In this document: in pieces, positions 1 through 64,000 of the stretch | How positions within the stretch are numbered: the stretch's first letter is position 1 | Layout of the letters: each line of letters begins with the position of its first letter | DNA from: an uncultured Candidatus Saccharibacteria bacterium | GTDB taxonomy: Bacteria > Patescibacteriota > Minisyncoccia > Phycocordibacterales > PALSA-1337 | Length of the DNA stretch: 64,000 nt | Assembly: GCA_964645315.1 (NCBI GenBank) | Contig: CAZYBH010000003.1 | Location: 5,789 to 69,788, forward strand | Direction: 5' to 3' | Made by a program: the position numbers and the translations under genes | Notes under the pieces: model-generated | The model's input: the letters and a program-made list of their open reading frames with translations, nothing else | Database searches by the model: none | Told to the model about the DNA's origin: nothing

Positions 1-525
1 ACCCAAGAACTTGCTGACCATCTCTGATTCTGGAAGTAAATCTTCATTTTTAAGATTTGTGTATAGTTTCTTCAATGCTTCTTCTACCTTTTTTGCTAGA
101 ACTTCATTTACATGCCAGCGATGACGGAATTCATCATCTTCTTTGAATTTTCGGAAAGGTTCACCGACTACTAGCAAGAAATAGATGTGATTTTGGAGAC
201 TAGGATCTTTTGAGACATGGCCTAGGAAATCATCTTCAACGACAATACCACCTAGAGAGTGAAGTAAAGTCTCAATCTCAGCAAATGCAGATTTCTCTTT
301 TGCATAATCATCTGACTTGCGAATATTGGTCAAAGCGTAGTTTTCGATTTGACGGACTCTTTCGCGAGTAATGCCGTAGATCTTTCCTATAGCATCAAGT
401 GTCATACGCTTTACATCCTTGCCAAGACCGTATCTGTATGTGATCACTTCGCGAGCACGATCAGGAAGAGAAGACAAAAGTCTCTTTACAGTCTGTTTTG
501 GTTTGAATGTAAGTGTTGTTGCCAT
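1..525 (-). CDS. sigma-70 region 4-like HTH domain protein (N-terminal ~175 aa; gene continues past window start)
   Basis: Minus-strand ATG at 525..523. Translation MATTLTFKPKQTVKRLLSSLPDRAREVITYRYGLGKDVKRMTLDAIGKIYGITRERVRQIENYALTNIRK... has the L..RE..V...RYGL / TL..IG...G.TRERVRQIE signature of sigma-70 region 4, here at the N-terminus. Absent from the ORF track because no stop falls in the window. Confidence 0.5.
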   Translation of the reverse strand, partial: MATTLTFKPKQTVKRLLSSLPDRAREVITYRYGLGKDVKRMTLDAIGKIYGITRERVRQIENYALTNIRKSDDYAKEKSAFAEIETLLHSLGGIVVEDDFLGHVSKDPSLQNHIYFLLVVGEPFRKFKEDDEFRHRWHVNEVLAKKVEEALKKLYTNLKNEDLLPESEMVSKFLG

Positions 526-638
526 GTTTTTATAATAGTATTAATGAATATGTTTTATCATTTTATCCAATTAAAGTCAACAAGCTTGCACAACTTGTAG
601 ATTTATGGTACAACGTAAATGGAAGGAACCTCAAGACC

Positions 639-1148
639 ATGAAAAAAGTGGAATGGGAAATCGGTTTTGTACTGCCGAAGCAAATCACCGGCACACCAAT
701 GTGGCTCGACACGAAACCGTTGCGGGACTTGGACATTTCGAGATCTGTCCGTCTGATCGGAACTCCCGAAAAACAATCTGGAGAATTTCTGAACTGGGCA
801 AAGGGGCAAGCAACGGATGGGACGATCTTCGCAGATATCAGGCACTTCCAGCGTCTTGCCGAGGTGCTCGAAGGCAAGTCTAGCCAGGTCGAAGGTCGAT
901 ACACTCACTTCGTCTTGGCTGGAATTGTCTTCGATACCACGGAGCAGATTCGGGTCGTGGAAAAAGTGACCGTCGCTGGCAAAACGACAGATCAGCCGAA
1001 GATGATCGACGTCAACATGCGGTCTGTTCCCGTGATGAATCTTTTCGTGATCAATAACAAGCCGGTCTGGGGCGTTGCCCTTTATCCGGCAAATCAATAC
1101 TACGGGCGACTTGGTGGTCATGACACCGCGCTCGTACTGATCGGATGA
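639..1148 (+). CDS. hypothetical protein (GC-rich, likely foreign)
   Basis: In-frame ATG at 639 inside track ORF 513..1148, preceded by ggaagg. The segment is about 50% GC, clearly above its neighbours. No recognisable motifs. Confidence 0.5.
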   Translation: MKKVEWEIGFVLPKQITGTPMWLDTKPLRDLDISRSVRLIGTPEKQSGEFLNWAKGQATDGTIFADIRHFQRLAEVLEGKSSQVEGRYTHFVLAGIVFDTTEQIRVVEKVTVAGKTTDQPKMIDVNMRSVPVMNLFVINNKPVWGVALYPANQYYGRLGGHDTALVLIG

Positions 1149-1173
1149 AGTTTCCACACTTCGTCCATTTCAC

Positions 1174-1200
1174 AAGCGCCGACAACAATCGGCGCTTGGT
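1174..1200. terminator. hairpin between convergent genes (aagcgccg-acaaca-atcggcgctt), possible bidirectional terminator
   Basis: Inverted repeat seen directly between the 639..1148 (+) stop and the leuS (-) stop. Confidence 0.4.
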
Positions 1201-1204
1201 TTAT

Positions 1205-4200
1205 TTATGAAATAACAATATTGATCAATCTATTGGGTACAACGATAACTTTTGTAACCTTTTTGCCTTCCAACCACTTCTTGACAACCTCATTTTCCAT
1301 AGCGATTTTTTCGATAATAGATTTGTCTGCATTTGAAGGTGCTTCGAAACTTCCTCTCAACTTACCATTGATCTGAATTGTAATATTTACGATATCTTCT
1401 TGGACAAAATCTGGGTTATATTCTGGCCAAGGAGCGATATGAATTGACTTTTTATTTCCCAAATTCATCCACAATTCTTCAGTAAAATGAGGGGCAAAAG
1501 GAGCCAAAAGTTTGATCAAATTAGAAAAATTTTGTTTATCGATAATTCCGATTTTTTCTACTTCATTTACTGTAATCATAAGGGTACTGATTGCTGTATT
1601 GAATCGTAGTGATTTGATATCATCAGTCACCTTCTTGATTGCTTTGTGAATGTATTTTGATATTTCTTTTGTTTGATTTTGATCTAAGGTATTTGAAATT
1701 TTGTCATTCAATTTCCAGACTCTTTCTATGAATCTCCTTGTACCACTCAAGCCAGCAGTACTCCAAGCAATCTGTTGATCAAATGGACCCATAAACATTT
1801 CGTATAATCTCATCGAATCAGCACCATAGTTTTTGACTATATCATCAGGATTTACTACGTTGCCAAATCTCTTGGACATCTTCCTACCATCTTCACCCAT
1901 AATAAGACCGACGTGCTGAAGTTTGATAAATGGTTCGGTCGTCGAAACTACTCCGATGTCATACAAGAATTTGTGCCAGAAGCGGGCGTATATGAGATGG
2001 CGCGTTGCATGTTCTGCCCCACCAACATAGACATCGACTGGTGACCAATATTTTTCTTTTTTATTATCAACCAATGCTTTGGAATTTTTTGGATCCATGT
2101 AGCGCAAATAGTACCAAGATGAACCTGCCCACTGTGGCATAGTATTTGTCTCTCTCTTGGCTTTGCCTTTGCAAACTGGACACTTAACATTGACCCATTT
2201 GTCTATCGAAGCAAGAGGCGACTCACCAGTACCAGTAGGTTCGTAAGATTTGACTCGAGGTAATGTCACTGGCAAATCTTTGAAAGGTACGGGTACAATT
2301 CCGTTTGATTCTGGTCTTATCAATTTGCAATTTTCGCAATGAATAATTGGCATTGGCTCGCCCCAATATCGTTGACGCGAAAATACCCAATCACGAAGTT
2401 TGTATTTTGTAACCCACTTGCCACCAACAAAATCTGTAATTTCTTTTTTTATTTCTTCAGAATTTTTGCCGTTGAATTGACCTGAATCCATAACAATACC
2501 ATAACCGGTATATGCTATATCACCATTTAATCTCTGACGCCAATAAGGCATCTCCGAATGCGTCATAAAATCATCTGTAAGTGTTGAGAAAGATTCCCAA
2601 AATATTTCATGTTGGGCATTTTCTTCATCACTAACATTATCTTTTTCTTCATTTTCCAAATCAAAGGTAACCAACGATGTTAAAGCCAATCTATTTTGAT
2701 CTTTATGAGCTGCAAAATATTCTGCTCTGACTATACCGCCCAAAACTTTGCCATTTGAAAGATTTTTGTAGCCAGTCTCCTCTTGTACTTCTCTTTTGGC
2801 TGCTGTTATCAGATCTTCACCTTGTTCGACTCCTCCCATTGGGAAAGTTGTCCAAGGATGCTTTTTCCATTTCAAACAAAGAATCTTTCCATCTTTTGGA
2901 TTTCTTACAATGACATGAACATTTCTTCTTTCTACTTTTTGCTTACCAGCCACTGGAGGATTTCTTTTATCGACGATGTGTGGAGCGATGACTTGCTTTA
3001 TTGAAAGATTGTATTTTGTTGCAAACTCCCAATCTCTATCATCATGAGCGGGTACGGCCATGACTGCGCCTGTGCCATAATCTGGCAAGACATAATCAGC
3101 AATCCAAAGTGGCACAGCTTCATTGTTTGCTGGATTAATAACCTTGATACCTTTCAATTCAACACCCGTCTTTTCTTTTTTTACATCTGTCCTTTCAATT
3201 TCGCTAATATTTTTTACTTTCTTTATATATTCTTCAACTTCGTTTCTATTTTCTACAATACTCAAAAATTCAGAGACTAGTTTGTGCTCTGGAGCAAGGA
3301 CAACATAAGTAACCCCAAATAATGTATCCGGCCTTGTCGTAAATACTTCTATTTCTTTTTCACCTTTTACCTTTTCCCTATTACCTCCTTGCCCTCCGTA
3401 GCCTTGGCGAAGGAGGGTTACCTTAAATGTAATCAACGCTCCCTCACTCTTCCCAATCCAATTTTTCTGCAAAATCTTTATCGATTCTGGCCAATCAAGC
3501 AAATTACCGCCCTTTTCATTTTTCAAATCAAGATCAGATAAAAGTCTCTCGGCATAGTCAGTAATTTTCAAAACCCATTGACGCATAGGTTTCTTTTCGA
3601 CAACAGTACCACAACGCTCACAACGACCATCCTCAACATCTTCATTTGCCAAACCAGTCTTGCATGAAGGACACCAATTTATCGGCTCATATGATTCATA
3701 AGCCAAACCTTTTTCTAATAATTTCAAAAAGATCCACTGTGTCCATTTGTAATATTTTGGATCGGTGGTGTTGACCTCGCGCGACCAATCATAATCGAAG
3801 CCAAGTATTTCCAATTGCTTCTTGTATCTTGCAACATTCTTCTTGACCGAATCGGCCGGATTGGTCTTGGTCTTTAGTGCATAATTTTCTGCTGGTAGAC
3901 CGAAAGCGTCAAAGCCCATAGGATGTAGAACCGAGTGACCATTCATGCGCTTGAAACGAGAAATGACATCGGTGGCAATATAGCCTTTTGGATGACCAAC
4001 ATGCAAACCTTCACCGGATGGATATGGGAACATATCGAGAACATAAAATTTCTCTCTTTTACCAACTTCTTTTGATTGGTACAATTTGGTCTTTTGCCAT
4101 TTCTTCTGCCATTTGGATTCGATGGGGGCGGGGTTATAGGTTTTGAGCGTTATCTTTTTTGTACTTACTGATGCGCTTTTTCTTGGCTTTTGCCCTTTGC

Positions 4201-4240
4201 CTTTTACCTTTTTTAATGCCTTAGATTTTACTTTTTTCAT
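1205..4240 (-). CDS. leuS: leucyl-tRNA synthetase with Lys-rich N-terminal extension and an inserted Nudix hydrolase domain
   Basis: Class I aaRS motifs: PYPSGEGLHVGH (HIGH) and KMSKRFGNV (KMSKS). CP1 editing-domain signature GTGAVMAVPAHDDRDWEFA. Start chosen at MKKVKSK (4240) rather than the track's 4309. Nudix box GGVEQGEDLITAAKREVQEETGY inside a ~155-aa insertion at nt 2513..2980. Confidence 0.9.
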   Translation of the reverse strand: MKKVKSKALKKVKGKGQKPRKSASVSTKKITLKTYNPAPIESKWQKKWQKTKLYQSKEVGKREKFYVLDMFPYPSGEGLHVGHPKGYIATDVISRFKRMNGHSVLHPMGFDAFGLPAENYALKTKTNPADSVKKNVARYKKQLEILGFDYDWSREVNTTDPKYYKWTQWIFLKLLEKGLAYESYEPINWCPSCKTGLANEDVEDGRCERCGTVVEKKPMRQWVLKITDYAERLLSDLDLKNEKGGNLLDWPESIKILQKNWIGKSEGALITFKVTLLRQGYGGQGGNREKVKGEKEIEVFTTRPDTLFGVTYVVLAPEHKLVSEFLSIVENRNEVEEYIKKVKNISEIERTDVKKEKTGVELKGIKVINPANNEAVPLWIADYVLPDYGTGAVMAVPAHDDRDWEFATKYNLSIKQVIAPHIVDKRNPPVAGKQKVERRNVHVIVRNPKDGKILCLKWKKHPWTTFPMGGVEQGEDLITAAKREVQEETGYKNLSNGKVLGGIVRAEYFAAHKDQNRLALTSLVTFDLENEEKDNVSDEENAQHEIFWESFSTLTDDFMTHSEMPYWRQRLNGDIAYTGYGIVMDSGQFNGKNSEEIKKEITDFVGGKWVTKYKLRDWVFSRQRYWGEPMPIIHCENCKLIRPESNGIVPVPFKDLPVTLPRVKSYEPTGTGESPLASIDKWVNVKCPVCKGKAKRETNTMPQWAGSSWYYLRYMDPKNSKALVDNKKEKYWSPVDVYVGGAEHATRHLIYARFWHKFLYDIGVVSTTEPFIKLQHVGLIMGEDGRKMSKRFGNVVNPDDIVKNYGADSMRLYEMFMGPFDQQIAWSTAGLSGTRRFIERVWKLNDKISNTLDQNQTKEISKYIHKAIKKVTDDIKSLRFNTAISTLMITVNEVEKIGIIDKQNFSNLIKLLAPFAPHFTEELWMNLGNKKSIHIAPWPEYNPDFVQEDIVNITIQINGKLRGSFEAPSNADKSIIEKIAMENEVVKKWLEGKKVTKVIVVPNRLINIVIS

Positions 4241-4298
4241 AGAGCAATCATAGCGGAAAGTGGGTTTTGACGCAAAATTGTGCTGATTTAAAAGGGTA

Positions 4299-4327
4299 TT
4301 GACAATCATTATGTGGTATGCTATAAT
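4299..4327 (+). promoter_or_regulatory. consensus sigma70-type promoter (TTGACA-17 bp-TATAAT)
   Basis: ttgaca at 4299..4304, 17-bp spacer, tataat at 4322..4327. Faces away from leuS. Confidence 0.55.
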
Positions 4328-4333
4328 TGAAGT

Positions 4334-4563
4334 AGATGAATACCACCCAAATAACGACGTTCACGGGAACGCCCGAAGTCGCGGCCAGGAAGGCCGAGGA
4401 GTTGTTTGATGTCCAGAAGCTGGACATCAAACAGACTCTAGTCAATACGTCCACTACGTTGGTGGACGGGAAACTCATTCTGACCATCGTTGTAATCTGG
4501 ACCCGTCCGGTCTAGTAACAACGAACGCATCGCGTTCCCTCCGGGGGGCGCGATGATTTTTTT
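4334..4563 (+). ncRNA. candidate small structured RNA (family unassigned) or leaderless mRNA for a 59-aa ORF (4336..4515)
   Basis: Begins about 7 nt after the -10 box and ends in an intrinsic terminator. About 55% GC inside a roughly 35% GC genome. Contains a perfect 14-bp hairpin at 4403..4433 (tgtttgatgtccag-aag-ctggacatcaaaca) and further hairpins (cgttcacgggaacg, ggcc-aggaa-ggcc, gacggg...cccgtc). ORF 4336..4515 reads MNTTQITTFTGTPEVAARKAEELFDVQKLDIKQTLVNTSTTLVDGKLILTIVVIWTRPV, just under the track's size cutoff. Confidence 0.4.
4528..4563 (+). terminator. rho-independent terminator (catcgcg...cgcgatg stem followed by T7)
   Basis: GC-rich hairpin followed by a ttttttt run. Confidence 0.65.
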
Positions 4564-4580
4564 ACAAACATTTTATGGAA

Positions 4581-5165
4581 TCAGACAAACCACTTTTTCC
4601 TATGCTTATCTAAATAGGTCATAATATCTTCGAGAAAATATTGAGCAAAACTATTGTATTTGCTTGTCTTACTTCTTTTTCGATTATTAAAATCTTCAAA
4701 ACTAACTTTTCTCTTGAGCCAATGATCATCTTCAGATAGTAGTACAGTAAGAATAGGCTCAATTTTTTCTATTATATATACAAATATAGCCTCTTCATCT
4801 TGCCTCTTTTCGTAAATATCAATTTCTTTCCAAATATTAATTAAATCTGGATATCTACTTTTTAACTTTGCCAGAGATTTCAATTCTCTTTTATGTTTAT
4901 CAATCTTCTTATTTGAATATATGGAAACATCACCAGCATAAACTTCTACAAAGTCATGGATGAGTGAATACTTTATAACTTTATTTAAATCAAGTTTTAA
5001 ATTATATTTTTCAATAATCATCCAACAAAGCATAGCAACCCTATATGAATGTTCTGCATCATTGTCTCTAATCATAGAACTATGGATCGAATCGAGGTCT
5101 CTATATGTAGAATTAAAGCGCTTCAATAATTTCTGATAGGCGATAATATTTTTGAAATATTCCAT
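4581..5165 (-). CDS. HD-domain phosphohydrolase (YfbR-like 5'-deoxynucleotidase family)
   Basis: H...HSYRVA and LIHDFVEVYAGD, the HD motif. Confidence 0.7.
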   Translation of the reverse strand: MEYFKNIIAYQKLLKRFNSTYRDLDSIHSSMIRDNDAEHSYRVAMLCWMIIEKYNLKLDLNKVIKYSLIHDFVEVYAGDVSIYSNKKIDKHKRELKSLAKLKSRYPDLINIWKEIDIYEKRQDEEAIFVYIIEKIEPILTVLLSEDDHWLKRKVSFEDFNNRKRSKTSKYNSFAQYFLEDIMTYLDKHRKKWFV

Positions 5166-5214
5166 ATGGGCAGTGTACTATATTTCATAAAGAAATAAAG
5201 TTATACCTTAAACT

Positions 5215-5583
5215 CTATGACACTACCGTCTTCATCTTTTCAAGAAATTTATCAAGATTTAACTGATCTTTTACTCTTAGAAAACTTCTATCAAAGATAA
5301 TTTGGTATTCATCTTCATATAGAATTTTTTCTGGCCGATCAATTATTATTACATCAACACCTCCTTTGATGACAGATTTGTGCCAGTTCAACAATCCAGA
5401 ATCGAAATACTTTTTTAATCCGAAATCCTTCCAGAAAGATATTGCTCCAGGATATTTTGGTCCCTCCTTCGGTAACCATGATCCATCTGGTTTATTCAAG
5501 CGGCGAGGATCACTCATTTCAATCTCATTTGAGATTGCTTCATAAATTCCTACGCCATTTGTGATAAATCGGTAATATTCCAT
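5215..5583 (-). CDS. hypothetical protein (122 aa)
   Basis: Track ORF 5215..5835 would overlap ychF by about 250 nt. An internal ATG at 5583 (MEYYRFITNG...) sits just downstream of the ychF stop, so the shorter form is used. Confidence 0.45.
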   Translation of the reverse strand: MEYYRFITNGVGIYEAISNEIEMSDPRRLNKPDGSWLPKEGPKYPGAISFWKDFGLKKYFDSGLLNWHKSVIKGGVDVIIIDRPEKILYEDEYQIIFDRSFLRVKDQLNLDKFLEKMKTVVS

Positions 5584-5587
5584 ATGT

Positions 5588-6784
5588 CTAAACCTTAAAC
5601 TCAATAACATCACCATCTTTGACGACATACTCCTTACCTTCAATGCGAAGTAGACCTTTTTCGCGAGCAGAGGCATACGATCCTGAAGCGAGCAATTTGT
5701 CCCATTCAATAACTTCTGCACGAATAAATTTGTCTTTGAAATCTGTGTGAATAGCTGTACCCGCAAGAGGTGCTGTCCAACCTCGCTTGATGGTCCAGGC
5801 TCTAGTCTCATCTTCCCCAGTAGTAAAATAGACAATTAGATTCAACAAATCATAGCCAGTTCGAATAAGATTATTTATACCATCCCCCTTCGCCAAGGCT
5901 TCGGGGGACAGGTCCTCCTTCGCCAAGGCTTCGGGGGACAGGTCCTCTTTCGCTGAAACGAGTTCAGACGAGGCTGGAGAGATCGTTTCTCCAACCAAGG
6001 CTTTTCTCATTTCTTCTTTTTCCTCATGATCGAAATCTTTCAATTCATTTTCGATACCAGCATCAACGACTACCCATTTGGAATTATTATTTTGAAAAAA
6101 ACTAATCAAAGCCTTATAGCGCTCATCATTCAATTCATCCAAATTTTTGCCACCACTTTTTTTATTCAAAACATAAAGAATTGGCTTTGATGTTATCAAA
6201 CATAATTGTTTCAAATATGGTTCTTCAAATTCATCTACTTTGACCGTAGAAGCCAGTTTACCAGATTCGAGTATAGGAATAATTTTGTCCAATAGACCCA
6301 TTTCCAAAATCGCTTCCTTTCTACCTGATTTGAAGTCTTTTGAAAGATTACTCTTTCTCTTTGTCACGGTAGCGAGGTCTGCCATTATCAATTCAAGATT
6401 GATAACTTCTATATCCTTGAGTGGATTGATCTTGCCGTCGACATGGATGATATTGTCATCCTCGAAAATCCTTACTACTTCTGCAATAGCATCGGTCTCT
6501 CTAATGTTTGATAAAAATTGATTGCCCAGACCCTCTCCTTCTGATGCGCCTTTGACCAAGCCAGCAATATCGACAAATTCGATAGCGGCAGGAATTGTCT
6601 TTGCAGATTTTGAAAAATGAGATAATTTCCAAAGTCGCTCATCAGGAACAGCAACAACTCCGACAGATGGATCGATAGTAGCAAATGGATAATTTGCAAT
6701 AAGAACGCTCTTTTTTGTAAGCGCGCTAAAAAGGGTTGATTTTCCCACATTTGGCAGACCGACTATTCCGATTGATAGAGACAT
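5588..6784 (-). CDS. ychF: ribosome-binding ATPase YchF (Obg-like GTPase family)
   Basis: GIVGLPNVGKSTLF (G1 motif). C-terminal TGS-like region AWTIKRGWTAPLAGTAIHTDFKDKFIRAEVI. Start taken at MSLSIGIVG (6784). Confidence 0.9.
   Translation of the reverse strand: MSLSIGIVGLPNVGKSTLFSALTKKSVLIANYPFATIDPSVGVVAVPDERLWKLSHFSKSAKTIPAAIEFVDIAGLVKGASEGEGLGNQFLSNIRETDAIAEVVRIFEDDNIIHVDGKINPLKDIEVINLELIMADLATVTKRKSNLSKDFKSGRKEAILEMGLLDKIIPILESGKLASTVKVDEFEEPYLKQLCLITSKPILYVLNKKSGGKNLDELNDERYKALISFFQNNNSKWVVVDAGIENELKDFDHEEKEEMRKALVGETISPASSELVSAKEDLSPEALAKEDLSPEALAKGDGINNLIRTGYDLLNLIVYFTTGEDETRAWTIKRGWTAPLAGTAIHTDFKDKFIRAEVIEWDKLLASGSYASAREKGLLRIEGKEYVVKDGDVIEFKV
5889..5953. repeat. 30-bp in-frame tandem repeat x2.1 inside ychF (encodes AKEDLSPEAL repeats)
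   Basis: The unit cttcgccaaggcttcgggggacaggtcctc occurs twice in a row at 5889..5948, followed by a partial third copy. Confidence 0.8.
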
Positions 6785-6843
6785 AATTTTTATCCACAAT
6801 TAACTTGACATATTAATAATATTCGTTACAATTAAATTAATCA

Positions 6844-7458
6844 CTACGAGGAAGACCCTGATGCAGTTCCGTCTGCATTGGGGGCTTTTTCTTTTACATT
6901 CCTCTCATGTAACTCAAGGTTTGATTTTTGATCATCCAGATATGCAATCGGAGCACCAGTTCTTTTTAATAATATTGAGCATCTCTTTGGATTACTTGGA
7001 GACAAAATTGCCTTCAGCTTCCCACCGGCTAATAATACCTTTATCAGTGGTGCATAATCTCCATCACTTGCGACTATAACGGCTTTTTCTAAGAAACCTA
7101 AATAAAAATCGCTACTGGCTTTCATTAGTAAATCTGAATCACAATTACCCTTTGGTTTACCATCTGCGTAAACAACATCCTTAAAGATCAACTCAAAACC
7201 ACATTCTTGTATATAAGAATATAAATCCTTGTACTTTGGGATCAGGCCAATAAAAATATAAGCTATTTTTACATCATATTTCTCAGATAACCAGATCCTG
7301 AACTTCCGATAATCTAAACGCCAATTTAAATGATTTCTGAGAGCTTTATCAAGATTTGTAGCATCAATATAAGCAATATTGACCGGATGCTCTTTTTGCA
7401 ACTTATTTTGAAACAAAGACATGAAATGAGCATAACACAAAGCGGTGCTACTTGTCAT
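6844..7458 (-). CDS. NYN-domain (LabA/PIN-like) protein
   Basis: AYIDATNL ... CDSDL ... VASDGDYAPL acidic residues of the NYN fold. The start could be 7458 or the ATG at 7422. Confidence 0.65.
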   Translation of the reverse strand: MTSSTALCYAHFMSLFQNKLQKEHPVNIAYIDATNLDKALRNHLNWRLDYRKFRIWLSEKYDVKIAYIFIGLIPKYKDLYSYIQECGFELIFKDVVYADGKPKGNCDSDLLMKASSDFYLGFLEKAVIVASDGDYAPLIKVLLAGGKLKAILSPSNPKRCSILLKRTGAPIAYLDDQKSNLELHERNVKEKAPNADGTASGSSS

Positions 7459-7485
7459 AGCACCGCTCGAACCTCTCCAGATTCA

Positions 7486-7839
7486 CTACCGTCGAGCAGA
7501 CCGAACAGGACGAACACCCCGAGGGTCACAGAGAAAGACCTGTCCCGGACCCAGACCCGTATGTGTGGCTCGAGGAGCCGGAAGCTCCTCAGGGTTGGCT
7601 TTAAACCCGAGCTGGCTTCGTCCGTTTTTGCGGTCTCTGGCTGAACCATGAGTTCTCTTCAAAACCCACTCAGGAATTTTCCCATTGTTTTGCCGGTGAC
7701 GATGCAATGCAGACTTCGACGGAATGATTTTGTATCCATTCGCCATAGCTTTCCTTTCTACTAAGAGTTGCTCTACCGAATTCTGTCCGATAACATCATA
7801 CCACAAATAATCGATGAATTCAAACAATTCTTCCATCAC
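7486..7839 (-). CDS. hypothetical protein with a GC-rich C-terminal tail of uncertain reality
   Basis: Its ATG overlaps the zwf stop (atga at 7836..7839), suggesting translational coupling. The N-terminal 60 aa look protein-like. The C-terminal half lies in the anomalous GC-rich segment 7441..7660. Confidence 0.35.
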   Translation of the reverse strand: MMEELFEFIDYLWYDVIGQNSVEQLLVERKAMANGYKIIPSKSALHRHRQNNGKIPEWVLKRTHGSARDRKNGRSQLGFKANPEELPAPRATHTGLGPGQVFLCDPRGVRPVRSARR

Positions 7840-9275
7840 ACCACCTCACTTGCACCTTTATCGTAAAGATTGAGTGGAATTTTATCCAAATTTTGAAGAA
7901 TAGGTGTTATATATTCCCAAGAAGCCATAATTTCGCCAGTCGATGCAAAAAGAGTCTGATCACCTATGAAGGCATCGTGAATCAATCTCTCATAATCATT
8001 CTTCAACAAATTGAAATTTGGTACATCTGAATACTTGAACTTCAATGTCTTGGCCTCAGTATCAAAACCGTATCCAGGCGTTTTTACAAAAAACTTGATT
8101 TTTATACCTTCATCAGGTTGTACTCGAAAAGTCAAAATGTTTTGTTCCAAAATATCTTCATTTTTTGTTACTTTCTTTTTGCCTTTTATTTTATTTTTGA
8201 AATATATATCGATCTCAGTCTTTGTCTCACTCAAAGCCTTCCCATTTTCGAGGTAAAATGTCACTCCTTTCCATCTAGAATTTTCAACCTCTGCTTTGAG
8301 CAAAAAATATGACTCAGTTTTCGATTCTGGATTGACCTTTTCATCAAGATAACCTTTGTACTGTCCGCGTACTAGATTTTGGACAACTTGTCTTGAATTT
8401 AGCTTCTTGAGACTAGACAATACCTTTTGCCTTTCCCTACGGATATCTGTAGCCTGCATTTTCTTGGGTGTATCCATAGCGACAAGAGCGAGCATTTGGA
8501 GCATGTGATTTTGTCCTACATCTTTCAATGCACCGATCGGATCATAGAATGCGCCACGGCCTTCAAGACCGATCTTTTCGTAAAGTTTGATATGGACTTT
8601 GTCGATATGATCACTATTCCACAATGATTCGAAGATCGGATTTGTAAAGCGAAATGTCAAAATATTTTGCAAAGCTTCTTTTGCAAGATAGTGGTCGATA
8701 CGGAAAATCTGCTCTTCTTTGAATAATTTACCCAATAACTTATCCAAAGATTTTGCCGTTTCTATATCATTTCCAAATGGCTTCTCTATGAGAACGCGAG
8801 TCCAGCCACTTAGATCATCACAAGGTACAGTCAGACCTGAATTGGCCAATTCTTTCAAAATACCTTCATAAAGATTTGGTGGTACAGAAAGATGGAAAAG
8901 TTTGTTGGAACATTGACCCCAAGCATCATCGGTTTTCTTGAGTCGATCAGCCAGCCTCGAATATGCAATCGGAGAATCGAAATATCCCTGTTCGTATGAA
9001 ATATGATCAAGAAAATGTTTTACATCTTCTTCATTAAATTGACCAGGGAGAATATTGAGTCGGCTTCGAATTAATTCTCTAAATTCTTCTCTAGTAAATT
9101 GTCTTCTTGAAAATCCGACAATAGAAAATCTCGGAGGCAGAAGCTTCTTTACATAAAGTGACAATAGAGCTGGCAAAAGTTTGCGATGAGCGAGATCGCC
9201 GGTAATGCCGAAAATTACAAATATTGTCGGATGCAGAGCAAGAGGTGCTATTGGCTGATTTAGCTTGATTTCCAT
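7836..9275 (-). CDS. zwf: glucose-6-phosphate 1-dehydrogenase
   Basis: NAD(P)-binding N-terminus GITGDLAHRKL, EKPFG, and the RIDHYLAKE active-site motif. Confidence 0.9.
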   Translation of the reverse strand: MEIKLNQPIAPLALHPTIFVIFGITGDLAHRKLLPALLSLYVKKLLPPRFSIVGFSRRQFTREEFRELIRSRLNILPGQFNEEDVKHFLDHISYEQGYFDSPIAYSRLADRLKKTDDAWGQCSNKLFHLSVPPNLYEGILKELANSGLTVPCDDLSGWTRVLIEKPFGNDIETAKSLDKLLGKLFKEEQIFRIDHYLAKEALQNILTFRFTNPIFESLWNSDHIDKVHIKLYEKIGLEGRGAFYDPIGALKDVGQNHMLQMLALVAMDTPKKMQATDIRRERQKVLSSLKKLNSRQVVQNLVRGQYKGYLDEKVNPESKTESYFLLKAEVENSRWKGVTFYLENGKALSETKTEIDIYFKNKIKGKKKVTKNEDILEQNILTFRVQPDEGIKIKFFVKTPGYGFDTEAKTLKFKYSDVPNFNLLKNDYERLIHDAFIGDQTLFASTGEIMASWEYITPILQNLDKIPLNLYDKGASEVV

Positions 9276-9307
9276 AAGGATTATAGTATATGAGAAAAGT
9301 CTTCTTT

Positions 9308-9511
9308 CTACAATTTTTCACCCCATTCTGACCACTTAGGATAAAATGTACCCGCAATGAATACACTAGGCAAAATGATAATGCCACACAGTATCCAAAG
9401 TCCTAATACCAAAAGTCTTGGAATCAATTCCATTAAAAAATCGAACATCCCCTTCCAAAGCCCCCAAAGTTCTTTGAATAATTCTTCCATTGTGGCAGTA
9501 AAACCTTCCAT
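9308..9511 (-). CDS. small hydrophobic membrane protein (67 aa)
   Basis: Track ORF with two predicted TM stretches. No other support. Confidence 0.35.
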   Translation of the reverse strand: MEGFTATMEELFKELWGLWKGMFDFLMELIPRLLVLGLWILCGIIILPSVFIAGTFYPKWSEWGEKL

Positions 9512-9642
9512 AATGGCATATTAGTACATAGTCAAGTTCAAATCAATATTGTAAAGTTTTCCAGATTTTATATACCTTACTATTATAGTATAATAGTAAT
9601 AGAGCGCCTCGAGTGCCAATTAGTAATTAATTTTATAATTAT

Positions 9643-10134
9643 ATGATTGAGGCACCAATTCCCCAAAATGAGCAAGATCGTATTTGTTCTGTTCACCAGC
9701 TTTCTATACTAGACACTCCAAACGAAAAAAGATTCGATGACCTTACAGAAAAGGCTAGGGTTAGATTCAAGGTGCCAATTTCTACAATTTCAATTATTGA
9801 TACAAATAGAGAATGGTACAAATCAATCAATGGTTTGGATCTAAAAGAAGCACCCCGCAACACTTCCTTTTGTGGTCATGCCTTAAACTCGGAGGTCATG
9901 ATGGTTGTCGAAGATACGACAAAGGACAATAGATTTTCGGACAATCCTTCAGTTATCAATCCTCCAAAAATCCGCTTCTATGCTGGCAAGTCTCTCTACA
10001 ATAGAAAAACCGGTCTAGCTGTTGGAGTTTTTTGCATCAAGGATACAAAACCCAGAAAGATGGAGCTTGCAGACATCAATGACTTTCTTGAAATTGCTAC
10101 CAAGGCAGAAGACGAATTAAATACTAGTCAATAA
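9643..10134 (+). CDS. GAF-domain protein (possibly free methionine-R-sulfoxide reductase-like)
   Basis: GAF-like core around FCGHALNS...VVEDT...FY. An AT-rich promoter-like tataat lies immediately upstream. Confidence 0.65.
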   Translation: MIEAPIPQNEQDRICSVHQLSILDTPNEKRFDDLTEKARVRFKVPISTISIIDTNREWYKSINGLDLKEAPRNTSFCGHALNSEVMMVVEDTTKDNRFSDNPSVINPPKIRFYAGKSLYNRKTGLAVGVFCIKDTKPRKMELADINDFLEIATKAEDELNTSQ

Positions 10135-10161
10135 ATTGACTTGTTGTGGTATTAGAGATAT

Positions 10162-10237
10162 TGGTGGACCTGAGCGGGCTCGAACCGCTTGCCTCCGCTT
10201 TGCAAAAGCGGCGCTCTACCAGGTGAGCTACAGGCCC
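10162..10237 (-). tRNA. tRNA-Ala (anticodon UGC)
   Basis: Reverse complement reads GGGCCUGUAGCUCACCUGGUAGAGCGCCGCUUUUGCAAAGCGGAGGCAAGCGGUUCGAGCCCGCUCAGGUCCACCA. Cloverleaf with anticodon loop UUUGCAA, the G3:U70 Ala identity pair, and an encoded CCA. Confidence 0.9.
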
Positions 10238-10348
10238 AGTGCGTACATATTAACTCAAAGTATTGCTATTGTAAATGGTATTGCAAAATAATTATCTGAT
10301 ATAATTATATTGGCCGTTTATCAGTTTTAATAACTAATAATAAATACT

Positions 10349-10435
10349 ATGGCCGACGCACCAAAATGTCCGGATTGCAATCATGAACATAAGCAAGAAG
10401 ATGGTACATGTTCATGCGGTTGTACAACCAAATAA
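10349..10435 (+). CDS. 28-aa Cys-rich micropeptide (MADAPKCPDCNHEHKQEDGTCSCGCTTK)
   Basis: An ATG is followed within 2 nt of the stop by a strong intrinsic terminator. Six Cys arranged CxxC ... CxCxC. Below the track size cutoff. Confidence 0.35.
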   Translation: MADAPKCPDCNHEHKQEDGTCSCGCTTK

Positions 10436-10437
10436 AC

Positions 10438-10466
10438 AAAAAATCCCCTTTCGGGGATTTTTTGTT
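10438..10466. terminator. rho-independent terminator (aaatcccc-tttc-ggggattttttg), bidirectional
   Basis: Perfect GC stem with a T-run on + and an A-run on the other side. Sits between the micropeptide (+) and the DUF378 gene (-). Confidence 0.7.
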
Positions 10467-10476
10467 TAATCAACTA

Positions 10477-10680
10477 TTACATCTGTGGAGCTGGGGCCTT
10501 TGATTTGCCTGTAAAAAGGACAACCAAAGTAGCCAAGCCAACTACAACGTAGACGACCTGTGCACCTGTAGAACCAGCGCCGAATATATAATCGACTAGG
10601 TTCCAATTAAATGCATGTAGAAGCCAATTTAGACCTCCAACGACTAATAGAACGAATGAGACATTATGTAAAGCCTTCAT
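10477..10680 (-). CDS. DUF378-family small membrane protein
   Basis: VGGLNW...L motif typical of DUF378. Two TM helices. Confidence 0.65.
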   Translation of the reverse strand: MKALHNVSFVLLVVGGLNWLLHAFNWNLVDYIFGAGSTGAQVVYVVVGLATLVVLFTGKSKAPAPQM

Positions 10681-10865
10681 GTTATATTATTATTGATTAA
10701 TACTTACCTTATAATTATAGCATTTTTAGAAAGTAGAAAAGTAGTTATCCACAATAAGCTTATCGAATTTAGAACAGAAAATTATCTGTTAATAAACCAT
10801 ATTGAAAATCAAAAAAAAGAGTCTATAATATATGGTTAAGAAATCTACAGATCGAATATTAACAG

Positions 10866-13800
10866 ATGAATAAATTACGCTCAAAGAGGCTGATTTTGTC
10901 TTTATTGTTAACTTTTAATCTTTTTTGCTCGCCAGAAACCTCAAAAGCCTATCCACCATATACAGCGAGTAGTGACTTGGTAATATCTGGTCCTTATGAC
11001 ACAGCCACATCTGGAAGTGGTAACTGGGGTTCGTCTTCTGTCACACTTAGAGACTTCATCGCTATTGGTCAAAAATACAGAATAAGAAAAACGGGAACAA
11101 TCGAAAGAATTAGAATGTATACAGATAGCACTCAAGATCTGACAGGATTTTATTTGATGATTTGGAGGCAGAACGGATCAAATTATGATCTTGTCGGAAC
11201 ATCAGAAAATCTTGCTAGCAATCTATCTTCAGGTTCTTATTCAACTATTACACTCTCTAGTCCGATTACCGGCGTTCAGGAAGGTGACTTCTACGGAGGA
11301 AGGATGCAATGGACATCTCCACACAATTCCTTTTACGCAAGGACGGGTGTATCCGGAGTTACTTCTTATTTTTATAATGGACAAGCATCGACAACAAATT
11401 TTGCTTGGGAATCTAAAACTTCGACCGCCGGATCTGTGATGCCAATAGAGATATATATGTCTGCCCCACAAGCCGTCTTTATTGGTGATTCAATAATCAT
11501 GGGAGCTACTGACCATACATCTTACCTCACGACCACATTAGAAAGTTCTACATCTACGACGATAGAAGGACACCTTCATGATCTTACCGGTTATTCTTAT
11601 CAAAACATGGGTATAGGGTCACAAAAAACATCCGATATTTTGGCTAGAATTAGCAGTGATGTGGTGGCTCTCAAACCCCAAATTGTAGTAATAAATGGTG
11701 GAGTAAATGATATAGCCGGAAGTATAAGCAAATCAACTTTTATTGCAAATTGGACCAGTATTTTGGACACATTTCAATCAGATAGTAATATCAAAAAGGT
11801 TATCGTCCTTAAGATTCTCCCTTGGACAAATGGCACAAACACCCAAATGCAGACGAGAGATGATTGGAATGCATCGCTTGCAACTCTAGCCTCAAACTAT
11901 TCAAAAGCTCTAGTTGTAGATGCTGATTCATATGTCGGTCAATTTCGCGCCGGTGGTGATTCAAACAATTTGTGGGATATAAATCCGTCATACAATTCAG
12001 ATGGTGTACATTTTAATTCTAGTGGTCACCTTCAGATTGCTACTGCAATAAAAAACGCTTTGGACTCACTACCAGCAAAAGTACTTTCATTTTCTCCGAC
12101 AAATGGTCAAGCGGCAGTAGCAGTCAATTCAAATTTAGTTATAAATTTTGACAATATAGTCGATAGCCAATCAGGTAATGACAATGATATTCAGATTATT
12201 AATTCTGCAGATAATTCCGTAGTCGAAACCATAGACGCCCAATCATCTAAGGTCAGTGGCAGTGGTTCTTCTTCCATTACAATAAATCCGGATATAAATT
12301 TGAATACGGATTCTAGCTATCATATCCTGATTGGAGCAAATGCTTTCAAAGGAAGTGGGGCGGCAAATTATGCAGGCATTTCCAGTGGCTCGACTTGGTC
12401 TTTTGATACTGTAGATACGATTCGACCTGTAGTCAGTTCATATTATCCAAGCAATGCTAGTACTAGCGTCTCGATCAGTTCAAATCTATCAATCACTTTT
12501 GACAAGATAGTAACTGCAAGTTCTGGAATTAATAATGATATTACAATTAGAAAACTTTCCGATGACACAGTATTCGAAACTATCGATATACAATCGGCCA
12601 ATATAACTGGTAGTGGCACAAATACAATAACCATAAATCCTACCAGCAATTTTGATATAAATACCGCCTACTACGTCACTATTGACTCAGGAGCATTAGT
12701 TGATCAAAGTGGAAATTATTTCCTAGGTGTTAATAATAATACAACATGGTCATTTAGGACGATAAACTATGTCGGCTCTTATCAATATCGAAAATCTATT
12801 ACAATCAGCAATACAAATATAAGTTCGACTCTTACAGACTTCCCTCTTTACATAAAAATTACCAACGATTCAAATATTGGAAGTGCAGCGAGAAATGACG
12901 GCCATGACATTCTGTTCACAGATAGTTCAAATTCACCATTACCTTACGAAAGAGAATCATGGTCAGGCGGTGGTGGCTCGTCGGCAAATGGAAGTTTTTG
13001 GGTAAAAACTACTCTCAATGCGGACAACAATACATCTACCAATGATACTATATATGTATATTACGGATATTCAAACTCTACAGACAATCAAGATGTAGCA
13101 GATGGAAATAACGATGTCTGGAATTCAAATTTTGCCGGAGTTTGGCATCTTGCAGAAAGTGCGACTGATGAGCAAGTTGTCAGCAATAAACACATAGATT
13201 CAACTATCAATGCAAAATATGGAAATCAAAATGGAAATGCGCAGACGACTGGCAAAATTTCCTATGGACAAGCCTTCGACGGTGTCGATGACAATGTAAC
13301 AATGAGTTCAGCTGCATATTCAAGTCGAGATATTACAGTCACCTGGTGGTCCAAATGTGGGGTTGTAACACCGACAGCAGAAGGTTTGTTTGATATAAAC
13401 CGTGGAGCGACCGATAGGCTCTTTGGTTATCATTGGAGTATAGGCGGACAAAATGGAATTTATATTGACTACAGAGATACTAGTGCAAGTACTCACAATG
13501 TCAGGATTCTCGATAGTTCTATTACACAATCTGATTGGCATTATTTCGCCGCAATATGGAATGAAACTGCCCGAACACTTACTATTTACAAAGATGGTAT
13601 TGCCCAAAGTGCAAGCATGGTCAGTAGTCCAACCATTCCAAGTGGTACCGATACAAGGATTGGTATTGGTGCTGTAGCAAATGAAGGTAATGTTTCAATT
13701 GACGAATTTAGAATTTCTTCGACATCATTAAGTTCTGCTTGGATTAGGTTCGAATATGAAAACATGTCGAGCGCAACAAATGAACTTACATTTGGTAGTC

Positions 13801-14717
13801 AGACAGCAAATACAAGCTCAGACGATATCACCGCCCCACAAAATCCTTCATCACCAAGTTTTGGTACAGTCACATCGAGCTCCATCGAAATTATCAAACC
13901 AGACACTGTGACAGAGACCGAATCAGGTCTATACAAATGGCAAGCTCGTAGGGATAGTGCAACTCTACTTGGATACCAAGCTATAGCTTCCACTTCAATA
14001 ACAGATACAGGTTTGAGCCCAAATACTTCATATTCGTATGATGCAAATTTTATGGATCAAACATTCAATCTTGGATCCTATAGTAATCAAGTTTCAAAAT
14101 ATACTCTAGCAGACAAACCAACCGCTCTTGCAATCAGTGTATCAGGAGATAATGTCACAGTAAGTTCAAACGCGCTTCCAAATGATTCATCAGGTAGCTC
14201 AGGATATTATTTTACCCGCACTGGTGATTATAATTCTGGTTGGATACATTCAAATACTTGGACATTCAGCAATATTCCTTGCAACCAAAACATAGAATAC
14301 AAAGTAAAATTTCGAAATGCAGAAGGAGTAGAAACTGACTATTACAATACTTATAGACAAAGTAGTGAATGCCCTCGATCCGGTTCAACAAGTAGAGTTA
14401 TTATAAATAAAAATCTATTTACATTACCTCCCCAATTAGCTTCACCTAAGTCTAATACTTCATTTAGTAAACCAATTCCATTTGGTTCTAGGTCAAAGGA
14501 AGTTATTGAATTGCAAACTTTATTGGCAACAATGCCAGATATATATCCAGAAAAAATCATAAGTGGATATTACGGAAAATTGACAGAAAATGCCATAAAA
14601 AAGCTACAAATCAAATACAATGTGGTAAAATCTACTAATGATCCTGCCTATGGTTATATGGGTCCGAAAACTCGCGCATTAATTAATCAACTAATAAATA
14701 AAAATGAATCTAGATAA
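10866..14717 (+). CDS. large secreted cell-surface protein: SGNH/GDSL hydrolase + 2 Ig-like (Big) + LamG/concanavalin-like + Fn3-like + C-terminal peptidoglycan-binding domain
   Basis: N-terminal signal peptide. FIGDSIIMG and GGVNDI (SGNH motifs). Two tandem ~100-aa Ig-like repeats. VWHLAES...DEFRIS (LamG). C-terminus ELQTLLATMPD...GYYGKLTENAIKKLQ (PG_binding_1-like). Confidence 0.85.
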   Translation: MNKLRSKRLILSLLLTFNLFCSPETSKAYPPYTASSDLVISGPYDTATSGSGNWGSSSVTLRDFIAIGQKYRIRKTGTIERIRMYTDSTQDLTGFYLMIWRQNGSNYDLVGTSENLASNLSSGSYSTITLSSPITGVQEGDFYGGRMQWTSPHNSFYARTGVSGVTSYFYNGQASTTNFAWESKTSTAGSVMPIEIYMSAPQAVFIGDSIIMGATDHTSYLTTTLESSTSTTIEGHLHDLTGYSYQNMGIGSQKTSDILARISSDVVALKPQIVVINGGVNDIAGSISKSTFIANWTSILDTFQSDSNIKKVIVLKILPWTNGTNTQMQTRDDWNASLATLASNYSKALVVDADSYVGQFRAGGDSNNLWDINPSYNSDGVHFNSSGHLQIATAIKNALDSLPAKVLSFSPTNGQAAVAVNSNLVINFDNIVDSQSGNDNDIQIINSADNSVVETIDAQSSKVSGSGSSSITINPDINLNTDSSYHILIGANAFKGSGAANYAGISSGSTWSFDTVDTIRPVVSSYYPSNASTSVSISSNLSITFDKIVTASSGINNDITIRKLSDDTVFETIDIQSANITGSGTNTITINPTSNFDINTAYYVTIDSGALVDQSGNYFLGVNNNTTWSFRTINYVGSYQYRKSITISNTNISSTLTDFPLYIKITNDSNIGSAARNDGHDILFTDSSNSPLPYERESWSGGGGSSANGSFWVKTTLNADNNTSTNDTIYVYYGYSNSTDNQDVADGNNDVWNSNFAGVWHLAESATDEQVVSNKHIDSTINAKYGNQNGNAQTTGKISYGQAFDGVDDNVTMSSAAYSSRDITVTWWSKCGVVTPTAEGLFDINRGATDRLFGYHWSIGGQNGIYIDYRDTSASTHNVRILDSSITQSDWHYFAAIWNETARTLTIYKDGIAQSASMVSSPTIPSGTDTRIGIGAVANEGNVSIDEFRISSTSLSSAWIRFEYENMSSATNELTFGSQTANTSSDDITAPQNPSSPSFGTVTSSSIEIIKPDTVTETESGLYKWQARRDSATLLGYQAIASTSITDTGLSPNTSYSYDANFMDQTFNLGSYSNQVSKYTLADKPTALAISVSGDNVTVSSNALPNDSSGSSGYYFTRTGDYNSGWIHSNTWTFSNIPCNQNIEYKVKFRNAEGVETDYYNTYRQSSECPRSGSTSRVIINKNLFTLPPQLASPKSNTSFSKPIPFGSRSKEVIELQTLLATMPDIYPEKIISGYYGKLTENAIKKLQIKYNVVKSTNDPAYGYMGPKTRALINQLINKNESR

Positions 14718-15387
14718 AAAAAAGTTTCTAATCAACACATCGATTATATCGATATACAATATAATATTATCAATATTCTTCTATATTCAAGCGGATGGAG
14801 AAGCTATAGCATTCTTCTTCATATTGCCTACAGTAGCATTTGTCATCTTATATGCGATAACTTATTTCAAAGAGGTAAATTTTGCAAAACAATCATATAA
14901 GACTAGTCACTTATTCAATTATTTTGCCATCTTAGCTACCATAATTATACTTCTTGGTATTTATACTGATAACAAATCTTCATCACCTGGAGGCGGTATC
15001 ATTTTATTCTTTTTTGGTGCGCTTTGGGTAATTCCAATGATAGTTGCTCTGATTTCTTATTTTATTGGTTTTTTCTCGAAAAGTAAGCAAATGAGCGAAC
15101 AAATGTCTAATGATTCTGGCTTATCCAAATCAAGAAGCTTATTTTTTGTGCTCAACATTATGATGAGCGCCTTATTTATGTTTCTTTTCGTCGGAGATAT
15201 ATACCAGTACATATCTCATAGTTATAGAACTAATATAGACTACGCCATATTCATACCTATATTTGTCTTGTTAGGAGCAAGCATTCTTACAAGAAAAAAA
15301 TCATCTGTAATATACTGGGTAACTCAGGTTCTATCTATAGTAATAATAATATACATTGTATTAAAAGCTATAGGTTTCAGATTTTAA
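14704..15387 (+). CDS. polytopic membrane protein (hypothetical)
   Basis: Start overlaps the previous stop by 14 nt. At least six hydrophobic segments. Confidence 0.55.
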   Translation: MNLDKKKFLINTSIISIYNIILSIFFYIQADGEAIAFFFILPTVAFVILYAITYFKEVNFAKQSYKTSHLFNYFAILATIIILLGIYTDNKSSSPGGGIILFFFGALWVIPMIVALISYFIGFFSKSKQMSEQMSNDSGLSKSRSLFFVLNIMMSALFMFLFVGDIYQYISHSYRTNIDYAIFIPIFVLLGASILTRKKSSVIYWVTQVLSIVIIIYIVLKAIGFRF

Positions 15388-15426
15388 AATAATCATTATT
15401 CTAATATCTAATAAAACTGTCAAAAC

Positions 15427-16404
15427 TTACCTAACCTTCTCCAACAAATGCTCGATAAAATGATGCAGATCACTACCTACAGCTCTTAGAGCTTTGGGGA
15501 ATAGTGATTCTTCGGTAAGACCTGGTAGAGTATTGACCTCCAAAGTATAAATCCCACGCCTTGGGTGGATGATAAAATCAGATCGAGAGTAATGTCTGAG
15601 TCCCATAATCTCATGAATCTTTTTTGATAATTCTTCTATTTCCCTTTTTATTTTCGAAGAAAATGTAGCCGGAACTATCTCTTTAGTTTCATTGCCATAC
15701 TTGGCATTAAAATCAAAAAACTCTGAAGCTGGTCGGATCTCGACAGGAGGCAAAGCATAGAATCTCTCACCACGGAAATGATCGATCACTCCGCAAGTCG
15801 CCTCAATACCCTTGATGTATTCTTCGACTATGACTTCATCACTGTGAGCCGAAGCATTGTACAAAGCAGGATAGAAATCGCTAAATTTCCTAACTATTGA
15901 AACGCCGACAGATGAACCGCTTGCGCTAGGTTTGACGACAGCCGGCATCACAAAAGAATTGAACAGATCTCTCAATATTGATTCTGGCTCATTTTGGATC
16001 TCTCCACTTGAAATGACTACTGCATAAGGATTTTTGATACCATGACTGTTTAGAATTTTCTTGGTCATGACTTTATTCATGCCGATAGCCGAACTTGCCG
16101 ATCCACTTCCAGTAAAAGGGATTTTGTGCCATTCAAGTAGAGACTGGATCTTACCGTCTTCACCATAAGTACCGTGTAAGGCGTTGAATACTACATCAAC
16201 AAGAGAATGCAAACCGGTGACACTGATCGGATTGCCCTCATGAGTCCAATTGCCATTTCTGTCGATAATAATATCGAAGGGTCTGTATTTGTCGGAGAGA
16301 TTTTCGTTAATCGATTTTGCCACAGCCTGACCAGTACGAAGAGAGACCTCTGCTTCTGCCGAAGGTCCGCCACGCAAAATTCCAACTCTTACTATATGAG
16401 ACAT
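15427..16404 (-). CDS. ddl: D-alanine--D-alanine ligase
   Basis: ATP-grasp fold: HGTYGEDGKIQSLLE and GSGSASSAIGMNKV motifs typical of Ddl. Confidence 0.9.
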   Translation of the reverse strand: MSHIVRVGILRGGPSAEAEVSLRTGQAVAKSINENLSDKYRPFDIIIDRNGNWTHEGNPISVTGLHSLVDVVFNALHGTYGEDGKIQSLLEWHKIPFTGSGSASSAIGMNKVMTKKILNSHGIKNPYAVVISSGEIQNEPESILRDLFNSFVMPAVVKPSASGSSVGVSIVRKFSDFYPALYNASAHSDEVIVEEYIKGIEATCGVIDHFRGERFYALPPVEIRPASEFFDFNAKYGNETKEIVPATFSSKIKREIEELSKKIHEIMGLRHYSRSDFIIHPRRGIYTLEVNTLPGLTEESLFPKALRAVGSDLHHFIEHLLEKVR

Positions 16405-16423
16405 AAGAGTATTATAACTCTAT

Positions 16424-17653
16424 TTAGCCAAGACCAAAACTTTTATCCCTCAATTGGCGATGGTATTTGATAGAAAATCTATGCGCTTCAGCATTTATTG
16501 AGACAATATTTGATTTGAATTTTGAAATTAATTCTGGATTACCGACAAAACTATTAGCTTTGTGCCTGCTATCCTTGGTTACAGCTACTATAGGTAAATT
16601 GAATCTTCTTGCTTGCAATACTGCTTCAGCAACTTTGACATGTCTTTCATCACCATCGACTACCAAAAGATCTGGGAATGCCCATTCACTATGATTGAAT
16701 CTTCTGGTCAAAATTTCTTTCAAACCAGCCAAATCATCATTTTTGTCTAAAGAAATTTTGAATTTGCGATATTCATTTTTATTGAAAATACCATTTTCCA
16801 TGACAACCATAGTACCGACGACATCTTGCCCTGAAATGTGCGCTATATCATAAGCTTCAATCCTAAAATTTTTATTGCTATAACTTTCTTTTGATTTTTT
16901 GATAAGGGAAATATCATTGATATGATCCAAAGCATACAGAAGTTTTTTGCAAGAATTGGCCTGCTCAAATTTTTGATTTTGAGCACTCTCTTTCATTTCT
17001 TTTTTTAGTTCTGCTTTGAGCGTTGCGACTTTATTATCAAAAAATAAGATCAGATTATTGATTGTCTTATTGTACTCTGTGAGATTTTGATCTCTAGAAA
17101 TATCTGGCGCCCGACCAATAGCACTATAAAAAGCTTGGTGTCTTTCATCGACAGATTTTTGATCTCTATAGGGAAAGATTTTTCTCAAAATTTTCAAAGC
17201 TTCTTTGATAAGACCTGCATCAGTAAAAGGACCAAAGACTTTTTTTACTTTGTATGGCAGTGTTCCCAAAGAATTCATTTTGTCGTAATCTCTAACCCTA
17301 ACCAAAAAGACTCGAGGCCATTCTTCTTCGGTAATAATGACATACTGATCACTTTTATCATCTCTATCATCGACATTGTAGGTAGGTTGATAGCGCTTGA
17401 TCAGATTACTTTCAAGAACGATTGCCTCCAAAACACTTTTTGTTTCTTCCCAGGTAATGAATTTTGCCTTGGTGATCATATCGACAATTCTCGGACCCCT
17501 TGTTTCAATCAAATCATTGGCAAAATAGCTCTTAGTGCGATCTTTGAGTGACGTTGCTCGGCCAATGTAAATAGGACGCTTCCGATAATCGCGAAAGATG
17601 TACACCCCCGGACTATCGGGTATTTTTTTGTTTTTTATATATGTAAAATTCAT
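16424..17653 (-). CDS. uvrC: excinuclease ABC subunit C, short form (GIY-YIG + RNase H-like endonuclease domain; no C-terminal HhH)
   Basis: PGVYIF...IYIGRATSLKDRTKSYF (GIY-YIG). RIEAYDIAHISG ... PDLLVVDGD ... AEAHRF (UvrC endonuclease domain). Only 409 aa. Confidence 0.8.
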   Translation of the reverse strand: MNFTYIKNKKIPDSPGVYIFRDYRKRPIYIGRATSLKDRTKSYFANDLIETRGPRIVDMITKAKFITWEETKSVLEAIVLESNLIKRYQPTYNVDDRDDKSDQYVIITEEEWPRVFLVRVRDYDKMNSLGTLPYKVKKVFGPFTDAGLIKEALKILRKIFPYRDQKSVDERHQAFYSAIGRAPDISRDQNLTEYNKTINNLILFFDNKVATLKAELKKEMKESAQNQKFEQANSCKKLLYALDHINDISLIKKSKESYSNKNFRIEAYDIAHISGQDVVGTMVVMENGIFNKNEYRKFKISLDKNDDLAGLKEILTRRFNHSEWAFPDLLVVDGDERHVKVAEAVLQARRFNLPIVAVTKDSRHKANSFVGNPELISKFKSNIVSINAEAHRFSIKYHRQLRDKSFGLG

Positions 17654-17748
17654 TAATTTTGTCGCACTGCGTCACCGCAAGGGACAAGTATTTTATACCA
17701 GATTTTAGACGAATTGGCACTACAGTTGGTTTTGCTTTATTTTAAACT

Positions 17749-18168
17749 CTATGACACTACCGCCTTCAAATACTCATCATTACTTTCCTCATCTACCGCA
17801 TCAATTGCTCGATAATCAATAGTCATTTCTTCTCCAATTTCAATATCTCTTGTAGCAACCGTGCAAATTTCAGCGTCACCTTCAGATAATTTTTCATCTT
17901 CAGCGATGTTTGGATTTGTAGAATGATTCGTGAATCTGGTGTTGTCGATAGAATAGACATATTTGCCACTCTTTTTCGAAAGATAAGCAAAATGGACTAT
18001 CAAATCCTTTTGCAAGTCCGGCATTTTTTGTACCTCACTAGAATCAAAATATAAATCGAATCGTGGATCAAATTTCCAAGTCACAGTTCCTTTCGGAATA
18101 AACTGATCTGCGAATAATCCGATACCTTCAATGTGACTTTGTCCGATCTTAGTTTTAACAATTAGCAT
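17749..18168 (-). CDS. SET-domain protein (putative protein-lysine methyltransferase)
   Basis: GIGLFA..IPKG, FTNHSTNPN (NHSxxPN motif) and GEEMTIDY (GEE.T.DY post-SET-like motif). Confidence 0.7.
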   Translation of the reverse strand: MLIVKTKIGQSHIEGIGLFADQFIPKGTVTWKFDPRFDLYFDSSEVQKMPDLQKDLIVHFAYLSKKSGKYVYSIDNTRFTNHSTNPNIAEDEKLSEGDAEICTVATRDIEIGEEMTIDYRAIDAVDEESNDEYLKAVVS

Positions 18169-18230
18169 GAGATTATTATACTGGAAACTCGACTAACCTT
18201 AAACTCTATGATACCACTATCTTCTCAATA

Positions 18231-18584
18231 CTATTTCTGAAACATCTCAACCTTCTGTTGTTCCCAGACCTTTGTATTATAGATAGTCAAACTCATAGTA
18301 ACAATCAGAGGAATAAGACAGAACATCAAAGCAAACAATGAAAACATCAAACTACTCGAGCTTGCTTGCTTAATTTTTCTCCAAGAAATAATAGTCAAGA
18401 TCACACTGATCAAAAAGATTAGTACTACTCCCCAAAACACAAATCCTCGAGAATCGATACTACTAAACCCTCCACCTATAATGATTCCAAATATAAGAAT
18501 TGCATTACATGGAATTGATATAGCCGACAGTATTGATAATATTCTTGAAATTGATATTTTGTTCATGGGTTTATTATAACCCAA
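18231..18584 (-). CDS. small membrane protein (117 aa, hypothetical)
   Basis: Three hydrophobic helices. Track ORF only. Confidence 0.45.
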   Translation of the reverse strand: MGYNKPMNKISISRILSILSAISIPCNAILIFGIIIGGGFSSIDSRGFVFWGVVLIFLISVILTIISWRKIKQASSSSLMFSLFALMFCLIPLIVTMSLTIYNTKVWEQQKVEMFQK

Positions 18585-18623
18585 AATTTCCTAAATCATA
18601 AAACCTATAGCGCCATTTTAACC

Positions 18624-21347
18624 CTAACCCCTCAAATATTTTTTCAAATACTTACCAGTATAACTATTGGCATTCTTCGCCACATCCTCCGGCGTACCTC
18701 TGGCGACAATATTACCTCCTCTTTCACCGCCTTCAGGACCAATATCGATGATATAGTCGGCATTTTTGATCAAATCCAAATTGTGTTCGATAACTACTAC
18801 GGTATTACCTTTGTCTACGAGCTTAGTCAAAATTTCTATCAACTTCTTCACATCTTCATAATGCAAACCGACTGTCGGCTCATCAAGTAAATAAATAGTC
18901 TTTTGCAAATGTGCACGATAAAGCTCGGAAGAAATCTTGACTCTTTGGGCTTCACCACCGGAGAGTGTCGTAGCAGATTGACCGAGCTTGATATAGCCCA
19001 AACCGACATCCATAAGTGTCTGCAGACGATCCTCGACGGCCGGTATATCTTTGAAAAATTCCAAACCTTCTTCGATAGTCAATTCCAAAACTTCATGAAT
19101 ATTCTTTTTGCGATATTTAATATCCAAAGTCTCTTTCATGAAGCGTTTTCCATTACAAACATCACATGTGACATAGACCGTAGGCAGGAAGTGCATTTCG
19201 ACAGCTATCTCACCATTACCCTCGCAGGCTTCACAGCGACCACCAGGACGATTGAAAGAAAACCTGCTTGCTCCCCAACCACGCGCTCGAGCTTCGGGTT
19301 CGCTGGCAAAAAGATCGCGAATGTGAGTCCATGCGCCGGTATATGTAGCTGGATTTGATCTAGGAGTGCGTCCGATAGGAGACTGATCGATCAGTATTAC
19401 TCTGCCCAAATATTCTGAACCCGTGAATGTTTTGCAATTTACATTTTCATTGCTTCTTACTCTAGCCTCTAGTCTCTTTTGTAAATTTCTATACAAGATC
19501 TCATACATAAGAGACGATTTACCGGATCCCGAGACGCCAGTGATGACATTTAGACTGCCAAGAGGTATATCCGCATCGAGATTTTTTATATTGAATACAT
19601 TACCACCCCGAATAGAAATCTTACCTTTTGGTTGCCTTCTCTCATCTGGAATCGCAATCTTCGATTCACCTCTCAAATACGACAAAGTCAGTGAACCTGT
19701 ATGATTCTTTTTTGCTGTAAGAAGATCCTGCAAATAACCAGAAGCTACCACGCGCCCACCATGGACGCCCGCTCCTGGACCAATATCGACAATATAATCT
19801 GAAGCATACATAGTATCTTCATCATGTTCGACGACTACGATAGTATTGCCCAGATCGCGAAGCCTTATAAGAGTACTGATCAAACGATCATTGTCTCTTT
19901 GATGGAGACCGATAGTCGGTTCATCGAGGACATAGAGAGCGCCGACCAACCCTGAACCAAGTTGTGAGGCAAGACGGATGCGTTGAGCTTCACCTCCAGA
20001 TAGAGTGTGAGCACGACGATCAAGAGTGAGATATTCGATACCGACATTGACCATGAAATGTAATCGTTCCGTTATTTCTTTTAGGACAACTTTTGCAATC
20101 TCTTTTTCTACTGGACTAAGATTTATATTTTTGAAATATTCTTCGGCATTTTCGATTGACAATGAAGTCAAATTGACGATATTTTTGCCATCAATCAAAA
20201 CATTTAATGCCTCTTTGCGTAATCTTGCTCCATTACAAGTCTTACATGGATCATCAGAGAAAATAGTCTCCGTACCCAAACCATTACAAGCTTCGCAAGC
20301 ACCATAAGGTGAATTGAATGAGAATAATCTAGGTTCAATCTCTGGATACGAAAATCCATCGTAAGGACACATAAACTTCACCGACATGAGTTCGCCAGAG
20401 TAATCTTTGTTTTCGCTTGGATACTCGATGCGGATAAGTCCGTCCGCTTCATGAATTGCCCTTTCCAAAGATTCAGATAGACGCTCTTTTGCATTTTCTG
20501 CCATCTTGGCTTCTTCCTCCGTAACTTTATTTTTGCCATCTCCATTTCGGAATTCACTAATGAAAATCTCGTCTACCAACACCTCGATGTCATGTTTTTT
20601 ATTTTTGTCCAAAACAATGCGATCTCGAAGTCTAAATTCTTCTCCATCTATCCTTATCCTCTCATAACCTTTGCCGAGGAAGTCATATAGCATCTGATAA
20701 TATTCACCCTTACGACCCAGGACTACCGGAGCAAATATTCGCAATTTTGCATTGCTAATATCGACACCAAAAACCTTTTTGGCTTTTGTTGTTCTTTCAG
20801 TTATGGTCTCCAAAATTGTTCGCATTATCTCTTCTTTGGAAATTCGGTTTATAGGTCTATTACAAATAAGACAATGTGGCTTACCGACACGAGCATAGAG
20901 CACGCGGAGATAATCGTAAATCTCGGTAATAGTAGCTACTGTCGAGCGAGGATTATTTGATCGTGATTTTTGATCGATAGAAATAGCCGGCGAAAGTCCT
21001 GTGATCTCATCGACATCTGGCTTCTGCATCTTGTGAAGGAATTGGCGGGCATAGGCCGAAAGAGATTCGACATACCTGCGTTGCCCCTCTGCAAAAATAG
21101 TATCGAAAGCAAGAGAAGATTTGCCAGAACCAGAAAGTCCAGTGATAGCAATCATTTTGTTTCGAGGCATTTCGACGGTGATATTTTTGAGATTATGAGT
21201 TCGTGCACCCTTGACCACAATCTTGTCTTCTCGAGAAATATTGGCAGAGGCAGAATTGCGCATAGAGGAATATTCGCGTGCAACGGAATTTGAATTTTGA
21301 TTAGCTGTTTTTTTGCTTGATGACATAACTGGCGGATAATAGCACAA
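18624..21347 (-). CDS. uvrA: excinuclease ABC subunit A
   Basis: Two ABC ATPase modules ([10 protein letters not shown] / [10 protein letters not shown] Walker A, LSGGEAQR signature twice) with interleaved Cys-rich zinc fingers. The start may be the downstream MSSSKK. Confidence 0.9.
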
Positions 21348-21399
21348 AAAAGCGCACTTGACGAGTCTCTTCGAGGCTTCACCTCGGGGGATTTATAAG

Positions 21400-21422
21400 T
21401 TTGCGAGGTTAAACCTCGCAAA
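21400..21422. promoter_or_regulatory. palindromic motif TTTGCGAGGTT-A-AACCTCGCAAA (copy 1, upstream of uvrA)
   Basis: Perfect 11-bp arms. Variants recur at 24199..24219 and 35305..35325. Confidence 0.5.
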
Positions 21423-21442
21423 AAATATATAAAAGAAAACCC

Positions 21443-24124
21443 TTAGACTAGACCTCGAGAGAAATCTGGTACAACAACAGGACTTTCACCTTTTGAGCGT
21501 TTTTTGATGTCAAATGTAAACTTGTCATTTCGATAGTCAACGGTAATCCTACCTCCCTTCGAGACATCTTGGGCGATCAGATGATTTGCCACTGGTGTCA
21601 GGATCTTGGTCTGTATCAATCTACGCAAAGGTCTTGCTCCGTATTGAGGATTATAACCTTCTTTTGCCAAATATTCGTATACAGAAGGAGTGACTACAAG
21701 ATCGATTTGTTTGTCGGTCAATCTTCGGATGATTTCACCAACCTGTATCTCAACAATTTTCTTGATTGATTCAACATTCAAAATATCAAAGATAATTATA
21801 TCGTCTATACGATTTAGAAATTCTGGACGGAAATAATCCTTGAGAGCAGAATTGATCTTGCTCTTTGCTTCATCATAATTGTCTCGATCACGATTGTCGG
21901 TATTTGCGGCAAAACCCAATTTTTCCATTCTCTGAATATGTTGAGCGCCGATATTGGAAGTCATGATAATAACTGTATTTCGGAAATTGACTGTCCTTCC
22001 CTTGGAATCTGTAAGTTTTCCATTATCAAGAACCTGAAGGAGAATATTGAAAACTTCAGGATGAGCTTTTTCTATTTCATCAAAAAGAATAACAGAATAA
22101 GGTCGATGGCGGACCATTTCGGTCAAACCACCTGATTCATCAAATCCGACATAGCCTGGAGGAGCACCGATCAATTTTGATACGGAATGCTTTTCCATAA
22201 ATTCGGACATATCGACTCTGATCAAAGCTTTTTCATCATTGAATAGAAATTCTGCCAAAGCTTTGGTTAATTCTGTTTTACCGACACCGGTAGGACCGAG
22301 GAAGATAAATGAGCCAATCGGACGATTTGGGTCGGCAATACCAGCTCTCGAACGTCTGATTGTATCTGCGATCTTCTGGACAGCTTCATTTTGACCGACT
22401 ACCCTCTTTTCCAATTCGGCTTCCATCCTTGTAAGCTTGATCGCTTCTGACTCAAGCATCCTTGTGACAGGTATACCTGTCCAACGCGAGACCACATCCG
22501 CTATGTCTTCTGATGTTATCTCTTCTTTTAGAATTCTCCTCGACGCTTGTAGTTTCCTCAAGCGCTTGTTTTTGGTCTCTAACTCTTTTTCTAGACTTGG
22601 AATTTTGCCATAACGAATCTCTGCTGCTCTTGCAAGATCGGAACGAGCTTCTGCCGCTTCTCCTTCTATCCTTATCGCTTCCAATTCTTTTTTGAGTTTC
22701 TTGATACTTGCTATGGTTTCCTTTTCATTTTTCCATTTCAATTCGAGTTCGCTAGTACCTTCCTTTAGGTCTGCGATCTCTTTTTCGATCGCTTGCATTC
22801 TTGCTTTAGCGACTTTGTCACTTTCTTTCTTCAATGCTTCACGCTCAATCTCCAAACGCATAATCTTGCGTCTGGTCTCTTCAAGCTGTGGTGGCATATT
22901 CTCAAGTGAAATCCTGAGAGAAGAAGAAGCTTCGTCTATAAGATCTACTACTTTGTCTGGAAGAAATCTGTCAGCTATATAGCGACTTGCAAGATTGACG
23001 GCCGAAACAATCGCATCATCTGTGATCCTGACACCATGATAAAGCTCGTATTTTTCTTTGAGACCACGCAAGATAGCTATAGCATCCTCGACGCTTGGTT
23101 CATTGACATGGACTGGTTGGAATCTTCTTGTAAGCGCTGGGTCCTTCTCAATATGCTTTTGATATTCTTTGAGTGTAGTCGCTCCGATTGCTCGCAACTC
23201 ACCTCGAGCCAAAGCTGGTTTTAGCATATTTGAAGCGTCCATAGAACCTTCCGATGCACCAGCACCGACAAGAGTATGGATCTCATCTATAAATAAAATA
23301 ATCTTGCCTTCTGATTTTTCTACTTCTTTCAAAATGTTTTTGAGTCTTTCTTCGAATTCTCCGCGATATTTTGTCCCTGCAATAAGAGAACCGAGATCAA
23401 GCGAAACAAGCTCTTTATCCTTCAATGATTCTGGCACATCACCTTGAGCCATACGGATCGCCAAACCTTCGACAATAGCAGTCTTACCTACACCGGCTTC
23501 ACCGATAAGGATCGGATTGTTCTTTGTGCGTCTTGAGAGTATCTGAATAATGCGCATGATTTCAGAATCGCGACCGATCACTGGATCGAGTTTATTTTCG
23601 TGAGCGAGCTTGGTAAGCGATCGTGCATATTTGAATAATGTGCGGAATTTTTTTGGTTCGGCACCTTTTGCATTTGGATTGGCTTTGATCTCATCGATAA
23701 CTTTCGAAACCGCTTGTCTCTCGATCTTGAAACGGGCAAGAATGTCTTTTGCACTACAAGGCACATCGAATATCGACAAGAAAATGTGTTCGGTAGATAT
23801 AAATTCATCTTTGAAACTTGAAGCGATCTTGACCGAATTGTCCAAAATCTGAGCTAGATCTGGAGTGAGATAGATCTGGTATGAAGGTGATAAGACATTG
23901 GAACCCTCGGGTGATTCGATATTTTCCAAGACAACATCGATAAGCATCGGGGTATCGATCTCCAACTTATCCAAAATAGAAGCAACCATGCTTTCCTCCT
24001 GCAACACCAAAGCACAAAGCAAGTGAATAGGATTTACATGGTTTTGTCCCCTTTCTATGGCCAATTCATGGGCTCTCCTGAGCGCTTCTTTGGCTTTTGT
24101 AGTCAGTTTATTCAATGGAGGCAT
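21443..24124 (-). CDS. clpB: ATP-dependent chaperone ClpB
   Basis: Clp_N repeat, two AAA+ modules ([17 protein letters not shown]), and a long coiled-coil M-domain between them. Confidence 0.9.
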
Positions 24125-24198
24125 AACAACATACTAATACAGAAATATAGCCATAGTCAATCTGCCCCGAGGTGAAACATCGGGTGTTCTATGTTCTA

Positions 24199-24219
24199 TT
24201 GAGAGGTTAAACCTCACAA
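24199..24219. promoter_or_regulatory. palindromic motif copy 2 (TTGAGAGGTT-A-AACCTCACAA), 75 bp upstream of clpB start
   Basis: Same motif as 21400..21422 with one mismatch per arm. An adjacent CCCCGAGGTG sub-motif is also shared with copy 1 in reverse orientation. Confidence 0.5.
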
Positions 24220-24221
24220 AG

Positions 24222-25457
24222 TTAGCTAAAAGAAATTTTCTTCATCTCAACCTTCCCAGTCCTACGATCTTTGACTTCATATGAATCATCCTTTAGAGTT
24301 TTGTCGCTAATGACATAGCGCACTGGAATACCAATAAGGTCTGAATCGCCAAATTTCTCACCAGCACTGCAATCCCTATCATCATACAAAACCTCGATAT
24401 TTTGCGACGATAATCTGGCATACATTTCATCGGCAACTTTTTTGACTTCACCATTTTCATTGAACAAAGCTACAAGATGTACAGCAAATGGAGCGATATT
24501 GTCAGGCCAGACCAGGCCTTTTTCGTCAGACCAGATCTCCGCCACTGTACCCATGAGGCGTGCAGGACCGATACCATAGCTTCCCATTATTACCGGTTTA
24601 TTTTTGCCGTCTTGATCTTTGAAATTTAGACCGATCGCATCTGAAAATTTTGTCCCGAGACTAAAGATATTTCCCACTTCAACGGCTTTGCGTTCGACAA
24701 GATCTTCCCTCTTTATACCCAAATCTTGCAAGACTTCATCTTTCAAAACTTCCTTATTGACAGCAATCTTCTTGCCTTCATGCAAATATATAGTATCTTC
24801 ACCTGCATCAGTCACCGCCTGAAATTCGTGAGAATATTTGGAAAATGAACCTCCAGCAGCAAATGTCACATAAGTCTCAGCCCCCAAACCACAACGATCA
24901 AATATTCTGATATAAGCCTTCTTGGCTTGCTCATAAAATTCTAGATGAGAGGCTTCGTCAACATTGAAAGAATACAAATCTTTCATGATGAACTCTCTTG
25001 AACGCATAATCCCAGACTTGGCACGTTCTTCATTTCGAAATTTTGTCTGAAATTGGTAAACGGCGCGAGGTAGGTCTCGGAATGATCTCACATGATCGCG
25101 CATAAGGGCTGTAAGTGGCTCTTCGTGAGTAAAAGCTAGACCGAGCTCAGTGCCATTTTTGAGCTTGGTGCGAAACCAATTGTCTACCACCTCTTCACTC
25201 CATCTACCACTCTTTTCCCAATTTGTCTTTTCTTGTAATGCAGTAAGGAAGACTTCGACACCGCCGATAGAATTCATCTCTTCTCTTATGATGGCAATAA
25301 TTTTGTTTAGGGTGCGGAGACCAAGCGGAAGCATAGAATAGACTCCCGCCATTTCTTTGTGAATAAAACCAGCTCGAATGAGTAATTGAGCATTCTTAGC
25401 CACCTCGTCTTTTGGTCCTTCGCGTCTCGTCTTGGTAAATAATTGACTTTGTTTCAT
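24222..25457 (-). CDS. proS: prolyl-tRNA synthetase (minimal form without editing insertion)
   Basis: Class II motifs: LLIRAGFI...GVYSMLPLG, MRSREFIMKDLYSF (motif 2), GSYGIGPARL (motif 3). Confidence 0.85.
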   Translation of the reverse strand: MKQSQLFTKTRREGPKDEVAKNAQLLIRAGFIHKEMAGVYSMLPLGLRTLNKIIAIIREEMNSIGGVEVFLTALQEKTNWEKSGRWSEEVVDNWFRTKLKNGTELGLAFTHEEPLTALMRDHVRSFRDLPRAVYQFQTKFRNEERAKSGIMRSREFIMKDLYSFNVDEASHLEFYEQAKKAYIRIFDRCGLGAETYVTFAAGGSFSKYSHEFQAVTDAGEDTIYLHEGKKIAVNKEVLKDEVLQDLGIKREDLVERKAVEVGNIFSLGTKFSDAIGLNFKDQDGKNKPVIMGSYGIGPARLMGTVAEIWSDEKGLVWPDNIAPFAVHLVALFNENGEVKKVADEMYARLSSQNIEVLYDDRDCSAGEKFGDSDLIGIPVRYVISDKTLKDDSYEVKDRRTGKVEMKKISFS

Positions 25458-25468
25458 TTGAATAATAC

Positions 25469-26557
25469 TTACTTGAGTATTTTAACAATATCTTTGTAAG
25501 TTACAATAATCATTAATAGCATAAGCAAAACAAAACCGACAGTGTTGATAGAATTCGCATAGATCGGTTTTATTTTGCGTCTGGTAACGCTCTCTATAAT
25601 TACAAACAAAACTCTACCTCCATCAAGAGCTGGAAATGGTATAAGATTGATGACACCAAGATTGATCGAGATGAGAGCGGTGATCATAAGTAAATATGCC
25701 ATACCGAGACCGGCCGCATCTCCTACAATACCAGCAATACCTACTGGACCCGAGACATCAGAGAAATTTGCTTGGCCTCGAAATATATTGCCAAAAAAAT
25801 CATACAAACCAAATACCGTCTCTTTCATCATAAAATAAGTATAATAGCCACCCTCATAAATCGCAGAATATATAGGTAATCGTATATCGACTGTATCGCT
25901 CATCGCTATACCGATAGCATATTTGTCACTGACAATGCCTTTTTCTGGTATAGCACTAGTCTCAAGATCTTGACCCTGGCGAGTGTAAGCAATCTTCAGA
26001 GGTTTGGCAGTGCCATTATTTATCACCGATTGTATATCTTCTATTTTGGAATTTTTGGGATCTTCTATATATCTTATTGTGTCACCAATCCTAAGTCCGG
26101 CTTTTTGGGCAGGAGAATCTGGCGTGACAATAGTGATCATCACTCGCTCGTTTTTGAAATTTTCTTTGTATTGCTCGAAGCCATCTTTTGTCGCGGTGAC
26201 TCCGATACTAAATACAAGTGCATATAGCAACCAAGCAAAGAGAAAATTGAACAGTACACCAGCGACCAAAACGGAGACTTGTTGCCACGGCTTCTTGTTT
26301 ACGAAACTTCTACCGTGATCTCTACCGCTAATTGATTCGTCATCGGGATTTTCGCCATGAATTTTGACATAACCGCCAAATGGTATGAGATTTACACCGT
26401 ACTTTGTCTCACCTCTCTGCCAAGAAAACAGTCGTGGACCAAAGCCAATCTTGAATTCATCTACTCTAATTTTGTTCCACAAGGCAAAAAGAAAGTGTCC
26501 CAATTCATGGACGAATATAAGTACCGCAAGAACTATAATAAATATTAGAACTGTCAT
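25469..26557 (-). CDS. rseP: site-2 protease / M50 zinc metalloprotease RseP-like with PDZ domain
   Basis: HELGHF (HExxH) in TM1. PDZ-like GDTIRYI. C-terminal LDGG motif. Confidence 0.85.
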   Translation of the reverse strand: MTVLIFIIVLAVLIFVHELGHFLFALWNKIRVDEFKIGFGPRLFSWQRGETKYGVNLIPFGGYVKIHGENPDDESISGRDHGRSFVNKKPWQQVSVLVAGVLFNFLFAWLLYALVFSIGVTATKDGFEQYKENFKNERVMITIVTPDSPAQKAGLRIGDTIRYIEDPKNSKIEDIQSVINNGTAKPLKIAYTRQGQDLETSAIPEKGIVSDKYAIGIAMSDTVDIRLPIYSAIYEGGYYTYFMMKETVFGLYDFFGNIFRGQANFSDVSGPVGIAGIVGDAAGLGMAYLLMITALISINLGVINLIPFPALDGGRVLFVIIESVTRRKIKPIYANSINTVGFVLLMLLMIIVTYKDIVKILK

Positions 26558-26558
26558 T

Positions 26559-27110
26559 TTAACCTAGGATTTCTTTTTCTTTTTTGGAATAATGGTCGTC
26601 GAGCTTCTTATTTGTATCATCGACGAGCTTTTGGGTATCGTTTTTGAGACGGAAGATCTCATCCTTGCCATAACCACCATCCTTCTCCTTGTTCTGTAGA
26701 TCTTTGATAATCGAATCGCGATGACCCCTGACTTGCTTCTTTGCTTCTTCAAGTCTATCTTTTGCAGTCTTGGCAATGTCTTTGCGTCTATCTGCGGTAA
26801 GTTCTGGGAAATTGATCCTCAATCCCTGATCATCGACGACGACAGATAGACCGAGATTTGCTACTGTAATGGCCTTTTCGATGTCTTTTGATTGACTTTT
26901 GTCCCAAGGAACAATCCTCAATGTCCTAGCACCTTCGATAGTGACGCTTGCGAGCTCTTTGAGTGACATCGGCGCACCATAGACTTCGACTTTGACCCCA
27001 TCAAGTATCTGAGGTGAAGCCTGTCCAGTCCTTATCTGAGAAAACTCCTTTTTGAGCCAATCTTCGGCACCTGCTAGCTGTTTTTTGAATGGGTTGAAAT
27101 CGTATGCCAT
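26559..27110 (-). CDS. frr: ribosome recycling factor
   Basis: QIRTGQASPQILDGVKVEVYG is characteristic of RRF. 183 aa. Confidence 0.9.
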   Translation of the reverse strand: MAYDFNPFKKQLAGAEDWLKKEFSQIRTGQASPQILDGVKVEVYGAPMSLKELASVTIEGARTLRIVPWDKSQSKDIEKAITVANLGLSVVVDDQGLRINFPELTADRRKDIAKTAKDRLEEAKKQVRGHRDSIIKDLQNKEKDGGYGKDEIFRLKNDTQKLVDDTNKKLDDHYSKKEKEILG

Positions 27111-27212
27111 ATATTTTATTTAATGATAATGTAACTATAGTATATCACAAGAATGAATTATCAAGTTTTTATTTGAACCTAAGCTGAATTTGTTATTTTT
27201 ATTTGACCAGAC

Positions 27213-27379
27213 TTGACCCAAGAGGAGGTGTGTTTTTTATTTTTTTGTGACAACGAGTTATGCGATTGGTGCGTCAGTCTACTAAACATTCAGGCAGAAG
27301 ATTGTTTGCATACCAAGAACTCGGATGAGTAATACGCAGTTGCACAAAAAAATAAAAAACACACCTCCTCTTGGGTCAA
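27213..27379. repeat. perfect 37-bp inverted repeat flanking a 93-nt spacer (MITE-like or large RNA hairpin)
   Basis: Left arm 27213..27249 is ttgacccaagaggaggtgtgttttttatttttttgtg. Right arm 27343..27379 is its exact reverse complement. The arms carry SD-like (AAGAGGAGGTG) and anti-SD-like (CACCTCCTCTT) sequences. Confidence 0.8.
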
Positions 27380-27402
27380 TCAATAGTATTGCAAAATGTA
27401 AG

Positions 27403-28092
27403 TTAAATGCTCAAAGCTAAATATTCCAAAAGCATTTTTAGCGATGGTGCTCGGTCATTTATATAACGATTGACTATACTAATATTTTCCAACTTCTTAG
27501 CATTTGCAACCAATTTATTTTCATTATGTAAGATCTCTTCCAATCTTTGGACAAATAGAATTGCATAATGTTTGGATATTTTGTCCTTCGAAATATCATC
27601 ACAAATCTTTTTTACCATCTCCAATCTTTTTGCCTTATTTTGCTTAATAAATTTTGTAACCAAATCAGTCAATTCGACTTCATTACTTTCCACATCCCGA
27701 TCATATTCCAAAAAATATAACCTCGATCGCACTGTAGGCAAAAGCAATCCAGCACTCGGTACAACTATGAAAAAGTGAGCATAGCCCGCGGGTTCTTCCA
27801 ATAGTTTGAGTAAAGCATTTTGCGCTTCCACTGTAATATTTTGAAAAAATAAAATAAAAATCTTTTTTGAATTTACTCCGATAGGCTTAGTTTCATGAAG
27901 ATTTTTGATATGTCTAGCGTCATCGATAGTGAAATTTTCGTATTTATTTGAAATAAAATCCGGATTTCCTTCTTTTTTAATTTCAAAATCACTGACCAAA
28001 ACCTGACAGAGCAAATCTACACTAGACTCATCCCCAATAAGTCCGTATGAATTTAATTCTAAATTATTCAGTTCTAATTTTATCTTTTGCAT
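27403..28092 (-). CDS. holB: DNA polymerase III delta' subunit-like (clamp-loader subunit without Walker A)
   Basis: ALLKLLEEPAGYAHFFIVVPSAGLLLPTVRSRL resembles the LLKTLEEPP...I.SRC clamp-loader motif. Confidence 0.65.
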   Translation of the reverse strand: MQKIKLELNNLELNSYGLIGDESSVDLLCQVLVSDFEIKKEGNPDFISNKYENFTIDDARHIKNLHETKPIGVNSKKIFILFFQNITVEAQNALLKLLEEPAGYAHFFIVVPSAGLLLPTVRSRLYFLEYDRDVESNEVELTDLVTKFIKQNKAKRLEMVKKICDDISKDKISKHYAILFVQRLEEILHNENKLVANAKKLENISIVNRYINDRAPSLKMLLEYLALSI

Positions 28093-28105
28093 AGGCGTAG
28101 GAGGG

Positions 28106-29119
28106 TTACCTCTTAGAAATCATCGCCTTCTTATATACATCCAAATGCTCAAGTGCTATACCCGTACCCTTGACCACGCAATATAGAGGCTCTTCTGCAA
28201 GCTTAGCTTTGACTCCCGTCCTACGGAAAACTAATTCTGGTAAATTTCTAAGCATAGAAGATCCGCCAGTGAGAGTGATGCCCTGATCTATTATATCAGC
28301 CGCCAACTCTGGCGGTGTATCTTGCAAAACATCACGAATAGCCTTGATCATATCCCGAAGCGGATTTGCCAAAGCTTTGACTATCTCATTTGTCTTGATC
28401 TCTACAGATCTTGGCAGACCGGAGATATAATCACGTCCTTTGACCATCATACCCAACTCTTGGTCGAGCGGTACCGCCGAACCTATCTCAATCTTGATGA
28501 TTTCGGACATATGATCTCCGATAGCCAAATTAAAATTCTTTTTGATGTAATCTGCAATAGCTAAGTCCATTTTGTTTCCCGCGCATTTGACCGACGTCGA
28601 AGAGACTATACCTCCAAGAGATATCACCGCCACATCAGTCGTACCGCCACCGATATCGACGACCATATGACCCCGCGCCTCATTGATCGGTATACCGGCA
28701 CCGATCGCCGCAAGGACCGGCTCTTTGACTACATAAGCGTTTTTTGCTCCGGCTTTGATAGTGGCTTCGATGACCGCCCTTCTCTCGGTCGAACTTATGC
28801 CAGCTGGTACAGATACGATAATATCAGGACGAAAAAATGAATACTTACCCAAAGCCTTATCTATGAAATATCTAAGCATTGCCTCTGTGATGTGATAATC
28901 AGCGATCACTCCATCGCGCATCGGACGATAGGCGATGATATCATCTGGAGTCCTTCCGATCATTTCCTTGGCCTCATTGCCCACTGCCAAGACTTTTTTT
29001 TCGGTCTCGGAGATAGCGACCACAGAAGGCTCATTGAGGACTATGCCTTTCTTGGGAACGTAGACAAGGGTATTTGCCGTACCCAAATCGATTCCAAGTT
29101 TTGGAGAAAAAAAGCTCAT
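28106..29119 (-). CDS. mreB: rod shape-determining protein MreB
   Basis: GIDLGTANTLVYV N-terminus and actin-fold motifs (DIGGGTTD). Confidence 0.9.
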   Translation of the reverse strand: MSFFSPKLGIDLGTANTLVYVPKKGIVLNEPSVVAISETEKKVLAVGNEAKEMIGRTPDDIIAYRPMRDGVIADYHITEAMLRYFIDKALGKYSFFRPDIIVSVPAGISSTERRAVIEATIKAGAKNAYVVKEPVLAAIGAGIPINEARGHMVVDIGGGTTDVAVISLGGIVSSTSVKCAGNKMDLAIADYIKKNFNLAIGDHMSEIIKIEIGSAVPLDQELGMMVKGRDYISGLPRSVEIKTNEIVKALANPLRDMIKAIRDVLQDTPPELAADIIDQGITLTGGSSMLRNLPELVFRRTGVKAKLAEEPLYCVVKGTGIALEHLDVYKKAMISKR

Positions 29120-29221
29120 AGGGTGATGTTATCATACATTTACCTTGGTGCAATATGGACAGAACCGAGAAATATTAAGAAATTGACCAAATTAAAATTT
29201 AGGAGTATTTTTGATAAAGAT

Positions 29222-29473
29222 ATGAATATTCACTTCGACCCAGCACTTATCGTCTGTGCTTTGATCCTGATCTTCATGGTATTGTACCTCCGAAACAGGA
29301 TCTCTGGCACGAAGCCGACGAAAGAAGACTTCGGTTTGGAAATCGAGATAGCGATCATGAGTGCGCTTCTCAATCTGACACTCTTACTTCTCATTGCCAC
29401 CATCGTGGCTATGTTCATCAACCAAGACCCCGCCATCCGGCGGTGGTTTTTGTTGTTGAAAAGTTTTTACTAG
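29222..29473 (+). CDS. small membrane protein (84 aa)
   Basis: Internal ATG of track ORF 28892..29473, which would otherwise overlap mreB antisense. Two TM helices. Confidence 0.4.
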   Translation: MNIHFDPALIVCALILIFMVLYLRNRISGTKPTKEDFGLEIEIAIMSALLNLTLLLLIATIVAMFINQDPAIRRWFLLLKSFY

Positions 29474-29525
29474 CGCTTATTTAAGCGTAGAACCGGATAA
29501 ATAGTTCACTAAACAAAAGTCTCGA

Positions 29526-29650
29526 AGCACACCTATTCTGAGAGGCTCCGCAGAAATTTTTAGCAAAAAATTTCGAGGATTAAGCAAAAACTCTGCAGAG
29601 TTTTTGCGGCCTCGAGGAATAGGTGTGCGGAGAGATTTTTGTCTAAAAAA
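29526..29650. terminator. nested inverted repeats between convergent genes (gcacacctattc ... gaataggtgtgc arms; inner perfect palindrome aaactctgcagagttt)
   Basis: Seen directly. T-runs flank the inner hairpin. Lies between the 29473 (+) stop and the murA (-) stop. Confidence 0.4.
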
Positions 29651-29667
29651 TAACTATTCAGAAGGTT

Positions 29668-30993
29668 CTACTTAACTCTATCGATATCTGCCCCGATCGC
29701 TCTCAACCTAGTCTCTAAACTTTCGTATCCACGATCTATAAGATGGATATTTGAAATTGTAAATTTACCTTTTGCAACAAGACAAGCAAGGACGATAGCA
29801 AAACCAGCGCGAATATCATGAGCAGTTAGCTCCACATGTTCAAAATGAGAAAGTGGTGTAGGCCCATTGATCAAGGCCTTATTGCCGTCGATAATATTTA
29901 TGCACGCACCCATTTGCACTAGATCATGAGCGTATTTGAAGCGACCTTCGAATATAGTCTCGACTACCGTACTTTCACCTTCACATTGAGTAAGATAGGT
30001 CACAAGCGGTGACTGAAGGTCTGTTGCAAAACCAGGATATTCTTTTGTGACTACATTGAATGGTCGAAAAGCATTGTTATTTTTATTTGAAATTTTGATC
30101 GAACCCTCCTCACCATCTTTACCGATAATCTCAATATCGGCACCTGATTTTTTCAACAAATCAATCACTAGAGTTAGATGATCAGGGCGACAATCGTCTA
30201 TATAAAGTTCTTCGGCCAGCAACGCTCCGAGAAACAAAAAACTACCCGCCTCAATCCTATCTGGTATTGCACGATAAGCAACGCTTGTATTCAACAACTT
30301 TCCACCATTGCCATTTATGATAATAGTATCCGTACCCAAGCCTTGAATATTGGCTCCATTTTGATTTAACCAATGACCGACATTCTCTATCTCAGGTTCT
30401 TTGGCACAATTTTTCAATATTGTCTTACCATTTCCCAAGACCGATGCCATCATAAGAGTCTCGGTACCGCCGACCATTATCTTGGCAAAAGTTATCTCAG
30501 TCCCTATTAGTCTATCTGCTTCTATATAATATATTTCATTTTCCAATCGAACTTTTGCCCCCATTTTCTTGTAACCATCGATAAAGAGATCGATCGGTCT
30601 TGCACCTATCACACAACCACCTGGTGCTGGGAATGAGACTTTGCCAAATCTCGCCAACATCGGGCCAGTCAGTACCACCGACGCTCTCATCGATCTTGCT
30701 TTGTCTGGATTGATATCGGTTTTGCCTATCGTACTTGTATCTATATATAGAGTCTTAGTCAATGGATTATTATCCTTCCATTCTATCTTTGCTCCCAAAT
30801 CCTGCAAGATTTCGTTTAGCGTATGTACATCTTCGGTATTGGGTATATTATTTAGCTCGACTTTGCCCTGAAATAAAACCGCACCCGCCATTGCTTTCAA
30901 AGCAGCGTTTTTTGCGCCATTTATATATACTCTACCCTTCAAGGTTCTTTGACCTGCCAAGCCTTTAATTACAAACTTTTCTTTTTTATTCAT
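29668..30993 (-). CDS. murA: UDP-N-acetylglucosamine 1-carboxyvinyltransferase
   Basis: EPSP-synthase fold. KNAALKAMAG ... GGCVIGARPIDL ... catalytic Cys region typical of MurA. Confidence 0.9.
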   Translation of the reverse strand: MNKKEKFVIKGLAGQRTLKGRVYINGAKNAALKAMAGAVLFQGKVELNNIPNTEDVHTLNEILQDLGAKIEWKDNNPLTKTLYIDTSTIGKTDINPDKARSMRASVVLTGPMLARFGKVSFPAPGGCVIGARPIDLFIDGYKKMGAKVRLENEIYYIEADRLIGTEITFAKIMVGGTETLMMASVLGNGKTILKNCAKEPEIENVGHWLNQNGANIQGLGTDTIIINGNGGKLLNTSVAYRAIPDRIEAGSFLFLGALLAEELYIDDCRPDHLTLVIDLLKKSGADIEIIGKDGEEGSIKISNKNNNAFRPFNVVTKEYPGFATDLQSPLVTYLTQCEGESTVVETIFEGRFKYAHDLVQMGACINIIDGNKALINGPTPLSHFEHVELTAHDIRAGFAIVLACLVAKGKFTISNIHLIDRGYESLETRLRAIGADIDRVK

Positions 30994-31205
30994 ATATTGA
31001 AATTAGTTATTTCACCCTTTGAAAGCAAATATGTGAGCTCGTTTGACATACTCATTTCATCTGCTATACTATGATTACAAACATTGACTTCGAAATCCGA
31101 AGTCCCCGAGATTACCCCGAAAGGGGTTTTCGTTTTATTTATCATGGCTCTATGATGAATATTCCATTGATCAAAATCCTTTTTCATAAATATTAGTTCC
31201 TGCAT
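30990..31205 (-). CDS. hypothetical protein (71 aa)
   Basis: Shortened from track ORF 30990..31295 because the longer form would read through the terminator hairpin at 31238..31262. Stop overlaps murA start. Confidence 0.3.
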   Translation of the reverse strand: MQELIFMKKDFDQWNIHHRAMINKTKTPFGVISGTSDFEVNVCNHSIADEMSMSNELTYLLSKGEITNFNI

Positions 31206-31237
31206 TCTATCTATTTTCCACCTTTTTAACAATACAA

Positions 31238-31262
31238 AAGGCCCGCGCAGGCGGGCCCGTGA
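31238..31262 (-). terminator. GC-rich hairpin (ggcccgc-gcag-gcgggcc) followed by a T-run on the minus strand
   Basis: Terminator for the 31279..31971 gene. Confidence 0.55.
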
Positions 31263-31278
31263 GAGGCAGAAAACCAAG

Positions 31279-31971
31279 TTAGCTGAGTACCTCAAAGATC
31301 TGATCGGAAGTGGGGTGCAAGAACTTGTGAAAAATCTGCAGGTTCATCGCTCCGCCAACGCCAGAATTCAAGAATCGCTTTTGAGGTTGACTCATCTTCC
31401 TTCGCTCCTCCACCATACCATCGTGGAAGGAGACGAAAAATTGACCCCTAAGCAACTTCTTCGCCTCAGCAATAGATTTGCCGATAGCATCATCCTCGAC
31501 ATTTTTCAGATCCGGATTCGCGTTGCGAGAGCAGGCCCGAGCAAAAGTTGCGCCAAGCTTTGCACTATCAAAATTCGAAATCCTGAAGTGTTGAAATCCT
31601 GCAACACCACTACACATACCGACAGCAAGCCCTGTGAGGAATACTCCCTGATCGAGACTGCACTCGTCCTCGGTTGATTCAAAAAGTTCACAGAGTAGTC
31701 TAGGAAAGGCAACGAACGCACAACCGAGAAGAAAACCGATCTCGTATTGAGCATCCCGACCCTGGATCGCACGAAGTCTTCCGATCTCCATAAAATAGAT
31801 CCGACGATCGATAGTGGAGTCAAACAAGAAATCTTGAATCCAGATCATCAGTGTCTCGAAAGCAATCCCATGATTCCTATCGTACCGATGACTGGCCAGA
31901 CATCCCTGGAAGACCTGGCAGATCCAAGCAAGGCAGGGCACTTCGTAACTGTTCAAATGACGTCTTTCCAT
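31279..31971 (-). CDS. hypothetical protein (230 aa, ~50% GC, probably horizontally acquired)
   Basis: Long ORF in a clearly GC-elevated block. No recognisable motif. Confidence 0.45.
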   Translation of the reverse strand: MERRHLNSYEVPCLAWICQVFQGCLASHRYDRNHGIAFETLMIWIQDFLFDSTIDRRIYFMEIGRLRAIQGRDAQYEIGFLLGCAFVAFPRLLCELFESTEDECSLDQGVFLTGLAVGMCSGVAGFQHFRISNFDSAKLGATFARACSRNANPDLKNVEDDAIGKSIAEAKKLLRGQFFVSFHDGMVEERRKMSQPQKRFLNSGVGGAMNLQIFHKFLHPTSDQIFEVLS

Positions 31972-32178
31972 ACCACCTTTCTGTCCTCTCGGACAACCCT
32001 CTCGGGTATGACCTCTCGGTCAAGGTTTTTGGGGCGATCAGAGTGACCGCTTGTCCAAAATGATAATATAGCCCAATTGACACCTTGTCAAATTGATTAA
32101 TCAATGATTTTTATATTTACATAAGGGCAAATCGAGATAAGATACTTATATCCGGATGTTGCACATCCCGATAACAAA

Positions 32179-34122
32179 ATGTTCATCATCACCGTCTTAC
32201 CTATTTCAAAATCAAAACTTGGCGAGGAACTAGTCTACTTCGCTACAACTGAAGTCAAAGTCGGAGCAATACTATCCGTACCGCTCAGGAAAAAGATGAT
32301 TCCGGCACTGGTGACAAAAGTCGATCTTGCCGAAGACAAAAAATCCCAAATCCGCAATGCCCCATTTGAAATACGCAAAATTGACAAGATCAAGGCCTTG
32401 GACTTTTTCCCAGAATATTTTATACATGGAGCAAAAACGATTTCTGATCTTTATGCCTGCTCGAGCGGTGCGATCATCGATGCACTCGTACCAAAATCGA
32501 TTATCGAAAATTCTGCCAAAATTGCAAAACCTCTTGCTTCAGAAAATTCCAATCAAAGCAAAACTAAAGCTAGGATCTTGGCAGTGCAAGGTGATGATAG
32601 CGATAGGATAAGCGCCTGGAGAAGTCTTGTTAGACAAGAATTTGCAAATAAAAGATCGATCGTTTTTTATTTGCCGACCATAGAAGAATCAAATCAGCTT
32701 TTTGAGGCTTTGAAAAAAGGTATCGAGGAATATATCTTCGTCCTCAATAGTGATATCCCCCCAAAAAAGCTCATAACTTGCTGGAACAAAATATCAGAAA
32801 TAGAACACTCTATAGTCATCATTGCGACCGGCTCATTTGCTACATTACCAAGAAAAGATATAAAGACTGTGATAATAGAAAGAGAAAATGCTCGAGGCTG
32901 GATTATGCAAAAGCGTCCATATATCGATCTACGACAGTCGATTATCGAACTTGCTACATTAAATAGTCAGACTATTTATCTTGCTGATACAATCTTGAGA
33001 ATAGAAACATTACACAATCTAGAAAATGAAAAGTTCGAATATGGCTCTCCATTCAAATGGCGATCGGTCTCATCGGCAAGCGACCTAGTCATTGATATGA
33101 AAACCGACAAAAAATCTGATGCAACGGTAGAGGAAAAAGACCAGACTCCGATTATCCAAAGAAAAAGCAAGTTCAAAGTTTTGTCTGATAAACTAGTAGA
33201 GCTAATAAAACAAAATATAGAGGAGAACACTCACATGTTCATATTTGCTTTACGCAAAGGACTTTCGCCTCTGACCGCTTGCGACGACTGTGGGACTATC
33301 GTGATGTGCGACAACTGTCAGAGCCCTGTCGTCCTTCATCAAAATCCAGAATCGGGTCGAAACTATTTTATGTGTCATCGTTGTGGCGAAAGAAGCAATG
33401 CTGATACCAATTGCAAAAAATGTGACAGCTGGAGGCTCACCCCTCTTGGTATCGGTATCGATAGAGTCCAAGAAGAGATCAAAAACTTATTTGATAAGAT
33501 AGACATATTCAAAATCGATTCTGAATCGACAAAAACCAATAAGGAAATTAAAGAAAAAATTCAAGCTTTCAAAGACAAACCGGGAAGCATATTGCTTGGC
33601 ACCGAGCTCGCCATGCAAAATTTCAATGACAAAGTCGATCATGTCGCTATAGTTTCTCTCGATTCTCTATTTAGCTTGCCTGATTTCCGAATTTTGGAAA
33701 AAATCAATTACAATCTTGTCCGCTTGCGTTATCAAGCGATAAGGACGATCTTGATCCAGACCAGAAGAGCTGATCAAAAGATTTTTGATCTTGGTCCAAA
33801 GGGCAATATCTCTGATTTCTATCGAATGACGATCGACGAAAGGCGTATACTCGATTATCCGCCATTTTCTATTTTGATCAAAATAACAATCGAGGGCAAA
33901 AAAGATCAAATTGCAAATACCATGGCTGATATCGCAAAATTCCTCGAACCACACAATGTCGACATTTTCCCCGCTTTCACCTCTACGGTCCGTGGCAAAT
34001 CAGTCATCCATGGCCTTATCAAGATCGCAAGTCATGCTTGGCCTGATCATGATCTCATATCGAAACTCCGCACTTTACCACCAGAGGTTACGATCAAAAT
34101 TAATCCTGAAAGTTTGTTGTAG
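32179..34122 (+). CDS. primosomal protein N' (PriA)-like, with degenerate Walker A/B motifs
   Basis: Cys-rich zinc-binding region CDDCGTIVMCDNCQSPVV...CHRCGE...CKKCDS matches the PriA architecture. The expected Walker A position reads QGDDSDRI instead of GxTGSGKT. Confidence 0.6.
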   Translation: MFIITVLPISKSKLGEELVYFATTEVKVGAILSVPLRKKMIPALVTKVDLAEDKKSQIRNAPFEIRKIDKIKALDFFPEYFIHGAKTISDLYACSSGAIIDALVPKSIIENSAKIAKPLASENSNQSKTKARILAVQGDDSDRISAWRSLVRQEFANKRSIVFYLPTIEESNQLFEALKKGIEEYIFVLNSDIPPKKLITCWNKISEIEHSIVIIATGSFATLPRKDIKTVIIERENARGWIMQKRPYIDLRQSIIELATLNSQTIYLADTILRIETLHNLENEKFEYGSPFKWRSVSSASDLVIDMKTDKKSDATVEEKDQTPIIQRKSKFKVLSDKLVELIKQNIEENTHMFIFALRKGLSPLTACDDCGTIVMCDNCQSPVVLHQNPESGRNYFMCHRCGERSNADTNCKKCDSWRLTPLGIGIDRVQEEIKNLFDKIDIFKIDSESTKTNKEIKEKIQAFKDKPGSILLGTELAMQNFNDKVDHVAIVSLDSLFSLPDFRILEKINYNLVRLRYQAIRTILIQTRRADQKIFDLGPKGNISDFYRMTIDERRILDYPPFSILIKITIEGKKDQIANTMADIAKFLEPHNVDIFPAFTSTVRGKSVIHGLIKIASHAWPDHDLISKLRTLPPEVTIKINPESLL

Positions 34123-34165
34123 TTTCATTGCATAAGTCTGACATATGTTGATTACAATTTCTGCA

Positions 34166-35236
34166 CTATTCTAAAACCATTTTTAGATCTTGTTCGGTTT
34201 GATTTCTTCTTTCTAATTCATCAGGCTTTTCCTGTTTTGCCCAATCATAATTCTCAAAATAGCTAGACAGTCTGGTATGAGACCTTATTATGGACAATTT
34301 AATTATAATTTCTCCCAATTCCTCTTTTCCAATTTTCTTGTAATTATTTAGTAGAGCCTTATCCAATTCAAAACGAAAACTTTTATTTTTCCACGATCTG
34401 GCTCGCAAATTACCAAAATCAAAAATCATAGCTATAGCACGATTTGGTACTATGCCCACCCATTCCAAATCCAAGAATTCGACATCACCAGAATCGAAAA
34501 TATAAAGATTATTTGGAGCCATATCACCATGTATAAGTGTCACGATATTATTTTCTTCGGTCTCAATATAAGATCTGAAACTATCTATGATTTTAATTAA
34601 CTTTGATTTGATGTTTGTTATACCAAGCCTTTTTTCTAAAACTTTATGAAAATATTCAGATTCAGGATATCCTAGCGGTTTAACTTTTTTATTCAAAAAT
34701 TTAATGATCTCTGTCTTAAAAGATTTAAAATCGCCTTTATTCACTTTTAATTTACTATTCAAGGGTTCAGGTAAGAACGCGACATTAATTTGATGGAAAT
34801 GAAATAGTTGATCAATTGTTTTTTGGGCTTCAACGGCTGTCAAAAATTCAACACCATTATTATTTTCAATAAAACCAATTTTGTCTTTATTGAAAGGAAA
34901 TGTTTCCATAATTGCATACGGGGTGCCTTGTCTCGGGATTACATTGAAATTTATAACACCGCGCGTATTGATTATGTTATTTGATTTCAAATACAAAGCC
35001 ATCTCTATCTGTCGCTCAAAAGGAAGTAAAAGCTTTTTTGTATTATTTTCTGGTATTTTGATAAATCTTTCTACAACACGATCTCCTTCTTTTCTATTTG
35101 CTACCATAAAAAAATACCTCCTACCATTATTTATTCTAGCGTTAATAATTTCTCTTTCTTTATCGCCCACAATAAATCCTTGCTCACTTAGAACTTTCAT
35201 CACCTTCTTTTCATACCTCTGAATTTTATTATTCAT
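34166..35236 (-). CDS. protein-kinase-like phosphotransferase (APH / choline-ethanolamine kinase fold)
   Basis: HGDMAPNNL (catalytic HxD..N) and DLEW (DFG-like) motifs. Confidence 0.65.
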   Translation of the reverse strand: MNNKIQRYEKKVMKVLSEQGFIVGDKEREIINARINNGRRYFFMVANRKEGDRVVERFIKIPENNTKKLLLPFERQIEMALYLKSNNIINTRGVINFNVIPRQGTPYAIMETFPFNKDKIGFIENNNGVEFLTAVEAQKTIDQLFHFHQINVAFLPEPLNSKLKVNKGDFKSFKTEIIKFLNKKVKPLGYPESEYFHKVLEKRLGITNIKSKLIKIIDSFRSYIETEENNIVTLIHGDMAPNNLYIFDSGDVEFLDLEWVGIVPNRAIAMIFDFGNLRARSWKNKSFRFELDKALLNNYKKIGKEELGEIIIKLSIIRSHTRLSSYFENYDWAKQEKPDELERRNQTEQDLKMVLE

Positions 35237-35304
35237 ATTAATGATAATTATTATGCATACATTTTAGCACCTCTACTTGCATATGTCTGACATCTACTCT
35301 CTTT

Positions 35305-35325
35305 TTGCGAGGTTAAACCTCACAA
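35305..35325. promoter_or_regulatory. palindromic motif copy 3 (TTGCGAGGTT-A-AACCTCACAA) overlapping the -35 region upstream of def
   Basis: Lies 38-58 bp upstream of a TATAGT -10-like hexamer (35363..35368). That hexamer sits 6 nt before the def ATG. Confidence 0.5.
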
Positions 35326-35374
35326 AGCAACACATAACCTGTTCAAAACAATCCTTCTCTGTTATAGTTTGTAA

Positions 35375-35908
35375 ATGATAGACATAGTCCAGAGAGACAC
35401 CCCTATTTTGAGAGACAAAGCACAGGATGTGCCTATTTCTGATATTGGTAGCGATAAGATAAACAAAATAATAAGCGATATGATAATCGCAATGGATAGT
35501 CAGAAAGACGGTATTGCTATCGCTGCCCCACAGATCGGCATTCCCTACAGGATCTTCGTGGTCAAAAGCAAACTTCTCAAACAAGCCGACAAAAATTTCA
35601 AAGGTGGAGACGAAGACATGGTTTTCATCAATCCCAAAATTCTAAAACTTTCAAAAGAAAAAAAGGAAGTGGAAGAAGGATGCTTATCAGTCCGCTGGTT
35701 ATATGGCAAAGTCCGCCGTTCGGTAAGAGCGACTATCGAAGCCTACAATGAAAAGGGTGAGAAAGTGGAGCGAGGTGCAAGTGGTGTCTTGGCCCAGATT
35801 TTCCAACATGAAACTGATCATCTAAATGGAGTACTCTTCATCGACAAAGCAAAAGAAGTTTGGGAAATGACCGAGGATGAGATTAATGAAATAAATTCCA
35901 AATCATAA
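35375..35908 (+). CDS. def: peptide deformylase
   Basis: GIAIAAPQIG, EGCLS, QHETDHLNG (HExxH) motifs. Confidence 0.9.
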   Translation: MIDIVQRDTPILRDKAQDVPISDIGSDKINKIISDMIIAMDSQKDGIAIAAPQIGIPYRIFVVKSKLLKQADKNFKGGDEDMVFINPKILKLSKEKKEVEEGCLSVRWLYGKVRRSVRATIEAYNEKGEKVERGASGVLAQIFQHETDHLNGVLFIDKAKEVWEMTEDEINEINSKS

Positions 35909-36781
35909 ATGGATAGTGCAAAGACAAAATTTGCATATTTTGGTTCATCAAGATTGTCTGTGATCGTCCTTGACGAGCTCAATAGCTTGGGTTATGTACC
36001 AAGCGTGATCGTAACTACAATAGACAAACCGGTCGGTCGAAAGCAAATACTGACTCCAAATGAAGTAAAGGTCTGGGGCAAAAAACACAATATTCCAGTC
36101 CTCGATCCAGCAAAATTGAATGATGAATTCATAAATAATTTCAAAGAATTGTGCCAAAAAGATCAGATCGAAGTATATCTAGTAGCTTCATATAGCAAAA
36201 TTATTCCAAAGGCGCTCGTAAATTTGCCACAAAAAGGCATACTCAATATACACCCTTCTCTATTGCCCAAATATCGTGGCCCATCACCGCTCGGCTCCGC
36301 AATCCTGAATGATGATAAGGAGACTGGAGTCTGTCTTATGAAGATAGACGAGGAAATGGATCATGGCCCAATCGTCTCATGCGAAAAAGTCCATATTAGC
36401 GAGTGGTCAGTATATGAAGATTATGAAGAAATGATGGCAAAAATCGGCGCAAATTTATTTGCACAAAATATTGAAAAATATATGCGGAGCGAGATAAATC
36501 TTGTCGAACAAAATCATAGCGAAGCGAGTTATACCAAAAAATTCACAAAAAATGATGGCAAAATAGATCTCAATTCTTTACCAAGACAAAACTGGTTAAA
36601 ATATTGCGCTTTTCACCAATGGCCTCAAATTTATTTTATTTGGAAAAACAAAGATCGAGAGATAAGAGTCAAAATTACTGACGCTATTTATTCTGAAGAC
36701 AAATTTGTCATCAAAAAAGTCATACCCGAAGGGTCAAGTGAGATGGATTATGAAGATTTCCTAAGAGGATATAGGGACTAA
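35909..36781 (+). CDS. fmt: methionyl-tRNA formyltransferase
   Basis: Formyl-transferase motif NIHPSLLPKYRG. Immediately follows def (def-fmt operon). Confidence 0.9.
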   Translation: MDSAKTKFAYFGSSRLSVIVLDELNSLGYVPSVIVTTIDKPVGRKQILTPNEVKVWGKKHNIPVLDPAKLNDEFINNFKELCQKDQIEVYLVASYSKIIPKALVNLPQKGILNIHPSLLPKYRGPSPLGSAILNDDKETGVCLMKIDEEMDHGPIVSCEKVHISEWSVYEDYEEMMAKIGANLFAQNIEKYMRSEINLVEQNHSEASYTKKFTKNDGKIDLNSLPRQNWLKYCAFHQWPQIYFIWKNKDREIRVKITDAIYSEDKFVIKKVIPEGSSEMDYEDFLRGYRD

Positions 36782-36958
36782 GAAGTGGAATAAGCTGCAA
36801 TACTACTGCTATTGTTCCAATCATTGCCGATGTCATAAGCATGTGATCCTAGATAGTACAATACGATCCAAAAGCACCAGACTCCCAAGAACGCTATGCA
36901 AAGCCACTGGTTTACCGGTTGCTTCATCTCCGCCAAACTAAAAAACTTATTGTGCATT

Positions 36959-37330
36959 TTATTTATTCCAAGGCCAAAGACCTTTTATTATATTTTTAAC
37001 TTTTGCTCCACCGCGTCGGATCAGCGTCAACCTTTTGCTCTTATCTGAAGTCAACTCTGAGACAATCTGATCACGGACAAGATCTATAGCGGTATATAGA
37101 TCATCTTGCTCTGAAGAAGCGTAGAGATTTTTGCCGGCGCCGACGATATGGATCTCCGCTCGAAATATATCGCCCTTGTTGTGATGTCCAGTAGTCTTGG
37201 CTAGCTCTATATCGCAAATTGCACTGCTATCTGTCTCAAGCAATGTCTCAATCTTGGCAAGGCGCTTATTTGTATAATCGGAAATAGCTGGCGTAAGCTC
37301 TATTGATGTTGTCTTGATATTTATATTCAT
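36959..37330 (-). CDS. hpf: ribosome hibernation promoting factor / RaiA family
   Basis: N-terminus MNINIKTTSIELTPAISDYTNKRLAKIE, typical of the sigma-54 modulation protein/HPF family. Confidence 0.8.
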   Translation of the reverse strand: MNINIKTTSIELTPAISDYTNKRLAKIETLLETDSSAICDIELAKTTGHHNKGDIFRAEIHIVGAGKNLYASSEQDDLYTAIDLVRDQIVSELTSDKSKRLTLIRRGGAKVKNIIKGLWPWNK

Positions 37331-37391
37331 AGGCTATTTGTTATTACTACATTTCAATTTTAACAATTTATTGTTGAAAGTCCAAGAAATA

Positions 37392-37619
37392 TTAGTCGAT
37401 CGCAATAAGTTTGGATGGTGAATGATGCCCGTTTATTATTCTTATTTGCTTATTTGGAAATAGGTTCTCCATTATTTCCAAAATCCTTCTATTTGCCATA
37501 TTTCGAACTGCTTTCTCTTTTATTGAAATTTCATAATGATCAACAGAAATCTGTTTGACTTCTTCCCTCTTTGCTTCAGTTTTGACTTTGAGATGGAGGT
37601 ACATAATCTTTGATTTCAT
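37392..37619 (-). CDS. DUF167 (YggU-like) family small protein
   Basis: 75 aa. LHLKVKTEAKREEV...ISIKEKAVRNMAN resembles the DUF167 pattern. Confidence 0.5.
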   Translation of the reverse strand: MKSKIMYLHLKVKTEAKREEVKQISVDHYEISIKEKAVRNMANRRILEIMENLFPNKQIRIINGHHSPSKLIAID

Positions 37620-37668
37620 TAAATAAATATGTTACATTTTCTCATGTTAGTTCATTAAAAGAAAATAT

Positions 37669-37994
37669 TCCGGAGTAGCTCAGCGGTAGAGCAGTCGCCT
37701 GTGGAGTTCGCAGCTTCCACAAGAAATTGTGGATGACAAACGAGGTGAATTCGGGGAAACCCCAAATGTAAATAAGGGCAATCCCGAGCCAATCCCATCT
37801 TTGTGATGGGCAGGTGTAGAGACTATCCTTTCCAGGAGTAGTGCGAAGTGAAATATCTTCAAACGAAGCGCCTCGTCCCTAAATTATCAAGTTGGAAACT
37901 CGATAACATGGGAATGATATAGTCCGTCCCTATTAGTAATAGTAGGATAAGCGTAAGCGATTGGTCACAGGTTCGAATCCTGTCTCCGGAGCCC
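37669..37994 (+). tRNA. tRNA-Asn (GUU) interrupted by a group I intron; exons 37669..37702 and 37954..37994
   Basis: Exons splice to UCCGGAGUAGCUCAGCGGUAGAGCAGUCGCCUGU|UAAGCGAUUGGUCACAGGUUCGAAUCCUGUCUCCGGAGCC. U1-A72, G73 and anticodon loop CUGUUAA match bacterial tRNA-Asn (compare B. subtilis tRNA-Asn). Anticodon stem is GUCGC/GCGAU. Confidence 0.8.
37703..37953 (+). ncRNA. group I intron (~251 nt) in the tRNA-Asn anticodon loop, between anticodon positions 35 and 36
   Basis: Conserved core elements: P-like AAUUCGGGGAAA, Q-like AAUCCCGAGCC, R-like GGUGUAGAGACUAUCC, S-like AUGAUAUAGUCC (P7 GACUA/UAGUC). P9 hairpin with GUAA tetraloop. The 5' exon ends in U, which pairs with G37710 in a short P1. 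The intron ends in G (37953). Confidence 0.7.
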
Positions 37995-39614
37995 TAGTGA
38001 CGAAACCTCACATTTTGTGGGGTTTTGTCTTTTATTGCTTGATATTTTAGAGGTTCGAGCGCGCTCTAATTCTTCTTCGACCGCCTGACGACTTTTGATG
38101 ATCGTTTTAATGAAAGAATGGTAATTTACAAAGACCTTTTTGCCTTTTAGGGTGAGGTTCGAGCCAAGGCATGCGAGTATCGCTCTTTTGGCTTTATCAT
38201 CTCCTTTTTCAAACCAAATGTGGGCGTAGCAAGCGAAGTCAAAGGTCTGCTCGGTGAGTTCCACCCACTCCAATACCTCTCTGTTTTTCGTCTTCAATTC
38301 TTCTTCGAGTGCCAGTTTCTTTTTTACTATTCCAACCTTGAGCGTTTGGTATTCTTCATCAGTAATTATCGCTCGCTCACTGTTTGCTGGCGAGGTGAAG
38401 TTGAGTGTCAGTGACTGCAAATTCTTGGTGACTTCCTCAAGCTCTTTGTGCTTGCCTTTGAGGACCACAGAATCGCTGTCAACTTCTGTTTTTCGCAGTT
38501 CATGGAGGTGCTTGATTGCCCAGTCTTTGAATCTTTCCGAAATGGTGATCTCACTGAGCTTTTGTTTTATATCAAGTTCCAAGTTCTTAAGCTCTATCAC
38601 TTTCTCCGGACACTTCACGTCTACTTTTTTCTTGGTGCAATTGTAGTAAACGTAGTGGTGAACATTGCCGTTCTTACATCGCTTTACTTTCGCCTGTGCA
38701 GTGATACTACAGCCACACGTGCCGCATTTCATAAGCGAGGTGAAGGCAAAGCTGCGCTCTGGCCGAGGTCGTGGTTGCATGGTTCTTCCCATGATCTGTT
38801 GGACCTTATTGAATTCTTCTTCGGTTATCATGGCTTCATGTGCGCCTTTGTGCCATTCTCCGCTTTTGTAGGGATATTCAAACCAGCCGTAATAAAAGGG
38901 GTTGCTTAGGAGTGCATAGATGCCGCTTTTAGAAAGATGCTTGCCACCCATATTTCTTCGTTGATACGTTTTCAAATTCAACTCCTTACGAGCCACATCC
39001 CATATTTGAATTGTGCTGTAGTTACCGGTAAGCATGAGGTCAAAGAGTCTCTTTACCACAGGAAAACGTTCAGGGTCCTTCATGATGGTCTTGAATCCTT
39101 TTTCTCGGTCTGGTGTGCTCATATATCCCACAGGACACATGCTTGGTAGCCAGCCTTCTCGGACCTTCTTTGCAAGACCTCGCTTTACGTTTACTGATAA
39201 GTCTCTGATGTACTGGTTGGCCATGCCAAGCTCAACTTGCATCATGAGGACATTGTCCGTTGGGTAGTATGTTCGGCCGAATGTCACAATCTGTGCGATT
39301 GCACTTTGCTGTAGCATCCAGCTTATTTGTCCACCGTCCACAGGGTTGCGTGCAAGGCGGTCCAGTTTCCAACAGATGATTCCATTCGCTTCGCCTTTGT
39401 AAATTCTCTCAAGCATTTTGTTGAATACTGGTCTTCCTGGTTTCTTGGCCGATTGTGATTCGGTAAGGACCTCAACTATCGCCAAGCCTTGCTCTTCTGC
39501 AATCTTCAAGAGTTCATCTTTCTGAGCATCGATTGATGCCGCTTGTCTGTCTTCCGCCTCGCTTGATTTACGAGCGTAGAGGAAGTATTTGATTGTAGGT
39601 GTTTTATTATTCAT
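37965..39614 (-). CDS. large serine recombinase (resolvase/invertase-type catalytic domain + recombinase domain + zinc-ribbon)
   Basis: IKYFLYARKSSEAEDRQ...SIDAQ (catalytic Ser) and LDRLARN motifs. C-terminal Cys-rich region. The 3' end overlaps the last ~30 nt of the tRNA-Asn gene. Start taken at MNNKTPTIKY (39614). Confidence 0.85.
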   Translation of the reverse strand: MNNKTPTIKYFLYARKSSEAEDRQAASIDAQKDELLKIAEEQGLAIVEVLTESQSAKKPGRPVFNKMLERIYKGEANGIICWKLDRLARNPVDGGQISWMLQQSAIAQIVTFGRTYYPTDNVLMMQVELGMANQYIRDLSVNVKRGLAKKVREGWLPSMCPVGYMSTPDREKGFKTIMKDPERFPVVKRLFDLMLTGNYSTIQIWDVARKELNLKTYQRRNMGGKHLSKSGIYALLSNPFYYGWFEYPYKSGEWHKGAHEAMITEEEFNKVQQIMGRTMQPRPRPERSFAFTSLMKCGTCGCSITAQAKVKRCKNGNVHHYVYYNCTKKKVDVKCPEKVIELKNLELDIKQKLSEITISERFKDWAIKHLHELRKTEVDSDSVVLKGKHKELEEVTKNLQSLTLNFTSPANSERAIITDEEYQTLKVGIVKKKLALEEELKTKNREVLEWVELTEQTFDFACYAHIWFEKGDDKAKRAILACLGSNLTLKGKKVFVNYHSFIKTIIKSRQAVEEELERARTSKISSNKRQNPTKCEVSSLGLRRQDSNL

Positions 39615-40452
39615 ATGCGCTTTTAATGTTATCTTCCGACCGTTTTTCACCGTTTTTAAATGGTGGTTTTTGCTCTATGGCAGTTACATTATCGTCACTG
39701 CGTGGTTCCCGTAATTTTCCCGTTATTTCGGGAAAGGTCGTCTCACCGGGCTGACGAACGACAGTATCCCCAGAAGGGTCTCGAATAGCAACTGATTCCT
39801 GACTTCTTGGCATCTGCCATTTCTGCATTGTTCCCCTTAACACATCTCCAATGTGAGTTACAGAATTAGGAGAGTTTTTTCTTAGGTTAGTTAGAGTTTC
39901 ATTATCATCACTGCGATATGGTCGCTTATTGTAACTGCGAGGGCGTTGTTTTTGTAACTGCGGTGGTGCCTCGGATATCTTTATTTTTCGATTCCAGTTA
40001 GGGACCGGCAACCATAGCTCGCTCGCATGGAAAGTGTAGAGATTTACCATGTTGAACATACCATCAGCTCTCGTAACGCCGATAATGCCGTAGCCTTCGA
40101 GGATGCGAATTGCCTTAATGATGCTACTTCTGTTTTTACTGCCGACGAGTTCCTGAATGGTAGTGATACTTGGAAACGCCGCCTGGCTTTCGGTGTTGCA
40201 GTGGACCAAAAGCGCCATATATACTGACGTACATAACTTTGAGAGTGTTGCAAGATATCCGCCTTGCACATATTCGTTATCAACGAAGAACCTGCTCGAC
40301 TTATTCTTTTTGCGAAGTTTGGACCGATCTATCTTGTCATGCAGTCTGTTGAGGTAGGCTTTCTTTTGATTGTGGTTGAGGTCCTTTCTTGTTTTTGATT
40401 TGTCTCTTAGTATCCACTCGATCAATTCCTTGTCGTTTTCCATATTCTTCAA
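39607..40452 (-). CDS. hypothetical protein with central HTH-like segment (possible replication/regulatory protein)
   Basis: FPSITTIQELVGSKNRSSIIKAIRILEGYGII resembles a winged-helix/HTH. The N-terminal region overlaps the 40337..40600 ORF in another frame. Confidence 0.45.
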   Translation of the reverse strand: MKNMENDKELIEWILRDKSKTRKDLNHNQKKAYLNRLHDKIDRSKLRKKNKSSRFFVDNEYVQGGYLATLSKLCTSVYMALLVHCNTESQAAFPSITTIQELVGSKNRSSIIKAIRILEGYGIIGVTRADGMFNMVNLYTFHASELWLPVPNWNRKIKISEAPPQLQKQRPRSYNKRPYRSDDNETLTNLRKNSPNSVTHIGDVLRGTMQKWQMPRSQESVAIRDPSGDTVVRQPGETTFPEITGKLREPRSDDNVTAIEQKPPFKNGEKRSEDNIKSAYE

Positions 40453-40600
40453 GCCACGCTTTCTTTATTGGTCGGTAGACGAAGTTAAAAAGCGTGAGCA
40501 AATTAATTGCCTCATTAGCAAGAACGTCATCAGGAAAGACTGTGCCGGTTTCTTCCAGGTGAAGTTGTTTATATTCTTCTAGTGCGTGTTTGGTAAGCAT
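40337..40600 (-). CDS. hypothetical small protein (87 aa); possibly the 5' part of a frameshifted gene together with 39607..40452
   Basis: Track ORF. Overlaps the next ORF by 116 nt in a different frame. Confidence 0.3.
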   Translation of the reverse strand: MLTKHALEEYKQLHLEETGTVFPDDVLANEAINLLTLFNFVYRPIKKAWLEEYGKRQGIDRVDTKRQIKNKKGPQPQSKESLPQQTA

Positions 40601-40630
40601 AATGAGGGGTTCGACCTTTTGTATGAGGTA

Positions 40631-40669
40631 GTGCTCTTCCCAAGAAACAGAAAGAGCTGAGCCCCCATT
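40631..40669 (-). terminator. hairpin aaagagctgag...ctcagctcttt (11-bp stem)
   Basis: Seen directly, between the HerA 3' end and the next minus-strand gene. Confidence 0.4.
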
Positions 40670-40870
40670 GCAAGTTGACTCAGCTCTTTCCGTGCAATGG
40701 GTATCTTTATCCTAGAATCGAAATTCGTACTAAATGTAGGAATTACTTCTCTAAGATGATCTCATCGTACTGCTCTCAAACGGTAAAAAATGGTGCATTA
40801 CTTTGACCGCTTGAAATAAGGGTATTTTCGTGAATTTCGGTGGTTACTGTGCCATAGACGCAAAAACCCC

Positions 40871-40897
40871 TGAATAGGGGTTGAAAAGCGTACACAG
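40871..40897 (-). terminator. rho-independent terminator just after the HerA stop (cccccuauucagggg + U-run on the minus strand)
   Basis: + strand aaaaacccctgaataggggg. On the minus strand the hairpin is followed by uuuuug. Confidence 0.6.
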
Positions 40898-40914
40898 GGG
40901 CGTTTAGGGGGTAA

Positions 40915-42789
40915 TTAGGCTTTCTTCCACAGATCATCTAAATCTATCGTACCACTTTGAGGCCTTCGTTTCTTATCAAGAAGCTTAATTTTTAAAGAAA
41001 GTGGAAATTGAGTCATTTGTCCAGCAATAAAACAGCAACCTGTAGCAAGGTTTGAAATCGAGTCAAAAGAAAGCTTATCCAAATAACTTACCGCCTTATT
41101 AACTGACTTTAAATCATTTTCGTTCATCAATTTGTGAATAAAATAATTATGAAGCTGAGAAATTATGGTGGGAGAAATATCAGATGGTCTCTGACTAGCA
41201 ATTGTAAGAAAAACTCCAAACTTTCTACCTTCCTTTATTATTTCCTCAAACGTTTCTAGACGATAATCTTTCCAAGTTTCAGACTCTCTTACAGAGTTTT
41301 CAGATAAAATGTTATGTGCCTCGTCAATAATAATATGGAGGGATGTATTATTTTTATAAGTTTTTTTCTGATTCTCGTATAACTTTTTTAGAATGACTAA
41401 TGGCAAAGATTTTTTAATATCTCTATTGGCAGATTTTAGATCTATAACTACCAAGTTGTTGCCTTTTCCAAAAATATTCTTTTTAGCATTTGTACTAGTG
41501 TCAAAGACTTTCTGAATGCTTTTTTTGACACTTTCAAGTCTAGTTATGCAATGATAGACGTGGTCATCGTGAACTCTGTTATCTAGCAAATCATAAAGTA
41601 ATTGCATTCTTGCAAAGTCGAGGAACTTTTCAATTATATTGTCAGGAAATACATAAGTATCTGCCTGAGTATAAAATACTTGTGATTTATATTGCTCGTC
41701 AGTTATCTGGTCATAATCAGTAGTTCCACCACATTTAAAGTATGAATGGGTATTATGCCATTCAGGAATAACAAAATCTTGGTTGTCAGTTTCAATCTTA
41801 AGTATTTGTTTGTATCGATCTATACACAAAAATGCCAGTTCTTTATTTTTTAATTTCAAAATTCTGAGCGCTATTAACTTCAAGTTATTTTTGAAATAGT
41901 CATTAGAATTGTTTTCTTTTGTTATCTTTTTAAATAAGCTTATCGAGCGATTCAAAAATGGCTTTTGTGTTTTTTCACTAGCACCAGAAAGTATTGATAT
42001 AAGTTCAATATCAATAAAACCATTTTCGTTCAAAGGAACACGATTTTTGTTATTTATTTTTTCTAACTCAATTTCAGTATTAAGTTTATATACTTTTTTC
42101 TTTTTACTAAGAACATCTGAAGATGAGTATTCACCATTAAAATCAATAAATATAAACTTGGATTTGGATTTAAATTTTTCATTAAGATTTTCTAATCCAA
42201 ATAGTTCTGCATACATTTTTGCAAGAGTATTTGATTTACCAGACCCTGTATTGCCAAAAATACCAATATGACCTGCAAATAGTTTTTTAGCTGAAATTGA
42301 AATATCTTGAGTCTCTTCATCAATCAGTGATCCAAGGGTAACGGAAAGCTCTTTTTCATCAGAAAGCTGATGTAATATTTCAAATTCTTCTCTAGAAAGA
42401 AGTTTACATTCACTACCAATTAGAGGCATTTCTTTGATACCGTGTTGAAAGTTAAAATCGCTATCATAGAATCCAAAAACTGAAACATTGAGAAATCGGC
42501 TTATCTTCTTATTCTCATTTGTATATTTTTTCTTAGTTTGATATCTATCCTCTTCGAGATACTCACCCTCGACTTTACAAATTATTTCAGTAAAACCTTT
42601 AACTATTTTCACATAGTTGGATAGCCCAACAGAAACATTTTTTATTGTTCTACCTTTAAAAAATAGATGAGGGAGATTCTTGTCATTCTTTACCTTAACA
42701 ACAATATCTTTGCCCTTAACACTAAATACACTGCCAATGGTAAATACGGAATTATCAACTAGTCTTTCATGTAAATTAAAGTTGTTCAT
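40915..42789 (-). CDS. herA: HerA-like (DUF87/FtsK-HerA superfamily) ATPase, SIR2-HerA defense system component
   Basis: Walker A IGIFGNTGSGKSNTL and Walker B LHIIIDEAHNIL (DEAH). Start taken at MNNFNLHERL (42789), which overlaps the SIR2 stop by 14 nt. Confidence 0.8.
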   Translation of the reverse strand: MNNFNLHERLVDNSVFTIGSVFSVKGKDIVVKVKNDKNLPHLFFKGRTIKNVSVGLSNYVKIVKGFTEIICKVEGEYLEEDRYQTKKKYTNENKKISRFLNVSVFGFYDSDFNFQHGIKEMPLIGSECKLLSREEFEILHQLSDEKELSVTLGSLIDEETQDISISAKKLFAGHIGIFGNTGSGKSNTLAKMYAELFGLENLNEKFKSKSKFIFIDFNGEYSSSDVLSKKKKVYKLNTEIELEKINNKNRVPLNENGFIDIELISILSGASEKTQKPFLNRSISLFKKITKENNSNDYFKNNLKLIALRILKLKNKELAFLCIDRYKQILKIETDNQDFVIPEWHNTHSYFKCGGTTDYDQITDEQYKSQVFYTQADTYVFPDNIIEKFLDFARMQLLYDLLDNRVHDDHVYHCITRLESVKKSIQKVFDTSTNAKKNIFGKGNNLVVIDLKSANRDIKKSLPLVILKKLYENQKKTYKNNTSLHIIIDEAHNILSENSVRESETWKDYRLETFEEIIKEGRKFGVFLTIASQRPSDISPTIISQLHNYFIHKLMNENDLKSVNKAVSYLDKLSFDSISNLATGCCFIAGQMTQFPLSLKIKLLDKKRRPQSGTIDLDDLWKKA

Positions 42790-43789
42790 CGTCTTTATCC
42801 GGTTCAAGGACCTCTTGTTCTTTATTTGTGAATATACCAGAAAGGAATTCTGTGCTTTTTTCAAATGGCAAATTATTTTCTACATAGAAGTTTGACTTTT
42901 TCTTTTCCTCTAGATCATCTACCACTTCATCGTATTCTTTGTGATAAAGATAAACTACTATTAGGGTCGGATTGTTCTTCATTACACCGTAAAGTAACTC
43001 TCTTATATGTTTATCTTTAAGAGAAAATCCTAATATAAACAAAACACTATTTTCTTTTTCCAGCTCTAACGTAAACTTCCTTAGCATGGAAGCGTAATTA
43101 GTATCTAGAACTGTTTCAAGGTGTTTTTCTGCATTTGGATTGATGACAGCAACTTGTTTATACCCTGTAGCAAAATCATTCCCGGTTTTACTATCCAGAT
43201 CATCAGCAATATGCGAACCATTTGAATAGATGATTTTTTCCTCTTTTGTCTTCCAAGAAAGTGAACCGTGAAGTTTAATGATATTGAAAAGTGGAATGTC
43301 GGAAGTGTTATCAAATTGAAGGCTCTTATATTTTTGAATTTTGTTAAAATTTGCCACGCTAAATACTGAATTGATTTGCCCGGCAAATCCATCATTGTAC
43401 GGTATACCTAAACGCTCACAGGCATCTTCTATAAACATGTCAAAGTTCGTGCTGAAAATATTGACTTGTTTATTTACGATATGTAATGATCGACGGGAAA
43501 TAGTATCAGCCCAAAAATTTAAAAATGTATCATAGTTCTGTTTGGTTTTAGTAAGCTTACCTTGTTCTGCCACATCCACCTCAAAGGTTGAATTTAGAAT
43601 AGCTTTTGATTTGCGGATGATCTTATAATAATCTTTTTGTGCGACCTCTTTGGTAGCATCATTATTCATTCGGTTTTCAATGTCTTGCAGGGTCGAAAGA
43701 TAGTCAAGAGAACAACCAGAACCAATAAGTAGATTTATGTGGCCACTTTGAATTATTTCTTTGAGTTCTTTTTTATCGATTTTTTTCAT
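42776..43789 (-). CDS. SIR2-like NADase domain protein, SIR2-HerA defense system component
   Basis: INLLIGSGCS (GAGIS-like), FSTNFDMF (TQNID-like) and IIKLHGSLSW (catalytic HG) motifs. Lies immediately upstream of HerA in the same orientation. Confidence 0.8.
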   Translation of the reverse strand: MKKIDKKELKEIIQSGHINLLIGSGCSLDYLSTLQDIENRMNNDATKEVAQKDYYKIIRKSKAILNSTFEVDVAEQGKLTKTKQNYDTFLNFWADTISRRSLHIVNKQVNIFSTNFDMFIEDACERLGIPYNDGFAGQINSVFSVANFNKIQKYKSLQFDNTSDIPLFNIIKLHGSLSWKTKEEKIIYSNGSHIADDLDSKTGNDFATGYKQVAVINPNAEKHLETVLDTNYASMLRKFTLELEKENSVLFILGFSLKDKHIRELLYGVMKNNPTLIVVYLYHKEYDEVVDDLEEKKKSNFYVENNLPFEKSTEFLSGIFTNKEQEVLEPDKDDEQL

Positions 43790-46101
43790 ACTTTTAATTT
43801 GACCCACTCACTCCAATCACCACGTTCGCATTTTTCCCAGTTGTAAGTAGATTCTTGGTTTAATGTCCAATCTCCATTTCTCTCAATCACAACACCACCA
43901 AAAAGCTTTTTATTCTTCTGGGTCTTTATGTATTGGTACAAAGCCTCAGCCTTAGCTTTTGTGTAAGTTTTACCATCACGATCACCTGAATCCTTTACTT
44001 CAAATATACCGATCTTTCCATCAGTGAATTGGACCAGATAGTCCGGATAGAAAGTATAGATAGCACCAGAGTATTCATACTTCACGCCAAAGTATTCCTG
44101 TTTGTTTTCTCCATTTTTCCACCACCAAGTTATTTTTGAGCTATTATCATTCAAAAACTTCTCAAAAGATTTCTCGGGTAGGGATCGGTCAATGTTTAGG
44201 TAGCATGGCTGATAGGCATACTTTTTGGTAGGAACAATTTCATCAGTAAATTCGTTATAAAAAAGCTCTATAGGGAGTTCAAAAGCATATTTCTTTTCGC
44301 TTTCTTCTACTCGCTTTCGGACCTCAGCCTCTTTGACCGTCTTGTATTCATCGACTGCCTTAGTAAGAATCTTTTCAATCGCTGGACGATTGTCTTTGTG
44401 CATACAAAGCTTTTGAATGAGGAGTATTTCCTCATGCCAATCTTCTGAATTGAGGTATTTTCTGAACCACAAATAAATAGCAGTCTTTACGCTTGGAATA
44501 GAGCGCTTAACATTTCTAAATGGACCGAGCTGTGACTTAATCATTTGCTCAAAGAAAATCTGCAATTCATCAGCAGCAACACTAAGCTTTGCCATAGCAG
44601 TGGGATCTATATTTCCTTGAAGTTCATCAAAGTTTTTAGCACTGATATGAGTGTCAGCAATAATTTGTTGCTGGTACTTTTCAAGCTCAACATCAATACC
44701 CATATTCTTGAGTGACGTCTTGATCTTCACCAGTTTCTCACCATCTTCTATACCAAGTTCTCTGTTTACTACCTTTTCAAATACCGGCGTAAAGCTTGAG
44801 GTGATGTCTCCGTAATCAGCACGTGCTTTATAGTAAGAATCAATTTTGAGCGGCTTATACTCCTTAACTCTATTAGCCTTTAGATGTTTGATTATGTTTG
44901 GATTGTATTCTTCTTTCTTAACTGAAATAGATTCCAAGTTTGTATAGATGTAACCACGATTAAGAGCCTCATTTTCATAATGCTTTTGTTCTGGCATACG
45001 TAAGATTCGTCCGACAGTCTGTATTTCAAAAACAATATTCGAAGATTCTCTAAACTTCACAAGAATATGAGCACGAGGACAGTCCCATCCAGTATCAATT
45101 GCTTGTTTGAATATCAAAAACTCAATCTGATTGTCCGATTCAGAAATCCACTCGATAGTGTCTGATTTTTGTTCAGCAAGCCAAATAGCAAGCTTTCCAT
45201 TTTTCTCTGTAATACCCTTATCACCAAGAAACTTTTTAACAGCATCAATCTTTTGATCACCAGCCTCGGATGTAGGAATCTGTATTAAGACAAGAGGATT
45301 AATATCAGAATCTTCTTTTGCAAAAGCCTTCTTAAGTTCAAGACGTTTTTTATATGCCGCCTCTAAGACTGCTGTCTGTGAATCATCTTCTGATTTTGCA
45401 ATCTTCTCAATATCCTCATTGATGATGAGCTCTTTCTTAATCATCCCTTCTTCGATAACGTCTTTTGGATTCACCTTTACCAATCCAGCGCGAGTTTCAA
45501 CAATATCTTCAGCTGTAATTTTTATACTTGGTGTGGCACTCATTTCAATCGTTACATCGGCAGCAATAAGCTCACGAAGTTCCTGAGCGCGACCTGTAGA
45601 TGCGTTGGTGTGACTCTCATCAATAATAAGAATTATCTTTCTCTGTTCTTTAGTTTTTTCAAGTACATCACGGAAATTAAGTTTCTCACCATCTTTCATG
45701 GCGAGGTTTTTCCAATCACCAGACTTACCATCCTTGGCACGTAGTTTTTCCCAGTTTGCCACTACGACTTCATTCTGAACAATACGCTCTCTACCACCAC
45801 TAAATTCACCCTCAACAAGTGAGACACGAGGAAAACCCCCGAAGATTCGCTCGAGAGATCGCTTACTCTGTCCATGAAGATCACCTTTACCAATACTCAT
45901 CCAAATAAAACAAAGATCTTCGTTTGGAAGTTCTTTTATAAGACTCTCTATAAAAATAGCAGTCATGACAGTCTTGCCTGATCCGGTAGGGGCTTGAAAT
46001 ACACAAACTTCACCAGGACCGTCAAAATCCAAAAGTTTAACTGTCGTGTCAACAAGCTGGTTGACTGCTTTTTCTTGATAGGGTTTTAAATTAATACTCA
46101 T
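43786..46101 (-). CDS. res: Type III restriction enzyme Res subunit (SF2 helicase + C-terminal PD-(D/E)xK nuclease)
   Basis: FQAPTGSGKT (motif I), IIDESH (motif II), MSATP (motif III), QTVGRILR (motif VI), and C-terminal PDYLVQFTDGKIGIFEVKD. Confidence 0.85.
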   Translation of the reverse strand: MSINLKPYQEKAVNQLVDTTVKLLDFDGPGEVCVFQAPTGSGKTVMTAIFIESLIKELPNEDLCFIWMSIGKGDLHGQSKRSLERIFGGFPRVSLVEGEFSGGRERIVQNEVVVANWEKLRAKDGKSGDWKNLAMKDGEKLNFRDVLEKTKEQRKIILIIDESHTNASTGRAQELRELIAADVTIEMSATPSIKITAEDIVETRAGLVKVNPKDVIEEGMIKKELIINEDIEKIAKSEDDSQTAVLEAAYKKRLELKKAFAKEDSDINPLVLIQIPTSEAGDQKIDAVKKFLGDKGITEKNGKLAIWLAEQKSDTIEWISESDNQIEFLIFKQAIDTGWDCPRAHILVKFRESSNIVFEIQTVGRILRMPEQKHYENEALNRGYIYTNLESISVKKEEYNPNIIKHLKANRVKEYKPLKIDSYYKARADYGDITSSFTPVFEKVVNRELGIEDGEKLVKIKTSLKNMGIDVELEKYQQQIIADTHISAKNFDELQGNIDPTAMAKLSVAADELQIFFEQMIKSQLGPFRNVKRSIPSVKTAIYLWFRKYLNSEDWHEEILLIQKLCMHKDNRPAIEKILTKAVDEYKTVKEAEVRKRVEESEKKYAFELPIELFYNEFTDEIVPTKKYAYQPCYLNIDRSLPEKSFEKFLNDNSSKITWWWKNGENKQEYFGVKYEYSGAIYTFYPDYLVQFTDGKIGIFEVKDSGDRDGKTYTKAKAEALYQYIKTQKNKKLFGGVVIERNGDWTLNQESTYNWEKCERGDWSEWVKLKV

Positions 46102-47920
46102 AAATTTGTTTGTATACGTCTAGAATCTTTTGTGGAATTGGCTCGACCGTAACATCTTTCCATCCACTAAAATCTTTTTTATTTAATCCAAGAGGATCAA
46201 GAGTAAAACAGTAGAGAATCTTTTCTCCTTCGATCTTACTTAAATCCTTTTTAAGTTCTGATAAGGCCTTCCGATCTAGGGAATAGTAGGCGGCAAGAAC
46301 CCTATTACCTTTCTGGAATACTCTATAATCATCAGTTGTTTTTACTTCATCAAAAATACCTTCACGTAGACAAAGCATTTCTGTACATTCCTTTGTCATA
46401 CGGATCTTCAAATCATCTTTGTTTGCAGTTTTCTTGATGAATTTAGTTTTGAAGTATTTTAGAGATCCTACACCAGTATTTGTGAGAACATTGTTTAATC
46501 TAGGATATGTTTTTTCGAGACAAATATTTTCTTCATTATTTGTACATAAAATAAATTTATGTTGCGTACCTTTATCCTTATTAAGCTCTACAACCGCATG
46601 GCCTGTTGATCCACTTCCTGCAAAAAAGTCTAGAATTGTCGCATTATCATCTGAAACAAAATGAATTAGTTGCTTTATCAATCTAATTGGTTTTTTACCA
46701 TTCTTAAAATCAATCCCACCTTCTTTAGCAACGTTACCCATATCAAGATAAAAGCCTGGCCACCAGTCACCCCTGATAGTAGTTACACCGTAAGTTTGGT
46801 AATAGTCATCAGCCTTTCTAACTTTATCTGATAAGCGAATTCTTTGTTTATATTCTCCCTTACCGTTATATCCAACTAAATAAGATCGATCATTTGAGCC
46901 ATACTCAATTAAGATACCCTCTTTAACTTTAGATAGAACTTCTTTGTCTTTTATCTCTACAGTATCGTGAATACGAACAATCTGATCTGCTTTTTTATTT
47001 ATAAAATCTCTTACTTCATCAAGTTTTGCATAAGCATCAGAGATTTGATTATTAGTCATCGATCTCTTTCCTTTTGAATCTTTAGCTAAATTCAAAAAAC
47101 ATAATTTTTCAAATATCTTGTTATCCGCACATAAAACGCTTGTGAGTGATGTCTCTGAATAAGTTCCATCCGTATTTTTATTTATAAACAGGGAGTAGTG
47201 ATTGTCGTATTCAATCGGATCGTACAAAACATTTTTTCCGATAGTCTTTCTTCCATCTTTTGAATACACAAGAATATACTCGGCATTTTTTACTATATTA
47301 CCCATCTTTGCTGATCTTACTTTTTGACCTTGGACCGTAGACATCTGAACGTGCAAAGTGGTAACAAAATTATTTAAACCAAAAACCTCATCGCACAGTA
47401 GTCTAAGCTGAGACTGTTCATTGTCATCTATCGAAATAAAAATAACTCCAGTCTCTCTCAGTAGATTTTTTGCTAATCGCAACCTTTTTGACATGAAAGA
47501 CAACCATTTGCTGTGTTTATATTCGTCCTCACTATCAACATAATTGTCGTTATAAATAAAATCCCTATTACCAGTGTTGTAGGGTGGGTCAATATAAATA
47601 ACATCAACTTTTCCTTGATGAGTGAAATTTAAGACAGAGAGTGCATGGTAGTTATCGCCCTCAATCAATATGTTTACTGGTCTAGTGTCGTCTTTGTCAG
47701 TAATTTCTTTTCCTTTTACTTCCTTAAGAACTGGTAGTGCATTTTCGGCATCTTTCTCGAACTGTTCTTTCACCTTATCTTCATCCCAGATAAGTCCATA
47801 TTTCTTTCGAGATTCAAGCTTTTCTACAATTTTAATTAGATCCTCTTTGCTAAGGTTGGAATAATCTTTCTTTGAATTCTTATTGGTTGCAATGGGATTC
47901 ATTACACAACACTTTACCAT
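46091..47920 (-). CDS. mod: Type III R-M Mod subunit (beta-class N6-adenine DNA methyltransferase)
   Basis: DPPY (motif IV: IYIDPPYNTGN) precedes motif I FxGxG (ILDFFAGSGSTG). Overlaps the res start by 11 nt. An alternative start is MNPIATN at 47902. Confidence 0.85.
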   Translation of the reverse strand: MVKCCVMNPIATNKNSKKDYSNLSKEDLIKIVEKLESRKKYGLIWDEDKVKEQFEKDAENALPVLKEVKGKEITDKDDTRPVNILIEGDNYHALSVLNFTHQGKVDVIYIDPPYNTGNRDFIYNDNYVDSEDEYKHSKWLSFMSKRLRLAKNLLRETGVIFISIDDNEQSQLRLLCDEVFGLNNFVTTLHVQMSTVQGQKVRSAKMGNIVKNAEYILVYSKDGRKTIGKNVLYDPIEYDNHYSLFINKNTDGTYSETSLTSVLCADNKIFEKLCFLNLAKDSKGKRSMTNNQISDAYAKLDEVRDFINKKADQIVRIHDTVEIKDKEVLSKVKEGILIEYGSNDRSYLVGYNGKGEYKQRIRLSDKVRKADDYYQTYGVTTIRGDWWPGFYLDMGNVAKEGGIDFKNGKKPIRLIKQLIHFVSDDNATILDFFAGSGSTGHAVVELNKDKGTQHKFILCTNNEENICLEKTYPRLNNVLTNTGVGSLKYFKTKFIKKTANKDDLKIRMTKECTEMLCLREGIFDEVKTTDDYRVFQKGNRVLAAYYSLDRKALSELKKDLSKIEGEKILYCFTLDPLGLNKKDFSGWKDVTVEPIPQKILDVYKQIYEY

Positions 47921-48045
47921 TTTTTGCCCTAAAAATAAAGATTTTTTGAGTTCATGAATTATTTAACATCAAGCTCAATAATAGCCTTATAAACAAAGAT
48001 TATTTCACCTCTCTCTCTTCAGACACGATTTAACATTTTGTATCT

Positions 48046-48100
48046 AAATTTAAAGTTGGGGGCTTAACTTTAAATTTGCCGATTCCAAATTAAAAGTTAC
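48046..48100. promoter_or_regulatory. three alternating half-sites AAATTTAAAGTT / AACTTTAAATTT / AAATTAAAAGTT, ~130-180 bp upstream of mod; near-identical element at 62459..62512
   Basis: Half-sites at 48046..48057, 48066..48077 and 48087..48098. The last overlaps the stop codon of the Zn-ribbon gene. Confidence 0.55.
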
Positions 48101-48390
48101 TGTCCGGTCCACTCTTGCTCACAAACCGCACATTGTACATAGCCGGTATGTTCAAAATTGTTGGTAAATCCATTAGATTGATACGTTTTTGTTGTCTCAT
48201 CCCAGTAGAACTCGTCATCGATAATAGTTTCTACAAGTTTACGATCAGAGCCACAAAACTGACAGGTGTGTTTTGGATATTTTTTAGTCTTTCTTTCCAT
48301 ACGGACGATCATTGATCGAAGGCTGGAAGAAGTCAATGAAAAGCTAAAACCGCCCATTTCGAGACGGTTTCGGATACTCCTTCTACGCAT
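48097..48390 (-). CDS. small zinc-ribbon protein (CxxC ... CxxC)
   Basis: CQFCGS ... CAVCEQ. 97 aa. Confidence 0.5.
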   Translation of the reverse strand: MRRRSIRNRLEMGGFSFSLTSSSLRSMIVRMERKTKKYPKHTCQFCGSDRKLVETIIDDEFYWDETTKTYQSNGFTNNFEHTGYVQCAVCEQEWTGQ

Positions 48391-48422
48391 GGCAGACGAG
48401 ATAATATAAATATAACTTTCTT

Positions 48423-48770
48423 TTATTCAATCACAAAATCTAGCTGTTCCTCTGGAATGCCTAATGATCGGCCATAATCGCAGGCATCCTTCCATGTTTC
48501 CTTTTGATTGTACTTAAACTCAAAGACTTTGTCTTTAAATACAGCGATTACATCGTTACCGTTCCAAAAATGCATATACCACTTGCCGGACTTGATATAT
48601 CGAGAAACTTTTTGAATATCATCCTTAGTAACTTTTACTGTATACAAATGCCATCGATCGGCAGGATTCTCATCTTTTGAAATTCTAAGACCACTGATAT
48701 CTAAGTCATTAATAATTCTATTATCTTCAAGACTTTCTTCTACGATTGTGCCCTTATAAGTTATGTTCAT
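48423..48770 (-). CDS. hypothetical protein (115 aa)
   Basis: Track ORF, tightly packed between neighbouring genes on the same strand. Confidence 0.45.
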   Translation of the reverse strand: MNITYKGTIVEESLEDNRIINDLDISGLRISKDENPADRWHLYTVKVTKDDIQKVSRYIKSGKWYMHFWNGNDVIAVFKDKVFEFKYNQKETWKDACDYGRSLGIPEEQLDFVIE

Positions 48771-48771
48771 G

Positions 48772-49518
48772 TTATTTATTTAAATTAAAAGTAAAACCAT
48801 TTCTACTCCAAAACCAAAGAGGTGGATGCATATCAATAGGATCAATACCGCTGTTTTTTAGTAAATCTCTCCACCGTTCTGAAATTGCATCTTTTGTTAA
48901 ATTGGTTGCCTCTTCTGGAGAAATTACACCTAGTTTTACTGAGCATTGAGTAATGTGAGTATCGGGTGCAATTTCTATTTGGTCCCGATTATTTAGACCA
49001 ATTTTACCGTAAGTACTTATAATAAATGACCAATAATTAAATATCTTCGGACCAGATAAATAAGGAAATCCTTTCTTATGCTCAACCTTAACAAGCTGTT
49101 TTAAATTAATAAAATCACTGTCTATTGTTTCAAAGAATTTTGTGAACGAACCCCATTCTTCATGAATTGTCTTTGCGATTATTCTCCATGTATTCACGTG
49201 TTTATTAGGTTGAAGTGCAACTTTATATTTCATTAGTGCCTTACGAACCTCATCTTCCGAAGCCTTAGAGACAGCTTTTACATCAAATACAAATCTAGTG
49301 TCGGCGTCATTAAAAGTCTTGAGCGCAGATTCCCATAATTTATAACTATCTCGCTGATAGTTTAAGGCCATTGGTAAAGTAAAATATGCGATTCTAAATT
49401 CTTTGTCTGTATCAGAAAAGTCTGGACTTGAGTCTTCTGGCATAACAGTTTGTCCGAGCTTACCTGATTTAAAAGCATCAATGAGTGTTTTGCAATTTTT
49501 GAGTAAGTCTTTATTCAT
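48772..49518 (-). CDS. HhH-GPD superfamily DNA glycosylase-like protein
   Basis: GFPYLSGPKIFNYWSFII (HhH-like hairpin region) followed by IEIAPDTHITQCSVKLGV. Compare the VDTHVxRVxxRLG catalytic Asp region of Endo III/AlkA-type glycosylases. Confidence 0.5.
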   Translation of the reverse strand: MNKDLLKNCKTLIDAFKSGKLGQTVMPEDSSPDFSDTDKEFRIAYFTLPMALNYQRDSYKLWESALKTFNDADTRFVFDVKAVSKASEDEVRKALMKYKVALQPNKHVNTWRIIAKTIHEEWGSFTKFFETIDSDFINLKQLVKVEHKKGFPYLSGPKIFNYWSFIISTYGKIGLNNRDQIEIAPDTHITQCSVKLGVISPEEATNLTKDAISERWRDLLKNSGIDPIDMHPPLWFWSRNGFTFNLNK

Positions 49519-49573
49519 TAGTTAATTGCAATTTTATCATTTTTGACTCTTTTTTGCTAAAATAGTAATCACT

Positions 49574-50107
49574 ATGACATTAATCTACATACTCACTGGA
49601 ATCATTGTTGTTATTGGTGTTGTTGTTGGACTTCTGAAAGATAAGTTTGATTTTATAGACGATAAACCAAAATATAACTATAAACGTCGCAATTGGTTTC
49701 TAACTAAAGCTGAACATGAATTTTATGATGCACTTGTGAAAGTGGTCGGTAACGATTACATCATCTTTGCTCAAGTTCATTTACCAACACTTCTTGAACA
49801 TAAGGTCGTAGGACAAAACTGGAATGCAGCATTCAGACATGTGAGTCAAAAGTCTGTAGACTTCGTACTTTGTGACAAAGCGTACATTTCTCCAAAGCTT
49901 GCTATTGAGCTTGATGATAAGTCACATGAAAGGCCTGATCGTGTGGACCGAGATATTGAAGTTGAGCGTATTCTTAAGGGCGCAGGTCTGCCACTTATAA
50001 GGATCCAAAATCATGGAACATTTAATCCTCAAGAGTTAGCTCAAAAGATTAGGATCGCTATAAATCCTAGCGATACTTCGCCATCTCTTTCTCAGTCGGC
50101 CTCGTAA
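49574..50107 (+). CDS. DUF2726-like protein with N-terminal TM helix (predicted restriction-endonuclease-like fold)
   Basis: FLTKAEHEFYDAL ... YIIFAQV ... VDFVLCD ... IELDDKSH, resembling DUF2726. Confidence 0.55.
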   Translation: MTLIYILTGIIVVIGVVVGLLKDKFDFIDDKPKYNYKRRNWFLTKAEHEFYDALVKVVGNDYIIFAQVHLPTLLEHKVVGQNWNAAFRHVSQKSVDFVLCDKAYISPKLAIELDDKSHERPDRVDRDIEVERILKGAGLPLIRIQNHGTFNPQELAQKIRIAINPSDTSPSLSQSAS

Positions 50108-50121
50108 TTCCAAAGAAACCC

Positions 50122-50191
50122 TGCTTGATATTCGGTAGCCAAATATGGGCTTTATTCGTCTTCCAAAAGGTTCCTATTTCTCGTGCAATGT
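50122..50191. repeat. ~70-bp direct repeat, copy 1 (copy 2 at 50415..50483, ~90% identical)
   Basis: tgcttgatatt.ggtagccaaatatggg..ttattc...ttccaaaaggttcctatttctcgtgcaatgt is present twice. Each copy ends at an ATG. Confidence 0.75.
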
Positions 50192-50217
50192 CGAGCATTA
50201 TTATTAAATTTTACTCT

Positions 50218-50400
50218 ATGAAAAAGATTATTTTATCAGTTATAATTATCATATTTACATTTTCAGTATTATTCTTATCATCAGCAGAAGCAAAAAGTCG
50301 AGGAGGAGCGTATTATAAAAGTGCGTCGAGTGGTAGATTTACCACCAAATCATCATACTATAGAAGTCCAAGTACGACTTATAGATCTTATAGACGTTAA
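50218..50400 (+). CDS. secreted Tyr/Ser/Arg-rich micropeptide (60 aa with signal peptide)
   Basis: MKKIILSVIIIIFTFSVLFLSSAEA | KSRGGAYYKSASSGRFTTKSSYYRSPSTTYRSYRR. An alternative start is the ATG at 50188, inside repeat copy 1. Confidence 0.4.
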   Translation: MKKIILSVIIIIFTFSVLFLSSAEAKSRGGAYYKSASSGRFTTKSSYYRSPSTTYRSYRR

Positions 50401-50414
50401 ATAATACATAACCT

Positions 50415-50483
50415 TGCTTGATATTTGTAGCCAAATATGGGCCTTATTCTCTTTCCAAAAGGTTCCTATTTCTCGTGCAATGT
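50415..50483. repeat. ~70-bp direct repeat, copy 2
   Basis: See 50122..50191. The terminal ATG (50479) opens a 35-codon ORF, MLQMKNRTSIMLEAILLSHHLLFNPHVALNSFKYF. Confidence 0.75.
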
Positions 50484-50727
50484 TGCAAATGAAAAATCGC
50501 ACATCAATAATGCTAGAAGCCATTCTTCTTTCTCATCATCTCCTTTTCAACCCGCATGTTGCCTTGAATTCGTTCAAATATTTCTAAGAGATTTTTCCCA
50601 ACCTCTTACAATTTCCAAAGACTGTTCCTCAAGTTCAGCCAGATGTACCAACTTAAGTGGTCGAGATAATTAGGATTCTTTCGCCTTTTCTATTGCCATG
50701 ATTAAAAAATCTGTATCTCTCATAACT

Positions 50728-51126
50728 TTATTTCTTACACATAACCTCAAGTTTAATTCGATCAGGATCTTCAAAAAACACAGCGTAATATTCACATCCG
50801 TATTCAGAAAAAACTTTAGGTGTGTCGTATAGGGTAGATATTCCTTTTGGTTTCAAAAACTCATTTACAAAACGATCTACTTTTTCTCTTGAATCTAGTC
50901 TAAAGGCAAGATGATTAATGCCAGTATTTTTTCTATGAAATCTGTCTTTGTGAGCTTTGTCTGTTTCAATAATCCAAAAATCGGTACTGCCATTACTAAC
51001 CCCAATATGTTGTGGGCTTTCATCAATAATTTTATATTCGAGATAAGTGAAAAAGTCCTTATAGAATGGTAGTGACAATTTTGCATCAGAAACATTTATA
51101 TGGATGTGGTAAAGAAAGGCTTTCAT
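50728..51126 (-). CDS. VOC / glyoxalase-bleomycin resistance family protein
   Basis: Paired beta-alpha-beta-beta-beta modules with His/Glu metal ligands (HIHINV ... HLAFR ... E). Start at MKAFLYH. Confidence 0.6.
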   Translation of the reverse strand: MKAFLYHIHINVSDAKLSLPFYKDFFTYLEYKIIDESPQHIGVSNGSTDFWIIETDKAHKDRFHRKNTGINHLAFRLDSREKVDRFVNEFLKPKGISTLYDTPKVFSEYGCEYYAVFFEDPDRIKLEVMCKK

Positions 51127-51309
51127 TATATTTATCCTCAAAATCTAATGGCACATTACGCTCATCTTATCACCTCTGACCATTTCCCGCATCTACCGAA
51201 ACGCAATTGTAATTACTGAGGTCAATCAATACTTACAAACAATCTCAACATAACATTAAATTGACATATATTAACATTAATGTTTATATATTTATAGACT
51301 AATCATCAA

Positions 51310-51840
51310 ATGAATAATGACCTGTTCTCAATCGGACTGACAAGAGAAACGGTGGCAAAACTAGCAAAATTGGGAATCTCAACACTTCGCGGTCTAGGGA
51401 CAAGACTCAACGAAAATCTGGACCTAAGCCGAGGAAGTGAGACTTTGGCATCTGGAAGAACGATTTACAAAATACCAAGAATACCCAGTGTATTGATCAA
51501 TCAGCTCAATTTTCACACTGGCGTAAAATCGATTGAAGAACTTCTGGAGTTAAATCCGGAACACAAATTCTTCAATGGCAGACCCGGCTGGCGGATACTC
51601 CTCACTACTGGACTTATCGATCTCGGTTACGACGAAACCCATGGCACCTTTCTCTCAATGGAAAGCTGGGCAATTTTCATTAGAGACCTAAGAGCCTACA
51701 GGTTCTTGATCACATTGGATGGAAGGGGTCAGTTATCGGACAAATTCAAGTCATGGTTCAATCGAGCGATCAAAGGTTATCAATACAATCAAGATAATCG
51801 CAAAAGGACTCTGACTGTAAATCCATTTCCTGTCAAGTGA
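51310..51840 (+). CDS. hypothetical protein (176 aa)
   Basis: Track ORF followed by a terminator. Confidence 0.45.
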   Translation: MNNDLFSIGLTRETVAKLAKLGISTLRGLGTRLNENLDLSRGSETLASGRTIYKIPRIPSVLINQLNFHTGVKSIEELLELNPEHKFFNGRPGWRILLTTGLIDLGYDETHGTFLSMESWAIFIRDLRAYRFLITLDGRGQLSDKFKSWFNRAIKGYQYNQDNRKRTLTVNPFPVK

Positions 51841-51872
51841 GAAGGAACTGTCGAATCAGCAGCACCCATCGA

Positions 51873-51897
51873 AGACCCACTTCGGTGGGTTTTTCGT
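51873..51897 (+). terminator. rho-independent terminator (acccac-ttcg-gtgggt + ttttt)
   Basis: Seen directly after the 51840 stop. Confidence 0.6.
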
Positions 51898-51936
51898 TAT
51901 TAGAAAAAGTAAAAACAATTATGCTACAATTCCCCT

Positions 51937-52230
51937 ATGAAATCACCTTACTTCCACAGCTTACTTGCAGAAGTCTACATCATGGGCATATCGCTCATTA
52001 TTCATAGCCTCCAAAATCCTAATTCACCTGATACCATCTTTGCCCCTATTCTTGCCCTATCACTCTTTGTATTGTCTGCTTCGATCATGGGTTACCTATT
52101 CCTCGGCAGACCCTTCCAGCTATATCTAGATGGTCACAAAAAAGATGCTGTGACATTTTTTGCAAAAACTGTTTTTGGCTTTGCAGTGCTCACACTTGTT
52201 GCATATTTGGTTGTAAAGATTTGGGGGTAG
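51937..52230 (+). CDS. small membrane protein (97 aa)
   Basis: Three hydrophobic helices. Confidence 0.4.
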   Translation: MKSPYFHSLLAEVYIMGISLIIHSLQNPNSPDTIFAPILALSLFVLSASIMGYLFLGRPFQLYLDGHKKDAVTFFAKTVFGFAVLTLVAYLVVKIWG

Positions 52231-52257
52231 TTATTTCGTTAGATCAAAATCAAAAAA

Positions 52258-52656
52258 ATGAATACAGATCCAAGACTTCATCACTATTGTCAAAACATAA
52301 CCCGAGGAAATCTTGACCTTGTTGTCGAGATGTATAAACTTCTAAACTTCAAAGTAGTTTATACACCACCAAATAAAGACTGGATAATGGTTGCTCAAGA
52401 TAATCTCCGGTTTGCAATCCAAATAATTCAAGTCGATGACAAACCTACCGATAATTTAACAGAAAAAATTAAAACTCATATAGCATTAATTTCAGATAAT
52501 CCAGCAAATGTTATTCAAGAGATAAAAATCTGGGCAAATTCAAAAGGTCTAAGATTTAGAGAAGGTGGCTGGTCGCCCATCGAAAGATATTTCGATTTGC
52601 CAGATATTTTTGTTAATTTTGTGGTGGAAATTATGCATACATCAATAGAAGACTAA
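52258..52656 (+). CDS. hypothetical protein (132 aa)
   Basis: Track ORF. An RBS-like aaaaaa lies before the ATG. Confidence 0.45.
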   Translation: MNTDPRLHHYCQNITRGNLDLVVEMYKLLNFKVVYTPPNKDWIMVAQDNLRFAIQIIQVDDKPTDNLTEKIKTHIALISDNPANVIQEIKIWANSKGLRFREGGWSPIERYFDLPDIFVNFVVEIMHTSIED

Positions 52657-52667
52657 TACAAAATAAA

Positions 52668-52692
52668 ACACTCGACGCACATTACGCACGTC
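52668..52692 (-). terminator. hairpin ctcgacg...cgtcgag; a U-run follows on the minus strand (terminator of the PRTase gene, possibly bidirectional)
   Basis: Seen directly. Confidence 0.5.
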
Positions 52693-52724
52693 GAGCGTTC
52701 GAAATTAGTGGGGACAACCAATCC

Positions 52725-53393
52725 CTACTTACCAATCAACCGATCCCAATACTCGATAGTCTTTGGCTCTTTGAGTGCCAGCGAACCGGCTCTGCAGAGC
52801 GGACACTCAATGGTAGTCCAGGTTGGCATGTATTCATCGATGAGCGAGATAATACTGGGACCTCGCATCGACAGCGCCTGCTTACCAGACCGATTGAGGA
52901 TCGTAACTACCATCGGCATCGGTTCGATACCCATTTCGCGAAGAGCTTCGAAGACATTGAGTACACTCCCGCCAGTCGTGATCGTATCTTCGGCGACCAA
53001 GACACGAGCCGACTTGCGAATACGGTGTCTCGGAAACCGCATGGCGGGTTTACCGCCACGACTGCACTTTTCGGCATAGGCGGTGTTGATATGGTGGTGT
53101 GAGTAACTGCATTGTCTGGCAACTTCGTAAGCCAACGTAACTGCGCCCATTGCTGGACCGACGACCCAGTCGATATTATTGAAATCGGTTCCAGCATTAT
53201 GCAGCTTTTCTTGAATATGCCTGACCACATCCTCCAAAATCCGAGGACACTGGGTTACAAGAGTGCTGTTGAAATACCCTCCAGAATGAAGACCGGAACT
53301 CAAGACCACATGAGGCTTAGTCGAGTCTCCATCATGCATCCACATCATTTTTTTGTGGATAAAATAGTCCAACCACGTTTTACTGTCAGCCAT
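52725..53393 (-). CDS. type I phosphoribosyltransferase-domain protein (orotate/purine PRTase-like), GC-rich
   Basis: PRPP-binding motif VLVAEDTITTGGSV. About 50% GC. Confidence 0.7.
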   Translation of the reverse strand: MADSKTWLDYFIHKKMMWMHDGDSTKPHVVLSSGLHSGGYFNSTLVTQCPRILEDVVRHIQEKLHNAGTDFNNIDWVVGPAMGAVTLAYEVARQCSYSHHHINTAYAEKCSRGGKPAMRFPRHRIRKSARVLVAEDTITTGGSVLNVFEALREMGIEPMPMVVTILNRSGKQALSMRGPSIISLIDEYMPTWTTIECPLCRAGSLALKEPKTIEYWDRLIGK

Positions 53394-53467
53394 TTGATTC
53401 CTTTCTCAATTTCCATTTTTAGCGTATAATAAAAATGAGTGGATGTAAAGTCTGATCAAAACAAAAA

Positions 53468-53502
53468 CATCCCCGCCAACCTTGCGGTAGCGGGGACGCT
53501 GC
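53468..53502 (-). terminator. rho-independent terminator after the ABC transporter gene (ccccgc...gcgggg + U-run on the minus strand)
   Basis: + strand ccccgccaaccttgcggtagcgggg, preceded by an A-run. Confidence 0.6.
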
Positions 53503-53525
53503 GTTTTGTTCGAAATTTCGAACAT

Positions 53526-55379
53526 TCAAATCAGATCGGATGACGATTCGGCACCGAGCCGTTCGCGATCTTTGTTTCGTAGTCTGACATAGGCACCACC
53601 AAGAGCCATCAACTCTGCATGTGTGCCCTGCTCAACCACTTTACCCTTGCCCATTACGATCACCTGATCGCAACGTTCAGCGCGCGAGACATGATGCGTG
53701 ATCATGATAACCGTCACACCTGTAAGGGCGAAGACGGCATCGATGACCTTTTGAGCCGATACAGGATCGAGTTTGGCGTCAGGTTCATCCAAGATAAGGA
53801 CTGGTGTCCTGCGGTAATGGACTCGAGCAAGAGCCAAGCGTTGCTTTTGTCCGCCCGAGAATTCGCGACCACCAAACTCAGTTCCAATCTGAGCATTCAG
53901 CCCCTTCTCATCTTCGTCCACAACCTCATCGAAGTTAGCGAACTTACATGAATTGAGTACCCTCTCAGTGTTGATCGGCTCTCCAAGTCTCGATGAAGCT
54001 ATCTCCTCCCCAACCAATCTTGAAAGTACGACGTATTCTTGACTCAAGGCCGAAACGACCCGATTCCAATCTTCGGGTCGGATATTTCTCAAGTCGACAC
54101 CGCCCGCCGAAATGGAACCACTCGTTGGATCGTAGTGTCTCATGAATAATGAAACCAGGGTCGATTTGCCTGCACCACTAGTACCGACTATCGCCACCTT
54201 AGATCCCGGCTCAATCGTGAAGCTGACATCTTTCAATATCTTAGCCTCACTACCTGGGTATGTAAAGCAGACCTTATCAAATCTGATCGTCGGTATAACC
54301 GATGGATCCGGATTGACAGGATACTCTGTCTTCAACAATGGCTTCATGCCGAGGAAGTCCTCCTCAATGAGGATTACACCTTTGGCACTATTCCACTGTT
54401 CGGCAATCGTCGAAACGATAGACTCCAAGTTTCCTTGGAAAGTCTTGGCAGAAGCGATGATGATGGTCAAAGTACCGATCCCAACCGAATGTGTTATCGT
54501 CGACCAGACCGCCAATGCAACTACAAAACAGAGACCGAGCACAGCCACAAGATGAGCGAACATCTTATTCCGTATACTGGTCTTGCGTAGCTTGTCATAG
54601 TTGTCGAGCACTTCTCCAACATTAATGTCGATCTCCTTGAGAAGAGGTGACATTTGGTTGAAAGTCCGTGCCTGAATGAATGCCCTATCGTCTCCGCGGA
54701 ATGGTTGTTCAAGAACAGAGCGCTTCTTATGTAGAGGTACTTGCTCTTGAAATAACGTCCACCACTTAGATACAAGGTCGAATTCGACAATCATCATCGG
54801 TATGCCGACAAGAACCAAGATGAAAGCGTAGATCGGTTTGTACCAGAGTAGAGCTGTTCCGAAGAGTACAAATGAAACCATGGTTACGAACAAGTTGAAA
54901 AGCTCATCCGAAAACCAAATTCTTGTCTGCCAGGACGTCGGCAACTCCTGAATTCTCCTTTCCAAATCGTCAAACTCTTTGCTCCTGATTCTGGCTATAT
55001 CGAGAGTCGATCGGAGAAATGTCAGTTCCCTTTGATTGGCAAAACGCAATTTGTGATTCCACTTATTGCGAAAATACCATTTCAATGGGCCGAACAACTC
55101 ACCGAATATCGTCACAACACTCCAAAACACGACTGGAGCGACAAGTCCGGAAGTGAGAATATCGACCACTTGTCGATAGTTGTCAACCTTTCCGAGTTCT
55201 TTCTGCACACCATTGATAATGATACCAGTCGACTGAATGCCGAGGTACATAACAACGGTCGTCGCCAAGGAGATCATGATACGCGCAAAGGTATCACCCT
55301 TACTATTCCTCCAGCAAAATCCGAAGGAGTACCGAGTCGCCTTGAGTATCGTCGTTATCGTTTCCCTAATTTTCTTCAC
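53526..55379 (-). CDS. ABC exporter, fused permease + ATPase (MsbA/multidrug-type), GC-rich
   Basis: Six-TM N-terminal half. Walker A GTSGAGKSTL, signature LSGGQKQRLALAR, Walker B ILDEPDAKLD. Confidence 0.85.
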   Translation of the reverse strand: MKKIRETITTILKATRYSFGFCWRNSKGDTFARIMISLATTVVMYLGIQSTGIIINGVQKELGKVDNYRQVVDILTSGLVAPVVFWSVVTIFGELFGPLKWYFRNKWNHKLRFANQRELTFLRSTLDIARIRSKEFDDLERRIQELPTSWQTRIWFSDELFNLFVTMVSFVLFGTALLWYKPIYAFILVLVGIPMMIVEFDLVSKWWTLFQEQVPLHKKRSVLEQPFRGDDRAFIQARTFNQMSPLLKEIDINVGEVLDNYDKLRKTSIRNKMFAHLVAVLGLCFVVALAVWSTITHSVGIGTLTIIIASAKTFQGNLESIVSTIAEQWNSAKGVILIEEDFLGMKPLLKTEYPVNPDPSVIPTIRFDKVCFTYPGSEAKILKDVSFTIEPGSKVAIVGTSGAGKSTLVSLFMRHYDPTSGSISAGGVDLRNIRPEDWNRVVSALSQEYVVLSRLVGEEIASSRLGEPINTERVLNSCKFANFDEVVDEDEKGLNAQIGTEFGGREFSGGQKQRLALARVHYRRTPVLILDEPDAKLDPVSAQKVIDAVFALTGVTVIMITHHVSRAERCDQVIVMGKGKVVEQGTHAELMALGGAYVRLRNKDRERLGAESSSDLI

Positions 55380-55576
55380 TTTCTTTTCCCTTTCTGGTTT
55401 CGTTGGTTCTTAGTTATCTAGTCTCAAAAACTTAGATCTGATTTGAATTGACAAAGAGCAGATTGCTGTTGTCACGAAATCAGGATACTTGCACCATTAT
55501 ATCAGCTTGTTGACATACCGTCAAATGTGGTTTTTGTGTAATTATTCAATATATAAATCTTTGATATAATAACCCC

Positions 55577-56146
55577 ATGCCCATATATGTCCCAAAACAA
55601 ATAGTAGAAATAAAACCAAGTAAGAAAGCACCTCTTTTTTTCCTAGCGGGACCGATCCGTGGCGGAGGTGATTGGCAAACAAAGATGGCGAGAATAATCT
55701 TGGATAAAGTTCCAGATGCAAACATCGCCTGCCCTGCTCGATGGGATGCCGATCATCCACTTGCACAATATTTCTACAAACCTTTTTCTCAAGCAGACAA
55801 TCGTCAATTGGTCTGGGAAAGACACTATCTCAAACAAGCAGGAATTGAACCAAATGTACCAGGCTGTATCATTTTTTGGCTGGGTCAAGAAAGTAAGACG
55901 AATCCTCATCCAGGTCCAGAATCATATGCCATGGACACTCGTCGAGAGATCGGTAAGTTCACCGCCTTTGCCGAAATGATGAAAACAAGAATGGTTGTCG
56001 GTGGTGATCGAACTTTCCATGGTCTCGATGTAATTCTTTTCGAATTAAGCGAAGCGTACAAAAAACCTTTTCCTTTCTATGAGACTATGGATGAAACGGT
56101 AGACGCTGCAATAAAACTTGTAAATGAGAACCCTTCTAATGACTAG
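55577..56146 (+). CDS. nucleoside 2-deoxyribosyltransferase-like (NDT/SLOG superfamily) protein
   Basis: LFFLAGPIRGG resembles the YLAGP motif of the NDT family. A TATAAT (55565..55570) lies 6 nt before the ATG, giving a leaderless-like arrangement. Confidence 0.45.
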   Translation: MPIYVPKQIVEIKPSKKAPLFFLAGPIRGGGDWQTKMARIILDKVPDANIACPARWDADHPLAQYFYKPFSQADNRQLVWERHYLKQAGIEPNVPGCIIFWLGQESKTNPHPGPESYAMDTRREIGKFTAFAEMMKTRMVVGGDRTFHGLDVILFELSEAYKKPFPFYETMDETVDAAIKLVNENPSND

Positions 56147-56149
56147 ACA

Positions 56150-56570
56150 TTTTTGAAAAAAAGTCGTAACATAATCATCGGATGAAGTTGGCCAGCCTTG
56201 ATAGAAGAGAAAGCGATCTGGAACAATAGAAGACCATCGCCGATGACTGGACTATAAGATGGCAACCCTTCTACCAGAAATTCTCTTTCACTAAGGATAA
56301 GTGATCAAGTCGTTCATGATCACACGTCCTCTGTCCTTGTGGCAAAAACTGGGGCAGTAGGTTTAGTGAGGCAATCGGCTGCCTGAAAAAGAACAATAGA
56401 TCACGGCAAAGTTTCGGGACAAGACACAGTAGCTATCGCCCATGTCGAAAATGACTGTGCCAGACAACACCCGACACCTCGTCGGCGCATCCTGTTCAGT
56501 AAATGACATTGTTCGGAGGTATGCCAACCTCTCCAACCCTCGGAAGTCACGGGACTTCCGAGGGTGCTTT
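56150..56570 (+). ncRNA. candidate non-coding transcript or degraded pseudogene: ~420 bp free of ORFs (>=60 aa) in all six frames, ending in a strong intrinsic terminator
   Basis: No track ORF falls in 56147..56572. Moderate GC. Internal hairpins (ggcag...ctgcc). Terminator ccctcggaagt-cacggg-acttccgaggg + tttttttat at 56531..56570. Confidence 0.3.
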
Positions 56571-56572
56571 TT

Positions 56573-57151
56573 TTATAATAGACTTATACAAACCTGAAAT
56601 GCCTCCGTGCTGTTTTCAAAATATTGATAATTAAACTTTGTTGCCTCTTCAATATAATGAGGTCTTTCAGTATAAAAGAAATTTTTTGCTTCGAGAGTTT
56701 GAAGCTCTAAAGTATTTCCCCATCGAGGATCTTTAATATTTCTACTTAGTGTTTCTTCAAATGTTGAGCCGATCAAGACTATGCAAGGACAATCGAAAGC
56801 TCCGCGTATCAAATGTGGCAAAAGATTTACACATTCGAAAATAACAGGCTTTGTCTCATCCCTGTACTTTGAAATTTCTTCCAAGAATGCCGGCCACAAA
56901 CCCTCCGATTGCAAAACCAAATTATTCCATAAATCTGCCTCACTTGTATTTTTGAAGTACTCTTCTTCATCTTGTTCTAAATAAAAATTGGTCCATTTCT
57001 TATACTTTTCATCTTTGGCAAGCTCTTCTCGAACATCATCAAAGGAGACAACTATTGCTCCAGCTTTTTGAGCAACAGCATTTGCAAGATATGATTTGCC
57101 AGATGTAGGTATTCCTGTATTAAATAATCTTTTGCCTTTATGGTTCATCAC
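56573..57151 (-). CDS. P-loop NTPase / nucleoside-nucleotide kinase-like protein
   Basis: Walker A GIPTSGKSY near the N-terminus, followed by a D (FDDVREE). Confidence 0.5.
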   Translation of the reverse strand: MMNHKGKRLFNTGIPTSGKSYLANAVAQKAGAIVVSFDDVREELAKDEKYKKWTNFYLEQDEEEYFKNTSEADLWNNLVLQSEGLWPAFLEEISKYRDETKPVIFECVNLLPHLIRGAFDCPCIVLIGSTFEETLSRNIKDPRWGNTLELQTLEAKNFFYTERPHYIEEATKFNYQYFENSTEAFQVCISLL

Positions 57152-57185
57152 AATGAGTATAGCACTATTAATTTACCATTTACCC

Positions 57186-57548
57186 CTACCTCCCCTCCAC
57201 AAACTTGAGTGAAATAGAATTGACACAATGGCGAATGTTTTTGTCCGTCAATTGCTCGCCCACAAATACATGCCCCAAATGCCCGCCACAATTGGCACAA
57301 GTGATCTCCGTCCGCTTCCCATCCACATCTGGAGTGCGCACAACCGCACCCTCTATCTCATCATCGAAACTCGGCCACCCGCAACTGCTTTCAAATTTGT
57401 CTTTGGAATTATATAGCGGTGCGTTGCACTGCCTGCAAACATACACGCCATGAGCTTTATTATTGACATACTCACCCGTAAAAGGCGCCTCAGTGCCTTT
57501 GTCGATAATCACGCGCTTTTCTTCGGGGGTTAGGGGGTTGAGATTCAT
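57186..57548 (-). CDS. msrB: peptide-methionine (R)-S-oxide reductase MsrB
   Basis: Two CxxC zinc motifs ([20 protein letters not shown]) and the catalytic region GWPSF. Confidence 0.9.
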
Positions 57549-57692
57549 AGGGTTATGATAACATTTTTTGTTAAAATATGATTCTTTGAAAACATATTAT
57601 GCGTCATATAATCACCAAGATATACACATTTTTACCTTGACAAATGCATATTTATAGGTATATACTCTATCTATAAGTTATTGCAGAATACT

Positions 57693-57735
57693 TGTACCAA
57701 AAGAGCGTGTCCTAGGTCTAGGGCCCGCTCTTTTG
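57693..57735. terminator. hairpin aaagagcg-...-cgctcttt with flanking T/A runs (terminator of the DUF3800 gene, possibly bidirectional)
   Basis: Seen directly. A TTGACA-17-TATACT promoter-like element at 57636..57664 lies just upstream on +. Confidence 0.45.
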
Positions 57736-57739
57736 GTTT

Positions 57740-58414
57740 TTACCAGATTTTACATAGATATTTTTTATCTATAATTTTTCTCAAATCTTTATTTTTACCA
57801 GTGAAATAATCTTTGATCGCCCCGCTTACCAGATCGGATAATTGCATAGCGTTAACATACTCAGAATTAACATGAGTTATGTGTTTTATACGCTTAACGG
57901 TTTTTGTATTTACGCGATCAAATAAGTAATCATCGAAACTACTAAAATAATCACCGTTAAACATTCTCCTATCTGCACGATCAATTACAACTTCAGACTC
58001 TATGAGATTCTGTTTTCTGGTAGCAAATAAAACAAGTTTTGATAAATTGTAGTCATCAAATATATTATGTAACTTTGCATGACCAGATACTGCAAATTTA
58101 CCTTTGTAAGTTCTTTTATCAATAAGGCGAAAGTAAATCTGGATCTCAATTTTGTTTATGATTCCAAGCAGATCCTTATACATATCAAGTGGAATTTTTG
58201 TAGACTTTATTTCGCTTCTAAAGCCATACTTATGACGGATTTCCATAATCTCATTTTCTAAAGCAAATAGTTTTGTTGAATCCAGATATATTGCGGTCAA
58301 AATATAAAAAAGACTTGCTCCTGTCTCGACCTTGCTTCCTGTAGCATCATTTTCATACGGCTTCCCAGGATCGCCTGATTCGTCTATAAAAATGTAGTGT
58401 TGAATATTGGACAT
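57740..58414 (-). CDS. DUF3800-family protein
   Basis: N-terminal YIFIDESGD motif typical of DUF3800. Confidence 0.6.
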   Translation of the reverse strand: MSNIQHYIFIDESGDPGKPYENDATGSKVETGASLFYILTAIYLDSTKLFALENEIMEIRHKYGFRSEIKSTKIPLDMYKDLLGIINKIEIQIYFRLIDKRTYKGKFAVSGHAKLHNIFDDYNLSKLVLFATRKQNLIESEVVIDRADRRMFNGDYFSSFDDYLFDRVNTKTVKRIKHITHVNSEYVNAMQLSDLVSGAIKDYFTGKNKDLRKIIDKKYLCKIW

Positions 58415-58418
58415 ACTT

Positions 58419-58592
58419 TTAGTGTTTCGTTACATCAACTAGTTTATAAGACGATCCAGGTTTCGGTGTTGGTGGTAAGATCTTCCCTCGAACTCCAGTA
58501 ATCTCCTCACCTGTTTTTCCACCTCTCGGACCAATTCTCTCATATTGACCTGATTTAGGAACTGGTTGTCCTGGTTTTAGTATTTTAGACAT
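58419..58592 (-). CDS. YjzC-like small protein (57 aa)
   Basis: MSKILKPGQPVPKSGQYERIGPRGGKTGEEITGVRGKILPPTPKPGSSYKLVDVTKH shows the G..AP.SG.Y...G..G...........G..LPPT pattern of the YjzC-like family. The stop lies 5 nt before the DUF3800 start. Below the track size cutoff. Confidence 0.45.
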   Translation of the reverse strand: MSKILKPGQPVPKSGQYERIGPRGGKTGEEITGVRGKILPPTPKPGSSYKLVDVTKH

Positions 58593-58594
58593 AA

Positions 58595-59227
58595 CTATTC
58601 TTGATTATTAGAATCTGATAATATAACTTCTTCACAATAAGTATCTGAAAACTTTTTAAGTTCAATCTTAATCTGTTTTAACTCACCATCCATGATTGCT
58701 TCTGTAGCTTTTATTGTTTTAGGAATCAGTAATTTAACACCTCCAGTGAAATCAAATACATGTACTGAATTCCCGGCATCTGTACTAAAAGCACCAGTAT
58801 TTTGGGTAGATTTAATATTTTCTGTCAAAGTATTTTGCTTTTTGGGGCGGCTAATTACTTTAGGTGACCATCCTGCCATCTTTGTTGGGTCAATTCCATA
58901 TTTTTCAAAATCTGAAAGTGCCTTTAGTACTCGCGATTTGTATGTTGCTAATGAACCCGCACTGAAATTTTTATTTTTAGAGAAAACACTTTGGTATATT
59001 TGATCTATATTCTTCCTAAACTCTTCCACAGAATTACGTTCCTCATCGTTCAACTCGGCGTCAAAAAGTTTTAACGCGGTTTTTAATGCCATACCAGTAT
59101 TTTCTGGATATTTCCTACTTTTTATAGCCCTGTCCACGAAATCATATATATCTTGAATTTTTTTCATAGAATTGTTTACGCAAACTAATAATATGTCCAT
59201 CATATCAAAATGAACTATATTAGTCAA
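58595..59227 (-). CDS. hypothetical protein (210 aa)
   Basis: Track ORF only. Confidence 0.45.
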   Translation of the reverse strand: MTNIVHFDMMDILLVCVNNSMKKIQDIYDFVDRAIKSRKYPENTGMALKTALKLFDAELNDEERNSVEEFRKNIDQIYQSVFSKNKNFSAGSLATYKSRVLKALSDFEKYGIDPTKMAGWSPKVISRPKKQNTLTENIKSTQNTGAFSTDAGNSVHVFDFTGGVKLLIPKTIKATEAIMDGELKQIKIELKKFSDTYCEEVILSDSNNQE

Positions 59228-59302
59228 GTAAAATCACGACTTAATTGAGATATACCATCAAATACGGCTATATTCAAGGCTTAAATATATGGCCGTCATA
59301 TC

Positions 59303-62300
59303 TTAATCAGTACGAACTAAATCAATCTCTCGCATAATCCTGTCTGTTTCAATAAGCAATGTAATTATTTTTTGATAGTGTTTTAAATCATCACTGGATA
59401 ATGTTCTACCTTGCCGGTCTTTAAGCCATTTTTGCACAGGTTGATATGCTCCTATCGTAAAGTTCCAGGCAGTTTCTGGTACATTGCCGAAATATTGTGT
59501 CTGATTAATAAAAACTTTCCCATCTTTATATTTTGGGTACTTCTCGTCCACGACATCAGTTCCAACCTCAGGGAATGTAGTGAGTAACGTATTTAATTTT
59601 GAAGATTCCATCAAGTGGAGTTCTCTTAACTCTTTACCTAGTTTTACCAACGAATTAAATATGGCCTTATCTTTTGGATAAGGTACTCTCGGGAAATCAA
59701 TCTTCAAAAACTCTACATACTTCTTACGATAATCGGGTGAATATAGAACGGCGTATACATAATCGAAGACGTCTTCAGGGGTAATTTTGTTTACAATCTT
59801 TTCAAAGTTGTTAATAATTTCCTTGTTCAAATTTATGACTTTAGAGCCATCATTTGCATAAAGGTATAGAGGTAATACATAGTCAATTTCACTTGTCTTA
59901 TTTGATATAAGGGTCGATTCAGTAATATACTTTGAAACCAATACATGCTGATACACATCTCCGGATTTTATCTGCCTTAAAACATTCAAAACAATGTTCC
60001 CTTTAGATAAATGTTGCATGACAACTTTTCTTGATCGCTCTACAAAATCATCACTGTAATAGATGAATCGATCATCAAATGGGCGATAACTTATTGGTAC
60101 TAGATTAGTCTCATCATATTGGTGTTTGAGTGCATTTACCGCTTTCCATTTCAAGTTTTCTTTTAGATCAAACTTCTTCAGCGCATCTTTTGCATCCTCG
60201 GTCCTTAGAAAATCAATTATGCGATCTTTCAGGGTTTGTTTATTAAAATCGATCACAAAAGCGTCGCGCGAAGTTACGATACCAACGCTTGATATAGGAA
60301 AAAGATCCGCTACGGAAAAACCCTTTCTATATTCTTCCAGAGTTTTCGTATCTCGTGCCACCCACTCAAAATTCGGAGCAGAAGGTTTTATCTCAGTCCA
60401 TTCCAAGGTATCAAGAGACCCATCGTTAAGGTATCCGAATTTATGATTACGAGCCCCATAAGAATCTGCTTTGAATACCTTACAGTTTTTTGGTGATTTA
60501 CCCTTATGCTTAATACCTATGAATATTGAGACTCCTGTTTTTATATTAAATACATTCTCATCTTTGCTTCCATCAAGAGCTTTTTCCTTTTTGTTTGCGT
60601 TTCCGTGGAGATCAAGCACGTATATCTTTTCAAATGTCTGCATCAAATGATGGCGCATTCCACGGAAGGTTGGATTATCAATATATCCATGTGCTGTAAT
60701 CATGGCCACAACGCCTTCATCTGTTTTTTCAATCATGCTTTCAGCCAATCTGATGAATTTTACATAGTCGTCGTTAAGCCACTTTGAATTTCTTTCCTGT
60801 AACTTACCCCCACCTGGTTCGGCTTTGTATACATCATTACCTTTATAGTGAGCGTTGCTTGATTCACCGGAATAGGGAGGGTTACCAATGACTACCATAA
60901 TCGGCAATTCATTTTTTACCTTATTCGCCTGATTGGATTCTTCTGTAATAGCTTTTCCAAGCCCAATATCAAAGAGGGTCTTCTCCTGTATTTCAGCTTT
61001 CTCAAGAGAGTTTGTCAGGTATATACCAAGACGAGTGTTTTCTATTTTTGCGCCACTCTCAGCGATCGTGGATGAAAGTTTAAGATGGGCAATCGTGTAC
61101 GACGCCATCATAAGCTCGAAACCGTGCATTCGCGGTAAAAGATCTTCATTCACATATGAAGACCACCTACCTTCCTGTCCTATAAAAGATTTCTTTATAT
61201 GAAGTATTGCTTCATTTAGAAATGTTCCGGTACCCGTTGCCGGATCAAGTACCTGAACTTTATGTACAGACACTTTTCCACGCTTTCCCTGAACCTCTCT
61301 ACTAATACTTATCTTAGAATTATCGGCAAGACCTTGAGGCAAATCAAATTCCTTTTTTAGAATGTCATCAACGGCACGGATAATAAAACGAACTACAGGG
61401 AGTGGTGTATAGAAAACACCCATCTTCTTACGTTCTGCGGAATCATATTCCTGAAGGAAGTCCTCATAAAAATGAATGATGGGGTCTTTGCTTTCATGGA
61501 CTTTTCCAAAAAGATCGGTTTTGTAATATTTATGTATAATTTCTTTAACATCTGCATGGTTAAATTCCTCACACAACTCATTAACTATATATTCGATTCG
61601 ATTATCGAAAGACGATCCTGCGATATGATTAAAGAACTCTCTCAAAAATGGATTTGATGGTGGTATAAGATCGCGAGCTTCTTGTCTAGTAAAATTCTCT
61701 TGCGTTTTATCATTAAATCGTGCAACAAAAAGTCCATATACTAGTGTTTGTGCATACATATCAGCAAACTTTGTATGATCTAGATCAGCCAAAAGTAATT
61801 TTTTTATAACTTCATAAACACCAAGAAGATTTTCATTTCTTGGGTTTCTTTCATCTTCTAAAAACTTTTTTACATTATCTCTTATACGACGAGCTTTTCC
61901 CGCCATAACCTTCGAAAGCACTGCGCCAGATCTTATAGGTTCCTTGGACTTTTTGATAAAATCGAAGATTGTATCTGCCAGTAATTGAAAATACTTTTCG
62001 TCCGCGGAAACAATACCATTATCAAGTTTACCAATAATAACCGGATCGACTTGACGCGTACCATTTACATAAAAACGAAAATCCAAACCATTAGTAAGTA
62101 TAATGTTTGAATAGCCGTAATATCGGACCATTTGTTCACTTTTTTCTATATCATCTAGCAGGACATCAATATCTTTCGCTTCTGCATAGGCTACAACTAA
62201 TTTTTCCTTAAGAAATATAAAATCTGGAGCACCATGTTCGCTGCGCTTTGGTTCATTTATGACATTCAAGCTAGTTATCTTTTCAAAAAGTTCTTTAAGT

Positions 62301-62383
62301 GCTGGACGATAAGAATGTTCTCGTGCATGACCACTACTGTGTGTTTCTATTACTTTTTGAATAAAAGCTGAAACAGGATTCAT
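59303..62383 (-). CDS. Type IIG restriction-modification enzyme (N-terminal PD-(D/E)xK nuclease + gamma-class N6-adenine MTase + TRD; MmeI-like architecture)
   Basis: N-terminus APDFIF...AYAEAKD (PD..ExK). MTase motif I VLDPATGTGTFL and motif IV VIGNPPYSGE. 1026 aa. Confidence 0.8.
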   Translation of the reverse strand: MNPVSAFIQKVIETHSSGHAREHSYRPALKELFEKITSLNVINEPKRSEHGAPDFIFLKEKLVVAYAEAKDIDVLLDDIEKSEQMVRYYGYSNIILTNGLDFRFYVNGTRQVDPVIIGKLDNGIVSADEKYFQLLADTIFDFIKKSKEPIRSGAVLSKVMAGKARRIRDNVKKFLEDERNPRNENLLGVYEVIKKLLLADLDHTKFADMYAQTLVYGLFVARFNDKTQENFTRQEARDLIPPSNPFLREFFNHIAGSSFDNRIEYIVNELCEEFNHADVKEIIHKYYKTDLFGKVHESKDPIIHFYEDFLQEYDSAERKKMGVFYTPLPVVRFIIRAVDDILKKEFDLPQGLADNSKISISREVQGKRGKVSVHKVQVLDPATGTGTFLNEAILHIKKSFIGQEGRWSSYVNEDLLPRMHGFELMMASYTIAHLKLSSTIAESGAKIENTRLGIYLTNSLEKAEIQEKTLFDIGLGKAITEESNQANKVKNELPIMVVIGNPPYSGESSNAHYKGNDVYKAEPGGGKLQERNSKWLNDDYVKFIRLAESMIEKTDEGVVAMITAHGYIDNPTFRGMRHHLMQTFEKIYVLDLHGNANKKEKALDGSKDENVFNIKTGVSIFIGIKHKGKSPKNCKVFKADSYGARNHKFGYLNDGSLDTLEWTEIKPSAPNFEWVARDTKTLEEYRKGFSVADLFPISSVGIVTSRDAFVIDFNKQTLKDRIIDFLRTEDAKDALKKFDLKENLKWKAVNALKHQYDETNLVPISYRPFDDRFIYYSDDFVERSRKVVMQHLSKGNIVLNVLRQIKSGDVYQHVLVSKYITESTLISNKTSEIDYVLPLYLYANDGSKVINLNKEIINNFEKIVNKITPEDVFDYVYAVLYSPDYRKKYVEFLKIDFPRVPYPKDKAIFNSLVKLGKELRELHLMESSKLNTLLTTFPEVGTDVVDEKYPKYKDGKVFINQTQYFGNVPETAWNFTIGAYQPVQKWLKDRQGRTLSSDDLKHYQKIITLLIETDRIMREIDLVRTD

Positions 62384-62458
62384 AATTAAAGAGCATTATA
62401 GCATTTTGAGCGCCAAAAATAAAGGTATTTTCCCCTTAACCCGTATTCAGTCCCCTCA

Positions 62459-62512
62459 TATTAAAACTTAACGCCTTAACTTTTAATTTGCCCAATTCAA
62501 ATTAAAAGTTAC
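62459..62512. promoter_or_regulatory. second copy of the AACTTT(T/A)AATTT half-site element: perfect 14-bp inverted repeat TAACTTTTAATTTG-n7-CAAATTAAAAGTTA plus an upstream partial half-site
   Basis: Arms at 62477..62490 and 62498..62511. Lies ~95-130 bp upstream of the Type IIG gene start. Confidence 0.55.
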
Positions 62513-62533
62513 GTGCGATCTAAAGGGGCATAT

Positions 62534-62881
62534 TTACAACCTATCATACTTCGTATGCTTCCCCTTGGCCTTTTCCTCGGGATACTTAGCTTCATTGATT
62601 TTCAACTTGCGGTCGAGGGCGGAGAGAATGTCGATATCGAGATCATGACTCATGAGGAGGACCCAATAGAGAACATCAGCCAACTCTTCACCTATTGCTG
62701 TTTTGTTTTCTTTAATATATTTTTCCATTTCCTCAACACTTTTCCACTGAAAATGTTCCATCACTTCAGTGGCCTCAAGGACAAGTGACAAGGCAACATC
62801 TTTTGGATTATGGAATTGTTTCCAGTCTCGCGCGTCGCGGAATTTAATTATCCGATCAGTCAAAGTCTTAATATTAGACAT
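62534..62881 (-). CDS. MazG-like nucleotide pyrophosphohydrolase (small all-alpha NTP-PPase)
   Basis: FRDARDWKQFHNPKDVALSLVLEATEVMEHFQW ... EELADVLYWVLLMS, typical of the MazG/YpjD family. Confidence 0.7.
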   Translation of the reverse strand: MSNIKTLTDRIIKFRDARDWKQFHNPKDVALSLVLEATEVMEHFQWKSVEEMEKYIKENKTAIGEELADVLYWVLLMSHDLDIDILSALDRKLKINEAKYPEEKAKGKHTKYDRL

Positions 62882-62932
62882 ATATTTTAATAGAAAAACT
62901 CTACCACTTTACCGGCCAAAAATAAAGCTATT

Positions 62933-63574
62933 TTACACCCCACCCCAATCCTTCTCATCACCCTCTACCATCACAACAAAATCAATTCCCTGCTCGGATA
63001 AAATCTTCTTTGGAATGATATGGGCAGCGCCGAAGCGGGTGCCATCGTGGACTGGAAAAGCAAATTTTGGTTTGATCTCAAGGGCGAAGTCGATGGCCTC
63101 ACCAAGTTTCATCCAGGGACCAGAGACTGGGAGAGCCAAGATCTCGACTTTTTTATTTGGATTTGTAAATGAATCACCGGGATACCAAAAACGATTGTCG
63201 AAAAAGAAACCAATATTTGCACTTTGAGGAATACTTCTGTGCATTTGGGCATGTTTGGTGCCGATACCAGCAACTGTCAAACCATCAAGATCGATAATGT
63301 CGCCATCTTTGACCAAATTATGTGAAATATTTTCTTTTGACAATAGATCGCTGACCGAGCTATTTGCATAAACAATAATTTTTGGATTATTGGTCAAAAT
63401 AATCTTTAGAGAATCAATGTGGAAGTGATCAGCATGCTCATGTGTAAAAAATACATAATCTATATCTTTTAATTTCACCTGACTTTCAATTGTATAATTA
63501 CCTGGATCTGTAAGAATCCTTTTTCCTTTACATTCGATAAGCATGCAACAGTGACCCATTTTTGTTATTTTCAT
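62933..63574 (-). CDS. metallo-beta-lactamase-fold hydrolase
   Basis: THEHADH motif and the downstream His/Asp ligand pattern. Confidence 0.75.
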   Translation of the reverse strand: MKITKMGHCCMLIECKGKRILTDPGNYTIESQVKLKDIDYVFFTHEHADHFHIDSLKIILTNNPKIIVYANSSVSDLLSKENISHNLVKDGDIIDLDGLTVAGIGTKHAQMHRSIPQSANIGFFFDNRFWYPGDSFTNPNKKVEILALPVSGPWMKLGEAIDFALEIKPKFAFPVHDGTRFGAAHIIPKKILSEQGIDFVVMVEGDEKDWGGV

Positions 63575-63671
63575 ATTTACATTCTACCACTTAACTTGTG
63601 TTTTGTATATATTTGTGTAATATGAGGTTGGAAACCGTAGTAACAAACTGAATAAAAGGAATCAACTCGAA

Positions 63672-64000
63672 TGAAAGCGCTGAGACCTTACATTGGAATC
63701 ACGGGATTCAAAACTCCCGAGCAGGTCAGCCGTTTGGCTCAAGTCTTCGCTCACAACAAGAAGCCTGGTTCCGACCGGCTTCTGCACGTCGGTGTGATGA
63801 TGGGTTTAAGGACTTTGAATAAACTCACGTCACGATTCACCAATGTCTTCCCTACAAGTGATACCGTGCGTGACATCTATGCCGTTCGTCATCAAGGTAC
63901 ATACAATTGCCTTCATTGGGCGGATTACATAAACGACACTGAATGGACCGATCTCGAAAAAGCAATCGACCTTTGCGGGCCAAACCTCGACGCTGTCCAA
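63672..64000 (+). CDS. hypothetical protein, 5' partial (runs off window), GC-rich
   Basis: An ATG at 63672 opens a frame to the window end (MKALRPYIGITGFKTPEQVSRLAQVF...). GC is elevated. Confidence 0.4.

Follow-up and report, generated by a model that had tools for sequence, protein, structure and literature searches.

An unannotated HhH-superfamily protein family of CPR bacteria and DPANN archaea with a predicted glycosylase fold, one member of which is encoded beside a restriction-modification island

Introduction

AGOG, the archaeal 8-oxoguanine DNA glycosylase/lyase (PF09171), is a protein of about 250 aa whose HhH fold is all-alpha and two-lobed; it lacks an Fe-S cluster, and a long spacer separates the members of its Lys...Asp pair. 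EndoIII and MutY are HhH-GPD enzymes that carry an Fe-S cluster, and the Asp motif of EndoIII reads AVDTH. Qng1 (queuosine-5'-monophosphate N-glycosylase; PDB 7u07) is a 7-deazaguanine-specific glycosylase of about 320 aa. Its beta-hairpins and conserved C-terminal tail block the DNA cleft (PMC9881137). The recently described Dag enzymes remove 7-deazaguanine bases from the DNA of phages that carry this modification. Each is a single protein of the HhH fold, with a Lys/Asp pair and, in addition, an Asp...Trp base pocket; Dag proteins escape sequence annotation and are prone to horizontal gene transfer (bioRxiv 10.1101/2025.10.29.685425). Brig1 and Brig3 belong to the UDG superfamily, the fold of which differs from that of the protein described below.

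CPR bacteria and DPANN archaea have minimal genomes, and their DNA repair and nucleotide salvage are poorly understood. In the window, a 64,000-nucleotide stretch of a contig from an uncultured Candidatus Saccharibacteria bacterium, a 248-aa gene, a 115-aa gene, and a Zn-ribbon gene lie side by side on the minus strand. An earlier note had proposed these three genes as a new defense or DNA-modification-sensing module. Our preferred reading, which we consider moderately probable, is that the 248-aa gene stands alone and codes for a base-excision enzyme of the HhH superfamily, probably a DNA glycosylase/AP lyase, next to a recombinase-borne island of restriction-modification (RM) and SIR2/HerA genes.

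A conserved family with a predicted glycosylase fold

48772..49518, minus strand: 248-aa gene; unannotated HhH-superfamily (AGOG/Qng1/EndoIII-like) protein of predicted glycosylase fold, from homologues, AF2, and Foldseek
49030..49068, minus strand: HhH hairpin motif F151-W163, FPYLSGPKIFNYW, with the Lys158 codon at 49047-49045; invariant in the close-homologue alignment
48940..48972, minus strand: putative catalytic-Asp motif I183-S193, IAPDTHITQCS, with the Asp186 codon at 48963-48961; invariant in the close-homologue alignment
49531..49560, minus strand: promoter-like site upstream of the 248-aa gene, TTAGCA-18-TAAAAT with a TG extension; consensus match only

Homologues of the 248-aa protein form 3,842 sequence clusters and reach both CPR bacteria and DPANN archaea, with about 60% identity between bacterial and archaeal copies. 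Mean column identity is 74% among the listed close homologues, identity at the loci examined ranges from 58 to 88%, and a pattern scan detected the family in at least 226 of 185,579 GTDB species. All members are labelled “hypothetical.” Pfam, NCBIfam, and PADLOC gave nothing above threshold for the 248-aa protein, the PF00730 and PF10343 profiles did not match it, and HMMER searches of the PDB returned noise only, whether the query was the single sequence or a family profile. Plasmid and phage collections contained only remote haloarchaeal matches; a haloarchaeal virus homologue carries the annotation endonuclease III. The family is previously unannotated and belongs to no named housekeeping family.

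The AF2 model of the 248-aa protein (pLDDT 87.9) is all-alpha, without beta-hairpins, and the HhH segment lies between helices 136-142 and 157-169. Foldseek searches with this model returned Qng1/DUF2419 first (E 3e-3, TM 0.57), with Qng1, EndoIII, MagIII, OGG1, and MutY all at a probability of about 1.0 (TM 0.45-0.58). The glycosylase likeness, HhH-like segment, and Asp motif remarked on in the earlier note are all borne out: the hairpin and IAPDTHITQCS are near-invariant in the family, and the alignment check that the note had suggested, made across 59 diverse members, shows K158 kept in 56 and D186 in 57. F151, P152, L154, G156, and K158 are each kept in at least 52 of these members. The sequence IAPD186TH falls at the spacing of a catalytic Asp, about 20-30 residues past the HhH motif, and we infer the equivalence of D186 to the superfamily Asp from the motif and from the AGOG-profile alignment. 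As modeled, the protein is an HhH-GPD superfamily fold with a conserved Lys/Asp pair.

The 248-aa protein resembles AGOG in length, fold, lack of an Fe-S cluster, and long Lys-Asp spacer, and AGOG is the sole Pfam family to match its Asp and C-terminal region, below threshold (16.7 bits versus a cut-off of 26.1, over the C-terminal 60 residues only). Sub-threshold AGOG alignments span the Asp motif region of the family, and one distant member (P0326) lies above the cut-off at 27.3 bits. However, AGOG is outside the top 50 Foldseek matches of the model, and the N-terminal halves are unrelated in sequence. EndoIII and MutY share the fold and an “xDTH” Asp motif but have a Lys-Asp spacer of 18 residues, versus 28 in the window protein. 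The window subfamily has two Cys residues only and no Fe-S motif; of 63 distant members of full length, at least 15 have a C-terminal 4-Cys motif that lies about 60 residues past the Asp, in the place of the EndoIII/MutY Fe-S cluster.

Qng1 shares both a Lys motif (FPSF...K199, versus FPYLSGPK158) and an Asp motif (FADYKVPQ...LG, versus PDTHITQ..LG). The alignment by hhalign puts FPYLS of the family on FPSF of Qng1, immediately ahead of a beta-hairpin insertion that is specific to Qng1 and comes before K199; the local match obtained with a diverse family alignment is weak and covers the HhH region (E 1e-3, probability 19%), and a global comparison of a low-diversity alignment with Qng1 was unsuccessful. 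Qng1 differs in being longer and in having beta2-beta3 and beta4-beta5 hairpins and a C-terminal tail that are missing from the 248-aa protein (PMC9881137).

DNA or free nucleotide as substrate

The closest structure, Qng1, acts on a nucleotide, which counts against a DNA-repair reading. An alternative hypothesis, which we regard as rather unlikely, is that the 248-aa protein is an N-glycosidase like Qng1, with free nucleotides or nucleosides as its substrates, and serves base salvage or pool sanitation in auxotrophic cells; CPR and DPANN organisms depend on salvage. One family member (P0267) has a true Qng1 domain fused at its C-terminus (129 bits to 7u07, with a PF10343 match there only) and another is fused to a Ham1/ITPase domain, and these fusions, together with NUDIX neighbors, point toward nucleotide-pool chemistry. 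NUDIX genes occur near a 248-aa homologue in three annotated contexts, CYTH neighbors also occur, and a NADAR gene fills the slot downstream in one 87%-identical relative, NADAR proteins being N-glycosidases themselves. The NUDIX association was not recurrent among 150 sampled neighbors, however, and was dropped, and the Qng1 family profile fails on the 248-aa protein itself.

Several features favor DNA over a free nucleotide. The model is all-alpha and lacks beta-hairpins, and the HhH motif runs on without a break at the site of the beta4-beta5 insertion that blocks the cleft in Qng1 (PMC9881137). Close homologues vary in their C-terminus, unlike the functional tail of Qng1, and the 4-Cys motif of distant members resembles the Fe-S loop of EndoIII/MutY. 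Three distant members are also fused to DUF6884, a YaaA-like DNA-lesion binder (PMC11701544).

As a stand-alone base-excision enzyme, the 248-aa protein would bind DNA through its intact HhH hairpin (LSGPK) and flip into a pocket a base that is damaged or modified, and probably a purine. Asp186 would cleave the N-glycosidic bond, and Lys158 would then either position the sugar or, in a bifunctional glycosylase/AP lyase, serve as the Schiff-base nucleophile. We infer the DNA substrate, and likewise the type of lesion and the lyase activity.

The 115-aa and Zn-ribbon genes

48423..48770, minus strand: 115-aa gene, small alpha/beta protein; 148 homologous clusters, AF2 pLDDT 91
48346..48371, minus strand: terminator-like hairpin, predicted to close the 248/115 bicistron; 10-bp stem plus T-run, present in the MFE fold
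48097..48312, minus strand: Zn-ribbon gene, probable start at M27 (48312) or M31 (48300), from homologue lengths, L012 DNA homology, and a promoter-like site

All three minus-strand open reading frames (ORFs) of the earlier note were found, and the 248-aa and 115-aa genes are real, with many homologues. The note had described a tight three-gene operon. This description fits the first two genes, which are separated by a 1-nt gap (TAA c ATG) and would be co-transcribed in the window genome, in a unit closing at the hairpin terminator. It does not fit the third, since a predicted hairpin and, past it, a predicted promoter-like site (48336-48308) precede the Zn-ribbon gene, so that the trio would not form a single transcription unit. 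Judged from sequence, the Zn-ribbon gene is probably its own transcription unit, 110-120 nt from the 115-aa gene.

The ORF of 97 aa given for the Zn-ribbon protein does contain the reported CxxC...CxxC pattern (C43/C46 and C87/C90), but its length does not agree with its homologues. These form 21 clusters of 64-100 aa, mostly 67-71 aa, and align with its C-terminal part only, over ~52-80% of the ORF length and mostly ~58-72%. In this region, the DNA of L012, the closest relative, becomes homologous from 48346 onward, and the hairpin (48371-48346) falls within the nonconserved N-terminal extension. Homologue lengths, the start of L012 homology, the hairpin in the extension, and the promoter-like site together indicate that the ORF is over-extended and that the true gene, probably of 67-71 aa, runs from about 48312 or 48300 to 48097.

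The 115-aa family, which occurs in CPR, Bipolaricaulota, archaea, and Firmicutes, is widely distributed and unrelated to the 248-aa protein. Its AF2 model had no significant fold match in the PDB or BFVD, and no homologue was found in plasmid and phage collections. Searches of PHROGs and NCBIfam with the three proteins were empty, and none of them was matched by a PADLOC model. A guess that the 115-aa protein is a PUA/EVE/ASCH-like modified-base reader was set aside as unsupported.

Gene neighborhoods across relatives

Among 86 loci with a 248-aa homologue, the 115-aa gene lay within 6 kb in one and the Zn-ribbon gene in none; the expectation that the three genes are conserved or move together thus fails. 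The intact trio was absent from the ~100 contigs and loci fetched, many of them short, and no neighbor family recurred in more than 6 of 77 loci. Partial synteny is limited to relatives at least 86% identical, three of which (~87%) partly keep the layout. The 248/115 pair recurs with the same 1-nt spacer in L102, the only relative in which a 115-aa homologue has a 248-aa neighbor, homologues of the 115-aa gene elsewhere lying in other contexts; in L103 and L104, both ~87%-identical relatives, the 248-aa gene is followed at about 550 nt by a Zn-ribbon homologue. Even at 87% identity, the slot after the 248-aa gene differs, being occupied by the 115-aa gene, by the NADAR gene, or by a repeat together with a gene on the opposite strand. 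Conversely, the 115-aa and Zn-ribbon genes are each found without a 248-aa gene within 5 kb on either side (L007-L013 and L094-L098). The 248-aa gene has no conserved partners, and the small genes adjoin it only in the window organism and its closest relatives. Peptide deformylase (def), a candidate syntenic neighbor present in L005, L099, and the window, was rejected, being near the gene in 1 of 80 GTDB loci.

We consider it very improbable that the three genes make up one defense or modification-sensing system or an RM accessory, a proposal that is now largely refuted. They are adjacent and co-oriented next to a defense island, and near relatives retain pieces of the arrangement. Yet the partners are nearly absent from the 86 loci, the families are of unequal size (3,842, 148, and 21 clusters for the 248-aa, 115-aa, and Zn-ribbon proteins), the neighboring slot is variable, the Zn-ribbon gene has its own promoter-like site beyond a predicted hairpin, and there is neither a PADLOC match nor an apparent defense enrichment among sampled neighbors. 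Orthologues outside islands and an unconserved trio, which the earlier note had named as grounds against its module, were both observed; a further ground, assignment to a named housekeeping family, was not.

Relation to defense loci

The cargo region here comprises a Type III RM system, SIR2-HerA, an HTH protein, and a large serine recombinase, and the Type III mod-res and SIR2-HerA genes lie downstream of the trio in the same orientation, as the earlier note had described. Its picture of a trio wedged between two RM systems is right on this side only: the Type ISP RM gene (59303-62383) is 10 kb away, with glyoxalase, phosphoribosyltransferase, ABC transporter, and other genes between. In a comparison with one 10-kb stretch of L012, the 248-aa gene and a nuclease-like DUF2726 gene lie within a 1.7-kb indel block, and the presence of the 248-aa gene at this site varies between close relatives. 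This variation, the match of the pattern scan to only 226 of 185,579 species (a lower bound), and the ~60% cross-domain identity resemble a mobile accessory gene and are unlike a core repair gene. Of five annotated close-relative contexts, four have RM, methyltransferase, or recombinase genes no more than ~5 kb away, which counts against a stand-alone repair enzyme.

These observations would also fit a single-gene mobile antiviral glycosylase, similar to Dag and merely parked beside other defense genes, which we think improbable. Points of likeness to Dag are the single gene, the predicted HhH fold, the Lys/Asp pair, probable horizontal transfer, and the escape from annotation, to which may be added the 7-deazaguanine specificity of Qng1 as the closest solved structure, the Qng1-fused member, the patchy cross-domain spread, the indel block beside Type III RM and SIR2-HerA genes, and serine recombinase homologues near 5 of 80 GTDB loci. 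Dag, however, is enriched in integrons and defense loci, whereas 150 randomly sampled neighbors of the 248-aa family (67 loci) are ordinary and diverse, without apparent enrichment of DNA methyltransferases, restriction enzymes, integrases, RM, recombinase, or defense genes. Contexts include purD/def, peptidase S51, glycosyltransferase, aEF-1alpha/DnaG, and CTP synthase, and the archaeal loci resemble housekeeping regions. PADLOC models do not match, sequence identity (74% by column, 58-87% across the GTDB loci examined) is unusually high for defense effectors, and the parts of the Dag supplementary tables available to us list no Patescibacteria.

A bolder variant, offered as an unlikely speculation, is that the family, across CPR and DPANN, is an effector of one gene, passed on horizontally, that removes a modified guanine of the 7-deazaguanine type. 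Its target may be either invading DNA, as for Dag, or a nucleic-acid breakdown product, the latter amounting to a new salvage route. Such an effector would account for the Qng1-like pocket, the Qng1 fusion, the patchy cross-domain spread, and the position beside defense cargo in this genome.

The absence of the proposed new defense system removes a false lead, and what stays is a family of ~3,800 “hypothetical” clusters with a predicted glycosylase fold and a Lys/Asp pair in CPR and DPANN. A substrate for this enzyme would fill a gap in the repair or salvage map of these organisms, and activity on 7-deazaguanine DNA would tell whether Dag-type immunity extends to them.

Repeated elements around the locus

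50079..50196, minus strand: ~118-nt conserved repeat bounding the 115/248/DUF2726 block; second copy at 50410-50498
48047..48105, minus strand: element A, conserved ~55 nt with a 12-bp palindrome; overlaps the Zn-ribbon stop

A copy of the ~118-nt repeat, 93% identical, directly follows the 248-aa gene in L103-L106. L012 has a single copy, which precedes its Zn-ribbon gene, and no 248-aa gene within 5 kb on either side. As a candidate structured RNA, the repeat had no match in Rfam, and its consensus fold is weak (-7.4 kcal/mol).

The Zn-ribbon stop lies within element A, as the earlier note had observed, and the Zn-ribbon gene would mark the edge of the variable cargo region. A second copy of element A (62458-62512) precedes the Type ISP gene, and in L012 and L103 further copies stand ahead of AbiEi and Fic, respectively.

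A new family with an HhH-GPD glycosylase fold

The 248-aa HhH-GPD-like protein represents a new family, so far without annotation, within a known type of enzyme, and most likely works alone in base excision; its gene here lies beside a recombinase-borne RM/SIR2-HerA island. This gene is one of three minus-strand ORFs that are present as the earlier note had called them:

49560-49531, minus, promoter-like site before the 248-aa gene
49518-48772, minus, 248-aa ORF
48770-48423, minus, 115-aa ORF
48390-48097, minus, 97-aa ORF (Zn-ribbon)

The 248-aa protein matched nothing above threshold in Pfam, NCBIfam, PHROG, or PADLOC, and PDB sequence searches were empty; the sole profile hint, AGOG, scored below threshold (16.7 bits versus a cut-off of 26.1 bits). 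The protein has 3,842 homologous clusters, and its close homologs share 74% mean column identity in a 39-sequence alignment, with invariant motifs that include FPYLSGPKIFNYW (K158, the HhH lysine) and IAPDTHITQCS (D186, the catalytic-type aspartate). An all-helical AlphaFold2 model (pLDDT 87.9) was compared with the PDB using Foldseek; the top match was the queuosine-5'-monophosphate N-glycosylase Qng1/DUF2419 (E 3e-3, TM 0.57), followed by EndoIII, MagIII, OGG1, and MutY, all with probability ~1.0 and 10-15% identity. The modeled fold is thus that of an HhH-GPD glycosylase, which upholds the earlier glycosylase-like call, and the alignment check proposed with that call found the putative catalytic residues conserved (K158 in 56 and D186 in 57 sequences of a diverse 59-member alignment). 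Although it shows the fold and motifs of the HhH-GPD superfamily, the protein matches no curated sequence model. A Halogranum virus homolog (23% identity) carries the annotation endonuclease III.

Local hhalign placed FPYLS of the family on FPSF of Qng1, the exact site of the beta4-beta5 insertion that precedes K199 in Qng1 (PMC9881137), and the Asp motif parallels Qng1 FADYKVPQ..LG, but the defining features of Qng1 are absent.

Substrate of the 248-aa protein

We infer that the substrate is more probably DNA than free nucleotides. The HhH hairpin is intact, and the protein has neither the cleft-closing beta-hairpins of Qng1 nor its conserved C-terminal tail. A C-terminal four-Cys motif ~60 residues past the Asp, resembling the Fe-S loop of EndoIII and MutY, occurs in at least 15 of 63 distant full-length members (the subfamily in the window lacks it). 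In three distant members the fusion partner is DUF6884, a YaaA-like domain with a proposed part in DNA-lesion binding (PMC11701544). Nucleotides are favored instead by Qng1 being the best structural match, by the fusion of the distant member P0267 to a genuine Qng1 domain (129 bits against PDB 7u07), by the fusion of another member to Ham1/ITPase, and by NUDIX genes near homologs in three annotated contexts. The fusion-type distant members are P0267, P0278, P0366, P0404, and P0308, with Qng1 (Q_salvage), Ham1/ITPase, and DUF6884 (YaaA-like) domains.

Distribution and genomic context

When 185,579 GTDB species genomes were scanned by pattern, at least 226 relatives of the 248-aa protein emerged. 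The best 80 (58-87% identity) were spread over Paceibacteria, further CPR lineages, and DPANN archaea; the archaeal origin of one locus was confirmed by an adjoining aEF-1alpha gene. Such unusual conservation across domains implies that the family spread by horizontal transfer under strong constraint.

Annotated contexts of homologs differed from one another: examples are a BglII RM system with a PIN gene, followed by NUDIX; an AAA_15/21 ATPase followed by a glycosyltransferase; and purD with def, followed by CYTH, NUDIX, and a resolvase. Among 150 random neighbors within 4 kb, sampled from 67 loci, were 143 Pfam families, most commonly generic methyltransferases, CTP synthase, SMC, oxidoreductases, and FtsA; RM, integrase, and defense families were not enriched in this sample, a qualitative reading made without a matched control set. 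The closest defense analog, likened by description, is Dag (2025 preprint, bioRxiv 10.1101/2025.10.29.685425). These glycosylases, each a single protein with an HhH fold, destroy phage DNA modified with 7-deazaguanine and are overrepresented in integrons and defense loci. The patchy, transferable distribution of the 248-aa family and its Qng1 link would suit a Dag-like antiviral glycosylase, but the neighbor survey argues against a general defense-island association, and we consider this role unlikely.

The three ORFs as local synteny

The earlier note described three packed genes, wedged between two RM systems, as a candidate defense or DNA-modification-sensing module. The 248-aa and 115-aa ORFs are indeed 1 nt apart; the 97-aa ORF, judging from comparative sequence evidence, is over-called. 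Its small family (21 clusters, 64-100 aa, mostly 67-71 aa) aligns with no more than its C-terminal part (~52-80% of the ORF, in most cases ~58-72%), and DNA homology with L012, the locus of the closest relative (96% protein identity), starts at 48346. A 10-bp hairpin and T-run (48371-48346) lie within the nonconserved N-terminal codons, followed by a promoter-like site (48336-48308) ahead of the Zn-ribbon gene. These signals point to a layout of promoter-like site, 248-aa gene, 115-aa gene, predicted terminator, and then a separate 67-71-aa Zn-ribbon gene. A DUF2726 gene lies upstream of the 248-aa gene on the opposite strand. Downstream, on the minus strand, are Type III mod (47920-46091), res, SIR2, HerA, an HTH protein, and a large serine recombinase (39650-37965). 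Of the two RM systems, the Type III one does adjoin, but the Type ISP gene (59303-62383) is 10 kb off, beyond ordinary genes.

Within 6 kb of 248-aa homologs, a 115-aa homolog was found in 1 of 86 loci (4 kb away) and a Zn-ribbon homolog in none of the 86; when neighbors were clustered, even the most recurrent family occurred in at most 6 of 77 loci. Near relatives vary as well. L102 (~87% identity) has the 248-aa/115-aa pair with the same 1-nt spacer, and on another contig (in ERZ21966605), beside a 248-aa protein identical to that of L102, a NADAR gene (268 aa) 1 nt downstream replaces the 115-aa gene. NADAR proteins are N-glycosidases or ADP-ribosyl-guanine hydrolases, and their adjacency might point to a common chemistry. 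The order differs again in L103 and L104: after the 248-aa gene come a ~118-nt repeat, a 102-aa gene on the opposite strand, and a Zn-ribbon homolog (67% identity). In L012, the repeat directly precedes the Zn-ribbon gene, with no 248-aa gene within the 5 kb read on each side; compared with L012, positions 48347-50079 of the window, which hold the 115-aa, 248-aa, and DUF2726 genes, form an indel. Read together, these layouts indicate synteny that is local to the genus and has a variable slot, rather than a functional module. The trio is not conserved as a unit, and the proposed defense module is unsupported.

The ~118-nt repeat occurs at:

50079-50196 and 50410-50498, window
380-476 and 1607-1724, L103
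4821-4948, L012

Direct copies bracket the 248-aa gene in L103-L106, and L012 has a single copy and no 248-aa gene in the 5 kb read to each side. This pattern suggests that the gene was gained or lost when repeats recombined. The repeat is 88-93% identical at the nucleotide level between relatives, above the flanking genes; it has no Rfam match, and its consensus fold is weak.

The 115-aa family (48423-48770, minus) comprises 148 clusters spread across phyla (CPR, Bipolaricaulota, archaea, and Peptococcaceae), with 66% mean column identity and the invariant motifs EESLxD, RWHLY, and WYMHFW. Homologs elsewhere adjoin a Dam/MutH RM system, DUF3800, an integrase, or a kinase-like AAA gene. The model (pLDDT 91) had no fold match in the PDB or BFVD (viral), and the fold may be uncharacterized.

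Adjacent island and conserved elements

From the Zn-ribbon gene toward lower coordinates lie:

37965-47920, minus, contiguous co-oriented block of Type III mod-res, SIR2-HerA, HTH_36 protein, and large serine recombinase
37623-37946, plus, group I intron match (Rfam, 73 bits, E 1e-16)

The block looks like an integrated mobile defense island inserted beside the Zn-ribbon gene. In L012, the Zn-ribbon gene precedes other defense cargo (AbiE, Eco57I-type methyltransferase, and T5orf172/ResIII), of which AbiE, the methyltransferase, and T5orf172 occupy the island's position. The intron match directly adjoins the recombinase gene (37965-39650, minus) at the island end; no host gene for it was recognized, whether for tRNA, rRNA, or protein.

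A conserved element of ~55 nt, element A, occurs at:

48047-48105 and 62458-62512, window
5209-5267, L012
3318-3367, L103

It contains a 12-bp perfect palindrome, AAATTTAAAGTT N9 AACTTTAAATTT, and each copy lies just ahead of a different defense or toxin cargo (Type III mod, the Type ISP RM gene, AbiEi, and Fic). Element A could be a shared operator, terminator, or recombination site.
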